From assembly GCA_029953675.1 (NCBI GenBank), contig JAMWBK010000005.1, forward strand, positions 2,604,001 to 2,668,000: a stretch of 64,000 bases of DNA, read 5' to 3'. Under the pieces are notes generated by a model. It saw nothing but the letters and a program-made list of their open reading frames with translations. It did no database searches and had not been told where the DNA came from. The position numbers and the translations under genes were made by a program. Positions 1-64,000 of the stretch are shown here, piece by piece. The DNA comes from Rhodosorus marinus CCMP1338. Lineage: Eukaryota; Plantae; Rhodophyta. Positions within the stretch are counted from its first letter, which is position 1; each line of letters opens with the position of its first letter.

Positions 1-593
1 TCAAAATAGTCTGCAAAAAAAAAACAGAAATTCCTCGCACCTTGGATACCGTCCTGGAACTAGCCGTTCGAAGCAAATCACGGTAGAGATCTAAGACCTT
101 AGCTCTATAGATGAATCTGGTTAGTTCAGATGCCATAACCAGCTTCTTTCGTCAGGTAAGAGTCCATCCCAATCTAGTCTAAGAACGTCCGAAAAAAATT
201 TCCGCGGATCTGCTTGTCAAGATGTTCACCTGCTGTCAGTTTCTTCTTCTTGAAGGAGGATGCGACGAGAACAACTGGAAAAGGAGCCCCAAGTTGATGA
301 CGAAGAAGAAGACCTCGACGATAAATGATGAACCACTATCGAAGAGCATTGACTTATAAATAGAACTGAATTTCGTCCAAAAACAGGAGTTTTGCTGTAA
401 AAAGCGAAGACGACGCAGAGGAGTCTCGGTGCCGAGCAGATCGGAAGCAGAGGGTTACAAGCAATCGAGAAGGTACGTATTGACCTTGCGAGCGCTGTAT
501 TTTGGCTTGATAGTCACGGATGTCAATGTCCGAGGAAGCGCTGGCTCTAGTGGACATGTTCTCGGAAGAACGAAACCATGCAGCAATTTTCTG
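1..593 (+). CDS. Probable 3' part of an unidentified spliced gene (partial)
   Basis: Exon-like segments (EIPRTLDTVLELAVRSKSR; SDAITSFFRQ then GTAAG; SRMSMSEEALALVDMFSEERNHAAIF*) separated by GT..AG candidates. The frame could not be fully reconstructed. Confidence 0.3.
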
Positions 594-1041
594 ATCGCCG
601 CAGCCGATCTACACTGTCATCAAGTCTTGAACATCGCTGAAGTTAAGATTCAATGTTCGGGTAGAACGGGAGAGGCTGCTTATCTTCAAACCATAATGTA
701 CTTTATGTCTGATTGAGGAGGTCTACTTGTGTGGAGTCGGTGCTTAATAGCGCACTCATCTGGTCTGGATATTTGCAATGACCCAGCCCACGTACACATC
801 ATCACATTTCGGTGTCAAGCCACAGGTCGTTCGGAAAGATTTTCTTGTGTATTCATGTTGTTGAAACGCAAGTAGTTCTAGCATGCAAACACACCTTGAC
901 GCTCCTTTCCTCACTCGTTGTCCTCGTGTTCAAGCCAAACAAATCTGCGAGGACGGATCGGAAGTCCATGGAATGTGTTTGGGGGTTGACGGACAAACAA
1001 AGACAAAAAAAAACACACAAGGGCAGGGCAAACGCATTTCC

Positions 1042-3120
1042 TCAAGGAGCAGGTCGGCGGCCATGAGAACTTGAGAAATATCCTGGTGAGCCAACATCGC
1101 GAACAACGGCGATGAACGGTGAGTGCGCAGCAGATCCAAAGGGCTGCCCGTAATAACTTCCAACATGCTGGGACGAATGGAATAAAAAAATCACACAGAG
1201 CGAATCCTCAGCTATCGGATTAGAGGCTCTTCGTTGATGAGAAAGCGGCAGCAACTATGTTTCGGGCCTTACCTCCTCCGCCTCTTCCTCCTCCTCTTCT
1301 TCTCCAACACTTTCGTCGAATGTCATCGGTTTGGTTCCCCTCTCAATGGAAGGACGTTTCAGTTCCTCACCAACTTCGTGCTTCTTCTCAAACACAATCT
1401 GGCGGTAGTTGTACGTAAGCGTGCCGGCGACAAGAAGCACAAATCCAAAAGCCTGATACCAGCTGTACGAAGTCCACTGTTCTCCAAAACCACCGTTAGT
1501 AAGTACATAGAAGAAGAACAGATCCAGAACCCATACGCAGAGTGTTCGAAGCGTCTCAATCTTTTCCGGGGGAAGAAGAACAGACACAGGAAATTAGCCC
1601 AAAATATGATGATTCGATACGGGAATTGATTCAGGATCTGTTCATACAATTACTCGATGTACAGCGCTGAATCCATCCGTCACACCCATTCCACAGATGT
1701 TCTTTGGCAACCACAAGAACGATAGAAAGCAATGTCAGTTCAGGTCCAATTTAGCCTTTCATGCAAACGATAGAAACGAAACCAAGATAGGAGGAGGACG
1801 CTACGGGAGCGCTACCCGGCCTTCTCCGCCGGGGGTGGAAGGTGGGGTACGCTAAGCTCTCTCCGGGGGTGGGAAGAGTTGAGGATACTTGGGGAAAACT
1901 CACGTAGAACAACATCATAACCATGTCTGCGAACACGATCGCGGCGACCTTCCACGTATGGAAAAACATGTAGAAGCTATCCAGAGAATCTTCAAGATGT
2001 CCATGATCTCGGCCACCCATAAAGTAGGCGGCAGGCATGACGAGCACTACAGTCATCAGGACTCCAAAAAGTCCTTCCCAGGCGACGATTCTTACTGATG
2101 ACATCTTCAAGTCTTGCAAGAGAAACTCCTCACAGACAACTTGACTTGCCTAAGATCGAAAGCCAGTTAAAAGCGTCATTAGAAAACTTTCTGGAAGAGG
2201 ATGATAAGGCAGCGGAAGCGGACTCTAGTCAGGTGAAGCCGTCATTGCTCTGACGAATGGGTCCTATTCCGACAGCTTCTTCAAATCCTCCGGTTAAGCG
2301 CAATAATATGGAGAAAGGCCAGCGCAAATAGTTACCTGCATGATTTGTCCGACAACGATAATAACCACACCGAAGATTTGCTCTTGTTGGCTTGTTGGAT
2401 TGGACTCCGCCAAAACGTTCGAGGCTCCAACTATAATGATTCCCGACACTGACAGGGCAATACCACACCAGTTGTAAATATCGAGTCTCTTTTTGAGGAA
2501 AAGGATCGACAGCAGGGCGGTGAAGATCAGCTGAGCTCCTCTGAGCATCTGCAGGCAGCGGATCAGAGAGCTTGAGGTTAACCTCATCTTTCGAAAATGG
2601 TAGACTAGGAGTCAAACCTCTAAAGCATTGCGTTGATGGCGTTGCGAAGGGGTTTGGGAGACTGACCTGGTAGACTGAGACTGTCGTGTAGAGTAACCCG
2701 GTCGTACCGCAACCGGTAGCGAGGAGATCAAAGGCGGTGGGTATCATGATCAGATTAACTTGACTCCATGTGTTTGAGGTCGGGCCCTTCCCGGTTGTCA
2801 ACGACTTCTTCTCGTCATCAGTTGCTTCCACCCCTGGACGTGATTTAGGAGTCTTATCTAGGACTATACAGATGGACATTCCCACGAACATCTGCCCGGC
2901 GACAAACAGAAAAATGTTTCGTTGAGGGTAACCCTTAACACAGCAACTCAAAAGATGCTTGGTTACATACCGTAAACACCTGAAACCACGGCTTCTCAAA
3001 AGCCTGGTTTTCACTATACAACCCCGGGCCGCTCGCATAATAGATTAGCTTGGCTAAAATCGAACAAGCAGTTCCGAAAACCAAAAGCCCTACAATCGAC
3101 AACTCCTTCGAGGGTTTCAT
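1042..3120 (-). CDS. SLC35F6/CRT-like drug-metabolite (nucleotide-sugar-type) transporter, multi-exon
   Basis: Exon peptides EKPWFQ, MFVGMS, IPTAFDLLATG..LLYTTVSVYQ/MLRGAQLIFTALLSILFL, EEFLL..IVAWEGLFG match the SLC35F6 family pattern. Introns are GT-AG; the last donor is GTAAG at about 1270 and the final exon is about 1042-1166. Confidence 0.8.
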
Positions 3121-3739
3121 CTTTCAAAGAGATCTCTCCTGACTTTTACCCGCTAACACAAAGAACCTGTCGGAAAAGAAAACACAATTGACAATCACGT
3201 CAGTTGGCAGCTGAAAGCGCACAGCCAAGAGATGGCCTCGATTGCATACGTTTCTTATTCACCGAAAATAATAAAAAAGTCGTCCATGAACGAGTGGATT
3301 CCTTCCGCTCGTGTTTTTCGCAACGAAAATTCGTCAGTGCTCAGAAGTTCCCTTTCCTTCCAAACCCTTTCACAAGCTCTTAAGTCGTCGTTCCTCACCG
3401 AACCAGAGAGAAGAGCGTTTCGAAGGCGTATGGAAACCAATTCTTCCTAACCGAAAATTTTCCGTTTGCGTCTTAAAGAGAAGGAATCGATGGAAAATTT
3501 CGCTTACGAGAGTCTCGATGAAATCGATTTGGCTTCGGGGTCGGCCAATACCCATAACGAATTAAAGTGTGATCCTAATCGATGTTACCAATGATCTCAG
3601 TGGATCGAATCCAAGTTCATCGCTCAGCCGTGTTTAGTGATCCATTTTCCCGCGCCGGAATCGCATGACTTTCGCCACAGGCGCTGGATTGGGTGGATTC
3701 AGTTTTGGGGTTTGAGAAGGCCTATGGTTGTGGAAGAAC

Positions 3740-4590
3740 AGGCATAAGAGCTACAAGGTGAACTTAGAGAGGTTTATAGGCCATCCAGCTCAAACCTATT
3801 GCGTGCCACGGGGACCTGTTTACTCCAGCCCACATTGAGCTGGAGATTCAATAGAAGCCACTGTGGATCGGTTGAATTGACGGAAATTGGGTTGGAAAGA
3901 GCTACCAACATGGCAGAATAGAATTAGGTACTAGAATGAACACAAACAACCTCAGTTCAGTTCATGGCTTGTCCCACTCAAGGAGCCTCCATAAAGACTC
4001 GCTCAATGCCCCCTATCTACTCTACGTCTAAAACCGCGATATCTGAGATTCAACGCAAGCTATTCGAGGTTGATTACGTACCGAGTGGAGTAAGCTTGGG
4101 TTCGTGGAAAAGTATGGTCATAACAGAACAGAATGGAGAAGTAGAAGGGAGATGAATCAACCTCAGCTCATTGCCTGTCCCTCTTAAAAATCCGCCCAAC
4201 ACGATCTATTTAGTTTGGGGTCTAAACTGCGATCTCTAAGATACAATGCAGACCAGTCAGGATTGCCTAACGAGTGGAGTGTGTTTGGGGTTGAGAAGAC
4301 CCTTAACCAGGACAGAACAGAATAGAGAGGCAAAAGGGAGATGAATCAACCCCAGCGCATTCCCTGTCCCACTAAAACACCCACCCCAACGCCTTATATC
4401 TAGTCGAGGGTCTTAAAACCTCGATCTCTGAGATTCAATGCAACCAATTCAGGATAGCCCAACAAGTGGAGTGCAAATTTGGGGTCGAGAAGAACAAAAG
4501 CTATGACAGAACAGAAGCGAGAGGTAGGAGGGAGATGAACCTACCATCATCTCATCGCCTGTCCCACTCAAAGCCACCCAAAAAGGGTCG
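3740..4590. repeat. Diverged tandem array, ~190-200 bp unit, about 4 copies
   Basis: GGGAGATGAA..CC..TGTCCC starts at 4147, 4336 and 4530 (weaker copy near 3935). (G/A)AGAT(T/A)CAA occurs at 3843, 4045, 4238 and 4430. GAGTGGAGT and ACAGAACAGAA motifs recur at the same spacing. Confidence 0.85.
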
Positions 4591-5104
4591 CGCTCATTGC
4601 TCTTTTATATTCGGTCTGGACTGAGAAAATCCTTCTCGAAATATAGAATAATTCAAGATCCGGAGCCAATTGGAGGATCGATTTCAAAATTGGGATGGCA
4701 ACTCTGATCGAAGAGGAAGTTGTTGTTGCGGGAAGGGGAGAGAGAGAGAGGAGTGGTGTTGAAATTTTGGATGATTTGAAGTCTGTTGAAGAGAGACAGA
4801 ATTTGTTTGTTACTGTTGAGGTGGCTCAATACTGTTTACCTATTCGATTCTGGAGTCTGTTGTTTTGGGACAGTTTGTTTTATCCCATTGGTTGAATGGG
4901 TGGGTTGGCGCCACGTCGATTGTATAGAGCCAGGAGGAGTGACGAAGTACTGGAGGTAGTTGTTCGGACTTGGTTTCTTGGAAATAGAATCTAGATTACC
5001 TGTGAGACGCACGGACAGGTCGGGTATTAATGGTAGTTCTGTAGGAAGGTTCTCAGGATCGATAGAATAGGAAGCGCTTCTCGTTTTACGTATTTTAGGA
5101 CATC

Positions 5105-6519
5105 ATGGCTCTACGCCTTCGAGGACTTTTTGCCGCCGCTCCACGGAGCTTGGCGAGGGTATGGAGGTCAGAATCTCTGCTTGGCGTTTTCGGACAGAAG
5201 CGTACGCTTGGACTGGCCTCCAATAGACTGGGTAAGAGTCCTTCCTTCCGTATGGCGTGGAACGGGGGAGGGGGAGGGTTGCTTTGGTCCTGTCTTATCC
5301 GAATATCTGTGAATTATCTCGTCACGCAGCCCTCGATTTGGCAGAGAGTCGTCCTCGTGGGAAACTTGTGCTGCTCCGTGAGTTTCATAGCACCTCGCCA
5401 GCCCTGATCAAATACAGGAAGAAAACTCCCCAGCAGAAACAGGAGGAGGAGCAGAAGAAGATCTCGTTGAAAGAGGATCTTCTTGACCGTTACAAGGACT
5501 TGACCATCGCGGACCTGAGAAAATACGACTTCCGGAAGTACCCTTACGACGAGGAGATTCCACAAGACGAAGAAGTGCGCTTACTCATCGATGGTGAATA
5601 CAAGGGCGTGATGACGGTAAGCTTTTGTCGTCGCAAAGACAGCAACCAAATCGGTCCTCTGCCCACTCCGATTCCGAGGCGCACCACTGGTACCCCAACG
5701 TCGAAATAGCGCCGACTTATTGACTTTTGGTATCTTTGCTTGTGGGTCCAGGCGAGTGAAGCGTTGAGACTCGTCCGAAGCGAGGGGCTTAATCTCGTCC
5801 AAGTGAGCTTGAGAACTGGAATCCCGCTCTGTAAAGGGCTGGATTTTCGACAATACCTTCTTAATCAGAAGATTGGCCCAGAGATCGTTGAGAAGACGAA
5901 AGCTACGAATGTGAGCTAGCATTCTCCTCAGTGCGACAGTATCGTCACGATCTGAAGAGCTTTGACAAAATCATCCACCCTCTCCTGTGCATTTGAAATA
6001 GTTGAAAGTCAAGGAAGTCCGCATCTCACCTGCAATAGACCAGCGCGATATGGACAGGCTCCTAGCGAATGGGCAGAAGTTCTTAGAGGTATGTAAACCT
6101 GTTGACTACTCCGTCCTGGCACGGTCAAGATGGTCTGTTCTTCTCTACGATGGCCGGTAACTAGGCTTTAATGGGGGTTTTTGAACTACTTTGCGTCCAT
6201 TTCCAGAGATCAATGGATGTTAAAGTCAACGTCCACTTCAAGCCTCAGCATAGAGGCATGTACCAGGAAGGAATAAATAAGTTGGTAGGCAGTTTTCCCC
6301 GCTTCCACTTGCTCGGTCCCAATCCTTTTTGAGTGTAAGGATTCTGACCCAGTCGTCTGGACGCCCGTGTCGGAAACCTGAACCCTTTAGGACAAGGCCG
6401 CATCGGTGTTGAAAGAATTTGGAACCATCGAAAATTACAAGTATAGAGAAATCAAGAGGGACATGAACGGAAAGATCTTGTTCAAGCCACTTTCCTTCAT
6501 GGTCAAATGCCCGAGATGA
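5105..6519 (+). CDS. Translation initiation factor IF-3, probably mitochondrial, multi-exon
   Basis: Arg-rich presequence (MALRLRGLFAAAPRSLARVWR). IF3-N features: DEEIPQDEEVRLLIDGEYKGVMT, EALRLVRSEGLNLVQVS..PLCK. IF3-C features: LKVKEVRISPAIDQRD, DVKVNVHFK. The last-exon end is inferred. Confidence 0.8.
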
Positions 6520-6778
6520 ACCAGGACAACGCGTGGGGCGGGTGCAGCGGACCCATTCCCTGAAGCTTTTCCAGTGGGGCAAGTTTGTCCTATTCGAAAG
6601 GAGAGCATTGACGCTGCTGCTGGACTGAGAAGATCCACCTTGACGACTCCCATTTCAAAGATCGTTAGTACGTCGTAGCGAAAATTTTTCCATTCCGCAA
6701 TATGGAGGCGCTTAGTCGTAAACGGCAGATTTGTTGGGAATCATCATCTCACGATGCAGAAGAGGCGGACTCTGTCCC

Positions 6779-8174
6779 TCAAATTTTACTACTGTACAGT
6801 TCCAGGTCACCCCTAACGCGGTTGAGAAGAAACATATCGGAGTGGGTCAAGACGAGAAACCCCTCTTCTACATCCTCACGAAACCCAACGGCCAGGAGGT
6901 AGTCGAGCCCGCCGTCAGCAGCGATGACTCTCTTCTGAAAGGCTGCGTTTTCCAGTCTGATTTTTCGAAACTTGACGTCTCTAGGCTGGTTGATTATATT
7001 AGTAATATACTTGCCCATGGTTCCGTAGCAAGTCTTCCGGACATCTGCGGGATTACCATCCAGCTTCACGACCGCGGCCTGTATGCGATTCATGGAACGA
7101 AGTTTGGCTTATGAGCAGATGTGAAGAGACTTTTTTCGCCTGAATCGTTAGAGCGTGGGCGCTTGGTATCACTCACGCTCATCTCTTTGAGGGCCTTTTC
7201 CATGTCAATCGTATCGTCCTGTCCAGATGCCTCCCGCATCGCTTTCTCTTCCGCTTGCTTCTTCTTCAGCAAGTCCGTTTCCACTTTCTTCCGCGCGGCC
7301 GCCTCCTCGCTACGCTTTTCGAGCTCCTGTTCAGTAGGCGAATGGGACAAGGAGGTCAGCTTCTCGAAGTCGTCAGATTGAAAACGGGGAGGATTCCACT
7401 CACATTCGCCTTCTCTACACCGAATCGTCGAATTCGATCCTCTCGCAAAAGCTGACGAAGTCTCTCCCGCTCTCTTGCCTCATCCTCCTTGTCTTTCCTC
7501 CGTAGATCGATCGCTCTTTGTCGCTCCTGCTCCTCCACCACTTTGCGCGTCTCCGCCATCTGCTTACCCCTCTGAATCCTACGAAAATGTGTGAGCCAAT
7601 TCACAGTTTTAGCCTGTAAACTGCTATCGGATTAGAGGCAATCAGTCTTCGTTTCGCGCTGGTGTGTACCTCTCCTTTTCCCTAGTTTTCTCGGCAACCT
7701 TCTCGTTCTCCGCCTGAACCCTCCGATTCTCTGCGATCCGTTGCTTCAGTTCTTCGGCCTTGGCGGCCTTCTCCTCAGGAGTTAATTCCTTCTTCGACTC
7801 GGCAACGGCATCGGCAGGCAACGGATCATTTACGTCGGGCTCCTGATCATGTTCACCGATCCATGTTATAGCGGCATCCAGCGTTGAACCCCCATAGAAC
7901 AGACCTCTATCGCAAAAGGGACAGGGCACCAAATAAAAGCATCAAGAAACAGAGTTAGATTGACGGGACTCGGGCTGCGACTAAACAGGGAGATTAATCA
8001 GCCAAACCTCATGGCCCGGTTCCTCGGAAAACCCATCTCGATCATCTCCGCCAGAAGAGCCTCGTCAACATGAGGAGGCAGCTTAACACCTCCATCAACA
8101 GGAGACGACTCCACCGCAGCTTTAACAGACTCCGAGCCTCCATCTTCAACTTTCACCGGCTCTTTATCCTCCAT
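6779..8174 (-). CDS. UBA + coiled-coil + PUB(PUG) domain protein (p97/CDC48 cofactor-like), multi-exon
   Basis: UBA: LLAEMIEMGFPRNRAMR/GLFYGGSTLDAAITWIGEH. Charged coiled coil follows. PUB: YITNIINQPRDVKFRKIRLENAAFQKRV..GGLDYLLAVGF. The first ATG is at 8174; an upstream exon is not excluded. Confidence 0.8.
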
Positions 8175-9787
8175 TCTCACCAGCACCGGTCCACTCCCAC
8201 AACAACCAAAAAAACAGGAAAATTCCAGTTCTAATACAACAAAATCGGGCTAAAAATTCCTAATAGCTAAAGAAGGATGCAGCTAACTACCCCGTGAGGT
8301 AAACGCATTCCTTATCTACCCTATCGATCCTACCGCACATGGTCGTCAACGTGCATAACTCGACAAGGCGTCGGACATCAAGAACAATCCGTTGACAACA
8401 CCCTCTAGGAGATATTAAATGATTGAATATAAATCAATTTAAACGTAATTGATTGCTTTTGATTGAAAATATCTTCACGAGGGTTTTTGGTAGGAGATGG
8501 ACGCCCAGATGAGTTGGTTGATGCCTATGACGGGATGGAAGTTACTGACACGGCCCAGAGCGCCAGGGTGAGGCTTGAAATCTGAAAGTGAATGGTCTAT
8601 ATGGTGGAGAGATTGGATGCCAAGGTGATGGCGATATCTATTGGGAGGTAAAGATATCTAGAGGAAAAAATAGGACGGCATTATGCTAAGTCTTTTGTAG
8701 ACTTGGTACTACTTGTAGGGATCGTCTCCGGACCATCTGAAGTTGCTCTGAGAGATGGATGGGGGTTTTTTTTTTTTTCATGTCGATTTGGGTGCTTTCT
8801 GCTGCTGATGCTGTTGAGGAGGGTTTTGTAGATTCTTCTTGTCTCTCTTGGTCGTGTTGTTTGCACGCGCAAAAACTGGACAAGATCCGAATGTCCGACG
8901 GGTGGTACACGTACGTAGGATCTCCAAACTAGCAACTAGTAGCACTGCATGTGGAAACCCTCCTCATGAACAACTGCGTTCACAGCCAAGGCCGATAGGA
9001 TCCTCCATCGTGCACTTCCAATTAGAGACGATCCAAGCCCGAGGGCTTCCCGGTCAGCAGTGAACGAATCTATGGACAGACTCAGCAGGTCAATTTCGAC
9101 ACGTGCAGATAAACAATTCGCTCAATATTTATCTATACGAAAATATCTACGAAGCTCTTTTGCAACGGACTATTTTAAACCAAAATACATATCCACCCAT
9201 GACGCACACAATCTTCTTCTAAGATTCATTGGTTTAACTGGATATCTTATAACTATTATAATTACGGGGATGAGACGTAGAAAAAAGTTACTGACAGCAG
9301 GATCAGGCCCTTCTGTACTGATGACGATTCCAGAAAACTGTAGAACCCTTAGAGCCTATACCTTTTACGTTAATATAATTTCAAAATACAAATAAATTAC
9401 TATATATACAATATTATAGCGTAAACGATCACTCGGAGTTGCACAGTAGTTGCGACCGCTTTCCCCCCTTCCTCGTGCTGATTCCTGAAAATACAATTCG
9501 GCCGTAGGCGCCTAAAAATTTCAACTAGAAGATATTTCCTTTATTTGACTATTTATTTAGTTTTAATCAGAAACTTAATAAGAAGTCAAATATGATTAAA
9601 TAATTTTGTGTTTTGTGGCAGTGAATGATTGGATTTTGGCAGGTGATGAAAACTGTTGTTTTTAGGATTGGAAAAGGCGGCTTTTGAAGAGATGTCTTTT
9701 GTAAAGGTCTTTGGTTGGGGATGATGGCTCAGCTATAAGAAGGGTAGACCACTTGGGAAGGATTGCTTGACCTCGGCTAAGGGTGCG

Positions 9788-10608
9788 ATGAAAGGAGTGA
9801 GAGCAAGTTTTACGAGACTGATATTGATACTGGTTAGCATATTTTTGGCGTTGAAGACGATGGAATTTTTGTCGAAGATGTTGGGGAAGAAGAGTGCGAT
9901 GGTTGAGGAGAAGGACGCTCTGGCTGGGAGAGGGACGAATTTGGCAGTTTCTGGCTCGCACGCGATTTTTAAGACCAAATTGGATCAGGAATTCAAGGGA
10001 ATGGAAATGCTACAGGTTGGTATGGGGTGTTTCTGGGGAGCAGAGAAGAAGTTCTGGACTGTGGATGGCGTCGTTTCTACAGCGGTCGGGTACTCTGGGG
10101 GCTATACCCCGAATCCAAGTTACGAGGAGGTTTGCTCAGGAATGACTGGACATAGTGAGGTTGTGAGGATAGTTTTTGACCCTACCAAGACTTCGGTTTC
10201 TTCTCTTTTGAAAGTGGTAAGTTGAAATCTCTCGCGACGAGCCGATATGTTCCTGTTCAGCTCTCGCTAACTTGCTTTCCCTGCCTTTCTTTCCGACAGT
10301 TTTGGGAAAGTCATAATCCCACTCAGGGCAACCGTCAGGGAAACGACGTAGGCTCTCAGTACAGGTCTGCAATTTACTACTACTCAGAAGAGCAGAAGGA
10401 GCAGGCCGTTGCATCCAAGAAAATGTACCAGGAGAGACTTACTGCAAAGGACTACGGCAAGATCACGACCGAAATTCTTCCATCGAAGACGTTCTACTTT
10501 GCTGAGGACTACCATCAGCAGTATCTCAAGAAAAATCCGCGTGGATACTGCGGACTAGGAGGTACCGGAGTCTCCTGCCCTGTCTCCTTCGGCGTTTCAG
10601 CTGAATAA
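9788..10608 (+). CDS. msrA: Peptide methionine sulfoxide reductase A with N-terminal hydrophobic extension; 2 exons (intron 10217-10299)
   Basis: GCFWG active site, [55 protein letters not shown]. The intron has GTAAGT, a GCTAAC branch point and a CAG end. Confidence 0.95.
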
Positions 10609-11361
10609 GTGCTGTCTGATTACTAGTAAATCCAAATATCTAACTATTGAATAGAGATATGCCAAGCCTCATCTATGAAGTCCGTTCAGAGAATGGTGAT
10701 GAGGTCAATCGTTAGCTAGGAAACAGTGTGGAAACAGCACCCTACCATAGACGAGGACGGCTTGGGCTCCGTCAGCCTGTAATACCGTTGAATGCTTCAC
10801 TAGGGAGCTCCCTATTGGAGCCCTTAAAGAGAAAATAAGAGTATATCGATGCGCTATGAAGCCCCCGATGGGTTCTGTGGATACGCTGCGTGGAGACCTT
10901 TCGCTCTCATGCTTATCCAATGGACGTGCATGCGTTGCCGAAGAGCCAGGCTCCGTTGTGGGACAAAGCTTTCCACACAGGGGGAACAAAACTACCCTCG
11001 CTGTATCCGCAGACTCTGTGACGCGACAGTCGGATCCTTTTGGTGTCACTGGGGTTCGATGACAAACTGATTCCGATTGCCATAAAACCCTTCGGACTGG
11101 CCAGATGACACAAGATTTCCTGCGAGAAGGCTGTGATCACATGCTCACCAAGCAGTACGAGGTGCAAACAACGTGTGGGGCTCAACTAAACAGAACACTT
11201 TGCGCAGGGAACGCAGAGCTTGGTTAGGGCTTTGCGTGTGGATCAGTCGGACCAGCCACTGATTCCTTGTTTTTCTTCCTTTTAGTAGCTGGAGACCCCG
11301 GGTTGTGGGGTTAAACCCAAACATTTTCCCTAGGTTGTGATAGAATTAGTCTTGCGCTGCC

Positions 11362-11393
11362 TAACTGGAAACTCCTAGTAAAGTTTCCAGTTA
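11362..11393. other. Perfect 12-bp inverted repeat (hairpin) TAACTGGAAACT-N8-AGTTTCCAGTTA
   Basis: Read directly from the sequence; flanked further out by ACCCCGG / CCGGGGT. Confidence 0.8.
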
Positions 11394-11944
11394 CGATAGT
11401 CCGGGGTTTTCCCCCCCAATGGTTGGAAGCTTTAACTATGTAGGGAATTGAGACACTTGTGCTTGCGGATGTTGTTGTACATGTCAACCCAGGTCCAGGT
11501 CCAGCAAGAAGTTGATCAACTTTAAGACCGCGCCGTACATTGGCAGACGTTAATTTGGCACGAGCAGGGCCCTAGCTTCTTCTCTCGCTTGATCGAATAA
11601 CTTCACCTGCCAGAGAAACTTACGAATCTAACACAATCACATGGAAGCGCCTATAATCTGTAGAGCTGCTCGGAAGAGTTGACTCTGTCCGTTTGCCGAG
11701 GTTCAAAGGCTGTTGCTTCTGGGTCGCGGGGAGGAAAAAGATCAATTCCCCCTCCTCAATTCCCCCTGAACTGTTTCAGCGATTCGACGTTCGGGATCCG
11801 CGCGCCGAAGGTATTCAATTGGACGAAGCGAAGCTACTGTTCAATCCGTTCCGAGCTTACATTGTGTGGAAAGACGCTGTCGGAAACTTCTCTTTCGAAA
11901 AAGTCGCTAGTGAGCTGGCCTGTCGGTAGTTCTGATGCCATCAA

Positions 11945-12934
11945 TTACTCGTTCTTCTCTTCCTGAATATTTTGAGCGAACTCGCTGCAAGAGTATGCCA
12001 CGTTTCCACACAATGCCAATGTCAAACCAGCAAGAAGTGTGGTTCCTCCGGGAAACCCGCCGAGGTAGCTCTGTGGCCACACGATCGTTGCAAGAGACAA
12101 CACCCACGTGAACGCCACCATAGAAACGCAGAGTGTGAACCACTTTCGAGTCTGCGCCACAACGCATCCGAATACACCAGCGAGAAGCTGGAAAACACCA
12201 GCGGTAATCGTCAATTCCGGGTAGACGATCAGCATCGGCTCTTCAACGACAGGCGGGTCGTATGGACCTGGTCCCATGTATGCTCGTACAACGGAACCTC
12301 CAATGATAAAATACAGGCCGCCCAGCGTCAGGTTTATTGCCCACAACAGCAGCCTTTTCTTCGAGTATCCAGATCCTTGCGATTTCCCATCGACTTGATG
12401 TTTCCGGACAACGTTTCCAATCATGAACTGCCCGCCTTGCAGCGCGAAACACCATGAAATACCAGACAAAAGGGCAAAAACCCTGACGCAATCGTACTGT
12501 GGCAAAGTTAAATTATATGCTGGAGGTACTTGACGATCGTTCACGAGATCGTTGATAGGGGCCGCAAGAACCCATACTGTGAACACAAACCATCCCAGAA
12601 CGAACGCCAAAGCCATCCAGGCTGTTGTGATCATCTTGTTCCCAGCTTTCACCAGTAGGAGCGCACCGCCGACCAATACTCCCGCCAGACCAAACAAGAT
12701 CTCACCACAAGCAGACACAAGCAGCAGACTCTGACTGAAAGGTCCTGGCTGGGGATCAGCAAACCGGAAAGCCCTCATCGCGCCCTCGTTCATGACGAGA
12801 TAAGACCACAGAACAAACAAACCAACAGCAGTCAAAAACCCTCTTGAAAGCCCCTTGTTCGACTCCTTCTGAGCCTCAACATCAAGCTCCGCATCCATTG
12901 AGCTCAGCTCAACCTTCTCACTATCCACCGCCAT
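11945..12934 (-). CDS. Uncharacterised 8-TM membrane protein, paralogue A (329 aa, intronless)
   Basis: Long ORF with about 8 hydrophobic segments; motifs YLVMNEGA, GEILFGLAG, LGWFVFTVWVLA, WCFALQGGQF, YPxL are shared with three neighbours. The first ATG is at 12934. Confidence 0.9.
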   Translation of the reverse strand: MAVDSEKVELSSMDAELDVEAQKESNKGLSRGFLTAVGLFVLWSYLVMNEGAMRAFRFADPQPGPFSQSLLLVSACGEILFGLAGVLVGGALLLVKAGNKMITTAWMALAFVLGWFVFTVWVLAAPINDLVNDRQVPPAYNLTLPQYDCVRVFALLSGISWCFALQGGQFMIGNVVRKHQVDGKSQGSGYSKKRLLLWAINLTLGGLYFIIGGSVVRAYMGPGPYDPPVVEEPMLIVYPELTITAGVFQLLAGVFGCVVAQTRKWFTLCVSMVAFTWVLSLATIVWPQSYLGGFPGGTTLLAGLTLALCGNVAYSCSEFAQNIQEEKNE

Positions 12935-13061
12935 CACTCCCTTCTCCCCTTCCCCCCACCCCGTCCCCCCACCAAAAAAACCAGCACACACCACCACAAG
13001 CCCAAAGTCTCCAATTAACTACCAACACCCCATGCACCCCCTCACCTTCCCCTTCCCACAG

Positions 13062-13068
13062 TATATAT
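13062..13068 (-). promoter_or_regulatory. TATA-like box, paralogue A
   Basis: ATATATA about 130 nt upstream of the ATG; equivalent boxes lie upstream of the other three paralogues. Confidence 0.45.
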
Positions 13069-16000
13069 CAACCTCAAATATCCATCCCTATCCATCATCC
13101 ACAGACCAAAAAGTCAGCAAATCCAATCTTATAACTCCCAGCAAAATCCCCTCCCTCCCCCCCCCCACATCCTAAAAATGCTTAAGGCAGAATGGTCCAC
13201 AACCTGATCAAAACAAAATTTATTAATAATGATTAATATGTAGTCCAATAGATTCTCTTGGAGAACATTATTGTATGCGGACCGGGGGGGGGAGAATTAT
13301 ATTTCCACTTTTAGGTTTGAAAGAATTTTGCGTATTTCCACCCCCCTCAATATTTTGTAGTATATAATAATTTCAAAAAGGCCGTCGGGGGGTGGGGGGG
13401 GTGGGGTGAGGGGAATTATCTGTTTAGTCCCGAGCCTCCGAAAAACGAATTCGCCCATTCTTATCCATTGCACGGAATCAACTATGTGTGCTGAGGATTA
13501 AAGTCCACACTGGGTAGAGGGCGGGATTGGAATAAAGTCCACCTTGGATAGGACGGGTTTTGTTGGTTGGTGCGGGGAAGCTAGTAATTGGCTAACTCAT
13601 GATTTTGTGAGCATTAATTGGATGAACTAGAAACAATTAATTTGTTTTTAAGTACTCTTATCGGAACTATGGTTAATTAATACGTATATTGAAAACATAT
13701 ACACCAATTGTAGTGACTTCTTAGTATTAAGGGAAAATGAATGGTGGGTCTACATACTAAGCCTCTGCTATTGGCCATAATAGTGTTCCATATGTTTCTA
13801 TTAGTATTTTTTATTAGGTATTTCAATATTTCCTACATGTATCGACATCGCCTCAACCCAAGTTGGAACTTGTCCAACACGGCATGCTAGAACAATTGCC
13901 GTTTATTCTAGCAAGAATCCGATTCTGAAAATTGGAGTCCTCCAATACAGCTCTTGTTTGCCACGTCCAGTCCAAGAAACGCCCCAAAAAATTCTCGGGG
14001 CCCCCACCGATTCCTCGAGCGAGCCTCGTGAAATCAGGCTCGTTTTACTCGCTCCACAATAAAAACCCGGGATAACCATTAAAAATTCCTATCCGACCAG
14101 CCTAATATCGAAAAACCCACCCCCGCTTAAATCCCGTGTCTCCGTCCGCAATGGTCTACGTTCGGATTTCAATATCTGTCCAGGAAAGTGAATCTTTGTA
14201 CTGAATTGTGATAAAAATTAGATCATACATCAGGCCATGTGAAAACTTGATTGATCGTTGATTAGGGGGATCTTTTTGTTCGTTGGACAAGACGAGCTGC
14301 TTTGGTACCTTTGGAGTCCTTAGGCGTTACTTTACAGGGGAAGGAGGAGGTTGAAAGCCGCCCTTTTGGAATTTTTTTTACAACGTACAACGTAAGAGAT
14401 TCCTTAGGAACTGCAAGGGTGAGAGCTTTAACGCGGTTTCAAGATGAACGAGTCTCAAGCAGACGGTTTTTTACCCTTCAGAGGCTAAGACCCCCCAATG
14501 AGGTACGCTGGGAAGGGGGCAGAGGGCGGGCCTCCATAACTAAAGCAGGCTTACAGCGCAGGAGAGTGAATTTAGAACAAGTCTAAGTCAGGATGGCCAC
14601 GGTAACCTGCCGCGCAACCCCTACGACCACCAGCGCGAGAGAGATGTTTTAGGCAAAAGAATCGGAGCTTCGGCCATCTTCACTACTGGGATTTTGGTTG
14701 CGGGGGTCCGCCAACTGCCCATTTGGCTGGTACCCAGCTTTGAAGTAGAAGCCAGAACGATGATAGTTTTCCTTTTACGGTAAAGAAAAAACCTTGCTTT
14801 GGTCTATCTGCCTATACGCTATACTTGTACCGTCTAGGTACAACTATAAGTGTCATCATCTACTCTCGATCTCATCGACTTTTTTAAATGAATTTACAAC
14901 ACTGGCATCCTTTTTTATGATTCTATGGAATGAGAATATATATGACACTTAAATGCTTTTTGCTCATTTTTTTTTGGAATGGCCGTCGTCAGTACACTTT
15001 CAATTTCCGGGCACGGGGCCAAATCAAATAAATTGTTAGTTTTATCATGATCCGTAAATTCTTCTGGACAAATCTGCGCTTTGAGTGGGAATAAGATTGA
15101 TTGAATTCCAATAAAAATAATCCACTACAGCTGAAGTCTGTCCCGAACTTCAACTAAACAATTAAGGATTTGGAGCTTTTTTTGATGATTTTAACTATCG
15201 GGGAGCAGTGTTTTTCGAATTTTATATTTTTTAGCCGCGAAAGACATGGTCCTTGGTATGAAGTCAATTTGCTAATTGTTTTGATAAATTGTTTAGAACA
15301 GAGTTGTCTCGCACATGTACATGTCCATCGCCATCCCCCCAGGCCTTTTTCAAAAAGAATTATTGAGGGGGGAGTTGCTTTCGCACTTCAAATCGTCTGG
15401 GGACAGATTTTCTACCGGGTTCCAAAAACACTTATCGAAACAAACAGAAAACGATTACCTCGTTGATGAGTTTCTTTGATTCTTTATCCGAAATTGGAAA
15501 TCTGTAGGCCGGTATGGAGAGTTCATTTCTGGTTTCCCCGTCGTTCGCACGCCTTCGGCACGCGGGGTTCAGCCCTTGTGGCTTCTCTGCGCTGCCGGGC
15601 TTCGCGCTTCGGAGTAAACGTGGTTGCTCCTTAGCCTTCCTAGAGCGCGGCTGGTCCGGGACCAACCCCATCAAACATTGGGAAGAATCGGCCTCAAAAC
15701 GGCTCGACATCATCATGTGTTTTCGGACTAATGAAACGACCTACCCTAGCACAGCTTGAAGAGGTATATATTGCAATCCTTTAGGTCCCTCGTTTTTGAT
15801 GTACTCGGCATTAGAACGCGAGGCGTATTGCCTCAGGGTATTGACATCTGCTGCTTTCCAATACAAGAACGACCAGAGTGACTTGCGTCCCCCACAAAGG
15901 GATAAACTCTTGAGAGCTTCTCATCTGAGAAACTGTGAATAGAGAGAGCTACTAACAGTAACCCTCTCTGGAGTTTTGTCTGTAGCCTTGAAAATGACGC

Positions 16001-17418
16001 GAGCAGGAATTCAGGTTGTAGTTTGTGCTCGATGTACTAACTGAACATAAGCGAGGGGAATCAAGAACAAAGAAAGACCGGGTGTGGTCAGAAGTTCCTC
16101 ATGACAGGGTTCGACCAAGTGAAATTCTTAACAGCGAAACCGAGATTACAAGGCTGCTGGGGGAGCTGTTCTCGCCAGATATCAGGAACGTCCATTCCCA
16201 CAACGGTTTGAGAAACAAGTTTCCTACTCGGGCACTCCAGGACGTCGGAGCTCTCTCTGGTTCAAACCCACTTTTCACATCGAGAAACCCAAATCAACTA
16301 CTTCCTCGTTTCCGATTCCTACTAAATTACTCCCGAAAAGATAAAAACAGTTTACTCAAAAACCCGCATTTAGATGTATCATATCAAATCAGTTTATAGC
16401 AAAAGAGAAAATCAGTGTCGTAGAAAACATTTTCTACGCGTAAAAATTCCACCTTTCAATAATTATTGTGTGTACGTTGAATAATTAAAGACTTTTTGAT
16501 GCCATCGGCAATCTTTTTGCTCTAGCTCAATAATCTGATGGAAAGTTATTGATTATTCAATGTACAGAATTGAGCGATGAGAAAAGGCAACGAAAAACAA
16601 GTTAAATTCTAAGACTTGATTTAGCTTCTTTTTCCAATATATTCTTGTTTGTTTCACAAAACAAGAACTCTTCTCGCGTTGAAAAGCAAAACTGCTGATT
16701 CTGGACTGCTTTGCTCGTCTGGGAGATTATTATCGGAAGTGGCGAACCGCAGGAGTTTCGCTCGGTTCCTGCATTCTCAACTGCTCCGAGGAGGATGCTC
16801 TGTACAAAAAACATGCAGAATGGACATCCTGAGAGTTTTTAGAGCAGAGCTCCTCCTAGCAGCCTTGTATTCACGGTTTCTCAGATGGAAACTTTACGCG
16901 GTTGCGAGCCGGGTCATCAGGAAAGTAAACCACACCCGAACTTCCTTTGTTCTGGTGAGCTACCGACGCCTGTACCCTCAGACACACCCTCGCACGCTTG
17001 CTCAGTTAGTGAATCGAGCACAAGCTACTAAATGTCTGCCTGCTCACTGCGTTTTCAGGTCTATCCACGTACCGCAGCTACAGTTAAGGCCTGTCGGAAA
17101 AGGTCAGTCGAAGACAACGATCGATCTGAGAGCGTTCTCATGCGTGCAAACTGGATCAGCAGGGTAGCTATGGACTATCGGAAAACGTGATTTAATCTCT
17201 CTTGCGTATACAACTCAACATCCAAATAAATTCAAATCCCCAGGTCCTCCGACGGATACTAGCAGCCTATTGATACAGGTTTTGGGTTCGTTCTCTTCGA
17301 TAGCTCTGTTGTACTCAGCAACTTCGTCAGCAACATTTGCCAACCCTACGAGCGCAGTTCAGCCGGAAAACTGGTTCCTGCAGCAGCTTCGGCAAAGGGT
17401 CGTCTCTGGGGTACATTA

Positions 17419-18405
17419 CTAAGCTTGGAGCTCCTCGTCGAGATCCATTTTGTATTCATGAATAGAGTACGCAACATTCGAGAACGTCACAGCTGAAAGT
17501 CCAGCAAGCAGCGTCGTTCCAACCGCGGCTCCCGCAATGAACGTCTGAGGCCACACAGCACTCGCCAACGTACCCATCCACAGGAATCCAAGCGCCGCAC
17601 CGCACGCTGCAAACCATTCCTTCTTGTACGCAACCACAATGCCCATCAATCCACCGATCAGTTGGAATACTCCAGCCGTAATCGTCAATCCAGGGTAGAT
17701 AATCACCATCGGCTCCGATACCACTGGAGCATCGTACGGTCCGGGTCCAACGTTCGCTCTGATGATCGATCCGCCAATGAGGAAGAAAAGTCCGCTCAGG
17801 GCTAGGTTGCTCGACCACATGGTTAGACGGATCTTCGAGTATCCAACCCCCTTGGACTTTCCTGTCGCCTGCATAGCGCGGATGACATTCCCCACCATGA
17901 ACTGACCTCCCTGAAGCGCAAAGCACCACGTGATACCGGCCAAAAGTCCGTACGTCCTGAAAGCATCGTACTGCGAAAGCGTTAACGGAAGACCCTCCGG
18001 TACCTCTCGAATGTTGGCGATGTTGAAGATCGGCTGTGCCAGTACCCACACGGTAAAGACAAACCAACCCAGAACAAATGCCATAATCAACCATCCAGTC
18101 GTAATCATCTTGCTTCCATATCTGAAAAGTGCGAGCGCGGCTGCGAGAATGACCCCGGCGAGGCCAAAGAGGATCTCACCGCAAGCGGCCACCAGCAACA
18201 GTGTCTGGTTGAATGCCGCGGGCTCGGGGGTACCAACGAGAGTCGACCTGACGGCACCCTCGTTCATAACGAGGTATGACACAAAGGCAAATACTCCTGC
18301 GGTGACTAGGAGTCTTGCATTGCTCCCCAAGTTGCCCTGCTTCTGTTCTTCAATATCGACATCGACGTCGATCTCCGCCTCTCTCGTCTGTTCTTCCAAA
18401 CTCAT
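17419..18405 (-). CDS. Uncharacterised 8-TM membrane protein, paralogue B (328 aa, intronless)
   Basis: Same family motifs; ATG at 18405 (MSLEEQ...). Confidence 0.9.
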   Translation of the reverse strand: MSLEEQTREAEIDVDVDIEEQKQGNLGSNARLLVTAGVFAFVSYLVMNEGAVRSTLVGTPEPAAFNQTLLLVAACGEILFGLAGVILAAALALFRYGSKMITTGWLIMAFVLGWFVFTVWVLAQPIFNIANIREVPEGLPLTLSQYDAFRTYGLLAGITWCFALQGGQFMVGNVIRAMQATGKSKGVGYSKIRLTMWSSNLALSGLFFLIGGSIIRANVGPGPYDAPVVSEPMVIIYPGLTITAGVFQLIGGLMGIVVAYKKEWFAACGAALGFLWMGTLASAVWPQTFIAGAAVGTTLLAGLSAVTFSNVAYSIHEYKMDLDEELQA

Positions 18406-18512
18406 CCTTCTCGTCGTTGCAAAATTGGCCTCTACCCTTCCGTCTCTGTGTCTGTCTGTATGACTGAGTGTCCCAGCCATCACCCACGTCCCAGGATTGG
18501 AAAGGCAGTTCG

Positions 18513-18520
18513 TTTTATAA
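18513..18520 (-). promoter_or_regulatory. TATA-like box, paralogue B
   Basis: TTATAAAA about 110 nt upstream of the ATG. Confidence 0.5.
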
Positions 18521-20575
18521 GCAAGGGTTCGCCTCTCCTTCAACGTACTTGTATCCCGAGATCAGTATCCGGGAGAAAAGCTAGTTGCCTCGGGGTTGAT
18601 CCCGGGTCTACTGCACGCACTTGATGCGCGTACTATGTGATTGCCACCAACAACAATTGAGGTGAATTGGATCGCAATTCGAGTACAGAATTCCGGAGCC
18701 CTGAAAACTCCACAAATGGCTCATGTACAGTGAACGGGCAATAAAATAAAGAAATTCAGCCCCGAAAGTCGGCCGCGGTGCGGGATCGCTTTTTTACACG
18801 AAAACAGCTGACTAACGCCGTATCCATTAACTGACATCTTGCAGGTGTGTACCATTTTGCTGAGAGTTTTGTGGGCGTCCAGGAGTTGCGAAAGTCCTCT
18901 TCCGACCCCAGAATCTAAGTGCTCTTCTATCGCTCTTCCTTCGCCCGTCCAGAAACTAGGATACGTAGCAGGTACTCTGAGGCAAAAGATACATACATTC
19001 TGTACTTGCCGAGACCCTCAAAAACCCTGTTCACCACATGTGGCTGTGCAGCCACACAGAAAACGAGAAAAAGGGTGGAAAAACGTACTGGAGAATGTAT
19101 TCTGTTCCTTACTAATTCTATTCACTAAATTATCTATTAATAGATTTACTTATGATACAACAGATATATACAGGATGTAGTCCCGGAAAGGTATTTTATA
19201 TTTGTACAATGATTAACTTCATAATCGACACCGGATAGAAAAAATCTGATTCGACCGTTGACGTCTCATTAGCCTTCTGGGTTGGCTTAATAGATGTAGA
19301 ATTGAAATACAATCTAAATAAACTTTCTACTCCAAAACCTGTGCTCAACCTCGATGAGCGAAAGCATATCTGTCCTATTAAAAACATATAAGATTTGAGT
19401 TATTTAGAACACGTGTATTTTTTTCATTCGACTGATTATCCCTGAATTTGGAAATTTGTGATCGCGAAGGAGAAACTGTTCGTATACATATATGTATTTT
19501 TATATTCTATAAATATTGCAATTTTTGCGTTTGCGAATTAATCATTGAAAAAAGCCACTCGAAAAAGCAGTGCAGAATAGGACAAAACATTACAAAAAAA
19601 ATTATATATATTGGACCTGGGGCCTGACGTTTACCATTAATTCTTCAACTACTGCTGTTGCAAGCTGAGTATTCTAAGTTTTGGAAATGGGCGTGACCGT
19701 TTCTACCCTGTCGGTGTGGACGAGGAAGGAGTTACGTTTAGGGAAATGAATTCCCCATCCTGCTGCCCCGGTAATATAAGGGGAGAACATTTCCCATTTT
19801 CCCACGCTACGTAAAGGACTTCTTTCCAATCCCCCAAGCTTCGGCATTGATGCGTGCTCCCACCAGAAGCAAATCCGATTCTCAAAAATGGGAATCATGC
19901 ATGTTGATGACTCTGCTTGACAGCTGTCACATGATCTCGAGCACCTTTACGACTGATGGGACTTTCTCGATATCCCGTGTCACACTGAGGACATTGTCAT
20001 CCACCAAGGACACAACTTTTCTCTCCAAAACATAGAAAGTCCAGCATGACTGTGGACGTCCTCAACCTCTCTCGCCATGATTGGAGGCGAATCAAGCACA
20101 GTCTTCGTACAAGCGTGCCTTATCCGGAGAATCTCGCCAGACCAAACGTCGTTATGCACGCTCGTCTCTGAGAGGGTCTGGAGACGCCCACCAGCGGCAA
20201 ACTTCCGCTATTGGGGCTTCCAGTTTGCTTCAGATTGGAATAAGTGTAAACTTATGCAAACAAAACAGCAGATGACTTAAAAGGCCCGTATTGCTAGGGC
20301 ATTGGGAACTGCGTCAATAAAATCTGTCCCTTTAGTCAACCGAGCAACATTAGACAGTACCAACCTGCGGTGGATAAACCGGGATTTCTTGAGGGCGTGA
20401 TTAGTGGAAATCGATCGTAACAATGACACCTCTGTGCTAAGATTCGGGACGGTGTCAGATCGGGACTTCAGCTCCAGTGACTTTTTGTTTTAGTAAAGTT
20501 TGATACAAGTTTCTTCGAAATTAGATCTTCTAGTGTGATCATTACAGTTGTACATTAAGAACTTGGGACACTTGT

Positions 20576-21562
20576 CTAAGCTTGGAGCTCCTCGTCGAGA
20601 TCCATTTTGTATTCATGAATAGAGTACGCAACATTCGAGAACGTCACAGCTGAAAGTCCAGCAAGCAGCGTCGTTCCAACCGCGGCTCCCGCAATGAACG
20701 TCTGAGGCCACACAGCACTCGCCAACGTACCCATCCACAGGAATCCAAGCGCCGCACCGCACGCTGCAAACCATTCCTTCTTGTACGCAACCACAATGCC
20801 CATCAATCCACCGATCAGTTGGAATACTCCAGCCGTAATCGTCAATCCAGGGTAGATAATCACCATCGGCTCCGATACCACTGGAGCATCGTACGGTCCG
20901 GGTCCAACGTTCGCTCTGATGATCGATCCGCCAATGAGGAAGAAAAGTCCGCTCAGGGCTAGGTTGCTCGACCACATGGTCAGACGGATCTTCGAGTATC
21001 CAACCCCCTTGGACTTTCCTGTCGCCTGCATAGCGCGGATGACATTCCCCACCATGAACTGACCTCCCTGAAGCGCAAAGCACCACGTGATACCGGCCAA
21101 AAGTCCGTACGTCCTGAAAGCATCGTACTGCGAAAGCGTTAACGGAAGACCCTCCGGTACCTCTCGAATGTTGGCGATGTTGAAGATCGGCTGTGCCAGT
21201 ACCCACACGGTAAAGACAAACCAACCCAGAACAAATGCCATAATCAACCATCCAGTCGTAATCATCTTGCTTCCATATCTGAAAAGTGCGAGCGCGGCTG
21301 CGAGAATGACCCCGGCGAGGCCAAAGAGGATCTCACCGCAAGCGGCCACCAGCAACAGTGTCTGGTTGAATGCCGCGGGCTCGGGGGTACCAACGAGAGT
21401 CGACCTGACGGCACCCTCGTTCATAACGAGGTATGACACAAAGGCAAATACTCCTGCGGTGACTAGGAGTCTTGCATTGCTCCCCAAGTTGCCCTGCTTC
21501 TGTTCTTCAATATCGACATCGACGTCGATCTCCGCCTCTCTCGTCTGTTCTTCCAAACTCAT
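20576..21562 (-). CDS. Uncharacterised 8-TM membrane protein, paralogue C (protein identical to B)
   Basis: The CDS matches B except at one synonymous site (17824 T vs 20981 C on the + strand). Confidence 0.9.
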   Translation of the reverse strand: MSLEEQTREAEIDVDVDIEEQKQGNLGSNARLLVTAGVFAFVSYLVMNEGAVRSTLVGTPEPAAFNQTLLLVAACGEILFGLAGVILAAALALFRYGSKMITTGWLIMAFVLGWFVFTVWVLAQPIFNIANIREVPEGLPLTLSQYDAFRTYGLLAGITWCFALQGGQFMVGNVIRAMQATGKSKGVGYSKIRLTMWSSNLALSGLFFLIGGSIIRANVGPGPYDAPVVSEPMVIIYPGLTITAGVFQLIGGLMGIVVAYKKEWFAACGAALGFLWMGTLASAVWPQTFIAGAAVGTTLLAGLSAVTFSNVAYSIHEYKMDLDEELQA

Positions 21563-21691
21563 CCTTCTCGTCGTTGCAAATTTATCAATCTTTAAATCGT
21601 TCTTCAAACTCTGGAGTCCTCGCTTTCAGTGTGTTGTGTGCTTGGTAATAGTCCTTGCTATCAGCCATTGATCCTGATCGAGGACGATCCA

Positions 21692-21701
21692 CCTTATATA
21701 C
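21692..21701 (-). promoter_or_regulatory. TATA-like box, paralogue C
   Basis: GTATATAAGG about 135 nt upstream of the ATG. Confidence 0.55.
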
Positions 21702-22631
21702 ACCACGAACCTACCACGAACCAACATTCTGATCCAGGTATGTAGAAAACACAAACCTCTTCTCAAGGTTGAAAAACTCTCACCAGGTCCCTCCCTGTCA
21801 CTTGCCCCTCCACATCAGCTCCTCGTATTCACTCTCAACCGATTTTCAGCGATCCACCGTGCTCAGGTTGATGCGCGATCCAAATTAGAAAAGCGAATAC
21901 TTTTTCGCAGCTGTCAGCACTAAAAAATCCCGAAAAAATACATGGTCGGAAAACTTTGAAAACCCATAATACACGCTGGCGTCACTAATTAACCGTAGAG
22001 TTGGGACAGATGCTATTCGGGTCATGTGTTTTTGTTTAAATTGTAGATAGCTAACTGACGTCCTCCCTAAAAAGGTATGTTTTCTATACCTACTCAAGCG
22101 GACGAAAATCAACGTGAAAGCATTGAAAACACATGTTCTGGTTCCATTCCTACTCTCAGAAAATCACCAGCGTCTCAGTTTCGCCTTTTGCGCGTATTGC
22201 GAAATGGGCAAACCTTTAGACAGTCCAGCTTATGCCAGAAACTCAACTATTCAATATAAGAGCCACTGAATAAATTGTATAAAAATAAAAATAGATTGAT
22301 CAAACAATGATTGAGCGTATATTGACACGTGGTAGTACTTGATTAGATGGGGGTGCCCTTTTCGATTGATACGATCTCATTTAATTGTATTCATTTGAAA
22401 TATGTTGTATTACAAAGTATTATTGAGGGGCGGTGGTGTGCTATATTTTGAATAAAACAGTTCCCGTAGAAATCAATTTTTATTATATATATATTTGCTG
22501 TCGATAAAAAGCTGGTAGACGATACTTTTGACGTACGAAAATATTTTGAATTTATGGTACACGTTGTCCAATAGAAACGAGCTGATTGATGAAGTCTATT
22601 TAATTCCTCAGCATTCAATTTTCTTTTTGTC

Positions 22632-23201
22632 TCAGTCATGTGAATAAGTAGCAGCGGTCGTGTACCGTGGTACACGAGCGGGGTAGAAAACGGAGGTGCC
22701 GTTGGCGGGACGCATTCTGGGTTCAGATTCTAAAAGAGGCTTGTACGGCATGTGATAAGGACGTTCTTCACCTACAGACAAGTTTCGATTCGGTGGAGCA
22801 CCGGATGAAAGGGCCATAGCCATCAGGGTCACCGAATTTTTGGATACGGATTGTACTGCATTTCTTGGACGTGATAGGAGCATCATCTATTGGCGCAAGG
22901 TAATTTGTTTCTTCGTCTCCCCAGAAATGTATTCCTTCCGCGAAGCGGGCCAAGGGTTTGGCGGTGTCACCGAGGAATTGTTCAAGAAGTCCGGCGCAGA
23001 GTCTAATCGGGCCATCCAATCCAAACTGTTCTTGTCCACAACTAAAAACCGGTACACGTTCCTGGCCCTACTACCTACACGACTTCGTGCTGATTCTCTT
23101 TCAGTCTCTCGTCTAGTGCAGCTTCCAAACCAAATCGCCAAGGGGGACGGTAGATCAGAAGACTCATAGGCAGTTGTCTGTGTACTATGATCGTCAGACA
23201 T
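22632..23201 (-). pseudogene. Possible interrupted ORF (104 + 84 codons, same frame, one TAG), unidentified
   Basis: ORFs 22887-23201 and 22632-22886 abut in frame across ..CAA TAG ATG ATG... The segment is GC-richer than the surrounding AT-rich spacer. No recognisable domain. Confidence 0.25.
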
Positions 23202-24196
23202 TTCCTATTCACACATTCCCTATAGTTTCATAGCCTTGCCCCTACGCTTTTGACATCAACCTAACCAACTCAGCGGGACCCGGATGTCCCTGGCCACCTA
23301 AACGACGGCATCCACAGTTTCCTGACTAATTTCTTTTGAAATTGTAGGAAATCTTTTGTCCCCATAAACAATATTTCTTTGAATTTTAGGCTGGGCAAAG
23401 TTTTGCCTTGTTAAAAATATCTCTCCCCCAAAAAGGGCGCTTCGTCATTGGCATCGATGCAGACAACGGGACAGGTGGGGGTTACGTTAGTCTGGCAACG
23501 GATTTCTTTTCTTTTTTCTACCGCCTCTATCTTTCCCACCTGAACTATTGCCATAGAACCTGAGATACATTTGCGCTGAAGTAGCTTTCCCGACGTGGTC
23601 GGTAGAGATAGTTGCCCCATTTCAACAGCTTCGACGAGCTTCTGATGCAGCAGGGTCGTTCTCTCTCCATCTCTTCGTGATATGCAAGGATCTAATTCAA
23701 TTTCCCTTGGTGTGCACGTCTTAGCTTTATTTAGCAGACGATCCGTGGTTGACAATCAAGTTCGAGGTGGTTTGGAAAGACTTGCCTCTGAATTTAGTTT
23801 CTTGTCCCCGTAGCGCTATTGGGATCCCATTGTCCAAATTCCGTGACTACCTACGGCAGCCGAACAAAAAACACTCTTAAGGTGATATGCAAGGAAAAGA
23901 AAATCCTGTCTACGGGTCACCCACGGGGATGACCCTGACGTGTGGGTCCTACACAGTGAGCAAGGACACTGTTGGTACAACGATCCACACCCGGAAGAAG
24001 CGAATTCTATGTAACAAGCGGGAAACATGTCATTCTCGTGATCTTTGAAAAGAACGCGTGGAATCCGTGGGCTTTGAGGTAGCGTGCGTACGGCAGATTT
24101 TAGGAGTTGGGTCTAGAAATGTACCAATCGATCCTTCATTATTTATTTTAGAGATCAGCATTCGGAACACAGCTTCTTCTCAAGGCAAGGAGAAAT

Positions 24197-25162
24197 TCAG
24201 CTCTCCGCCAGGAGTTCCTGCTCGTATTCGCTGGCAGAATATGCAACGTTGCCATGGATCATGGTGCACAGGCCTGCAAGGAGCGTTGTCGCTGGAGCGA
24301 TACCTCCCAAGAACGCTGGAGTCCACACGATCGTGGCGAGACTGAAGAGGTACGAGAATGCCACGAACACAGTAACGGTCTTGAACATTCTCCTCATTAT
24401 CGCCGCTGAAACGGCAAAGGTTCCGAACAGGAATTGAATAATTCCAGCCGCAATGGTGAGACCCGGGTACACGATGAATATCGGCGGGAACGCTTGAACA
24501 GGCTCAAGTGGACCTGGTCCGTAAGCAACGCTTGCTACAGAGCCAGCAATCACAAACACAATTCCACTCAGGGAAATGTTAAGCGACCACATGATCAATC
24601 TGATCTGAGCGTATTTTTCTCCCCTCGTCTTTCCTTGATCCTGATGACCTCGAATGACATTTCCAACCATGAACTGGCCCCCTTGCAGAGCGAAGCACCA
24701 GAAAATACCTCCGAAAAGGCTCATCGTTCTCAGTAGGTCGAACTGCTGAATCGTCAGGGGTTCTGGTGCCGTCCGAACGTTCACGAGGTTCCAGATGGGG
24801 AACGCGAGTACCCATACGCTGAACACAAACCATCCGAGAACAAAGGCCAGCCCCATCCAGCTTAGAGTCACGAACTTATTGCCGAAACGGAATAGAAGCA
24901 GTGCTATTCCCATAAGAAAGCCAGCGAGCCCAAAGAGGACTTCACCGGAGGAGGCCACGAGCCTCAGAGTCTCGGAGAAGGCTGCCGGTTCTGGCGTCGC
25001 GACTTGGGTCGAACGAATTGCTCCTTCGTTCATCACGAGGTAGGAGTAAAGAGTGAAGACAGAAATGGCAACCAGGAACCTTCTGGTCCAAATCGTGCCC
25101 CGCTGCACTTTCTGGTCTTCAATGTCATCGATGATGTCGGTTTCTCTCCCAGCGACGTCCAT
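24197..25162 (-). CDS. Uncharacterised 8-TM membrane protein, paralogue D (321 aa, intronless)
   Basis: YLVMNEGAIR, GEVLFGLAG, LGWFVFSVWVLA, FWCFALQGGQFMVGNVIR, YPGL motifs. Confidence 0.9.
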   Translation of the reverse strand: MDVAGRETDIIDDIEDQKVQRGTIWTRRFLVAISVFTLYSYLVMNEGAIRSTQVATPEPAAFSETLRLVASSGEVLFGLAGFLMGIALLLFRFGNKFVTLSWMGLAFVLGWFVFSVWVLAFPIWNLVNVRTAPEPLTIQQFDLLRTMSLFGGIFWCFALQGGQFMVGNVIRGHQDQGKTRGEKYAQIRLIMWSLNISLSGIVFVIAGSVASVAYGPGPLEPVQAFPPIFIVYPGLTIAAGIIQFLFGTFAVSAAIMRRMFKTVTVFVAFSYLFSLATIVWTPAFLGGIAPATTLLAGLCTMIHGNVAYSASEYEQELLAES

Positions 25163-25315
25163 TTTCCTTGGATTTCAGCCTCAACTTCTTGTTGGTTCTG
25201 CAGTGATAGTTGTACTCTGCTTATGCTACTTGCTACCTCACTACGTCTTCTCAAAGTCTGCCGTATGACTGTAGTGTGGAGTTGAACGCGATGGGCACAA
25301 TCCCATAGACAATCG

Positions 25316-25325
25316 GTTTATATAG
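25316..25325 (-). promoter_or_regulatory. TATA-like box, paralogue D
   Basis: CTATATAAAC about 155 nt upstream of the ATG. Confidence 0.55.
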
Positions 25326-28300
25326 ACTGACTCGTAAGGTGGACTCTAGGTGCGAAGAGCAGGCGGCGGATGGACGAATCGATTGTTGTGGACACGAGAA
25401 AAAGCAAAAGGCTACTGAAGGAGACCCCCCACCTTGACCCAAGCGCAGAATTTGCAGGCTCCTTTCCACAGTAGCTACATCCCAAAGCCACCTTTTTCCG
25501 TGACCTTTTCTCTGCACAAATCGCATTGCAAACATGCTTTTTCTCTTTCAGGCCAAAGAACGGTGGTGTTGGTAGTGGCCCATCGAATAACCTTTCTAAA
25601 GGGTTGAAGATTCACATTCGGGGCTTCCCTCAGCCCGTCAATCCGCGCTCCTCAAACTTAACCTCCTTCTCCAACACCTCTCACATCAAAGAAAATTCAT
25701 CAAACAAATCCTACGATTTGATAATCCCGGAGAAAAAAAACGACGATGCGGACTTGTGAGAAGAAATTCCTTTGGACTTCTAGTCAATCCAAAGATCCTA
25801 ATATCACTACGGTTTCTCCCTTTTACTCCCCCAGGACTCGTCCAGGACTCTTCGCCTTTCAACCCACAGTATTGCCCAAGTCGTTCCGACACCCCGCTCC
25901 CCATTGAAAACACGCAGTGTCAGGAAAAAAACAAAAAGATGAAAATAATTAGTCCCTTTTTTTTCCTTTTTCTCAAGATCCTTGTAGATCTGAACGGAAA
26001 AATTTCAACGAAGGCTCTCAATGCGACAACTTGAATACACAAAAACTTCGACCATTCTGGCCAATATTATTAATGTATTGAAAACATCAGCAAAAAGAGT
26101 CCTCGACAATGAACAACCCCCCTCCAAACCATGAACGAAGAATTACAACACTACACAATTACCCCCCTCCCATTTTCAACTAACTACTGTTTATTTTAAG
26201 ATAGGAAAATATTTTAGAACATTACTTGCAAAATCTCTGCTTGTGTTGAACCCATAGCTGAATTGTTTCTGTGGCAATCGGAATTTTTGAATGGGGATGG
26301 GAAGGGGTAACCAAGAGGGATAAAAGTCCTGGCTCAGAATTGTAGCCGTTCATGAAAAAATCGAAACCTGATTGGATTTTTTTTAAGTCACCCAGTTCTT
26401 GATTGGTCTGTTAAATTCTATAGGGACCCAAACAGCTAAATACTTATCATAAAACATGTTTCGTACCCTTCGTTTCGTTTTATCTTTCAAACGATTCTTC
26501 TTTCTTCAGTAATATCATGAAACATCATAATTTCTACTCTTTCTTGTCGCGGTCGTTGAGGAAAACAAGAAAAAAACACAAGGGGGGAGAGAAAATCGAA
26601 TATTAGATCACGTGGCCATAGTTTCAGGGAGCCCGTAGAAGACAATGTCAACAATACGACATTCCTGTCTAAAATATACCAAAAAAGTAGAAATGATTTT
26701 GTTTGGGACGGTGAAATTGGTTGGGGCGGTATGTGGGCGGAATGAAGGCAGGTGAGTGACAGTTTTAGCCTGATCTTCAATACTTGTTTAATAGCGAAGA
26801 GGATGAACAGTGAAGGTAGTGAAGGCTTGCTATGTGCCAATCGTGGGGACTTCTGCAGGCGATGGGCCCCTTTTTCTAAAACGTAGGCGGGGCCAAATCC
26901 CGTAGCAGTGAATGAATCCTTTTTTTGTGGTCGTGCACGGTGCTTGACTTTGCAAATCCCTCAGACATGGCTGTGCAGACACAGCGCTGAGGATGTAATT
27001 GTATAAAGGAGTTTTCGTAGGGTTTCGACGGCCATGGCGTCGAAAACGAGTCGAAAAGAAGGTTTTGTTTTAAGTTTTTGCTTGTACGTCCAGTGGGTGT
27101 TTTCAGTTTTTTTTGAGAGCGTTTTGGCCAGTTTTTTGATCGACAGGGTGTTGTAACAAGAGCAATGACACGTGAGCATTTACGACAATGCCAAACCCGA
27201 CGTTTTGGACTTCTGTACCGGAAAGGCATGGTGATTTTGATAGGGTTTTCCTCGTTCGGGGTTCTACTGAACGGATTGCTACTAGCAGCTGCGCTAAGAA
27301 TTGGAGACTTTAAGCAGAGAATCGTGCATTTCAAGATGGTTTTACAGTTAATTTCTCTTCTTGCTTCGTCCTTTGAACCTCAAAAACTCGACCTTCATGA
27401 GACGCGGTTAACCTTCAGGAGCCTCACTTAAGCAGCCGTTTCAAATTGTTTGCTCTGTACGACGGACGTGAGGTGCTCTTCTCTGCCTGTAAAATTGAGA
27501 GGGCCACAAAAGAACGTCGATAGTTGACGCCAAGTCAAGCAAGTGGCATCAGTTACGACAAATGAGCGGTTCTGATTGGCGTTTGTCATGCATGGTCTCA
27601 CGCATCTTTAAACACATGGAATGCATATTGGGACACGGCAATGTTTCTGTCCACAGATCAAGAGAATTATCGAGTTGCAAACGGTTTCACATGTGGGCAG
27701 CGTGCGGGCAACATGCACAATTCACCTTTTAAGAACGCTTTCTTCGACTTTCCCAGGGCCATCCGTGACTTAGACGTTGGGGCGGGAAAGCGAAACCCCT
27801 TAGGCAGTTCCACACGCGCCAAATGATTGGCTTCATCTCGTCGTCTGGGTTCTGATAGTTTCTGAAGTTATTGGAGAACGTGGAAATCCGGGCGTAGGCT
27901 ATTCGGCTGCCTCCGCAAGGAGCCTGAATTCTTCACGGAATTCTTCTCAGATAGACTCGACGTAAAGCCTGATCATATCTAGGAAATTCTATCAAATTCT
28001 GGTGGAGTTTGCCTACTGATTTCCAGAGCGAAATGCATTAATTCGTCAGCATGTGGGGGGGGACGTCTCGCCCATATCTAGCGGGTATTGAGCATTGTAC
28101 ATCCTATTACTACCCGAAGCGAATGTTTTCCGAAGACACCAGGATACGTCGAAACCGGTCTAGAGTCAGTTCTGGTTGATGACCGCCGAATATGCACAAG
28201 GGGTTTTGGGACGATTGTAGTATGGCAACGAACCTTTTTCCGGAGCTGGAGTAGCGACACAGGTGCAGCAACCGTAGTCGAACAAAGCGGGAAGATGGGA

Positions 28301-29524
28301 GAATCCAATATGCATGGGGTCAAGGACTTCGTTCTACCCAGACGACTGTGATCCCAGTTTGCAGAAGTAGGTGACAGAGGTACGGCAATTTGGCCAGGCG
28401 GAGTCGTCAATCCGTCGTCCGGAGCGAACATGAGGGTCGATTCCGTCGAGAGTCTGAGTTGTGGGGCAACGTAGCGAGCGGCGCGGGAAGGAGAAACGTG
28501 TGTACACTAGCACTTCGAAGTGGCTGAAGCGGAGACTCGTTTGGGACGGACGCATCGCCGGATCAGGCTGGTCAGCATTATCAGCAAGTTCTTTCCGGGC
28601 CCAAGTAGCGAGCGAGGATACTAGACGCTCCAAGCTTGACTATCAGGTGGTCTTGTGCACGTAAGCTCCCAGTCACTGGGAATTGATTCAGGACTGCAAA
28701 AGGAGTTTTCAACTTCTGCCATTGAACACAAAGTCCTGTTTACGGGTGAAAAAAGCCTGATGCGGCTCAACAAGTACTACCTTTCGTCACTTCTAGTTCG
28801 AGATCTTGTAGGGGATACTGTATTTTCGCTCGGTTTAACATATTCAGAGCTCCGGACCTGCCCTCATCCAAACCTCGCACCATGACCCCACACCGACTCA
28901 TCGTCAGAGACCAGTTCTTGAGCTTGGAAAATGATTGATACTATTGACTGAAGTCAATAATATCAAACATTTTCCATAGTGAAGTGACACATCTCGGAAA
29001 TCTATCCCGTTCCGAAAAACTAGCACAGTATTACTTTGCAAGAGCACATAAAACACCCTAAAACTACTGTTTTAGTAATCGATTTACTAGCCGTTAAATA
29101 ATAATACCTCCTTTTTGTAGATATGGAAGTAAATTGTTTGCTCTAGAGAGAAACTTTTGCGTATGAGATGATGTTCACTATTAGGTGCTGATAACTCGAT
29201 GCATATATATCGGAACGGAAGTGGACCGCTTGCGGTGGAAAAAAATGGGGTTTTGTTTGGAGTTTGGGGTTTGTTTTTTTTTCGTCGAGCTCAGCTGACG
29301 GTGTTGTTGGAAATGGTTCCGTTGGACCGGGGGGCTTTAGGTACCTGAGCATCTTTGGAAGGGCAAGGTTAGAAGGGGAGGAGTGCAACGATTGAAGGTG
29401 TGTGTTTTTCAGTACGAGAGCCAGTCCTGAGCTTTAGACCTGTTTTGTGTTGGAGGAGGCACTCTGTTTGCTTAGTTATATTGGAAATCTGGTCGCTGGG
29501 CCTTTTTATTGTTTACATGCGCAG

Positions 29525-30144
29525 ATGAAAGTTCCAAGTTTTGTCAATGTTGGAGTGTGGGGGGCGAATCGAGGTGTTCAAGCTCGGGGGACGAATCGAC
29601 ATGTTGGGGCCCGGGAGGTGATTGACCATGAATTGCTCAGGGTTAAGACCCCGCGTGCTAGCGAGGAAGCGGTGGATACCCACATAGCTGCTGAGGAGCC
29701 GCTGATATCTGTTGCGGTGAATGCTAATGCTGCAACAGCAAGGCCCTTGGAAGGTGTACCGCTGTACTCTACGTTTGCGAGGAACGTTTTTGTGTCATTT
29801 GCACTATCTATTCCGCTGTTGTTCGTGGAGATCTTCCTCGCTCTCGCTGTGTTCAGCATGGGCTCACTGTACTGTACAGCAGCTCTGCTTCACCCCAGAG
29901 GTGCAGATGCTATTGGTAAGAACCGGCTACTTGCTTTGAATAGTCAGTTTCGAACACACGGCCGCAAGTCGACTTATTCTTTTCTTCCTCCGGACTTGCA
30001 GTGAACAAGCTTAGGGAAACAATACGCGTGGCTCGACAAAGCCTCGTAAGGGCTCTCAAGAGGCGAACGAGGCTGATCAGAAGAAGAATACGAGAGCTGC
30101 TTGCCGATGATGACGAAGATGACGCAATTAATACTGATGCGTGA
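29525..30144 (+). CDS. Small unknown membrane protein, 2 exons (intron 29916-30001)
   Basis: Hydrophobic stretch VFVSFALSIPLLFVEIFLALAVFSMGSLY. A GTAAG..CAG intron joins in frame to a basic/acidic tail (VNKLRETIRVARQSL...DDDEDDAINTDA*). The 5' end is uncertain. Confidence 0.6.
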
Positions 30145-30412
30145 GCGGTCAATGTCTTGCGCGGGTGTTCTCGCCAAGTATTGCTTGCCAAAACGCCGCT
30201 GCGTTCAAGCTTCTTTTCTTCTCTCCTGGTTCATATGATATCTATTCTGAAGACAACGCATATCGACGAAGAGCGAACTCACCCTTTCGCAGTCGATGGA
30301 CGTGATGGCACTGTTCATGTAAAACCATTACCCTCTCCTTTCCGTTCAGAGGGAGCAAACAAAACTTGTCGCGGTACAAAATTTGCTTTCATTCTCTTGT
30401 TAATAAGATTTC

Positions 30413-33400
30413 CTAGTTGTTTTGTTTTGGTAGTGCTCGCCGCTCAAGTTCATTCAATGCCCTGCTCGGAGCCCAGTATATGCAAAAGGCGAAGAATCGC
30501 AGGGCTGCACCTGCCGTGGTGGATGTTTCGTTTGGTTCTGCTGAGAATAAGTACCTCAGCGTACCCTCTTTGCAACTCACTAGTTTCCTCCGCGAACCAC
30601 TTTTCAGAATACTCCGGACAAAACTTGGATTGGAGTTTGTCAACGGCGTCCTGTACACTGCCAACGATAAAGAACGATGTCGATCCATCTTGCTGCTCCT
30701 AGCAAGGGGAAGGGACGCACGAAAATGTTGGTACTTTTAGCACTTCTCTCTGCATCTGGAAAAAAAAAACCGATGGTGCAAATCGCGCTATACTTACAGC
30801 CAGGTGCTGTGACACTTTCTCGAAGTGGCTTCCCATCAACATTTCACCAATATAGACACCTGTTCTAGCGTGAACGTTTGTCACCTTCCGCATTTGTCTA
30901 TCAATCATCCCCACCGGTACAATACTCTCCAGAGCGAAGCGTTTATCTCTCGAAGACGCATTATTCAGGTCCCCTTTCAGACGAAAAAGAACGCTCCGCT
31001 TACCAGGGATGCTACCGGACAGCACCGCCTTGACCAACTCCGCATCTACCTCCAGGTCGCCAGCGAACACTACGTTCTGATAGGCCGAATCGGAAGCCAA
31101 ACACAATTCCATACCCGTACGGCAGGAGAGTTTCTTCACCGAGAAGAAAATGTTTTTGTTGCTCATCTCAATAGAACTCTCCGCAAGATCAAACACGCTG
31201 CCTGGAGTTTCGGGTCGACCATGGCTATCAAGCACCTGCTCGTCAAAATCCCAGCTTATGAACAGCGGCTTGGTGTACTTTACAGAGAGTGCCAGCACAC
31301 TACTCAGCGCCAACATTCGCTCCTCAGCAGAGCCACAGAGCTCCGCAAAAATAAAGCCCCCGTTCTTCGTCCAGTCATCAAAACTTCCCAAGCGATCGAT
31401 TGATGAGAGCAACTCTCCCGGATGCACCTCGAGTTCACCTTGAGGGGCAAGACATGCGACGCATACTAGGATTCAGTTCCAAAACGTTTGAGGAGTTGCG
31501 ATATGAAAAATTTTGGTATTCCGAAGCGATGGATACTTTCGCACGATCTACAATGGCTCATGAAGTTAAGCGACGCGATACGATGTTATGGGCTTACCTA
31601 TAACATCCCACGGAACGCTCAATGCGTCGTGCAAAACCCTGCCGTTGGCAAGTCGTTGGGACTCCGCTAGCGTAGACGCAGAGACAGTAGCGGAAAGATC
31701 CTGCGTCCTTGTTGTGAGCTTGACAATCGCCGAACTCGCAGAAGAGTCTTCAATTGCAGCATCCATAATGGACTGTTGATTCGCCCAGGCCTTTGCCCAA
31801 TTCTCTTGGTCCTTGAGTAAAACAGCGTTCAACTTCCAACAAAGGGATGTCCGGTACACATCGGTCAGATTCGGGCCAGTTGTCCGAGGACGCAAATCGG
31901 AGGTAACTTACTTGTGTAGAATACATTCGTTTAGGAACATTCGCATTTCCCGAAGATTGCACATGACGGAGGGTTTCAATGTCCAGTTCCTTAGCCTTCA
32001 GCCCAGCTATATTCTCGAGCCTCATGATGAGCTCAGTGTCCTCGTAGCCGTATGAAGCGATTCGTTCATCGTAGGCGTGAACTGACACAATGCGTTCTCG
32101 CGGAACAAATAGGACGCCTGTCAAGTGCTGCTCGTTTTCAGTCCTGGCCCGCTCGTATGGGATTCGTCCATATGCCCCTTCCTCCGCTGACAGCGTGTTG
32201 ACCTTGAAGAAATCCTTGCTAACGATGGTGTCACAATCGACCTTCAAGACCATGTCCCCAGACGCAAGCCGGAATCCCACATTATACGCTCTCGACAAGA
32301 TCCATTGCGGCTGGTCAATCACGTTCACCAGAAGCACTCTCTGGTCTCTGACGGAATCAACGAACCTCTTTATGGACATCCTCGAGGACCAGTCCACAAG
32401 AACTATCTCATCATCGGGGCCAATCGCGTTCAACCAACTGGGTAGAGACTTGGTCAGAAGTTCCAGTTTGTCTTTACATGCTGTGGTCCCGAAAACCCCA
32501 AGAGAGGAAGTTCAAAAGAGACTGTCTCAGAAAGGCTGATTTCTTCAGGAGTCGAAAGTTTTTCCTCATGCGACCAACCAAGATCCTCTAATGGCTCGAT
32601 GATAGTCATACGGGGGCCCTGTTCATACGATTCACTAGGCTTACCTGCGACGATCGAATACCTCGGAAGTCGATCAGAGCTTCTGACCTTGGAAAGCTCG
32701 TAGTTGCGAAGGCCCTTAAGCGCGGGGATGTTAACGATTGAGTAGCTTCTATAGTTAGGTTGCAGCTGTACAAGAGCCTCTGAAGTCAGTGTGGAGCGAT
32801 TCACAACGTCATATGAGCCGAATCGGACAATTGCTTTCGATTTTTTCATGTTCCATTCCATTCCAGACAGCACCAGGAAGGGCACAAGAAGAAGTAAAAC
32901 AACCAAGTACTTCTCATGTGATCGTTTCCCACCGTTTAGCGTCTTGCGAACGGACGCAAACGTGATTCGCGAACCACGCTTCCCATAATCCATCATTGGG
33001 TTCGACTCCCCAGAGCTTTCTCCAGGTTTTCCTTCCTCCTTTTCCAAATCAAATTCTACACCAGACCTCGTCCTCTGGAAGGGTCTGTACACTGGAGCTG
33101 CTCGCGGTGATCTCGAATACGAACTCGTTTTCGATACCTCCTCATATCCAGATGATTCAGCGGTGCCGCCCCCCGCCGGTGGAACTCCTGGACCATTGGA
33201 TCCCTGATGTCCTGCGAGCGGAGAATAACGGCCTTTCGGTGATCCCATACTCGCGCAGGGACCACCTCCCCCGCCGCCCTTACCACTCAACTCGGAAAAC
33301 GAGCTTCTCCTCTGCAGAGGTGCGCCCTGGCTGCTGTCAAGCCTCGGTTGTCTAGGCGTGCTCCCCCGCCGTTCAATCGTTTTTCCGTGCAAAGCATTAT

Positions 33401-33413
33401 AATAAGAAGACAT
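30413..33413 (-). CDS. Type II membrane glycosyltransferase (GT2/GT7C-like domain plus a C-terminal second domain), multi-exon
   Basis: Ser/Gly-rich N-terminus and one TM (YLVVLLLLVPFLVLSGM). Then EIVLVDWSS, WILSRAYNVGFRLASGDMVLKVDCD (DxD-like) and SYGYEDTEL (GT7C GW/YGxED-like). Further exons run to about 30413. Confidence 0.8.
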
Positions 33414-34348
33414 TGTAAAACCTCTCAGTGAATCCCACAAAAACCCAGGAATTGGTCCAGGGCCTTCACACACAAAACACCACCTTAGACTCGGTCATCG
33501 ACGGTATCGCACCTATGGCACCTATAGCAACTGATCCATCCATAGATGCTTCTGATCCAATATTCCCTCCTCACTACCATCCCAAACCTCCCCCCCTCCC
33601 CTACACCACCATCACCTCCCAATCCTCCCTCGACACACAAACTGCCTCCCCCCCTCCAAAACCCCTTTTGTTTTTTTTGGTTTTTTATTTTCCCCTTCCC
33701 ATTTTCACTTCCTTTCCAAAGGATCGTTTTTAGCGCCTCAATCAGCAGCTAGCCTTCACCAATCAAAAACCCAAAATTCTGATTAAAATATCCCCTCTGT
33801 TCCAGAGTTTTTCAGCTTTCCCACATTTCAGACAAACAGATAAACAAACCCTGCGCCCCCCCTAGTGTAACAAAAGACAAAAAAAAAAAAAAAAAAAAAC
33901 CTCAACGCGCTGGCCAGAAAAAAAGAACCACCTTTCAACAAATTCGCTGGGTGTGTGTTGTGAGATAGGATTAGAAACTATTGATTGGTTGGAAGACGGA
34001 CAGCTGTCACATCAGTAATTTCATGATTACGAAATCTACCATAATATAACCCTATAAATATTTGTTTTATGTATAAATTAGGATAGTGGACTCCCCAAAT
34101 AAAGAAAATCAAGTCGAAATTTAAGATTGCATGGAACTACATTCTTTTTTTTGTTTGAGGGAAGGGGGTGGGCATATATATAGGAATCGACCTCGTGTCC
34201 GGCAATGTGAGACAAAATAGATGCGAAAAATTCCATTCGAAAATTGGGATATGTTGGATGTCATATTTAGTTGATCATTTTTTCGATGGATGAATCTGGT
34301 TGTATTGAAGAAATTTTAGAATTTTGAATACGCAGGTTTGAGGTAGAT

Positions 34349-35040
34349 TTATGAGGAGGGAGAGCGAGTTGGCGGAGCGGGGAACGGTAAGGGTGGGGGA
34401 TGGAGATGCGTTGGATCGCTTTGGCAGATAATTCGATTCTGTTGAAATGTGTTTTTCAGAGGTGGGATATGGGATATATCTGAGTGGCAGAGGATGTCGG
34501 TGAATTCGTCGCAGTAGTCAAACCACAAAGACCAAAAACTTGCGTTGAGTTTTATGCTCCGGCTTTCTAGTTCTGCTAGCGGTCTTGCTCTCAGGGTTTT
34601 TGTCTCTGGATAGACGATGATGAGTAGTGCAACGATGATTGAGTTAAATGTGCTCATTGAAATCAGAAACCCCGCTAGGATAGACGCTTGCTGGCACAGC
34701 ATCACGGAAGTTAGTTTGGTAGGTGGATTTGGTCTATAGGTTACACTCACCGCGATAAACATAGAAGGCCGGCGAAAAACCACTGGTTTCGCCGGACCTT
34801 ATGAGAGCCCTGGACATACGAGGGCTGGCCAGAAGTCCGAGGCTCTCGTATTACCGCAGCTGGGACATCTAGGAAACATCGATCACTGCCTCCCAACCAA
34901 AAAACAACAGGTCAATTGCAACAAAATCCCCCTGTCACCAACGTCATGACCATCGAAAGAACCACCTCCATCGCCCATCATTATACTGAAAGCGGCTGCC
35001 TAGTCACCTCTTCTTCCAAAACCTCTGTTCCTGAAGACAT
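34349..35040 (-). CDS. Possible small spliced membrane-protein gene, unidentified
   Basis: Hydrophobic segment ILAGFLISMSTFNSIIVALLIIVY and a GTGAGT donor near 34750. The exon structure is not resolved. Confidence 0.25.
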
Positions 35041-35604
35041 GAAAACAAAGGTTACGAATACTTAGGGGGTACCAAAATCGAATAGTTCGATATCATAAAG
35101 GCCACTGTTTCTCCCAATACAAAGACAGCCCTCAATTCAAAATAAAACTAACCCCCCCCTTCCCCACTTCAAAAAACGACTGAAGTCAATCCCTACATGA
35201 TAATGATTGAACCAAAGAAACCGCCCTTTTTCGATCCCCAGGAGGCGTTTACTGGATCTTTGGGACAGACTGTCTAGGAGGAGCGTTGCTCCCGAGGTGT
35301 GTTTATAAATGGTCCGATGTTCCCCTTTTTGGCCAGTTTGATTTGTTTTTTGGAAGAAAATTAGCAAGATCTTGATTGTAATATTTTGTTTGGGATCGCC
35401 AGTTTTGGAGGAGACTGGGTGGGGGAGATGAAAGTAAAGGAGAGGGGAAGAGGTGGTGAGGAGGGGGGGAAAGCCGTTGGAGTTTCTTTCCGTGTTTTGC
35501 TCGTTTCAATGAAAACGAGAATTTTTGAATTGAAAGAAGGTTGTCTAGCTGGGATAATTTGAGTGAAAGGGAGTTTTGTTTATTAGTTTTGTTGGGATTG
35601 TGGG

Positions 35605-37452
35605 ATGTTGAGTTCCAAGATGAGCTTGGCTTTTGGCCGGGCTAGTTGGACGAGCGTGAGTCGCGGGGGTTCTTTAAGAGGCCTTGGTATGACTGGAGGT
35701 ACTGTGATACGTTTGTTTTCGTTGGCTTTCGTCTCGTACTTTGCCTTGGTTTGTTTTGACTCAAGAGCTGTCTTTTGTTTTGCTTGTTTCTTCGAATTCA
35801 GTGCGACTTATGTCGACCGATGGTGAGGAATGGCGAGCGTCAAATGCTGAGAAAAGGTACGGAGGGTTAAAGGACGCGGATAGAATCTTCACGAACGCAT
35901 ATGGAGAGTATAGTTACCACATAGACGACGCGATGAAACGTGGAGATTGGTACAGGACGAAGGATATGGTCGTGAAGGGTAATATGCAGCTCTCAGCTTG
36001 TTCGTTCGGGAGGGCGTTTATAAATTTTTCTTTGCTTTTGAAAAGTCCGTTAACGAAGGCCGTGCTTCGTTTGGTGTTCAGGGCGCGATTTCATCATCGA
36101 CTGTATAAAAAGATCTGGGCTCCGTGGCCGTGGAGGAGCCGGATTCCCCTCTGGTTTGAAATACTCGTTTATGCCAAAGGAATCCGCAGATGGCCGACCG
36201 TCATACCTTGTTATCAATGCAGACGAGTCTGAGCCCGGAACTTGCAAAGACAGGGAGATCATGCGTAGTGACCCCCATAAGCTTGTGGAAGGTGCTCTCG
36301 TCGTTGGACGTGGGATGGTGCGTATCAAGATGTTGAAGATTCTTGTGATTGGAAGCGGTGGAGATGACGAGAAGCAAGTTTCTCACGGCAGATTTATCTC
36401 TGTTTTTCGTGAAATCAGGGCGCCCGAGCGGCTTATATTTATATTCGGGGAGAGTTTATCCACGAGCGCAAGTGCTTGGAAATTGCTGTTCAGGAGGCCT
36501 ACGACAAGGGAATGCTCGGGAAGAACGCTTGTAATTCTGGCTACGATTTCGATGTTTACGTGCACTTTGGTGCGGGGGCGTACATTTGCGGGGAAGAAAC
36601 GGCCCTGATCGAATCGCTTGAAGGGAAGCAGGGCAAGCCTAGATTGAAGCCACCTTTCCCTGCGAACATCGGGCTTTACGGATGCCCGACAACGGTTACC
36701 AACGTTGAGACCGTAGCTGTAGTACCAACGATCATCCGGCGAGGCCCTGAATGGTTTGCCGGCTTTGGTCGGAAAAATAACGCGGGTACGAAACTCTTCT
36801 GCGTAAGCGGTCATGTAAACAACCCGTCTACGTTTGAAGAGGAGATGAGCGTGCCGATGAAGGACTTGCTCGAGAAGCATTGCGGAGGTGTTACGGGCGG
36901 TTGGGATAATCTCCTTGCCGTTATTCCTGGTGGATCTTCTGTACCCTTGCTGACAAAGGTAAGCAATAGTTGAGCAATGAGCGCTCAAAAAACTTGGTCG
37001 AAGCAAAGCGTAAAATTGACCGAAACTTTGTTTTGGAATCGCAGGACGTTTGCGACGATGTTATGATGGACTTTGATGCCTTGAAGCAGGTGGGAAGCGG
37101 GTTGGGAACTGCTGCTGTGATTGTAATGGATAAAAGCACGGACATTGTTGCCGCGATCGCAAGGCTCGCTCATTTCTACAAGCACGAGTCTTGTGGACAG
37201 TGCACCCCATGTCGCGAGGGAACTGGTTGGCTGTGGAACATTCTGGAGCGGATGAAGGTCGGAAATGCCCAAAAGCAGGAAATCGATATGCTTTGGGAGA
37301 TAACCAAACAGATTGAAGGGCATACAATTTGCGCGCTCGGAGACGCAGCTGCTTGGCCTGTTCAGGGCTTGATCCGCAACTTCCGTCCGGAGATTGAACG
37401 TCGCATTAACGAGTGTGAAGCAGTTCAAGAAAAGCGAGCTGCAGCTGTGTAA
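35605..37452 (+). CDS. NDUFV1: NADH:ubiquinone oxidoreductase 51-kDa FMN subunit (complex I), multi-exon
   Basis: [83 protein letters not shown]. Confidence 0.97.
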
Positions 37453-38107
37453 GAGGTTTTATGCCACCATCTCTCCGATTTCAATCAGGAAGGCGTCGAA
37501 CGCACACGATCTTCTGACAAGGATCTGCGTTCCTAACTTTGCTCCGAAAACAGCCTGGACTTATTTTAGCCCTGGGCGTTTATGTTTTACAGCTCAATTT
37601 ACGACATTATTGATAGTGGTATTTATGTTTTCAGTAAACAACGTTTAGAATTCTCCCCAGAGTAGCAGGGAACAAACCACACTGTGTCGGAACCAAAAAC
37701 AAAAAACCACGCGGGGGTATTCCTCCGGTTCCATGTGCTTTCAAAGCTTTGAAACAGTTTGGCGCAAATTCCGTCCATTGAGTGGTAGTCACAAAACCTG
37801 TGGATGCATACTCAGCTGTTCTAATTTCTTCACAGCAGTCCCTCTTAGTGTAAGGTTTTAACTCAACTGTTTTTACATCTTCGCAGCGGTCCCTCTTTAA
37901 GGTGGGGTGTCGTCTCCGCCGGTTTCTGCGATCCAAAGCCGGTGGTCGAGGCGTTGTCTTAACAGGACATCAAAGCGGACTTCTCATAGAGCACTATGAA
38001 GGGGAACTGCGTCGAGAACTTGGGATGTTTGGAGATAGTTTCAACTGAACCGTGTCGAGGAATCTATGATCGCCTCCGCTTGGAGGGGATCGATCAGTTG
38101 AGAACGT

Positions 38108-39133
38108 ATGGCAACGCTAAGGGCGAGCTACGATTCTGTTTTGTGTGCAGATACCCTTGAAATTCGGAACAACCGAATCGCAGTTGGCTGTTACGAACTT
38201 GAGAAGCAGGATGAGAGTTCGGGAGCGGGAGGGATGGCCTCTGAACGGCGAAAAGGATGTGTATGGATTTTGGATAAGGAGGACTTGAAACCGCGGACTA
38301 TTTGGAAGCATGAGAGTTCCGGTGTTTTGGATCTTCGGTGGTCTGGAAAAACGGAGGACCTGTTGATTTTGGCTTGTGCTGATGGTTCAGTACGTGTTCT
38401 GCGGCATTCAGAGTTGGCTCTTGAGGAGAAGCACACTCTGCATCTGGAAAACTCGCTCACGCTGTCGGTAGATGTCAACGAGGAAGCTGCCGATGTGGTC
38501 CTCAGCTTCTCCACAGGCTCAGTTCGTGCTCTGGACCTCAACACGCTCAAACCCAAGTGGAAGGCGGAAGATGCGCACAGTTACGAGGCGTGGGTGGTGG
38601 CCTTGGACCCACGGCACGCTCCCATTGCCTTCTCTGGGGGCGATGACGGATGCTTGAAAGTATGGGACCTGCGGTGCTCGGCTGACCTAGGTCCGGTCGC
38701 GGTCAATTCAAAAGCCCATCAAGCATCCGGTGTGATAAGCATACAACCCGATCCTCTCCATAACGAGGGAATCCTAACTGGAGGGTACGACGACCACATC
38801 AGGTTCTTCGATATGAGAAGCCTGAAACGCTCAACGGAACCACCTATACAACTAGAAGGATCCCCCTGGAGGATCAAATACCATCCTGAAGATCCCAGAT
38901 ACATTCTCCTCCCAGCGATGTACGCGGGAGCATACCTACTCAGGCGAGACGATGCTAGGAACGGAGGCAATCAAATCTGCCACTACAGAGGACACCAATC
39001 CATTGCCTACGGGGCATGCTGGATGGATAGTACTGTCGATCCATTGTCAGTTGCTACGTGTTCTTTCTACGATCACGCCGTTCACGTTTGGAGTACAGAG
39101 AACAGAGCAAGTTTGGACAAGGCATCACCTTAG
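38108..39133 (+). CDS. DPH7: Diphthamide biosynthesis WD40 protein (DPH7/WDR85/RRT2), intronless
   Basis: AVGCYEL, GVLDLRW, HSYEAWVVALD..FSGGDDGCLKVWDLR, GVISI..ILTGGYDDHIRFFDMR, WRIKYHP, HQSIAYGACW, ATCSFYDH. Confidence 0.9.
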   Translation: MATLRASYDSVLCADTLEIRNNRIAVGCYELEKQDESSGAGGMASERRKGCVWILDKEDLKPRTIWKHESSGVLDLRWSGKTEDLLILACADGSVRVLRHSELALEEKHTLHLENSLTLSVDVNEEAADVVLSFSTGSVRALDLNTLKPKWKAEDAHSYEAWVVALDPRHAPIAFSGGDDGCLKVWDLRCSADLGPVAVNSKAHQASGVISIQPDPLHNEGILTGGYDDHIRFFDMRSLKRSTEPPIQLEGSPWRIKYHPEDPRYILLPAMYAGAYLLRRDDARNGGNQICHYRGHQSIAYGACWMDSTVDPLSVATCSFYDHAVHVWSTENRASLDKASP

Positions 39134-39299
39134 TCGCCGCCGTCGCCCGTGTTCGGTTTTCTTGTATTGTTTTCTTAGCGGATCACTTAACTCGGGACAG
39201 GATGCAGCTCTAGCGTGAAACAACCGAAAGAGCCAACTATATCGCTCCCGGCCAAGCGTTTCCTCTGGGTACCTCCTAACACATTCCTGAATTTTTGGG

Positions 39300-39475
39300 G
39301 AAGAATGATACCAGTAGTGTTCCAGAAGATTAATGGGTTTTGTGCTCACTGGGTTCTCATTCCTTGTTACTGCTTCCGTATTCTCCAGAAGAATGATACC
39401 GGTCATGTTCCAGAAGAGTAACGGGTTTGTGCTCACCGGGTCCTCATTAGTTGTTATTGCGGCCGTTCTCTCCAT
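39300..39475. repeat. Imperfect tandem duplication, ~88 bp x2, between convergent 3' ends
   Basis: GAAGAATGATACC..GTTCCAGAAGA..GGGTTT(T)GTGCTCAC.GGGT.CTCATT at 39300 and 39388. Confidence 0.85.
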
Positions 39476-39599
39476 CCTCTTAATTTATTGGACTGTCGAA
39501 GTTGTTCTTTTAGATAGAGATGGATTCGGTCCTTGTTTTGGTCGCAGCGAGGGACGCCCCTAGCGGGTTAAGATTTCCCTCGCTCTCGTCAGTAACATA

Positions 39600-42500
39600 T
39601 TACTCTGCGACTTTCGCTTCCAGGGTTCCTTCATCATCTCGCGCTTCAACCACTGCGACTTTGTACGTAAAGGAATCGGTTAAGGGGTTTTCAACGGATT
39701 CTGTTCCGTCCGGCTTCGTGACACTTGAGCTTGTCCCGTTTGAGCTACCATCGTCCACCTTCTTGGATGCGGGCTTGCGCCTTGCTCGGATCGATTTGGT
39801 CTTCTTCGCCGCTTTGCCTTTGGCCTTGGAAGGATCATCTGCCGGTTCCTCTTCCGCTGAACTCGAGGACTTCTTCTTCTGCGACTTGGCCGCTTTTGTG
39901 CCGGACGATTTGGTCACAGTCCCCTTCTTCTTCGTTGCTTTTTCTTCCAATGCCTCTAGCTTGTCCTTGAGAAATGCCTTGAGGTCTTCCTCCGTGATAT
40001 CTTCCGGTCGCTCAGCTAGCTCTTTGGACAACTTAACATTTGCACTCCCGAACTTGATGTAGGGTCCATACCTTCCACTCCAGACCTCAACTTCGCGATC
40101 CTCGATCGTCCATGAGCTTATGCGACGCTTGCGGCGTTGTGCCTTCTGCTGCAAAATCTCTACTGCTCGATCGAGTTCAATGGAGTAGACGTCTTCGTCC
40201 TTGGGAAGAGAAACAAACTCTCCTTCATAGCTCAAGTACGGTCCAAACCTTCCCGTCGAGGCAACAACGGGTGTGCTCGTCTCGGGATGATCCCCAAGAG
40301 CCCGAGGAAGAGATAGAAGCTTCAGAGCCAGCGGAAGATCGACTTCCGAAACAGACATTCCGGAAGGAAGCGAAGCCCGTTTCAACTTTGCTTTGGACCC
40401 GTCATCCACACCCAGCTGCACGTAAGGTCCGTACGGTCCAAGCTTGCACAGAACGGGCAAGTTCGTCTCCGGGTCTACACCGATCTGCGGCTCCTCCCCT
40501 GTCTTAACTATAGCCTTGACAGTGGTGACAGAATTGAGCTGCTCTGGCAGCATATTCGAAGGAATGCTCACTCTGTCACCCTTTTCGTTTTCAACTAGGT
40601 AGGGACCATAGGGACCTACCATCACGGAAATGTTGGCGTCCTTCAGACCAGGGAGTTTGATCTCTTTGACGGACTTGTCAATATTCTCCCCCTGAGTCTC
40701 AACCACGTTTCTCAACCCCGTATCATCGTCCAAATAGTACCTCGTCAGGTACTCCTTGGCGTTCCCATCTCCGTTCGCGATGCGATCGAGCTCCGCCTCC
40801 ATCCTCGCCGTGAAATCGGCGTCCACGTAATCCGGAAAATAGTTGCTCAGCAATGAATCCACGGCAAACGCAGTGACGCTCGGTGCTAGATACCGTGAGG
40901 AGACCCGGCAAACATAGCCACGATTCTCCAGCGTATCAATAATTGCTGCGTACGTGCTGGGCCGACCGACGCCGCTCTGCTCCATTTCCTTTACCAACGA
41001 TGCGTCCGAGTATCGGGGCGGCGGTGAGGTATCGTGCTTACAATTAGTTTTCCCAGATATTAAGGCCCTATCTCCAACGTTGACGTCTGGGAGCACGCGG
41101 TCCGTGCCATCACTGCGTTCCTCTTCGTCTTGTGAGTATGCAGCGCGAAAGCCCGCGAAGAGGATTCGACTGGCGGAGCTCTTCAGCACGACTGTCTGGT
41201 CCGGGTCTGAGAAGGTGATACCCATAGTTTCATACTGGGCCGGCGCCATTTGGGAAGCCAGAGTCCTCTCATAGATTAGACTGTAGAGTTTCAACTCACT
41301 ACCCTCTAGGGGAAGATCTCCCGGTTTCATGAACACGTTTCCGGCAGGCCGGATGGCCTCATGCGCTTCCTGAGCATTCTTCGGCTTCGTACGTTTCTGG
41401 TTCGACGTGCCACTCGCGAGATACTCTTCTCCGAACTGCGCAGTCACAGCATCTCGCGTAGCGGCAACTGCCTGGTTGGACAGCTCGGGGTTGTCAGTTC
41501 TCATGTAAGTTATATATCCGGCCTCGTAAAGTTTTTGTGCAGTTCGCATGATGGCCCCCGCTGGCAAGCTGAGTCTCGAACTCGCGGCTTGCTGCATAGT
41601 TGAGGTGATGAACGGAGCTGGTGGTTGGCGAGTGAGCTTTCTTCGATCCACAGATTTTACAACAACTTCATCCATGCCGTTCAGGACCTCGCCCAGCTCC
41701 TCCTCTTCCTTTATCCAGACTAGCTTGTCGCTCACAAGCTTTCCCTGTTCGTCAAAGTCAGTACCAGCGGCTATTTTCTTGCCCCTCACCTCCGAAAGCA
41801 CACCCGGAATTTCTTTCTCCCCTCCTATTTGCAGTTTGAGTTTCGCATCCCAGAATGACGCACGGACAAACCGAAGTCGTCTGTTCTCTCTCTGGACAAT
41901 GAAATCCAATGCGACGCTTTGTACTCGGCCAGCAGACAGTCCAGGAGATATCTTCTTCCAGAGCAGGGGCGACATTGTAAAGCCCGCTAAACGGTCCAGG
42001 ATTCTCCTCGTCTCCTGCGATTTCACCAGACTCAAGTTCAGGTCTCGCACGTTGCTGAAAGACGACACGATCGCATCTTTCGTGATTTCGTGGAACACCG
42101 CCCGCGCAACTGGAACCTTGGGCTTCAGCACTTCGAGCAGATGCCACGCGATCGCTTCTCCCTCGCGATCTTCGTCTGTAGCTAGAATCAACCTGGAACA
42201 GTCCGCTAGGATCCTTCTCAGCGTTGTAATCACTGGTTGCTTTCCATTCACTATTATGTACAGGGGTTCAAATCCGTTATCAACATCAACCCCGAGACGT
42301 GCCCACGAGAGGCCTTTGTATTTTGCAGGTATTCTCTTCGCAGAATCGGGCAAGTCTCTGACGTGCCCGATGCATGATTCTACTTGGAATTCTTCCTCGG
42401 ACAAGAACTTTTGTATGGTTTTTGCCTTTGCGGGGGACTCGACTACAACGAGAGCCTTCCGTCTATCCTCTTTCTTTTTCGACGACCCGGGTCCTTTCGC

Positions 42501-42680
42501 AGCTGCAAACGGAACAGTGAAGAGATTCCTTCCATTCACCCTTCTTGACCCTCCATACCCGTCGAGCAATAAGTTAGCGACATTAACAACCGCCCTGGTC
42601 CCCCCAACACGACGCCCCAAGAACCAGAACCCATTATATCCAAATCCTAACCTAGCCTCCCCACATTCCACGTAGTCCAT
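39600..42680 (-). CDS. topA: Bacterial-type type IA DNA topoisomerase (TopA), organelle-targeted, intronless
   Basis: TOPRIM LVVVESPAKAKTI, LATDEDREGEAIAWHL, SAGRVQS, catalytic GYITYMRTD, QEAHEAIRP, GVGRPSTYA. C-terminal GPYGPY/GRFGPY/GRYGPY repeats and a Lys-rich tail. An N-terminal extension of about 75 aa starts at ATG 42680. Confidence 0.95.
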   Translation of the reverse strand: MDYVECGEARLGFGYNGFWFLGRRVGGTRAVVNVANLLLDGYGGSRRVNGRNLFTVPFAAAKGPGSSKKKEDRRKALVVVESPAKAKTIQKFLSEEEFQVESCIGHVRDLPDSAKRIPAKYKGLSWARLGVDVDNGFEPLYIIVNGKQPVITTLRRILADCSRLILATDEDREGEAIAWHLLEVLKPKVPVARAVFHEITKDAIVSSFSNVRDLNLSLVKSQETRRILDRLAGFTMSPLLWKKISPGLSAGRVQSVALDFIVQRENRRLRFVRASFWDAKLKLQIGGEKEIPGVLSEVRGKKIAAGTDFDEQGKLVSDKLVWIKEEEELGEVLNGMDEVVVKSVDRRKLTRQPPAPFITSTMQQAASSRLSLPAGAIMRTAQKLYEAGYITYMRTDNPELSNQAVAATRDAVTAQFGEEYLASGTSNQKRTKPKNAQEAHEAIRPAGNVFMKPGDLPLEGSELKLYSLIYERTLASQMAPAQYETMGITFSDPDQTVVLKSSASRILFAGFRAAYSQDEEERSDGTDRVLPDVNVGDRALISGKTNCKHDTSPPPRYSDASLVKEMEQSGVGRPSTYAAIIDTLENRGYVCRVSSRYLAPSVTAFAVDSLLSNYFPDYVDADFTARMEAELDRIANGDGNAKEYLTRYYLDDDTGLRNVVETQGENIDKSVKEIKLPGLKDANISVMVGPYGPYLVENEKGDRVSIPSNMLPEQLNSVTTVKAIVKTGEEPQIGVDPETNLPVLCKLGPYGPYVQLGVDDGSKAKLKRASLPSGMSVSEVDLPLALKLLSLPRALGDHPETSTPVVASTGRFGPYLSYEGEFVSLPKDEDVYSIELDRAVEILQQKAQRRKRRISSWTIEDREVEVWSGRYGPYIKFGSANVKLSKELAERPEDITEEDLKAFLKDKLEALEEKATKKKGTVTKSSGTKAAKSQKKKSSSSAEEEPADDPSKAKGKAAKKTKSIRARRKPASKKVDDGSSNGTSSSVTKPDGTESVENPLTDSFTYKVAVVEARDDEGTLEAKVAE

Positions 42681-44506
42681 CTCTGTTCGAACACCAAAAC
42701 AAAAAGAAAAAGCGCCTCCAAAACCAAAAAAAAGAAGAAGCACGCACACCAAAAACCAGAACCCTACTTCTACCCCCCACAAAATAAACAAACAACCCTT
42801 ATCCAAAGCTCCCAGGCATTCTAACCAATCCTACTGTACACTCAGATTCTATTCCTTTCATCACATATCTATAAAGAACCCAAAATAAAACTCATAGCCC
42901 TCCTTCTTCCCCTTCGAGGTCCACCTCCTCCCCCATCTCCCAACCACCCCATCCACAAAGTACACCTAAAGCCCCCTTTTCTTTCCCCCACCCAAAACCC
43001 TTTCATATACAATGAAAATCTCTAAGCAAAAAAAAACCGGACTTTTTTCCACTCTCCATTTTCATCTTGAACACTTTTTTTCAAAAAAAAGGAACGGCAG
43101 CGAAAAGCCCCTCTTCCGGAGTAATCTGAAATCACATGAAGGATTACGATCCGCCTCTCTTGGGGGACAAAGTGCTCCCTCCCCGCGGCTTTCGACGGAT
43201 AATAATATTAGATGGTAGTACAGTATTAGTACACGTTTACAAAGCACACGTCGTCCCCTTTATGGTAGTGAATGGGGCCATAGGGCCGTTTTTAATGCTA
43301 TTTCATTGCGGTATGCGATAGATATATTTTTAATTCATGCCTTATGGTTGTGTTGTTTTTGTTCATAAAATAGACTAATTCAGAAGTACATTCGTATTAT
43401 GAAGAAAAATCATCGCCCTATCATTATAATGAATTATTAAATTAAAATTCACTATACCATGCATGGTCTATGAAACCTACCTGCTTCCCGATGAGCTTGG
43501 AGGAAGTTTTGTGCAGAAAAGTCACGGAACACTCGCTTTTCCGGGGTACTTAGGCTCTGAATAAACGGATGATGATGAACATTCGACTGCATACACGATT
43601 GAAACTTTTGAGGTAGAGTCAATGCGAACCGGGCAAACAACGGGTTCACCAGCTCCCAGAACAGAAGCAGGAAAGGAGGACATGAAAACAAATTCTGTAC
43701 CAGAAAATGTTGTTGAGTTCGATACTTCAGCACATCTCGATCCTGATCTCGGACACGACCTTAGAGGAGAAAACCAAGCTGGAAGAAAGCGAAGAGATAC
43801 TTAGCACTCCTCTGCATCCGCGTCTCAAAGTTTTGCAAAGGGCCAAAGGAAGCAATATGGAGATCGGACAGGTCCTGAAATAATTCGAGGAGTCAAAGGA
43901 CTGGAGTAGAAAGTCCATATTCACATTCACTAAAAAACATACTTCTAGTAGTACAACCTCCCCCCCTCATCATTGTATATTCAGACAACAGGCCTGGGAG
44001 CATGGAAACGAAGACAAAAAGTGGGAGTAGAAGAGGTGCTCCGCAACGGAAAGCAGTGAAAAAAAGGTCTCAACGCGTGGTAAACGGGTGTGGTAAGCCA
44101 CAAACCAAACATAAACACGCCAAGAAAAAGATGCCGCAGCCAGCTTCTCCGGGGAAGCTCTACAAGCACAGTACATCTCAGCTCTCCAAATACGAAGAGC
44201 TGATCGCTTGTATCAACGGGTGCATGAGAAAATAAAAGCATCATCCAGCAGAAGCGATTTTACAAGCTCGCACCCAATCCCATCGATTTCATAACTTCCC
44301 ACCTGCTCCCAGACTCCGCCACCGAAGAACACCTTGCCATAGGGCCATGGGGCTTGCTATAGGGCATCAAGAGTTGACCGGCCGGTTGGAATAGACGATT
44401 TGACCAGCAGATAGGGCACATTTTTGGGGCAAAACCGTTGAAATTAGTATCGTAATATGAATAGGGCGTGTCCCATTACCACACCATCATCTGTCTTCAC
44501 AGATTA

Positions 44507-44580
44507 GAAGTTTCGTTTTTTGGATGGTGTGTTCGCGTGGTTCGAAGTTTCGTTTTTCGGATGGTGTGTTCTCGTGGCCC
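44507..44580. repeat. 37-bp tandem duplication
   Basis: GAAGTTTCGTTTTT.GGATGGTGTGTTC.CGTGG twice (44507 and 44544). Confidence 0.85.
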
Positions 44581-45246
44581 CGTTTAGTTGGCCGATGATA
44601 GGACAAAAGACTGAAAGAGAAGAATTTTTCCCGTCCTTAGTGGACAACAAATTTTACTTCCAAAAACGTTGGGAGAAATAGTACAAATATAGTATCGTGT
44701 ACTACTTAAAGGCTCGTTTATTCAATAAATTATTTGCGGTTTGTGGGGCCTTCTATTTCGGTCCGCCAAGTCGATGGAATGTACCTAGATGTTTGCACTG
44801 AAGTGAGTTTGAAATTTTTGGTGATAGTACCTGTACGATAAAATTTTGATTATTGAGGGTTTAGTGAGTTTGGCCTTCGTTTCGGGCGGGCAAATGAGGG
44901 TTCCCTGAAAACCCGCTCTCCTAAATAGATTTTTTTTTTGAGAGTATAGGAGTATCGATGGACGCTGGAATAGTGCATATATTCTGGAACCGATTTGGAT
45001 CTCCGGGGATTTGGAGTCTCAAGGTTGGATTCTTTGCAGTTAATCAGTTTAGTTATCTTGTTAGCGTTTTTTTCATCCATGGTGCTAGAAGAGCCACAGC
45101 TTCTCCAACTGGCAGGAGTCTCACCGTACACTACGCCCCCGCAATACCTCATCATCATGCGCTTGAATACCCCATCCACTCGTGAAGGCGCCTCAAGACG
45201 GCGGTATCGCGCTTTGTAGTATACAGGTCCAATGTTCGTATTTCCA

Positions 45247-45870
45247 TCAGGAGAGGAACTTGAGACAGCGAGTATCGCTATGGACTCTCAGGCATTTTCT
45301 AGAACAGTAACGACTTCCACATCGAGTACATTTGTACTTTGAACAGTAACCACATACCGAACAGAAAGCCCTGGCCGGCGTTCTAGAGGGTTTGGCGGTG
45401 ATTGATAGGTATAGCGGTACGTTTGCGGACCACTCCTCGGTTAGGTCGAGTTCGAAAAGAGACGCGTTTTTCCGGTGAATACCGGGTTTCTTAGAGCCCT
45501 GTTGAGGAATTATTTCAGTCCTCTTCCTGCCCGTTTTCCGCCTCTTCGATGATACTTTCACGGGTTCTGCTTCGTCGTCATCAAGCAACGGATCGTACTC
45601 GTCGTCCTTCACATCTTGAACTTCCTCAACATAGTTGTCCTTTTCCAACGCGTCCAAACGCTGCAGTCGAAGTTCATCCCTTCTAGCAAGATCAACCACG
45701 TCTACCCTCTTACTCAGCTTCCTAGTGCGTCCTATAAGAACCAAAATCAAGACAAGAACGTAAGAGGTCAGAACTCGCTTCCATCGTGGATGTCGACATA
45801 AACACAAGCCAACTCTAATCCCCACCCTCCCTTTTTCCGCGGCCAGCACTCGAGATGGGAACGACCTCAT
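45247..45870 (-). CDS. SWC6: SWR1 complex subunit 6 (ZNHIT1/Vps71/SWC6), zf-HIT
   Basis: RLDALEKDN, YLSITAKPSRTPARAFCSVCGYCSKYKCTRCGSRYCSRKCLRVHSDTRCLKF. The start codon and first exon are uncertain. Confidence 0.9.
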   Translation of the reverse strand: MRSFPSRVLAAEKGRVGIRVGLCLCRHPRWKRVLTSYVLVLILVLIGRTRKLSKRVDVVDLARRDELRLQRLDALEKDNYVEEVQDVKDDEYDPLLDDDEAEPVKVSSKRRKTGRKRTEIIPQQGSKKPGIHRKNASLFELDLTEEWSANVPLYLSITAKPSRTPARAFCSVCGYCSKYKCTRCGSRYCSRKCLRVHSDTRCLKFLS

Positions 45871-47730
45871 CAAGTCCTTCCACAGCCATCCTACAACCCC
45901 TAATCGGCACAGCCTTTCTCGCACAGCCCCTCTCTCAAATATTCCTCCAGAGTATCACTGACCTTTAGGCCCTTTCACCGCTTCTTCATTGACAAGCCGC
46001 CTCGGTAAGTCCTCAGCAACGTACATAATAACAAGGGGACTTGAGAACAAGTCAGCCTGAAATCAACAAAGCCAAGCTTCAACAACAAGCACCGATAGAG
46101 CTACAATACTACGTTCCCAGTATCTACCTTTATCCACTTCCATAAGTACTGTCCTTCCTCACGACCCGTACGATTCTTCAAACTTCCTTTTTATGCTGCG
46201 CGGTAATGAGCAAGACACCCTCCATGTTTGCCCGGGATTGCGCTGGCCTGGGTTCACCCTACGTAGCAACGTTTGTAGCGGTTTTTGGGTGATTGGCATT
46301 GGTTTTCTAGAGACTTCGTTCACTGGATCAGTTGTAATGGGTCCAGCTCATCTCTGAGAGTAGCGGAACAGAGTACGTCAACAGCTAGACATCACACCTT
46401 AGTTTAGTACCACTTTTCTGGGGTAAGCTGGGCGGTGATCTTCTTGGAATGACAAGGAACTGCTTCAGCTGGATCAATATCGACAGCTTTGCCAGATGGA
46501 ACTGCCAAAACTTCATTTGGGGTTTTTTCTTCGTGATACCCAGGTTCCGTCCTGTTTGAGCTCGATAAGCAATGAGATTGGCGCAAGGATGTTGCTAATC
46601 TGCACTGGCTAGGCCATCAGCATCCCTCTGCAATGCAATTGATCGATATTAAACATTTGAATCGAATCCTCGATGCACGGGGTCCGCCCCGGTACAGAGG
46701 CGAAATGGCATGAGCGTTTGCTCCACCTTGTGACCCAAAATCCGAGTGAAACTCGACTGAAGCGAGGAGAACTTAGGTCGGATATACACATTGTGTTGTG
46801 AGGCAATCTGAAAAGTGGGATAAAACGAAAAAACTCGAAGCAGAAATTTTTTCTCCATGGCGTCATTCATAGCGGCCTATGGAGGTTCATTGCATCCATG
46901 ATCACAGGCACGAAAGTCATGGAATGTACAAATTTTACTTTCCCATACGACAGGGAGAGCAAAAATTGCATACTGCCCTAGAAATTCAGAGTCGAGCTCC
47001 TTCAACTTGTGAGGATCGGATATTAGGAATCTGATGACGGATTCTCCTCTAGGTTCTAGTTTGCTCCCAACACCCGGACCGCTTGTGCCCGCGGAGAACA
47101 AAACAGTATTCTACCTGCTATCCACTCAAATCCAGACTGCTCTAGTAGCTACTGCGTCAAACATACAATCCTTAACCCTGTCTCGTTGCTCCAAAGCAGA
47201 AAAAAACCAGCAATTCCAGAATCTACAAGCTACAAGAATCTATCCTTCTCCCACCTCCTCCAATCCTTCAACAGGCGAAACCCTAACGTACTGCCAAAAT
47301 GCCCCAACTGCTGGCAATACCAACCAATGCAACTGATCATTTTTCTAGTCAAAATCAAACATATCTTCCTAAGCTGGTCTAAACGAATCAGAAAATGCCC
47401 AATTTCATTCGAAGCCTAATTTTGATTGACTGCTAGAATCAATCCAAAGGCGTTGGGATTGATGGCTGTAAATTCGTGCCGAGTCGAAACTTTCTTGCGG
47501 GCCAAAAGGAACATTGGCTTTGGTTTTTTGTCTTGTTGTGGGCTGTGGGGCTCTAAGCACTGAGGGGGATATCGTAGAGGTAATATTGGCTTTCGATAGT
47601 GATCTAGAATTTGGCCCGAGGTTTGGGGAGGGTGGCGAAGGGGGTGTTTGAAAGTGACGGACAGAGTTTTTGTTTTGTTTTTTTTCTTGTGAGTTTGGAG
47701 ATGATCTGATTGGGAATTTGTGTTTTGTAA

Positions 47731-48566
47731 ATGGACAGGCTTTGTTTTGTTAGCGTGGGAGGTGGTAGGCTGCTTCAGCGGTCTGGCCAGGATGTCTGTG
47801 GAGCGGTTGTACAGGGTCGGATGAGAGGGGCTTCGCGGGCACCGTTGAGGAGGTCGGTGATATGCATGGCTAAGGGAGGATATGTGGATGACTCCAAGCA
47901 GGTTCCGTTTGAGATTAGAGGGTTCTCACTTGCTGACATTGCAATGACGCTTGGCTTTGGGCTGACGACTGTTTCGTTCTACGAGTACTTCTCGTCAAGT
48001 GGCGTGGCTTCCGCGTCCTCGCTTGGATTCGTGTACGGTATTCCTGCACTGTTGGTTGGTTTTGCGCTGAAGTATGCGGAGTTGAAACCAGTGCCGGTGG
48101 TATCCGTCGGCAATGCAAAGGAATTGCGAGATTCCAAAGCTACTCCAGTTCAGCAGAAGATTATTAGCGACGTTACTAGGCACAGGTATGTTCAGTCTTG
48201 CCCTTGGTTGGAGATCCCCTCTATGGCATTATTCTTAATCTGCCTGTTGGACCCTTTAGGTATGGCGATGAGCAGCATATGGATACTGCTCTGAAAGCGC
48301 TGGGATTGATTCCCCGCGGAGCGCCTTGTCCGGAACTGCTCGAGCTTCGGGAAGCCATTATAGATGGCAACTACGCACTGACTATGAAGTTTTTCTCAAA
48401 GGCAACTCCGTACGAAACCTGGGAAGAGCAGGTAGACAAATGTACCCGCTTTTTTGGACCTAACATTATCGCTTCACTTGAGAAAACCAACGCGAAGAAG
48501 CGAGAAGTCGAATTAACTCTTACCGTAGATCCTAGTGGTGGGGCACCAACAGCCAGCGAGGATTAA
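47731..48566 (+). CDS. APE1: APE1/DUF2854 (Slr0575-like) thylakoid membrane protein; 2 exons (intron 48186-48259)
   Basis: Transit peptide MDRLCFVSV...RRSVICM, then FVYGIPALLVGFALKYAELKP, DVTRHRYGDEQH, TRFFGP. Confidence 0.9.
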
Positions 48567-48699
48567 ACAAGAGACTTTGTGACTTATGATTGGCCTAGCG
48601 TTCTCGTTTCAGTGGGCAACTGCCGGGTTCGTCAAGCAGTCTTTTCTCCTTTCCGGCTCTGGTCAATAAGGATTTCTGAATCAATGAAATCTATGAGCT

Positions 48700-48896
48700 G
48701 ACGCCCTGGGATCAGCCACGTACCTCAGTGCGATTGATCTCCGGAGTGGGTATTGGCAATTGCGTGTGAAGACCGTTTTAGGTATGTCCTCGCCCGTGAA
48801 GACCGTTTTAGGTATGTCCTCGTCCTTCACCCGCAATTGCCAATACCCACTCCGGAGATCAATCGCACTGAGGTATGTGGCTGATCCCAGGGCGTC
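48700..48896. repeat. 65-bp inverted repeat (1 mismatch) enclosing a 27-bp tandem duplication
   Basis: Arms at 48700-48764 and 48832-48896; GTGAAGACCGTTTTAGGTATGTCCTCG at 48766 and 48796. Confidence 0.95.
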
Positions 48897-49790
48897 CAGG
48901 CAGTCATCTATGCGCGGCGGGCTCGTCTGGTTGGCTTTAACCTTTTGTAGTCAATGCATAGCCTTCTTCCACCGTCCTTCTTGTCAACGAACAGGCACAG
49001 GGCTGCAAAAGGCGACGAACTGGGCCGAATCAGTTTGTTGTCCAAAAGCTCCTGGAGTTGTCGTTTGAGCTCCTTCTGGTCCGTAAGATTCATTCTGTAA
49101 GGTAGTTGAGAAGTTGGCTCCGTTCCAGGTTTCAGGTCTATAGTGAAATTCACTTTTCTCCAAGGGGGTATTGTCTCAATGTTATCCGCGAAGACCGATT
49201 CATACTTTGATGTAATCCAGGTCTCCATCTCTCTCGTAAACTTTACTGGGCAGCGTTGTAACTTATTATTCGACGAACTCAACGACTTTGTCAAGATCTT
49301 CTTCGATGACATTCTCATTCGCTGAACCTGGCAACGCACAGACGGCACCTAGACATCGTATTTATAAAACTACGAGAAAACAAGTTGTATGCTGTAAGTC
49401 ATCAAAGTGTACTTTCGGGGTACCAGAGACTCGGTACTTGGGACGTCTTGTGGGTAGTGGAATTCGGAGACCGGACCCTACCAAGGTGGACGCCATTAGG
49501 CAGTGGAGAACACCTATGAACGTCAGAGACATACGGTCTTTTTTCGCAAACTACCTGCGAAACTACATCCCAAAGTTCAGCATCATTACAGGACCCTTGA
49601 CGGCTCTGACCAAGAGCGCGGTCAAGTTTGATTGGGCCCCAACGCAACAAGCCGCGTTCGAGAGCTTGAAGAAGCAGATCATGGAGCAACCCGTATTACA
49701 TACGCCAGCCTTCAATCGCACCTTTGTCGTATACACCGATGCCAGCAACATCGGCATGGGGGCGTTATTCTTCAAAAGTTTTACGATGGC
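48700..49790. mobile_element. Ty3/gypsy LTR-retrotransposon pol relic, internally inverted
   Basis: Minus strand about 48700-49240: YESVF..IDLKPG..PYRM..IRPSSSPFAA..FVDKKDGGRRLCIDY / IDDCLDAL..IDLRSGYWQLRV. Plus strand about 49250-49790: FFDDILI, SKCTFG..YLG, PDPTKVDAIRQW, RNase H VYTDASNIGMGA. Frameshifts are present. Confidence 0.95.
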
Positions 49791-50121
49791 TGCTGACAGC
49801 GCGAACAACTCCTGCTCATAGGTTGAATATTTCGAAGACCAACTCTACAACAGTGTTAGGCTACCACTGCCAGCCTGTATTTTATTTTTTAGATTGCACT
49901 GGGTTAACGTCCCCATATATGGTGTTTTTCTTTGCTTTTCCCTATGTTTTCCCTATGGTAGCCAACTAGATGATGTCAACCTTTTTGCCCTAGACGTGTC
50001 AGCTAGGCCCTAGTCTGTGTCTATTTTTAGTGTATTTTTTTGTCTACTTAAGGTCGACTTGAACTTGCTTTTACATCGGAGTCTGAGTAAAGACTCTTTA
50101 CTCTTTAAAAGACAATCTGGT

Positions 50122-50247
50122 TCTTGTCACGTCCTGAAGAGACAGGTTCAGTAGACGGCCAGAGTGCTAAACCTAGCACGGCGAGAGGGCTAAATATAGC
50201 ATGTTCGGAGGGCTAAAGTGGAGAATCGTGACAAGATTTGGCACGCC
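50122..50247 (+). mobile_element. Possible short or deleted LTR followed by a PBS-like motif
   Basis: TGTCACG...CGTGACA ends (109 bp; the inverted repeat extends to 10 bp), followed 5 nt later by TGGCACGCC. It lies about 330 bp from the pol relic. No target-site duplication seen. Confidence 0.35.
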
Positions 50248-50922
50248 AAACCTAGCCTATATATACCGTAACTATGACAATCTCTCTCAGGGTGAGCCGT
50301 AGGAAGAAAGCTTGTAGGAGGGAGTTAGGAAGAGTCAGAAAGGGTTAGGAAAAATAAGTTAAAATCTGAGACAAGAATAAAAGTCGATTTACGAAGAAAT
50401 TGAAACCCGTCAAACATCATCTTTTTCAGTTCTAGAGTCGTAGCAGACAGTGTGTCCAACTCAAACAAAACAGCCTGTCCATATTTCTGCTACATGTTTT
50501 TTCGTTAAAAACTTATAGACAGTCTGTCATATCTGATGATTTAGGACCAGCTGGCCTTTGTTTTTTTTTTCAGATTAGTTGGGTTTTGATGAATGTTTTT
50601 GTTTGGGAATACAAAAACATTCATCAAAACGTAGAGAAGACGTGGGTAGAGATGGGAATGTACTTAGCAAGGAGGGTGTTTCGATGGGGTATGGTGCTGT
50701 TAGAGCTGATCGGCAGCTTGGATGGTGATTTTTTTCGGGTGTGTGTGTGGTTGGAATTTGCTTCCCGTACTAATCGCTTTTGTGTAGATTATTGTGTGTT
50801 CGAGTAGACTAGGCGAGTATTGGGCAATAAGGATTTTTTGTGCGTGATTAATTTCTGGGGTCGTCTATATTATTTTTTCGGGATTCCGACTGAGGAAGGG
50901 TGGCTGATTTGGAATCTGAGGG

Positions 50923-51858
50923 ATGCCTATATTTACAATTATCGGGAGGCTCTCTGATGGATTGACGTTGACGCAGTCGATGGCGAGCCAGTCGGATCCG
51001 TATCGAAAAGAAGTGCAGGAATACGAAAGACAGGCCAAGAAGCTTTTGATGAGCTCCGCTCATGAAGAACAGAAATCGCCTCTGTACAATCAAAACTCGT
51101 CACAGCCCGCACCATACGTGACCGCAGAGGCCGGTGACCAGTTTTGTTTTCACTATACCAGCGCAAATGGTGTATGCTTTCTTACCCTCACGGAGAAGAA
51201 CTATCCTCGGAGGTATCGAAATAATCAAGGCTCTATTGCTCATACGTTAGGAATACTCACTCGTCCTTTGTTTTTCCTTTCCCGCCACCTCAATGCAGAC
51301 TGGCTTATGATTACTTGGACGAGCTGAGGAATGAGTTTCTTTCTGTGTACCGCAATCAAATAGCTTCAGCATCTCGGCCGTACGAATTCATCCGCTTCGG
51401 TAAGACTCTTGAACACATGTGGCGTACTGAATCGTGTTGCTGGGAGGCTTACCAGTTACGTCTTCCGCAGACTCGTTCATCCAGAAAACGAAGAAATTGT
51501 ATACCGATTCTAGAACAGAAAGAAACCTTGAGAAATTGAACAGCGACCTTCGCGATGTACATTCTATTATGACAAAAAATATCAACCAGATCATCACACG
51601 AGGAGAAAACCTGCAAAGTAAGTTCTACGCCAAACCACCAACACGTCACTACGGAAACCAGGGCTAAGAGGTCAATCGCTCATTGTCCACCTAGACGTGA
51701 CAGAGAAGTCCTCACGCCTGGGCTTCGAGGCACAAAGCTACGCGAAACAAGCTGCTCATGCGAACAGAATGAGGTTATTTCGGCAATACGCTCCTGGAGT
51801 TGGCGTTTTCATCCTTGTGTTGATACTGCTCTACTTCTTCGTAATCAGAGGTAGATGA
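50923..51858 (+). CDS. SEC22: SEC22 longin R-SNARE, 4 exons
   Basis: IIGRLSDGLTL, CFLTLTEKNYPR/LAYDYLDELRNEF, SRPYEFIRF/DSFIQKTKKLY, DVHSIMTKNINQIITRGE, C-terminal TM. Confidence 0.95.
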
Positions 51859-53334
51859 AACGTGCTACATCTTAATCGACTAATTGCTCTCAATGAAATC
51901 AACGCCTTGTCGACCCGATTGCCTGAGCAAACAGCTTCACGGACAGTCAGCTTGTTCATGGAAGTTGGTTCTAAAACCAATGGGCAGCTTGGAAATCTCA
52001 CTGCGACAACGAATCTTTAGATACTATGGTCCGGATACCGTAGACTACTATGCTCTTGACCTGTTCACATATTTGACAGGTTCCACGAGGCAACTGAAGC
52101 GCGGACACTTCTCCATCCGGCATTCATTTGGTGCGGGCTTTTGGTTCTCTGCGGATGTGATCATCGGATATGCCTGTTCACCTGATTCAGTTTGGGATCT
52201 TAGGCTAAGCAGTCATCAGAAGTTTTCCTGCTGGACTGTGCCTTGTTTGACCAACTATGTTCCCACGGCTTCAAGTGCTTACGGTTGGGTGAGCGTTCAA
52301 CATGTCAAAAATCCTGCCGGGCGGATTTGATCGATGCAGTATTCGAAGCTCGGTATCGTCGTCGCTGCCTACGGTGGCAGTACAAGAGATCTTCCCATAT
52401 GCACGACATTATTTTGGGGAGCGGGTGAGGCTGGGTAGAATAAAAAAACGAACCACCGGACTCTCTCTGTTAATCAGCGGACTTAGTCAAATATCTTCCG
52501 CCATGGCCTGGTGCGGACACAATCTGCACGAATCGGGATACAAGCTAATACGAGGATGAAAAAGCCGGATTCTGTATTGCAAGCCTGCAGCGAGCGCTGA
52601 ACTCGATATGGCATAAAACAACCAGCCGAGAAGCATTACTAGAGCACGACGTCCCAAACAATCAATCCCTCGACAACAACAGGTAAATGATTGAGTCCTT
52701 ATGACCAACTCTATCAATATCAGATTTCATCGTATCCTCTCATCCTGATAAAGTTTTTACTAAAATTCTTGATCAACAGCAAAGATATAGACTAGTACGG
52801 CTCTAATTTAAAGATCTTCTATCACAGAATATGCTGTAAAAACGCCTTAATTCTACGAAATATCATGAGCTAATCTAGTTTGGAGAAAATACCCCTTAAT
52901 TTAAGGAAAATCTTGCATGAGCTCATTTTATTTAAATATGAAGTATTGGAGGGCTTCTATAAAGTGGAGATTTGAAGGATTTTGATCTAACTGGAGAATG
53001 TATTGGAAATTCAGCTCTATTTGAGGAGTGGTGGAGGAACGTGCGATTTGTAAATGGACAAATGTTCATTTGGTGAGGGGGAAGGTGATGTCTATGTGTG
53101 AGGAGGATGAAAGGTTGTTTGTGAGGGTGTCGGGTAGTTAGGGTTCTTGAACATTCCGCGGAAGAGAATATTGTTCAAGGCGGTTGTTGCAATAGATGAA
53201 GAAGGTGGAATTTGAAACGAAGGATTTCGGAGTTGTTTTTGGGTTTCTGGGGACGTTTTGGGGATAAGGTTTAGTGTCTGGGGTTTCGCTGGGTTGGAGC
53301 TTGCGGTAGTTTTTCTTGAGCAAGGGCAGGCAAG

Positions 53335-56162
53335 ATGGGGTTTCCCAGCAGACGGAAGGTGCGGATCCTGGTTGGGGTCGTCGTGGGATCGTCCGGGGTG
53401 GTTGGTATTGCGGTTATGAGGAAGATGTTGAAGAAGATGCTTCGAGAACAGAAGAAACTGGCTGGGGGCGGTAGAGGTGATGGCAAGTGTTCCGAGGAAA
53501 GTGAAAAGCTGAGGATAACTTGGTCTTCCATTTCTCATTTCTTGTGTGCGTTTATTTCTTCTCGTTCGCTATGTAGTGTCGAAAAGAGATCCTAAAAAGG
53601 ACACGCCAAAGATTGATGGGCAGTTTGCAGATCGTTTGAAAGAAATCCTGCAGATCTGTGTTCCCAGTATAGGATCACGAGAGGGTCTTATCATTCTGGC
53701 GCAGTCATTGTGCCTGCTATTCCGGACGTAAACGAGTCGATGCCACGCGCCGGTTCCAAAAGTGGTCGACTCCCTGCTGATAAGGCGCTACTGTACTTTT
53801 TTTAAAACTTATGCGTAGGTTATTGACCGATCTGATGGCCAAAGTAGAGGGACAATGTGCCGAGTCGGTGACGACTATGAACTGGGCAGGGTTCGCTAGG
53901 GCCCTAGTGAAGTTTGCGATCATCTCCGCACCTGCGTCGATCGTGAACGCCGCGCTGAAAATGTTCCAGGCTTTGATGGGTCTCTCATTTAGATGGCGGC
54001 TTTCACACTTCCTCCATACAAAGTACATGACAAACAGGTAAGGGATATTGACAAAGGCTGACCATGCCTTTCAAAGGGCAGCTATTGAACAGTCACGAGC
54101 GGGATGACTCCTGTCTATGACTTTCGGTGTTCATGGGCGCTTGGGTCTAAGGTGGATCAACCTCGTTTCACATGAGTAGGGCCTACTACCGAGCAAATGT
54201 CTTGAGCGGACTGACCAATGCTGACCAGCGAATCACCGAGGATGTGGAGAAGTTTTGCACTGTTTTCGCGGAGCTGTTCTCGTACACGTTCAAACCGATA
54301 CTTGATATAATTATTTTCACGAGGTCGATCTCCAAAGTCATCGGATGGCGTGGACAAGCGACTCTCTATGGGTATTTCATAATCTGTTCCATGTTTTTGA
54401 GGGGAATTTCGCCACCATTGGGGCTAATGACTGCACAAGTATGCACGCATTCAATGATTCAGTAATATGACCACACTAGAGCAACCCATTGTATTCACTT
54501 CTTTCATTATCTGCTTCCCGAAAAAGGAATCTTCGCTCTCCGGAAACCTACGCACTGCACACGCCCGCGTTAAGGCGAACGCGGAAGAAATCGCGTTCAA
54601 CGACCCTCCCGGTGGAGATGCAGAACGCCGGTCTTTGGACTCTTGGCTGAAGAAGCTTCTCAGACACATGACGCTCTCCTCTTTCCAGAGATTTGTCCAG
54701 GCGTGTGCGGACGGTAAGAACCTGCCCCCGCTGTTCTCGCAAATAGTGGCTAACGCTTTTTCTCGATCACTCGTCAGGATATTTCGTAAAGTACACCGCG
54801 AGCATTATAGGGCTGGGAATATTCGCCCTTCCCTTCTACCTTGACCCGAATCGAAGAGGAGGAAAGAACCTGACAAATGAATACATACAGACTATTAAGC
54901 TGATGATGAATACTTCCGCTGCTATCGGGCAGTTGGTTTTGGCCTACAAGAGAATATTGCAGCTATCAGGGCACACAGCACGGGTGTATGAACTCCTTGA
55001 ACAGGTGCGTATTCAAGATCGCATCTACCGAGCTGCCGAGCTCTTCAGTCCTAACAGCGTTTTGCCTCTCACAGATTCGACAAATGAGCTCAAGGCAAGC
55101 AACACCATTTGCAAACAAGGATGGTAGGATGGAAACCCTTTTTCTGAGCTAGTGTTCTTCTGTAGAACAGAGTTTCTCATGCAAATCTCTTCCTTTCGTA
55201 GGCGTGGCTTCAAATGGAGAGAACGGCGCCTCTCTTGAATTAGCCCTTCCGCAACCACAACTATTGGATGGCCCAGTCATAGATTTCGAGAATGTGACAA
55301 TCCATACTCCAGACAGGACTCTGCTTGTGAAGGGGCTGACGTTTTCGGTCATGAAGGGGAAATCAGTGATCGTTCTCGGTAAGATTTCCACGTGGCGTGT
55401 TTCGATAGGGGAGTCACTTTCGAGTCTGAATCGATTTGCGATTTTTGTTTACGATTCGCAGGGCCGAACGGGTCTGGAAAGTCCTCTCTCTTCAGGACTT
55501 TGGCAGAGCTCTGGCCGCTAGAGTCGGGCTCAGTTACAAGGCCGCGAAGGGAACATATTTATTTCCTCTCTCAGGTGAGCATTTATGCGGTTGCTTCTGT
55601 TTTTACCCATTAGGGCTTCCCGCTTTGACAATTTTCATGTCCATGGATAACAGAAACCCTACATTTACGACGGAACTCTCCGAGAACAGCTGCTATACCC
55701 TTGGCTTCTGAGGAACGCAAGGGATGAAGAGCTAAGGGACTGTCTTGAGAAAGTGGGTATCGGGTATCTGCTGGAACGCTACGGGTGGAATGCTGCAGAG
55801 CGCTGGGACAGCTTGCTGAGCGGTGGTGAACGTCAACGCTTGGCGATGGCAAGGCTTCTTTATCACAAGCCGGACTTCGCAGTTCTTGATGAATGCACGA
55901 GTGCAGTGAGCGCGGATGGAGAGCGCGAGCTCTACGAGGTAACGTCATGAAAGTCGATGAGCTCATTGTGCCTGACCCCACAAACACCACTTACCCGTTT
56001 CTGTCCCGCTTGATCCAGGTGTGCGCAAAATCCGGTATCACCATGTTTTCCATTGCACATAGACCAGCTGTTAAGAAATACCATCAGGCGGCGATTGAAT
56101 TTGACGGGAATCAGTCATGGAAGTATGTGACTTTGAACAGCGACGGAGAGGGTGCCGAGTAG
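53335..56162 (+). CDS. Peroxisomal ABC half-transporter, ABCD (PMP70/PXA-like), multi-exon
   Basis: [21 protein letters not shown] (EAA motif), Walker [50 protein letters not shown]. Confidence 0.95.
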
Positions 56163-56799
56163 CCGCGGCGTGGCTTCGCGTTTATGTATTCGAATAATCG
56201 ACAAACCGTTGAACGAACTGCGAAAAACTGTCGCCGTTTGGAATGCTTGGTTGAGTTTTCTGTTTCCGGCAACTTTTTCATCAGAGAAAAAAAATGAACA
56301 GACACGAACACTTGAAAGGATAGAGAGTTCTTCGTCTCTCCCGGAGTGGAAGTCGGCAGTTTTCCTTGAAGCGTCGTCGCTATCTTACGCCGCTCGCTGA
56401 CATGAATTTGAATACAGCCAAATGTTTTCATTCTGTCTGATGGTTCTAGAGAACAACATTGTAGGTCCCCACGTTGACGTACATCTTATTCCAGCCGAAG
56501 GTCACCGGGTTGGAGAGAAAATAGAGGAAAAGAAAAGCAGGCCAAGCCTTCTCTTGCCTCCGTTCTTTTTCTCACCGTCATAGTGCACAAGGCTTGCCGT
56601 TTCGCACCCAAGGTGTATATGGCTTGTAAGAACTGCTTACTACACGTTTGCTATTGTCTTCATTGCTACACATTTAGCTCCTGTAGCACCTGGTCCCGAA
56701 GACTATAACTGAGAGGTTTTAGCGACAGATCTCAACAATGGACATGCTGGTTCGGGAGTCTTAACAATTGATCTCCTCGCCTAAAGACAAGGAATAGAT

Positions 56800-57740
56800 T
56801 GCCGAACCCGGAGGTGCTTGACGACTACTGAACGTCCAGGCGTTCGTTGCGTCACTCCGAGGCTGTCTACACGGACGACTACGGAGTATTGGACGAGGCA
56901 CGCCAATCGGTGCGTTACGCCAAGCCGTTTCCTGAAAGGTCATACCCGAACGTGGTTCCAAGGGCTCCCGAAGGACCGAGCGGATGGATTGCCCGTACAC
57001 GCTGTGCTCTTTTGCTGCAATCGAAGCGGCGTTAACAATTTAATTTCAGCCAAACCACTACACCCAACGCGTTAGGCGACATCGGCCGCCGTGCAGACTA
57101 CCTGGATGGACTGTCCATGCACTGGATGACGAGGTCTCCGCGGAGTTTCGCGCGTTCGATGCGGTCCGTTGGTTGACACTGCGTTGTTAACGCGGCTTCG
57201 AACACAGCCAAAGGGCTCTGGGTTGTCGTCAAGCGTTCTGCATCCGTCTATGACATGGCGTTGGGTGCCCGGGCTGGAGCCGTTGGGTCAGCCGTCAGGC
57301 GAATCTTTAAACCGTATTTTATCCCGCTCCGCTACGGGTAGGGGGATCATGTCCCGGAATACTTTCGGAAATTCGTTCCCGAGTGCGCGGCCGAATTCCT
57401 GTTCGCCGACAGATTCCTGCGCCTCTTCTGCCTCCTCATCCGTGTCTATTACCGTAATCGCTCCTAGTCGTCCTGATGGCCATAAATCTGCACAAGGGGA
57501 CTCCGACTCGGTGGTATCATTCCCTTCTCCCCGAGATCCCGAATTTCTCCATATCGGCGTTCTGCATCCGTCCGTGACATGGGGTACCACCCCAGTGCTG
57601 AGCAGCGGCTATCTTCTCCGGATCGGGCCACCGGTCCTCGGCCCAGCTTCGCGTAGGCCAGATTTCAAACGGGTCGGAGCTGCTCCAGTCGCCCTCGCGG
57701 TGACCGTCTTCCCCATCCTATCCCTCTCCGGACACAAAAA
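56800..57740. mobile_element. Scrambled Ty3/gypsy debris (gag-like and pol-start fragments on both strands)
   Basis: Plus strand: FLKGHTRTWFQGL and SFAAIEAALT*FQPNHY (gag-like). Minus strand: AVFEAALTTQCQPTD..RAKL (homologous gag piece) and EFPKVFRDMIPLP..RDKIRF / TAPARAPNAMS (start of pol RT-like). Confidence 0.6.
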
Positions 57741-58806
57741 AAACCACTATGCCACAGCCAGAGAGATTTCCTCAGAACATCTTCTCATCAGAATGTCCCA
57801 TCTTTCTGTCCCGTCCCGCAAATGGCATCGGGACAATCACCTTCCGTTCGCAGCCAACAAACAAGAAGATGCTTACAATTATGATCTTGGTTGAAATTTT
57901 ATACTCTAATTCATGAATACAAAGTAGCCAATGAAAACGCTCTTTCTTGTCCTTTCTTCTAAATATTATCCCCAAAAAATGTTGCGCACTTTATTTGCAA
58001 GTGATGGAAATATATAAGGTTATTTCAACAAAATAAATATTGAAAAATAAAACTAAAAACAATATACAAGCATCACGAAAAAAACTTGATGAAAAGAAGG
58101 AACTCCACCCCCACCCCCCTCTCCCTGCAGCATATCTATTTGTGTCTCAATATGTTACCAATAGTTTCAAATATACTACTTCTGTTTTGAAACATGAGCC
58201 ACATCCTTAGGGTAGGGAAAGGGGAAAACACATTCACAACAATTATGGACCAAAAAATTTACCCAAATATTACAAAAGAATCTAAATCAAATCCTAAACA
58301 GATCATAATTTACGTAACAAGAACTAGAAACCTGCTTATTTGTCGCGAAAACCACAGCTTATTACCTAAAATACAAATTCGTCCAACATTTACGACTACT
58401 AGGGACACGTGGTAATTCCTCATCGAATCAAAATTACATCCTTTCCATTTATGATATATATTCACCATTTTGGATCCTGTATAATATAAAAATCACATGC
58501 ATTCCGAAAAATGAAATATTTCTTCCTTTTTTCCACTTCAAGTTTTTTCAAATATGTATTTAATAAATAATATGGGTGCAAAAGGTAGGAAATTTCTATG
58601 TTTTTAAGTTATAAAAGCGCCTTTGGCTTTTTTTGTTTGGAAATTCGAGGGTTTTGGAGGGTGTATAGATTTTTTTACTGTGTTTCTAATGTGCTGGGAA
58701 TTTTCTATTGTCAGGGGTATAAATAGAGCATGGATTGTACTTGGGATGGAATGGTTGGGAAGGTGTAGAAGGGAACGAGGAGGTCTCATGAGGACTGAGG
58801 AGGACT

Positions 58807-59966
58807 GAGGAGGTTTGAGGAGGTTTGAGGAGGTTTGAGGAGGTTTGAGGAGGTTTGAGGAGGTTTGAGGAGGTTTGAGGAGGTTTGAGGAGGTTTGAGG
58901 AGGTTTGAGGAGGTTTGAGGAGGTTTGAGGAGGTTTGAGGAGGTTTGAGGAGGTTTGAGGAGGTTTGAGGAGGTTTGAGGAGGTTTGAGGAGGTTTGAGG
59001 AGGTTTGAGGAGGTTTGAGGAGGTTTGAGGAGGTTTGAGGAGGTTTGAGGAGGTTTGAGGAGGTTTGAGGAGGTTTGAGGAGGTTTGAGGAGGTTTGAGG
59101 AGGTTTGAGGAGGTTTGAGGAGGTTTGAGGAGGTTTGAGGAGGTTTGAGGAGGTTTGAGGAGGTTTGAGGAGGTTTGAGGAGGTTTGAGGAGGTTTGAGG
59201 AGGTTTGAGGAGGTTTGAGGAGGTTTGAGGAGGTTTGAGGAGGTTTGAGGAGGTTTGAGGAGGTTTGAGGAGGTTTGAGGAGGTTTGAGGAGGTTTGAGG
59301 AGGTTTGAGGAGGTTTGAGGAGGTTTGAGGAGGTTTGAGGAGGTTTGAGGAGGTTTGAGGAGGTTTGAGGAGGTTTGAGGAGGTTTGAGGAGGTTTGAGG
59401 AGGTTTGAGGAGGTTTGAGGAGGTTTGAGGAGGTTTGAGGAGGTTTGAGGAGGTTTGAGGAGGTTTGAGGAGGTTTGAGGAGGTTTGAGGAGGTTTGAGG
59501 AGGTTTGAGGAGGTTTGAGGAGGTTTGAGGAGGTTTGAGGAGGTTTGAGGAGGTTTGAGGAGGTTTGAGGAGGTTTGAGGAGGTTTGAGGAGGTTTGAGG
59601 AGGTTTGAGGAGGTTTGAGGAGGTTTGAGGAGGTTTGAGGAGGTTTGAGGAGGTTTGAGGAGGTTTGAGGAGGTTTGAGGAGGTTTGAGGAGGTTTGAGG
59701 AGGTTTGAGGAGGTTTGAGGAGGTTTGAGGAGGTTTGAGGAGGTTTGAGGAGGTTTGAGGAGGTTTGAGGAGGTTTGAGGAGGTTTGAGGAGGTTTGAGG
59801 AGGTTTGAGGAGGTTTGAGGAGGTTTGAGGAGGTTTGAGGAGGTTTGAGGAGGTTTGAGGAGGTTTGAGGAGGTTTGAGGAGGTTTGAGGAGGTTTGAGG
59901 AGGTTTGAGGAGGTTTGAGGAGGTTTGAGGAGGTTTGAGGAGGTTTGAGGAGGTTTGAGGAGGTTT
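58807..59966. repeat. Perfect minisatellite (GAGGAGGTTT) x116
   Basis: Uninterrupted 10-bp unit over 1160 bp, read directly. Confidence 0.99.
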
Positions 59967-60150
59967 GAGAAGGTTTGAGAAGGTTTGAGGAGGGTTGGGG
60001 AGGATTGGAGAGGATTGGGGAGGGTTGTGGAGGGTTGTGGAGGGTTGTGGAGGGTTGTGGAGGGTTGTGGAGGGTTGTGGAGGGTTGTGGAGGGTTGTGG
60101 AGGGGTTGAGGAGGGGTTGAGGAGGGTTGTGGGAGGTTGAGGAGGTGTGG
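59967..60150. repeat. Degenerate satellite edge, including (GGAGGGTTGT) x~8
   Basis: Units shift GAGAAGGTTT > GGAGAGGATT > GGAGGGTTGT > GAGGAGGGGTT. Confidence 0.9.
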
Positions 60151-60336
60151 AGAAGTACTGAGTACGTTTTTTTTGTGTGGAGGAGTGGGGAGTGGGGGTT
60201 AGAGTTGCTTTGAAGCATTGGACGAAGCAGGAAGGACCAGGGAACAGCAAAAGGAAGGGGGTTTGGTTTAGTTGTTGTGGGCGTGGACAGGTTGAAAACG
60301 TATTTGTTGAAGTTTCGGGTTGGATGATGAGCGAGA

Positions 60337-61104
60337 ATGGGAAAGGAGGAGAAGTTGCGTAGGCTTGAACTGGAGCCTGGAGAGGTGGATGACGAGGATT
60401 TAGAATATCAGTTCGAGTCTTTGCTGGAGGAGGCGAGTGAGTCTGAGAGTCACCGGGAGCAAAATGGAGAGGAGTTTCGTAGACGGCTGGAGGTGTTCAG
60501 GCTGTGGTGGTTTGTTTTGTTATTTATAGCTTTTTTTGCTTGGGGTTTTGTGAAGCCGAAGGATAATTCGAGTATAGAATGGCTGCATGGAATCGCGCAT
60601 GGAGCCGGTAGGGTGGTGGTTTTGTGTATTGGAATTGTTCTCTTTTCCGCTTCCAAATTCTCTCTGCAGAAACTAGGAGCTGAAGCTCTTGGATTCATAC
60701 ATGGAACAGTTGGAAGCGTCTTCGCCGTAGTTGGTCTGGGCTTTCATGCGGCTCCCTGGATATACCTTGTAGCCATCAAAGACTATGAAATGCAAGGATC
60801 CCTTTGGTCTACGCAGGGTTTTCCAAACGCGACGCAGATGGTGGTTACCGGAAGCCTCTTGACGTTGATGGTGTTATTCTTGCTTATCTCCACAAGAGAG
60901 AGGATTAGGAAGGGAGGCAAACGACGCGTACTATTCAAGTGGCTTCACCCAGTGCTATACGCCTCAATTGTAATGCTCTTAGTACTCCATGGGAATGCGA
61001 CGTCCAGAGCACTGATTATTGGACCGATTTTGACTTACGCCGTGGACAGAGTGTTGAGGGTCCTACTATCTCAAAACTATCGGCCAAAAGAGTTGGTGAT
61101 GTGA
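60337..61104 (+). CDS. Stand-alone NOX/ferric-reductase-like transmembrane (cytochrome b) domain protein, 255 aa
   Basis: About 6 TMs; IAHGAG; His pair FIH..GFH; VVTG; RERIRK..FKWLH..LVLHG; PILTYAVDRVLR. This parallels the NOX2/FRE membrane domain. The ORF stops without FAD/NADPH domains. Confidence 0.75.
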   Translation: MGKEEKLRRLELEPGEVDDEDLEYQFESLLEEASESESHREQNGEEFRRRLEVFRLWWFVLLFIAFFAWGFVKPKDNSSIEWLHGIAHGAGRVVVLCIGIVLFSASKFSLQKLGAEALGFIHGTVGSVFAVVGLGFHAAPWIYLVAIKDYEMQGSLWSTQGFPNATQMVVTGSLLTLMVLFLLISTRERIRKGGKRRVLFKWLHPVLYASIVMLLVLHGNATSRALIIGPILTYAVDRVLRVLLSQNYRPKELVM

Positions 61105-61467
61105 AAAAGGACTAGACCACAGTAAAACTTCTAACTGAGTACATGTACAATAGGACGAGCACAGCAAATGAGAAAGCAATGCGTTCGAAGAAAGATAAAA
61201 TGCCCGGCTCAAGTCTAGAAAAAAAGAATTTACACTTGCTAGACCGGCTTCTAAATTCTATAACACTTCCTGTCAAAGTTAATCTCCTACGGAGCCGCGT
61301 CCTCGCACATACCGAGATCCTAAGCGCGCGCTCCCCTGGACACGGATTGTCGATGCCGTACCGTTGCTTTTTCGAGGTTAATCTTCCATCGAGCCGCGCC
61401 CGTGCTTGCTGCAAGCCTCAGCACCAGATTCCCGTTGTATCATTCCCCACTCTCTCGCCCGTTAGTT

Positions 61468-64000
61468 TCATGGAAGTTCAGCCTGTCTCCTGATTGCCGC
61501 GAAGTAGGAGATATCGTTTGTAAGAGCATCCGCCGCATTGTTAAATGATTGAGCATCCGTAGGTCTGCCGAATTGCTCCTGCAGCTCCTTCCTCTCCTCA
61601 TCGGCCAAATGCATTTGGGACTTTAGCAGCTCCGTCAGGAAGTGGTCCATGAACATGCCATCAGAATTCTCAGATATTCTGTACAGAAGAAACCGAATGC
61701 GATCGGCGTACGCTGTGTGGATTCGGGCCATCAGGACTCCAAACAAGCTCTTAATCGTTGAGGGACCGATTTCAGTCCACTTGAAAGCTGGTCTAGAAAA
61801 AAGCCTCCTATTCGAATCCATCATCTCGATGTCGGTTAGCGCCGCCTCAACAACTCCAGGCTCGTTGTTAGTCAAGGCGAAAAGTATCCCTTCGATTGCT
61901 CGTCGGAAGAGTGGTGAATCCGGGATCACCTGGTTGGGATCGTTCGTCACGTACGCTTCCGATGTGTCTGCCGGGAAGAAGATATTCCATTGCCTCGACA
62001 GCGCTTCTCGCAGTGTCACCAGAGCAAGTACGCGGATCTCCGGGTTTTCTCCTTCAATGATATATTTTACACACAGCTCCACGGTTGGAATGACCATTGA
62101 CTCGGCCGAAGTCTGGGCCATCTCGGAGAGCTCCGACTGCAGCAGTTCAAAAAACGCGGCCAGAACAGGGTCGAAGTTCTCGCCAGGGGAGGCCTCGGAT
62201 ATCATCCTGAATACCTTCTCAATCATGTGCCTGGGAAGGTCCCCTACGAACTTGCGACCAAACGACAATCCCCTTGACAACATTCTCAAAATCATGCCAA
62301 TCGCGAGTCCATTCGTACCGAGCAGCAGTCGCCCAACGAGCTCACAGGAGGCCTTCACAATCTCGTCGCATCCAGACCATACAGCGTCCCTAGTCTTTCC
62401 GTACTCTTTTTCGGCGTTCTCAAAAACCAGCTGCAGACTTTGCACGCCCCGGCTCACAATGATCGTAAGCCTGTCGCTGTCTGGCAGCACACCTGGTTGA
62501 AAGCTCAAGGCAGAATACTCGGGCAAGGAGCACAGCAGAAAATTCTTAAAGGCAAGGCCACGCTGCTCCCATTCGGAATCCGAGATTTGGTTTGTGGTCA
62601 CGCTCTTTCCGCGATTCGGTATGAGGTACACTTGCATCGCGCAGTTGTTCAGCAAAGCCACTGCCCGATCCGAGTCTATTTGGGCCACACTCCCGGCATC
62701 GAGCGGTGGTGACTGGAACAGCAGAGGCCGTATCCTCGTGGTCAGCTGGCTGAGAAACTCTGCAGCGGCAACGGAAGCTGGGCGTTCGGACAGCACATTA
62801 CTTCTGCAGTCTTTCAAAGCAAACTCCGCAACGGACTTGGCCATGTCTGAATCGTTCTCCAGGGCACTGATCATGGACGAGATCGTTCGGTACGCTGCAG
62901 CACGCAGAGCCGGAGCCTCCCTCAAGCAGTAGACCGCTACCTGCTCGGTAAGAGGTCTAGAGCCCTCCTGAGCCGAGTCACCGAGCAACTGCAGCGCAAC
63001 CTTCCTGTCACGGACGTCGATACTTGAGTTCTTCAAAGCACTGAGCGAAAAATTCAAAGCCGCAGGCCTGATTTCCTCTGGATACAATCGTATCAACTCT
63101 GAAAGCACTTCCAGGCATTTCGAAATGTAGTCTGAACGTTCTGAGGCGATTCTACCACCCTCACCGTCTCCCTGAACAGTCGCCGCGTAGTTGAAGTTCT
63201 TGGGACTGTCTACTGTTTCGTCTTCGTCATCAGACCAGTACTCTAGAGTCTCGAGGACGTTCCCATTGCTCACAAAAAGCGCTTTTTGCAAGCACTCGTT
63301 GGCTAGCTCCATAAGCTGGCTTTTAAGGTGCTGCGCAGCAGTCGTTGCAGCCGTCACCACCTGCTCCGTCCCGGACTCAACAGTTTCTGCCAGTCTGTCA
63401 GCCACGACAATCCAGCATCGCTGTCCGGCTATGAAGATATCGGCACTCTGTGCGGATCTGGTTATCCTGAGAAGCTCGAAAAGACACTGCCCCAGTCTAG
63501 CTTCAAGAGCTGGATCGGTAGCCAACCGAATGATGAGCTTCTCAAGGAGAATCTCCGTCAGACTCAGTGTCAAGAGTTTACTCTTGGTCGATTCTCCAGA
63601 TACTGAGTTCAAAAGCTCTGTCAAATGAGTCAGAGCAGTAGCAGCATCTCCTGTAGTTAGGCTTCTCGTGCTGTAGGATTCCATCAGAGCTGTCAAGCAC
63701 GTGCATGAGGCATCATCCCCATACCTTCTGACGCTCGCAACCTGCGCAATTTTCGAGTATTTCCTTGTTAGCTTTGGGATTGAAAGACACTACCCGCCGA
63801 TACGTTTCTCATCTGTTGAAGCTTGTGACTGTGATGTGAAGTTACCTGTAGAGACCCGACGAATTTTTGGTTGTGGCGATGGGACTTAAGGAACCCGGCT
63901 ATCCCCTCTGCGCACAAGGCGGCAACCCGCACGTCTGTTATTCCGGAACGGTGCAGAGAATGAGCATTCAGTTTCAGGTCAGTCCTAGTCAGATTGGGCT
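61468..64000 (-). CDS. XPO6: Exportin-6-like (importin-beta family) protein; 5' part lies beyond the window
   Basis: The C-terminus PEIRVLALVTLREALSRQWNIFF ... RRLFSRPAF..LFGVLMARIHTAYADRIRFLLYRIS..FMDHFLTELL....QSFNNAADALTNDISYF resembles, from memory, XPO6 (PDVK..LHHNWRYFF; QKLYHKKIF..LLQVLVHKSHDLLQEEI..AIYNMA..FF..FLPEFL..PSFTQNVHRLVNDLRYY). The frame continues upstream of 63696. Confidence 0.7.

Follow-up and report, generated by a model that had tools for sequence, protein, structure and literature searches.

A four-copy gene cluster encoding an unnamed family of eight-helix membrane proteins with a faintly tetraspanin-like C-terminal half

Introduction

Tetraspanins, which typically form multi-paralogue families, have a large EC2 ectodomain with a CCG motif and disulphide cysteines, a conserved Asn in TM1 and a Glu or Gln in TM3/TM4. 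In CD81, N18 and E219 bind cholesterol, and tetraspanins, although they conserve such polar residues within the membrane, are not known to be transporters. Membrane enzymes built on a four-helix bundle also exist, with VKOR being an example.

In 2026, it was reported that tetraspanin-like bundles arranged in tandem are capable of transport (PMC13017536). The protein concerned, bacterial LetA, has two 4-TM domains of tetraspanin-like build that form a pseudodimer, one of which holds a water-filled polar network, and it moves lipid (PMC13017536). The same work assigned VKOR to the tetraspanin superfamily and listed it as structurally related to tetraspanin-like bundles, reported uncharacterised LetA-like AlphaFold models without zinc ribbons in eukaryotic protists, and stated that no eukaryotic member of the superfamily is known to transport (PMC13017536).

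The window analysed here, a stretch of DNA of 64 kb from a red alga resembling Rhodosorus, holds four genes for a compact and well-conserved family of membrane proteins that lacks a name and a Pfam model, has no neighbour in structure searches and counts no characterised protein among its named members.

The Four-Copy Cluster

All four genes lie on the minus strand and, as an earlier note on this DNA had described them, are intronless, co-oriented paralogues of 321-329 aa, a description borne out by the open reading frames, a six-frame HMM scan and collinearity with proteins derived from transcripts. Copy A (11945..12934, the coordinates including the stop codon) encodes 329 aa, copies B (17419..18405) and C (20576..21562) encode identical proteins of 328 aa, and copy D (24197..25162) encodes 321 aa. 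The six-frame HMM scan found these four family copies in the whole window and no more, with no degenerate fifth copy, and no Pfam match was seen among the ORFs lying between the copies. Copy A is collinear from end to end, at 91.8 % identity, with the transcript-derived Rhodosorus marinus protein P0003/A0A7S2ZES9, as is copy D, at 92.2 %, with P0004/A0A7S3A453. Since both are collinear with transcript-derived proteins and their frames are uninterrupted, the coding sequences are intronless and, judged from the same matches, A and D are the respective orthologues of these two proteins. The earlier note had also set the copies against mostly spliced neighbours, which is not true of all of them: close by, one uninterrupted ORF encodes a topoisomerase of 1068 aa and another a WD40 protein of 341 aa. 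A lack of expression of every copy, which it had named as grounds for dismissing its reading, does not apply, since two of the paralogue lineages (A and D) have transcribed orthologues in R. marinus transcriptomes.

The copies are far from recent. Copies A, B/C and D share 50-55 % amino-acid identity, the paralogue pairs have a pN of ~0.3 and a saturated pS of ~0.7-0.77, and dN/dS is ~0.2 for the pairs A-D, B-D and C-D (A-B and A-C not included). The duplication is older than the split from the R. marinus of the transcriptomes, where A and D orthologues are already separate, and A, B/C and D represent three old paralogue lineages under purifying selection. No upstream k-mers or promoter motifs shared among the four copies were found; the promoters of the paralogue lineages are unrelated and independent. 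The term "dosage-expanded", applied to the cluster before, is therefore a poor fit, all the more as B and C are the sole pair with one and the same protein product, and these two have unrelated flanks.

A segment of copy B (17419..18423, minus strand) is 99.9 % identical to its counterpart in copy C (20576..21580, minus strand), with one difference, a synonymous T/C at 17824. The identity is bounded on one side by position -18 (18 nt upstream of the ATG) and on the other by exactly the stop codon, and beyond these points the flanks on both sides show random-level identity. As the identity is confined to the coding sequence in this way, it points to gene conversion, which would keep the two coding sequences identical and for which the segment of copy B would be the homogenised tract. 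An assembly duplication was considered as the source and rejected on account of the abrupt ends and the random-level flanks. The pair, whose UTRs can be told apart while the coding sequences cannot, would offer a tidy case of CDS-confined gene conversion between differently regulated paralogues.

Breadth and Distribution of the Family

An exhaustive profile search yielded 138 cluster representatives (50 % clustering) at E<=1e-3, 68 of them at E<=1e-10 and the matches being mostly full length, and all but 10 of 144 compared sequences join one BLAST network. Named members are found in the red algae Rhodosorus, Purpureofilum, Chondrus, Agarophyton, Hildenbrandia and Porphyra, and elsewhere in Chara braunii, in the discosean amoebae Stenamoeba, Vexillifera and Mayorella, and in the ichthyosporean Abeoforma. 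The distribution is patchy over several eukaryotic supergroups, and the metagenomic contigs checked for family members look eukaryotic. A profile search with the non-red-algal alignment returned 2 matches only, with the long low-complexity tails having probably swamped the word index, and nothing was found in the literature on the accession numbers of the named homologues. That the copies belong to a real membrane-protein family, as had been proposed, is upheld by the eight TM helices described below and by this survey, with its 138 representatives across eukaryotic supergroups; going by these homologues, the family is not specific to the source genome. It is well supported that this is an unnamed, ancient and patchily retained eukaryotic family of membrane proteins of ~330 aa; red algae, amoebae, a charophyte and an organism closely related to animals have kept it for more than 1 billion years.

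A PEP carboxylase gene is the neighbour of two paralogues in Agarophyton chilense, an anecdotal adjacency, and gene order in eukaryotes is weak evidence.

These distributions bear on the idea that an inducible transporter taking up inorganic carbon or a nutrient was recently expanded here for dosage. Four tandem copies would suit such a role, as would, for what an anecdote is worth, the PEP carboxylase neighbour of the Agarophyton pair, but the copies are old by their identity, their saturated dS and the separate A/D orthologues in R. marinus, their promoters have no motif in common, and their acidic N-termini, as read from the sequence, contain nothing resembling a plastid transit sequence. 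The amoebae and the ichthyosporean are heterotrophs, and because their homologues are clear ones in which these conserved residues recur, uptake of inorganic carbon, which the earlier note had offered as a guess, is disfavoured as the core role of the family. Taken together, we regard a recent expansion for uptake as very improbable.

Topology and Predicted Structure

The roughly eight hydrophobic helices noticed at the outset are confirmed by eight hydropathy peaks per protein and by an AlphaFold2 model with eight long helices (pLDDT 87, pTM 0.83); an earlier run from a 7-sequence alignment gave a pLDDT of 66, and its Foldseek results were discarded as unreliable. Lys and Arg number 13 in the even-numbered loops versus 4 in the odd-numbered ones, a bias that predicts an N-in/C-in arrangement with both termini cytosolic. 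The loops are short, the longest having ~28 residues and the outer TM7-TM8 loop 3-9 residues (PQTFIAGAA, without a cysteine, in copy B), while the N-terminus is an acidic segment of 27 residues and the inter-module loop has ~8-19. In copy B, the N-terminal 4-TM module (TM1-TM4, residues 28-181) is encoded by 17863..18324 and the C-terminal one (TM5-TM8, residues 189-327) by 17425..17841, both on the minus strand. The C-module has heptad glycines in TM5 (G205/G212) and TM6 (G245/G252), an outer TM5-TM6 loop at residues 216-238, within which the model places a beta-hairpin at 228-235, and an inner TM6-TM7 turn reading YKKEW.

A 4+4 repeat had been suspected from a likeness between helices of the two halves. 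The N-half and C-half profiles do align in register, TM1-3 with TM5-7 and TM2 with TM6 (hhalign P = 1e-3), and the score of 21.0 was reached by 0/60 segment-wise shuffles, whose null was 13.0 +/- 2.3. The repeat is thus above chance, though at P = 1e-3 the support is weak. By the predicted topology the two tandem modules have the same orientation, and they would be parallel duplicates.

Searches against known families and structures were largely negative. In Pfam scans of the three distinct window proteins and 58 family members, no family reached its curated cut-off; sub-threshold matches were to Neurensin, TANGO6_N and DUF1689, which are noise, and weakly to Tetraspanin in several members. 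The PDB sequence search and Foldseek gave no match at E<=0.001, the tetraspanin matches of two family profiles aside. With the pLDDT 87 model, the best Foldseek E-values were 0.086 against the PDB and 0.016 against BFVD, and full-length TM-scores were at most 0.33, a ceiling that also held for GPCRs, ABC TMDs and ClC, with an unnamed viral match (G8DGJ7) at 0.28. Neither tetraspanins nor LetA (entry 9n8w, itself represented in the PDB sequence set) were among the 50 Foldseek matches listed for the full-length model. The view that the proteins bear no MFS, DMT, aquaporin, bestrophin or rhodopsin signature is therefore borne out by Pfam over 58 members, by the PDB sequences and by Foldseek, and the same three resources gave no confident full-length match to a characterised family, which agrees with the proteins having been called unassignable.

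Resemblance to the Tetraspanin Core

The exception just mentioned was reproducible. Two different family profiles searched against the whole PDB sequence set had tetraspanins as their sole matches, at E = 4e-5 (CD9) to 2e-3, always with TM5-TM7 placed on tetraspanin TM1-TM3; in copy B, the segment matching TM1-EC1-TM2-TM3 spans residues 186-287. When aligned to the tetraspanin family (PF00335) with hhalign, the C-module gave P = 6e-5 and a score of 28.2 versus a shuffle null of 11.7 +/- 2.5, ~6.6 SD above it; the N-module gave no signal (P = 0.19), and LetA, the negative control for TM composition bias, gave P values of at least 0.23. Profiles built from red algae alone left tetraspanins undetected, and the best member had a Pfam Tetraspanin score of 20.1 bits against a cut-off of 32.1, with no match for the window's own proteins. 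N200 in TM5, which is invariant only in red algae, aligns two residues off the tetraspanin TM1 Asn. The absence of relatives implied by the earlier note thus stands as far as an assignable family goes, and gives way for the C-half, which reproducibly and exclusively, if below threshold, resembles tetraspanin TM1-TM3. It is well supported that the C-module, which has no EC2 ectodomain, is either remotely related to this core or closely mimics it.

Given this resemblance, the proteins might organise or regulate the membrane as tetraspanins, TARPs and claudins do, without transporting anything, with bundles that bind partner membrane proteins or a sterol or lipid within the bilayer and with Glu, Gln and Arg serving helix-helix hydrogen bonding or contacting head groups. 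Tetraspanins are the sole remote similarity detected, they too come in multi-paralogue families, and no eukaryotic member of their superfamily is known to transport (PMC13017536). The positions conserved throughout the family are mostly Gly and Pro packing residues, the heptad glycines of TM5 and TM6 among them, and one subgroup, described below, does without the polar residues of the N-module. Such a role is nonetheless rather unlikely in our estimate, since the EC2 or other ectodomain through which tetraspanins, claudins and TARPs meet their partners is missing, the TM7-TM8 loop having just 3-9 residues, and since two Glu, one Arg and two Gln that are near-invariant in one bundle across supergroups exceed the polar load of tetraspanin helices. 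If the proteins are scaffolds after all, they would be minimal tetraspanin relatives lacking an ectodomain.

Conserved Polar Residues and a Proposed Mechanism

The polar and acidic residues to which attention had first been drawn are all present, namely E49 (in NEGA), E77 (in GEI/VLFG), Q165 and Q168 (in LQGGQF), N200 (TM5) and N310 (TM8). E49, G50, R53, E77 and Q168 are near-invariant, and Q165 is largely conserved, in four subgroups covering red algae, Chara plus Amoebozoa, and Ichthyosporea, and the N-module carries a polar line consisting of E49-G50-x-x-R53 in TM1, E77-x3-G81-x2-G84 in TM2 and C161/Q165/Q168 in TM4. Outside red algae C161 is no longer invariant, and N173 and N310 occur in the Stylonematophyceae clade alone, whereas Q287, which ends TM7, is kept throughout the family. 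A metagenomic subgroup with long tails, G2, keeps the C-module motifs and lacks the N-module polar set, and therefore the set is dispensable in some members.

We propose, with somewhat less than even confidence, that the protein conducts or transports something within the membrane. Because it has essentially no extramembrane mass, its action would take place in the bilayer itself. Going inwards through the N-module, R53 and E49 would come first, at the outer end of TM1, then E77, between the outer part and the middle of TM2, and then Q165/Q168, between the middle and the inner part of TM4. Each of these residues falls on a single conserved helix face, and together they would line the core of the bundle across the membrane. 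The line is read from one-dimensional helix positions, from which we infer a continuous, hydrated path for protons or a small cation, which might be the permeation route itself or an element for gating or energy coupling. The C-module, tetraspanin-like and glycine-zippered, could provide a pocket for a lipid or hydrophobic ligand, or an interface for oligomerisation or a partner. The nearest precedent for such a device would be bacterial LetA. The invariant E49, R53, E77 and Q168 offer precise targets for mutagenesis and, if ion conduction or lipid movement proves true, the family would represent a new eukaryotic transport fold and link tetraspanins to ancestral transport.

The same buried residues, E49/R53/E77/C161/Q165/Q168, could instead make up the active site of an intramembrane enzyme working on a lipid or hydrophobic substrate. 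A conserved buried acid/base cluster with C161 in the N-module and the absence of soluble domains would be in keeping with this, and VKOR is listed among the relatives of tetraspanin-like bundles (PMC13017536). We consider an enzyme improbable, as there is no CXXC, His box or other recognised catalytic motif and no match to a Pfam enzyme family, and C161 varies outside red algae.

Comparison with Known Systems

Like the MFS, DMT, aquaporin, bestrophin and rhodopsin proteins, the members of this family are polytopic and helical with conserved intramembrane polar residues, and no HMM or solved-structure match was found to MFS, DMT, aquaporin/MIP, bestrophin, microbial rhodopsin or ZIP. Inverted repeats are typical of many carriers, whereas the topology predicted here has parallel modules.

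Tetraspanins (CD9, 6K4J; CD81, 5TCX/7JIC) share with the C-module an in-out-in-out topology with cytosolic termini and heptad-spaced glycines in the first two helices, and their TM1, EC1, TM2 and TM3 align with TM5, an outer loop of ~20 residues, TM6, a very short inner turn and TM7. They have four helices in place of eight, and their EC2, CCG motif and disulphide cysteines are absent from the four-copy family.

LetA/PqiA proteins (PF04403; E. coli YebS, PDB 9N8W) have, as here, eight TM helices in two consecutive 4-TM domains of the same orientation. In LetA these domains form a pseudodimer; in this family the homology between the halves is weak (P = 1e-3). The extracytoplasmic beta-strands that follow the first helix of a module in LetA have a counterpart in the modelled hairpin at 228-235. 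Both have a conserved polar network in one module of the two, which is the C-module in LetA and the N-module here. The 4-Cys zinc-ribbon domain that precedes each TM module of LetA is absent, there being no CxxC pairs, as is the GRWSM-x-D-x-F motif. Against an alignment of 80 sequences (E. coli LetA and 79 orthologues), hhalign gave P = 0.5 for the whole and 0.59 and 0.23 for the halves, and none of the 58 members matched Pfam PqiA at E <= 0.1. Membership in LetA/PqiA by sequence was accordingly rejected. LetA works with a tunnel protein that has an MCE domain; Pfam scans of the larger ORFs in the window found no such domain, though in a eukaryote the partner need not be linked. Bacterial LetA is the closest architecture known, with no sequence relation detected.

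A bolder form of our proposal, that the family is to eukaryotes what the double tetraspanin-like transporters of the LetA type are to bacteria, is one that we hold to be unlikely as it stands. Here protons or a small cation would pass along the N-module residues E49/R53/E77/Q165/Q168 and so power or gate the passage of lipid or another hydrophobic substrate through the C-module. If true, this would make the family a class of eukaryotic transport proteins not described before and provide direct evidence that bundles of the tetraspanin type already served transport in early eukaryotes.

Four paralogous membrane-protein genes

The window holds four paralogous genes, all on the minus strand: copy A at 11945-12934 (329 aa), copy B at 17419-18405 (328 aa), copy C at 20576-21562 (328 aa) and copy D at 24197-25162 (321 aa). 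Family HMMs run against all six frames of the 64 kb recovered them at E = 1e-87 to 1e-176, and beyond them gave no match better than E = 0.2, so there is no fifth copy and no pseudogene in the window. The start codons were set by full-length collinearity with homologues. Copies A and D align with transcript-derived Rhodosorus marinus proteins, gap-free, at 91.8 % and 92.2 % identity, respectively. It follows that the genes have intronless coding sequences and that two of their lineages are transcribed in a closely related alga. The closest relatives of the window proteins are all from the Stylonematophyceae (Rhodosorus, Purpureofilum), which places the window in a Rhodosorus-like red alga. The four-copy cluster of eight-TM proteins described in the earlier note was a real and carefully made observation.

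Age of the copies and probable conversion

Amino-acid identity is 55 % between A and B, and 50 % for both A/D and B/D. Synonymous sites are saturated among the diverged copies (pS 0.70-0.77; pN 0.29-0.36), and dN/dS is about 0.2 for A-D, B-D and C-D, the pairs with computable dS. By these measures the diverged copies are old duplicates under purifying selection, and the A/D split came before the separation from those R. marinus strains that have been sequenced.

Copies B and C differ by a single synonymous change (position 17824, T versus C). Their identity spans 17419-18423 versus 20576-21580, from 18 nt upstream of the ATG to exactly the stop codon, and falls abruptly to about 25 % in the flanks on both sides; their promoters and UTRs are unrelated. 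Neither a recent segmental duplication nor an assembly artefact would produce identity so sharply bounded, with flanks at the random level. We infer that gene conversion acted on the coding sequence alone, as the sole segment still homologous. The pair would represent either a clean case of such conversion or selection that keeps a single protein in two regulatory settings. No 8-mer is common to the 700 nt upstream of all four genes, and the ORFs lying between them match no Pfam family. The cluster thus amounts to three diverged proteins, one of them expressed from two unrelated regulatory contexts, and does not resemble a simple array for dosage.

Other features of the window

The conserved neighbours are not all spliced, contrary to the remark in the earlier note that most of them are. 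An uninterrupted 1068-aa ORF at 39600-42806 (-) encodes a bacterial-type topoisomerase IA with Toprim, Topoisom_bac and three C-terminal repeats, and the adjoining WD40 gene at 38108-39133 (+) is likewise a single ORF. At 9767-10608 (+), a peptide methionine sulfoxide reductase (PMSR) domain starts in the ORF 9767-10225 and is followed by the ORF 10222-10608 in a different frame, which suggests a short intron or a frameshift. Three successive minus-strand ORFs at 30699-33473, the middle one with glycosyltransferase family 2 and galactosyltransferase C-terminal domains, may form one spliced gene. The 58-60 kb bin owes its extreme GC skew (0.70) to a 10-bp minisatellite (GAGGAGGTTT; about 137 copies, 98 % match) at 58777-60146, which also yields long spurious ORFs of 548 and 510 aa with a sub-threshold "Extensin-like" Pfam match. 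A 189-bp tandem repeat (2.3 copies, 77 % match) lies at 4123-4572.

A widespread, unnamed family

A word-indexed search returned six close relatives only; an exhaustive HMMER search with the clade profile returned 138 cluster representatives at E <= 1e-3, 68 of them at E <= 1e-10, mostly 300-400 aa long and matching end to end. One BLAST-linked network takes in all but 10 of the 144 compared sequences. The subgroups are the Stylonematophyceae; other red algae (Chondrus, Agarophyton, Hildenbrandia, Porphyra); Chara braunii with Amoebozoa (Stenamoeba, Vexillifera, Mayorella); Abeoforma (Ichthyosporea); and metagenomic proteins with long acidic C-terminal tails. The named members are annotated "uncharacterised" or "hypothetical" throughout, none carries a precomputed Pfam domain, and a literature search on the homologue accessions found nothing. 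Those contigs of relatives that were examined are eukaryotic in appearance.

In Agarophyton chilense (CBFFQO010038422.1), divergently oriented family paralogues at 5982-6992 (-) and 10001-11026 (+) share 47 % identity and lie 3 kb apart, so local duplication recurs in the family; a PEP carboxylase gene is immediately downstream of one of them. The metagenomic proteins P0104, P0109, P0137 and P0140 (loci L002 and L003) form a divergent subgroup with low-complexity, acidic tails of 350-500 residues and a conserved "PAFLD-x-KMR" motif after TM8, and have lost the N-module E/R/E/Q/Q set.

The earlier note had guessed at inorganic-carbon or nutrient uptake with expansion for dosage. With homologues in heterotrophs, and copies that are old and independently regulated, this reading is very improbable.

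Topology and conserved residues

Each protein has eight hydropathy peaks, and an AlphaFold2 model from a 38-sequence alignment is confident (pLDDT 87, pTM 0.83), with helices at residues 28-57, 67-94, 99-131, 143-181, 189-219, 238-261, 265-290 and 294-327 (copy B numbering), a small beta-hairpin at 228-235 and short loops throughout. The N-terminus, together with loops 2, 4 and 6 and the C-terminus, holds 13 K+R against 4 in loops 1, 3, 5 and 7, so both termini are cytosolic. By reading of the sequence, the 27-residue acidic N-terminal segment is without signal-peptide or transit-peptide character.

In the N-half (TM1-TM4), E49, G50, R53, E77, G81/G84 and Q168 are near-invariant across the red-algal, Chara/amoebozoan and ichthyosporean groups, in which Q165 is largely conserved. 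The C-half (TM5-TM8) residues R193, G205, G212, P232, P238, G245 and Q287 are conserved in all subgroups, the long-tail metagenomic group retaining this set but not the N-half polar one. The asparagines in TM5 and TM8 that had been listed as conserved are so locally: N200 is specific to red algae, and N310, like N173, to Stylonematophyceae.

By the model helices and hydrophobic cores, the outer end of TM1 carries R53 and E49, E77 lies some nine residues from the outside into TM2, and TM4 has Q165 and Q168 in its middle-to-inner part. The i/i+4/i+7 spacing (E77-G81-G84; C161-Q165-Q168) puts the conserved positions on one face per helix, and these faces may converge in the bundle core as a putative trans-bilayer polar line.

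As there is almost no extramembrane mass, the protein must act within the bilayer. Across supergroups, a single bundle keeps buried polar residues (two Glu, one Arg and two Gln), which places conduction or transport first among the predicted roles, as a tentative choice. Such a protein might offer a path for protons or small cations, and this path may be coupled to a C-module that handles a lipid or hydrophobic ligand. An intramembrane enzyme is unlikely.

Comparison with tetraspanins and LetA

No Pfam family reached its cut-off, single-sequence and clade-profile searches of PDB sequences gave nothing at E <= 0.001, and Foldseek with the confident model found no match below E = 0.086 (PDB) or 0.016 (BFVD), full-length TM-scores being at most 0.33. 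A diverse 58-member profile gave seven PDB matches at E <= 10, every one a tetraspanin (CD9 at 4.2e-5, CD81 at 5e-4, then CD53, TSPAN7, TSPAN15 and UPK1B), all aligning query residues 186-287 with tetraspanin TM1-EC1-TM2-TM3. A separate profile without red-algal sequences had five matches, again tetraspanins only, with CD9 and CD81 at 1-2e-3, and several individual members have sub-threshold Pfam Tetraspanin matches. By hhalign, the C-half profile scored 28.2 against the CD9/CD81 segment (P = 6e-5), where 60 shuffles that kept the composition of each TM and loop segment in place gave 11.7 +/- 2.5 and a maximum of 19.0; LetA, as an equally hydrophobic control, gave P of at least 0.23. We regard the C-module as a probable and very distant tetraspanin-type bundle. 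It lacks the EC2/CCG domain that defines tetraspanins and falls short of the Pfam threshold, and for both reasons the protein was not filed as a tetraspanin. A tetraspanin-style organiser or regulator ranks next after conduction or transport, as a possible but rather doubtful role.

The suggested 4+4 repeat gained some weak support from the in-register alignment of the two halves (score 21.0, P = 1e-3), a score reached by none of 60 shuffles (13.0 +/- 2.3), but hhalign found no tetraspanin signal in the N-half. We rate the family as a variant within the tetraspanin-type bundle superfamily. Of the earlier "unassignable, candidate new transporter/channel family", the unnamed family stands, with transport activity put forward as a hypothesis; the family is widespread rather than local, with a faint affinity to tetraspanins and a layout like that of LetA.

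The LetA structure (2026) is an eight-TM pseudodimer of two consecutive tetraspanin-like domains, with a water-filled polar network in one domain and extracytoplasmic beta-strands, and the paper notes eukaryotic look-alikes that are uncharacterised and lack zinc ribbons (PMC13017536). Membership of the LetA family is unsupported for the present proteins: they lack the zinc ribbons, have no PqiA Pfam match and resemble, at the profile level, neither E. coli LetA by itself nor an alignment of 80 LetA sequences, and the LetA entry 9N8W, whose sequence was present in the PDB copy searched, is not among the 50 Foldseek matches listed. The resemblance is therefore architectural, and in these terms LetA is the closest known architecture to the eight-helix family.

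Follow-up and report, generated by a model that had tools for sequence, protein, structure and literature searches.

Near-complete identity confined to the coding sequences of two tandem paralogues in Rhodosorus marinus, with gene conversion as the probable cause

Results

A four-gene array of intronless paralogues

We analysed a window of 64,000 nucleotides from contig JAMWBK010000005.1 (positions 2,604,001 to 2,668,000, assembly GCA_029953675.1) of the red alga Rhodosorus marinus CCMP1338. This part of the nuclear genome carries an array of four paralogues, A-B-C-D, all on the minus strand and all intronless, with no other gene called between the array members (Table 1). The array lies in the interval bounded by a PMSR and a GT2 gene. 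B and C are in direct orientation 3157 bp apart, a spacing that resembles that of A and D. Each of the four genes is one uninterrupted ORF, so intron loss offers no contrast between a parent and a copy. The R. marinus genome as a whole has 8392 genes and 24,821 introns, about three introns per gene (PMC10250338).

In the tree the B/C lineage is sister to the A clade, and the split between A and B/C occurred long before the divergence of strains. Relative to B/C, both A and D are saturated (dS >1.7 or undefined). GC3 is 0.61 in B/C, the highest of the four genes, 0.60 in D and 0.55 in A. There are exactly two copies of the B/C protein in the assembly. A search of 5.8 billion proteins yielded no B/C orthologue, with matches only to A-type, D-type and more distant members, and two scans of metagenome contigs revealed no relative; orthologues were found for A and D only, as transcripts. 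A candidate parallel pair (P0007) was discarded because its two contigs come from different samples.

The B/C protein belongs to an unnamed eukaryotic family of predicted 8-helix membrane proteins, and its fold is predicted with confidence (pLDDT 93). Five polar residues are all but invariant: E49, R53, E77, Q168 and R193. Foldseek searches of the PDB with a weak (pLDDT 72) and the strong (pLDDT 93) model returned generic helical-bundle noise (TM ≤0.32; best match of the strong model ≤0.31), and a sequence profile search of the PDB gave no match. Pfam at threshold had no match for A, B, D, the distant relatives or any of the 46 members of the family alignment; Neurensin matches and one Tetraspanin match were sub-threshold noise. 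An internal 4+4 helix duplication was unsupported (hhalign probability 0.7%).

Table 1. Features of the B/C locus and the surrounding array, in window coordinates.
Feature	Position	Strand	Remarks
Paralogue A	11945..12934	-	called gene; 329 aa, 56% aa identity to B/C; A clade sister to B/C in tree
Identity tract, copy 1	17419..18423	-	gene B coding sequence, stop codon and 18-nt leader; 1004/1005 equal to 20576-21580
Gene B coding sequence	17419..18405	-	called gene in GCA_029953675.1; 328 aa, intronless, predicted 8-helix membrane protein
Sole B/C difference	17824..17824	-	partner 20981; codon 194, third position; direct comparison
B-C spacer	18424..20575		2152 bp, B upstream and C downstream region; unique sequence, no called gene, no Pfam or Rfam match
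TATA-like box of B, TATAAAA	18513..18519	-	114 nt upstream of B ATG, outside shared tract; consensus match only
Identity tract, copy 2	20576..21580	-	gene C coding sequence, stop codon and 18-nt leader; direct comparison
Gene C coding sequence	20576..21562	-	called gene in GCA_029953675.1; 328 aa, protein identical to B
TATA-like box of C, TATATAA	21694..21700	-	138 nt upstream of C ATG, outside shared tract; consensus match only
Paralogue D	24197..25162	-	321 aa, 52% aa identity to B/C; orthologous transcript L003 calibrates flank divergence

Identity between B and C

Direct comparison of the two 1005-bp tract copies found 1004 of 1005 positions equal, an identity beyond chance, and the tract is thus a genuine repeat in the assembly. 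The single mismatch is T at 17824 against C at 20981 in plus-strand coordinates; in the gene sense, on the minus strand, it changes the third position of codon 194 from CTA in B to CTG in C and leaves Leu194 unaltered. The two 328-aa proteins are therefore identical, with dN 0 and dS 0.0042 between the coding sequences. In the gene sense the 3' end of the tract is the final base of the TAG stop codon, counted as the first base in plus-strand coordinates, and its 5' end lies 18 nt upstream of the ATG (at 18405 in B and 21562 in C). The first-pass annotation had reported 1005 bp equal but for one synonymous site, running from the stop codon to 18 nt before the ATG; the count and the site proved exact and both limits were reproduced. 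With only one variable site, there are no mosaic tracts to analyse.

Near-identical paralogues are at risk of over-homogenisation in assembly pipelines of the kind used for this genome. Both copies could then be real while their true differences were erased by NextDenovo self-correction and by Pilon with multi-mapping 100-bp reads. The base-level identity of B and C does rest on an ONT assembly (6 kb size selection, NextDenovo) polished three times by Pilon with bowtie2-mapped 100-bp paired reads (PMC10250338). However, one difference survived, both ORFs are intact, and reads of at least 6 kb span both copies and the unique spacer, so that the two-copy structure is secure. Polishing also blurs only copies that are already near-identical; it could not generate the contrast between coding sequence and flank, and this contrast, with its interpretation, would stand in any case. 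We consider it unlikely that the identity is a partial artefact of this type.

The flanks of B and C

On ungapped extension past either end of the tract, matching drops immediately to about chance. Gapped local alignments of the B and C flanks (1.5 kb, 600 nt and 400 nt) scored no better than shuffled sequence, or marginally better, in line with the earlier description of promoters and 3' flanks that differ. The 5' and 3' flanks of the pair are as unrelated as those of A and D, which split anciently. The sole hint of a graded edge is found in the first 12 nt past the stop codon, where 7/12 positions match (binomial p ~0.02). The sequence after the stop is TAATGTACCCC in B and ACAAGTGTCCC in C, and an A-run is present in neither. 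At the tract borders we saw no target-site duplication or direct repeat, and junction microhomology was not evident. Ten ORFs in the spacers of the array had no Pfam match, and an Rfam search across 9-28 kb had none. An inverted repeat at 15922-17063 lies ~350 bp beyond the B stop codon and does not abut the identity tract.

These flanks bear directly on how the pair arose. The direct orientation and the short spacing of 3157 bp would suit unequal crossing-over that recently duplicated the gene in tandem and was followed by no homogenisation, but such an event would co-duplicate spacer or flank, and nothing beyond the 1005 bp is shared. It had been argued on first pass that a duplication of this kind would copy the flanks too, and the argument holds: with unrelated flanks, we regard the explanation as effectively excluded. 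Haplotype duplication was rejected likewise, since nothing outside the 1005 bp is shared, as was a transposon-borne or captured copy, there being no terminal repeats at the tract ends, no mobile-element features abutting them and no Pfam domain in the spacer ORFs.

A TATA-like box lies upstream of B and of C, at -114 and -138, and one is found upstream of D at a comparable distance (-162). The boxes would imply leaders of roughly 80-110 nt for B and C. A motif shared by the B and D promoters, CAGTCATAC..GCAGAC, ~48 nt past each TATA-like box, was rejected: 5/200 shuffles over 12 comparisons, not significant after correction.

Calibration of flank divergence

The rate at which flanks diverge was calibrated by comparing D with L003, the transcript of its orthologue in a different Rhodosorus strain. 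L003 has a 3' UTR of ~76 nt and reaches at least 433 nt beyond the ATG on the 5' side. At a dS of 0.39 between the two, their UTRs align end to end, with 78.5% identity in the 5' UTR and 85% in the 3' UTR. In ORFs upstream of D the frame is not conserved against L003, so this stretch is a non-coding leader or promoter. Since UTRs remain alignable at dS 0.39, flanks duplicated together with coding sequences that now stand at dS 0.004 would be expected to be ~99% identical. The B and C flanks are unalignable, so either the loci are much older than the strain split or their flanks were never homologous. Judged by the sequences, the flanks of B and C look far older than the coding sequences that they enclose.

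The same transcript speaks to a copy made through RNA. A reverse-transcribed mRNA of one gene may have inserted as a retrogene, or may have recombined with the adjacent paralogue by homology and so replaced the coding sequence there. The lack of introns throughout the array, against a genomic average of about three per gene, agrees with such an origin. A retrogene would be expected to carry UTR sequence of the kind seen in L003, but the identity ends at the stop codon; neither copy is followed by an A-run, target-site duplications are absent, and the 18 nt of shared leader fall short of the length suggested by the TATA-like boxes. Replacement by a cDNA donor fits better in one respect, as homology limited to the coding sequence would trim non-homologous UTR tails and give the observed limits. 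As the array genes are intronless, a cDNA donor leaves no distinguishing mark and is inseparable from a DNA donor; nothing favours RNA over DNA, and it is simpler to assume DNA from the same or the sister chromatid, at a distance of 3 kb. We judge a cDNA-mediated event, in either form, to be quite improbable.

Discussion

Probable gene conversion between old tandem paralogues

We consider the pattern to be probably the result of interlocus gene conversion between the old tandem paralogues B and C, either confined to the coding region or retained only there. Both copies are members of a pre-existing array of homologues, identically oriented and spaced much as A and D are, which is the substrate that conversion requires, and their synonymous divergence (dS 0.0042) is far below that of their flanks, which resemble shuffled sequence. 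In such a scheme, B and C would be long-established members of the tandem array, and non-reciprocal (ectopic) conversion would have homogenised their coding sequences in the very recent past, probably more than once. Conversion needs homology, of which there is none in the non-coding flanks, so tracts would stay within the coding block, and selection at the protein level would keep that block from eroding inward. Identity would then cease with the stop codon on one side and a few nt before the ATG on the other, leaving one protein encoded at two loci with unrelated upstream and downstream sequence. The age that this requires of both loci, and with it that of the B-C duplication, is suggested indirectly by their flanks. 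The classic sign of concerted evolution, paralogues within one genome resembling each other more than orthologues in different genomes do, presupposes an orthologue, and the searches turned up none for B/C in another strain or species. That GC3 is highest in B/C is weakly consistent with GC-biased conversion.

Some observations tell against conversion. The flanks hold barely any sign of similarity fading with distance, apart from the 7/12 trace past the stop. Conversion tracts normally end inside homology, so full identity up to either edge implies ends that were identical beforehand, which points to ongoing conversion or to an original duplication unit with the same limits. A sharp boundary on both sides, with essentially no gradient, would follow from a recent non-homologous copy of the 1005-bp piece alone, by an MMBIR/FoSTeS-like template switch or by end-joining capture, inserted 2.15 kb away in direct orientation at a target with no paralogue. 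Such a copy would agree with the protein's copy number of exactly two in the assembly, and with the lack of a known B/C orthologue elsewhere that would preclude a young duplication. However, one random breakpoint must coincide with the final base of the stop codon and the other with a point 18 nt before the ATG, and the piece must have inserted within the array, oriented like its neighbours, with a TATA-like box upstream at a D-like distance; neither junction microhomology nor a target-site duplication is evident. An equivalent scenario was rejected on the same grounds for the KRTAP1 genes (bioRxiv 10.1101/282418), and we hold it to be unlikely here. It is very unlikely that the razor-sharp limits reflect a process that copies or replaces ORFs precisely, for example RNA-templated repair with a translated or trimmed mRNA fragment, possibly recurrent in R. 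marinus. If it did operate, many coding-only identical pairs with unrelated flanks would be expected across the 31-Mb genome.

The first-pass annotation had left the choice between gene conversion and a cDNA copy. Of the two, conversion is the better supported, by the array, the dS of 0.004, the unalignable flanks and the KRTAP1 precedent, and retroposition is disfavoured by the lack of a shared UTR, an A-run and a target-site duplication. The accompanying proposal of one protein under two promoters is true at the level of sequence: the proteins are identical and the upstream DNA is unrelated.

Interpreted as conversion, the pair would be a clean, almost textbook case of coding-restricted concerted evolution in the Stylonematophyceae, red algae in which nuclear gene conversion has hardly been described. 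It also carries a caution for annotators and phylogeneticists, as B and C could pass for a duplication of very recent date although their loci are probably old. With one protein behind two unrelated upstream regions, UTR-specific expression assays can measure dosage or differential regulation. The 8-helix family, whose fold is predicted confidently and for which no related structure has been solved, may merit study in itself.

Comparison with known systems

Like processed retrogenes, the pair includes an intronless extra copy with unrelated upstream sequence; unlike them it has no shared 3' UTR, poly(A) tract or target-site duplication, the parent is itself intronless and the copy lies inside its own paralogue array. 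The same or nearly the same protein is encoded between divergent flanks, and kept so by gene conversion, in yeast TEF1/TEF2, human HSPA1A/HSPA1B and HBA1/HBA2, and bacterial tufA/tufB. Those genes are highly expressed and well characterised, whereas B and C are uncharacterised. In tandem arrays of Trypanosoma brucei, duplicates are likewise homogenised by gene conversion, and copies whose UTRs or coding-sequence boundaries have been rearranged depart from the behaviour of the other array members (Jackson 2007, PMC1855330). Conversion there often extends into the UTRs, and copies tend to be spared homogenisation if their UTRs are unique (PMC1855330); in R. marinus, by contrast, homogenisation affects precisely the pair that has unique flanks.

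The pattern has a published precedent in the KRTAP1 repeats of mammals: concerted evolution affects their coding regions, whereas divergence of the flanks is normal, which was explained by gene conversion and selection, and reverse transcription was rejected since the UTRs are not carried along (Zhou et al., bioRxiv 10.1101/282418). Both systems consist of tandem single-exon paralogues with abrupt boundaries at the ends of the coding sequence. KRTAP1 copies retain considerable variation within a genome, whereas B and C differ at one site, and the KRTAP1 pattern was shown across many species through orthologous flanks, whereas B/C is known from one genome. The products, a mammalian keratin-associated protein and a red-algal membrane protein, are unrelated. 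Identity of coding sequences between unrelated flanks is a known and ordinary footprint of gene conversion, and B and C are probably a new instance of it.

Organization of the array

[quoted passage not shown] Each is one uninterrupted ORF on the minus strand, with the near-identical B and C in the middle. The public annotation calls no further gene between them and places a PMSR gene beyond A and a GT2 glycosyltransferase gene beyond D. We found no Pfam match for the spacer ORFs and no Rfam match in the array region. At the amino-acid level B/C are 56% identical to A and 52% identical to D; at the nucleotide level, identity to these genes (∼65-66%) is confined to the conserved core.

Coordinates of the array genes, the tract common to B and C, and other elements in the window
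Feature	Position	Strand	Size
Gene A	11945-12934	-	329 aa
Gene B	17419-18405	-	328 aa
Gene C	20576-21562	-	328 aa
Gene D	24197-25162	-	321 aa
Shared tract, B	17419-18423		1005 bp
Shared tract, C	20576-21580		1005 bp
G-rich tract upstream of A	12935-12997
Complementary partner (inverted repeat I4)	13389-13412
Imperfect inverted repeat	15922-16197, 16818-17063		arms ∼240-275 bp
CAGTCATAC..GCAGAC, upstream of B	∼18450-18475
CAGTCATAC..GCAGAC, upstream of D	∼25270-25285
10-bp repeat	58777-60146		1.37 kb
ORFs containing the 10-bp repeat	58604-60250	-
189-bp-period repeat	4014-4580		2.3 copies
Near-palindrome	48700-48896		∼200 bp
Tandem duplication	48766-48822		30 bp

The sequence directly 5' of A differs from its equivalents at B, C and D: it is a G-rich tract of unusual type (GGGGT/GGGGA runs in the gene sense), with a complementary partner ∼430 bp away. 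A long imperfect inverted repeat ∼350 bp downstream of the B stop codon has arms that are 72-75% complementary, with a 20-nt core at 95%; Pfam matches were absent from its ORFs, and a degenerate foldback or TIR element is one possibility. Elsewhere, ∼137 copies of the 10-bp unit GAGGAGGTTT, 98% identical, lie within long ORFs, the copies of the 189-bp-period tandem repeat are ∼74-77% identical, and the near-palindrome (81% self-complementary) contains a perfect tandem duplication.

A predicted membrane-protein family

Searches with the A-D family gave no Pfam family above threshold and no PDB sequence match. A word-indexed search returned just six relatives, each from a stylonematophycean red alga; an exhaustive profile search gave 138 cluster representatives at E ≤ 1e-3, similar in length (about 310-350 aa) and including unnamed proteins of Chara braunii (GBG79227.1) and the amoebozoan Stenamoeba. 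An AlphaFold2 model (m9b571b0d45be) built with 46 aligned relatives is confident (pLDDT 93, pTM 0.89) and predicts eight long helices together with an amphipathic helix at the N terminus and a short hairpin. We found no evidence of an internal 4+4 duplication. Foldseek found no relative of the model in the PDB (best TM ≤ 0.31). Based on this model, the array is predicted to encode an unnamed, structurally orphan eukaryotic family of 8-helix membrane proteins. The nearly invariant polar residues E49, R53, E77, Q168 and R193 lie in or near helices, a hint that the proteins may be transporters, channels or membrane enzymes.

Identity of B and C ends with the coding block

Compared base by base, the two copies of the shared tract have a single mismatch (17824 T, 20981 C) at the third position of codon 194 (CTA vs CTG, Leu either way), and the two proteins are identical (dS = 0.0042, dN = 0). 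In the gene sense the tract starts 18 nt 5' of the ATG (at 18405 in B and 21562 in C) and ends at the final base of the TAG stop codon. The first-pass annotation had reported this near-identity, its one synonymous difference and both limits exactly. The protein was found at these two loci only, and it is alone in its 90% cluster.

The same annotation held that the promoters and 3' flanks differ, and alignment agrees. Ungapped extension past either end drops immediately to about chance matching. Gapped local alignment over 1.5 kb scored 36 for the 5' flanks (shuffle mean 32.5) and 42 for the 3' flanks (shuffle mean 32.2), the latter being one AT-rich low-complexity match. Under stricter scoring (600 nt 5', 400 nt 3') the flanks of B and C are as unrelated as those of A and D. 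The sole sign of a graded edge is 7/12 matches in the first 12 nt past the stop (p ∼0.02). The CAGTCATAC..GCAGAC element (approximate coordinates) is common to the upstream regions of B and D and absent from C, ∼46-50 nt downstream of TATA-like boxes; as a B-D promoter element it was rejected, its score being reached in 5/200 shuffles and not significant after 12 comparisons.

Ages of the genes and their flanks

In the ML tree, B/C are sister to a clade of A and its orthologue P0003 from the MMETSP Rhodosorus data (support 100/98). The split is far deeper than strain divergence (A stem 0.35, tips 0.03-0.06), so the B/C lineage is old; dS among A, B/C and D is saturated. No B/C orthologue was found in searchable data. 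The MMETSP Rhodosorus transcriptomes contain A and D orthologues and no B/C (17419-21580 compared with P0003 and P0004), and the B/C branch from the common node is longer than that of A (0.55 vs 0.38). Perhaps the lineage is not expressed, has been lost elsewhere or evolves fast.

L003, a transcript of the D orthologue from another Rhodosorus strain, aligns to the D locus over its full length (1472 nt), with dS 0.39 and dN 0.037 in the coding sequence and UTR identities of 78.5% (5') and 85% (3'). Non-coding flanks here thus diverge at roughly the synonymous rate, and flanks co-duplicated with coding sequence at dS 0.004 should be nearly identical. Because the B and C flanks have no detectable similarity, they must, by this sequence calibration, long predate the divergence of the strains or never have been homologous; it is from the flanks only that we infer the age of the B-C duplication. 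Divergence between the L003 strain and CCMP1338 (dS 0.39 in gene D, ∼20% in UTRs; 24122-25608 compared) is high for strains of one species, and the two, both 'Rhodosorus marinus', may therefore be different species.

Origin of the pair

As the first-pass annotation had argued, a simple tandem duplication can be excluded: unequal crossing-over would have copied the spacer too. The annotation's suggestion of a cDNA-mediated copy fared less well: a processed retrogene is contradicted by identity that stops at the stop codon, though the L003 transcript carries ∼76 nt of 3' UTR with an A-run at its end, and by a common leader of only 18 nt, while L003 extends 433 nt or more 5' of its ATG. Both copies lack a trailing A-run and flanking target-site duplications, and each has its own TATA-like box (consensus matches only) at -114 (B) or -138 (C), comparable to -162 in D. 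Non-homologous copying of the coding segment alone, by template switch or end-joining capture, is possible but improbable because of the coincidences required: two random breakpoints exactly at the coding-sequence edges, and insertion into the array with the orientation preserved and a usable promoter lying upstream. Polishing of the assembly (ONT with NextDenovo, 3x Pilon with 100-bp reads; PMC10250338) could have hidden a few true differences; neither the coding/flank contrast nor the two-copy structure could arise in this way, as reads of at least 6 kb bridge the two copies together with the unique spacer.

Interlocus gene conversion between two old array members, the other route first proposed, explains all features, including unrelated flanks beside so low a dS, and is probably the correct explanation. 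Conversion requires homology, and that of B and C is limited to the coding block, which selection on the protein would keep from eroding; repeated conversion would hold synonymous sites identical as well. A cDNA could have been the donor; with intronless genes it would leave the same result as a DNA donor. For identity to be complete at both edges, the ends must have matched already when the last event took place: either conversion is ongoing, or the original duplication unit had the same limits. GC3 is highest in B/C (0.61, against 0.55 in A and 0.60 in D), which is weakly consistent with biased conversion. The B/C pair, of modest interest, adds an example of an already known phenomenon from a little-studied lineage; the T. 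brucei arrays (PMC1855330) are a looser analogue.
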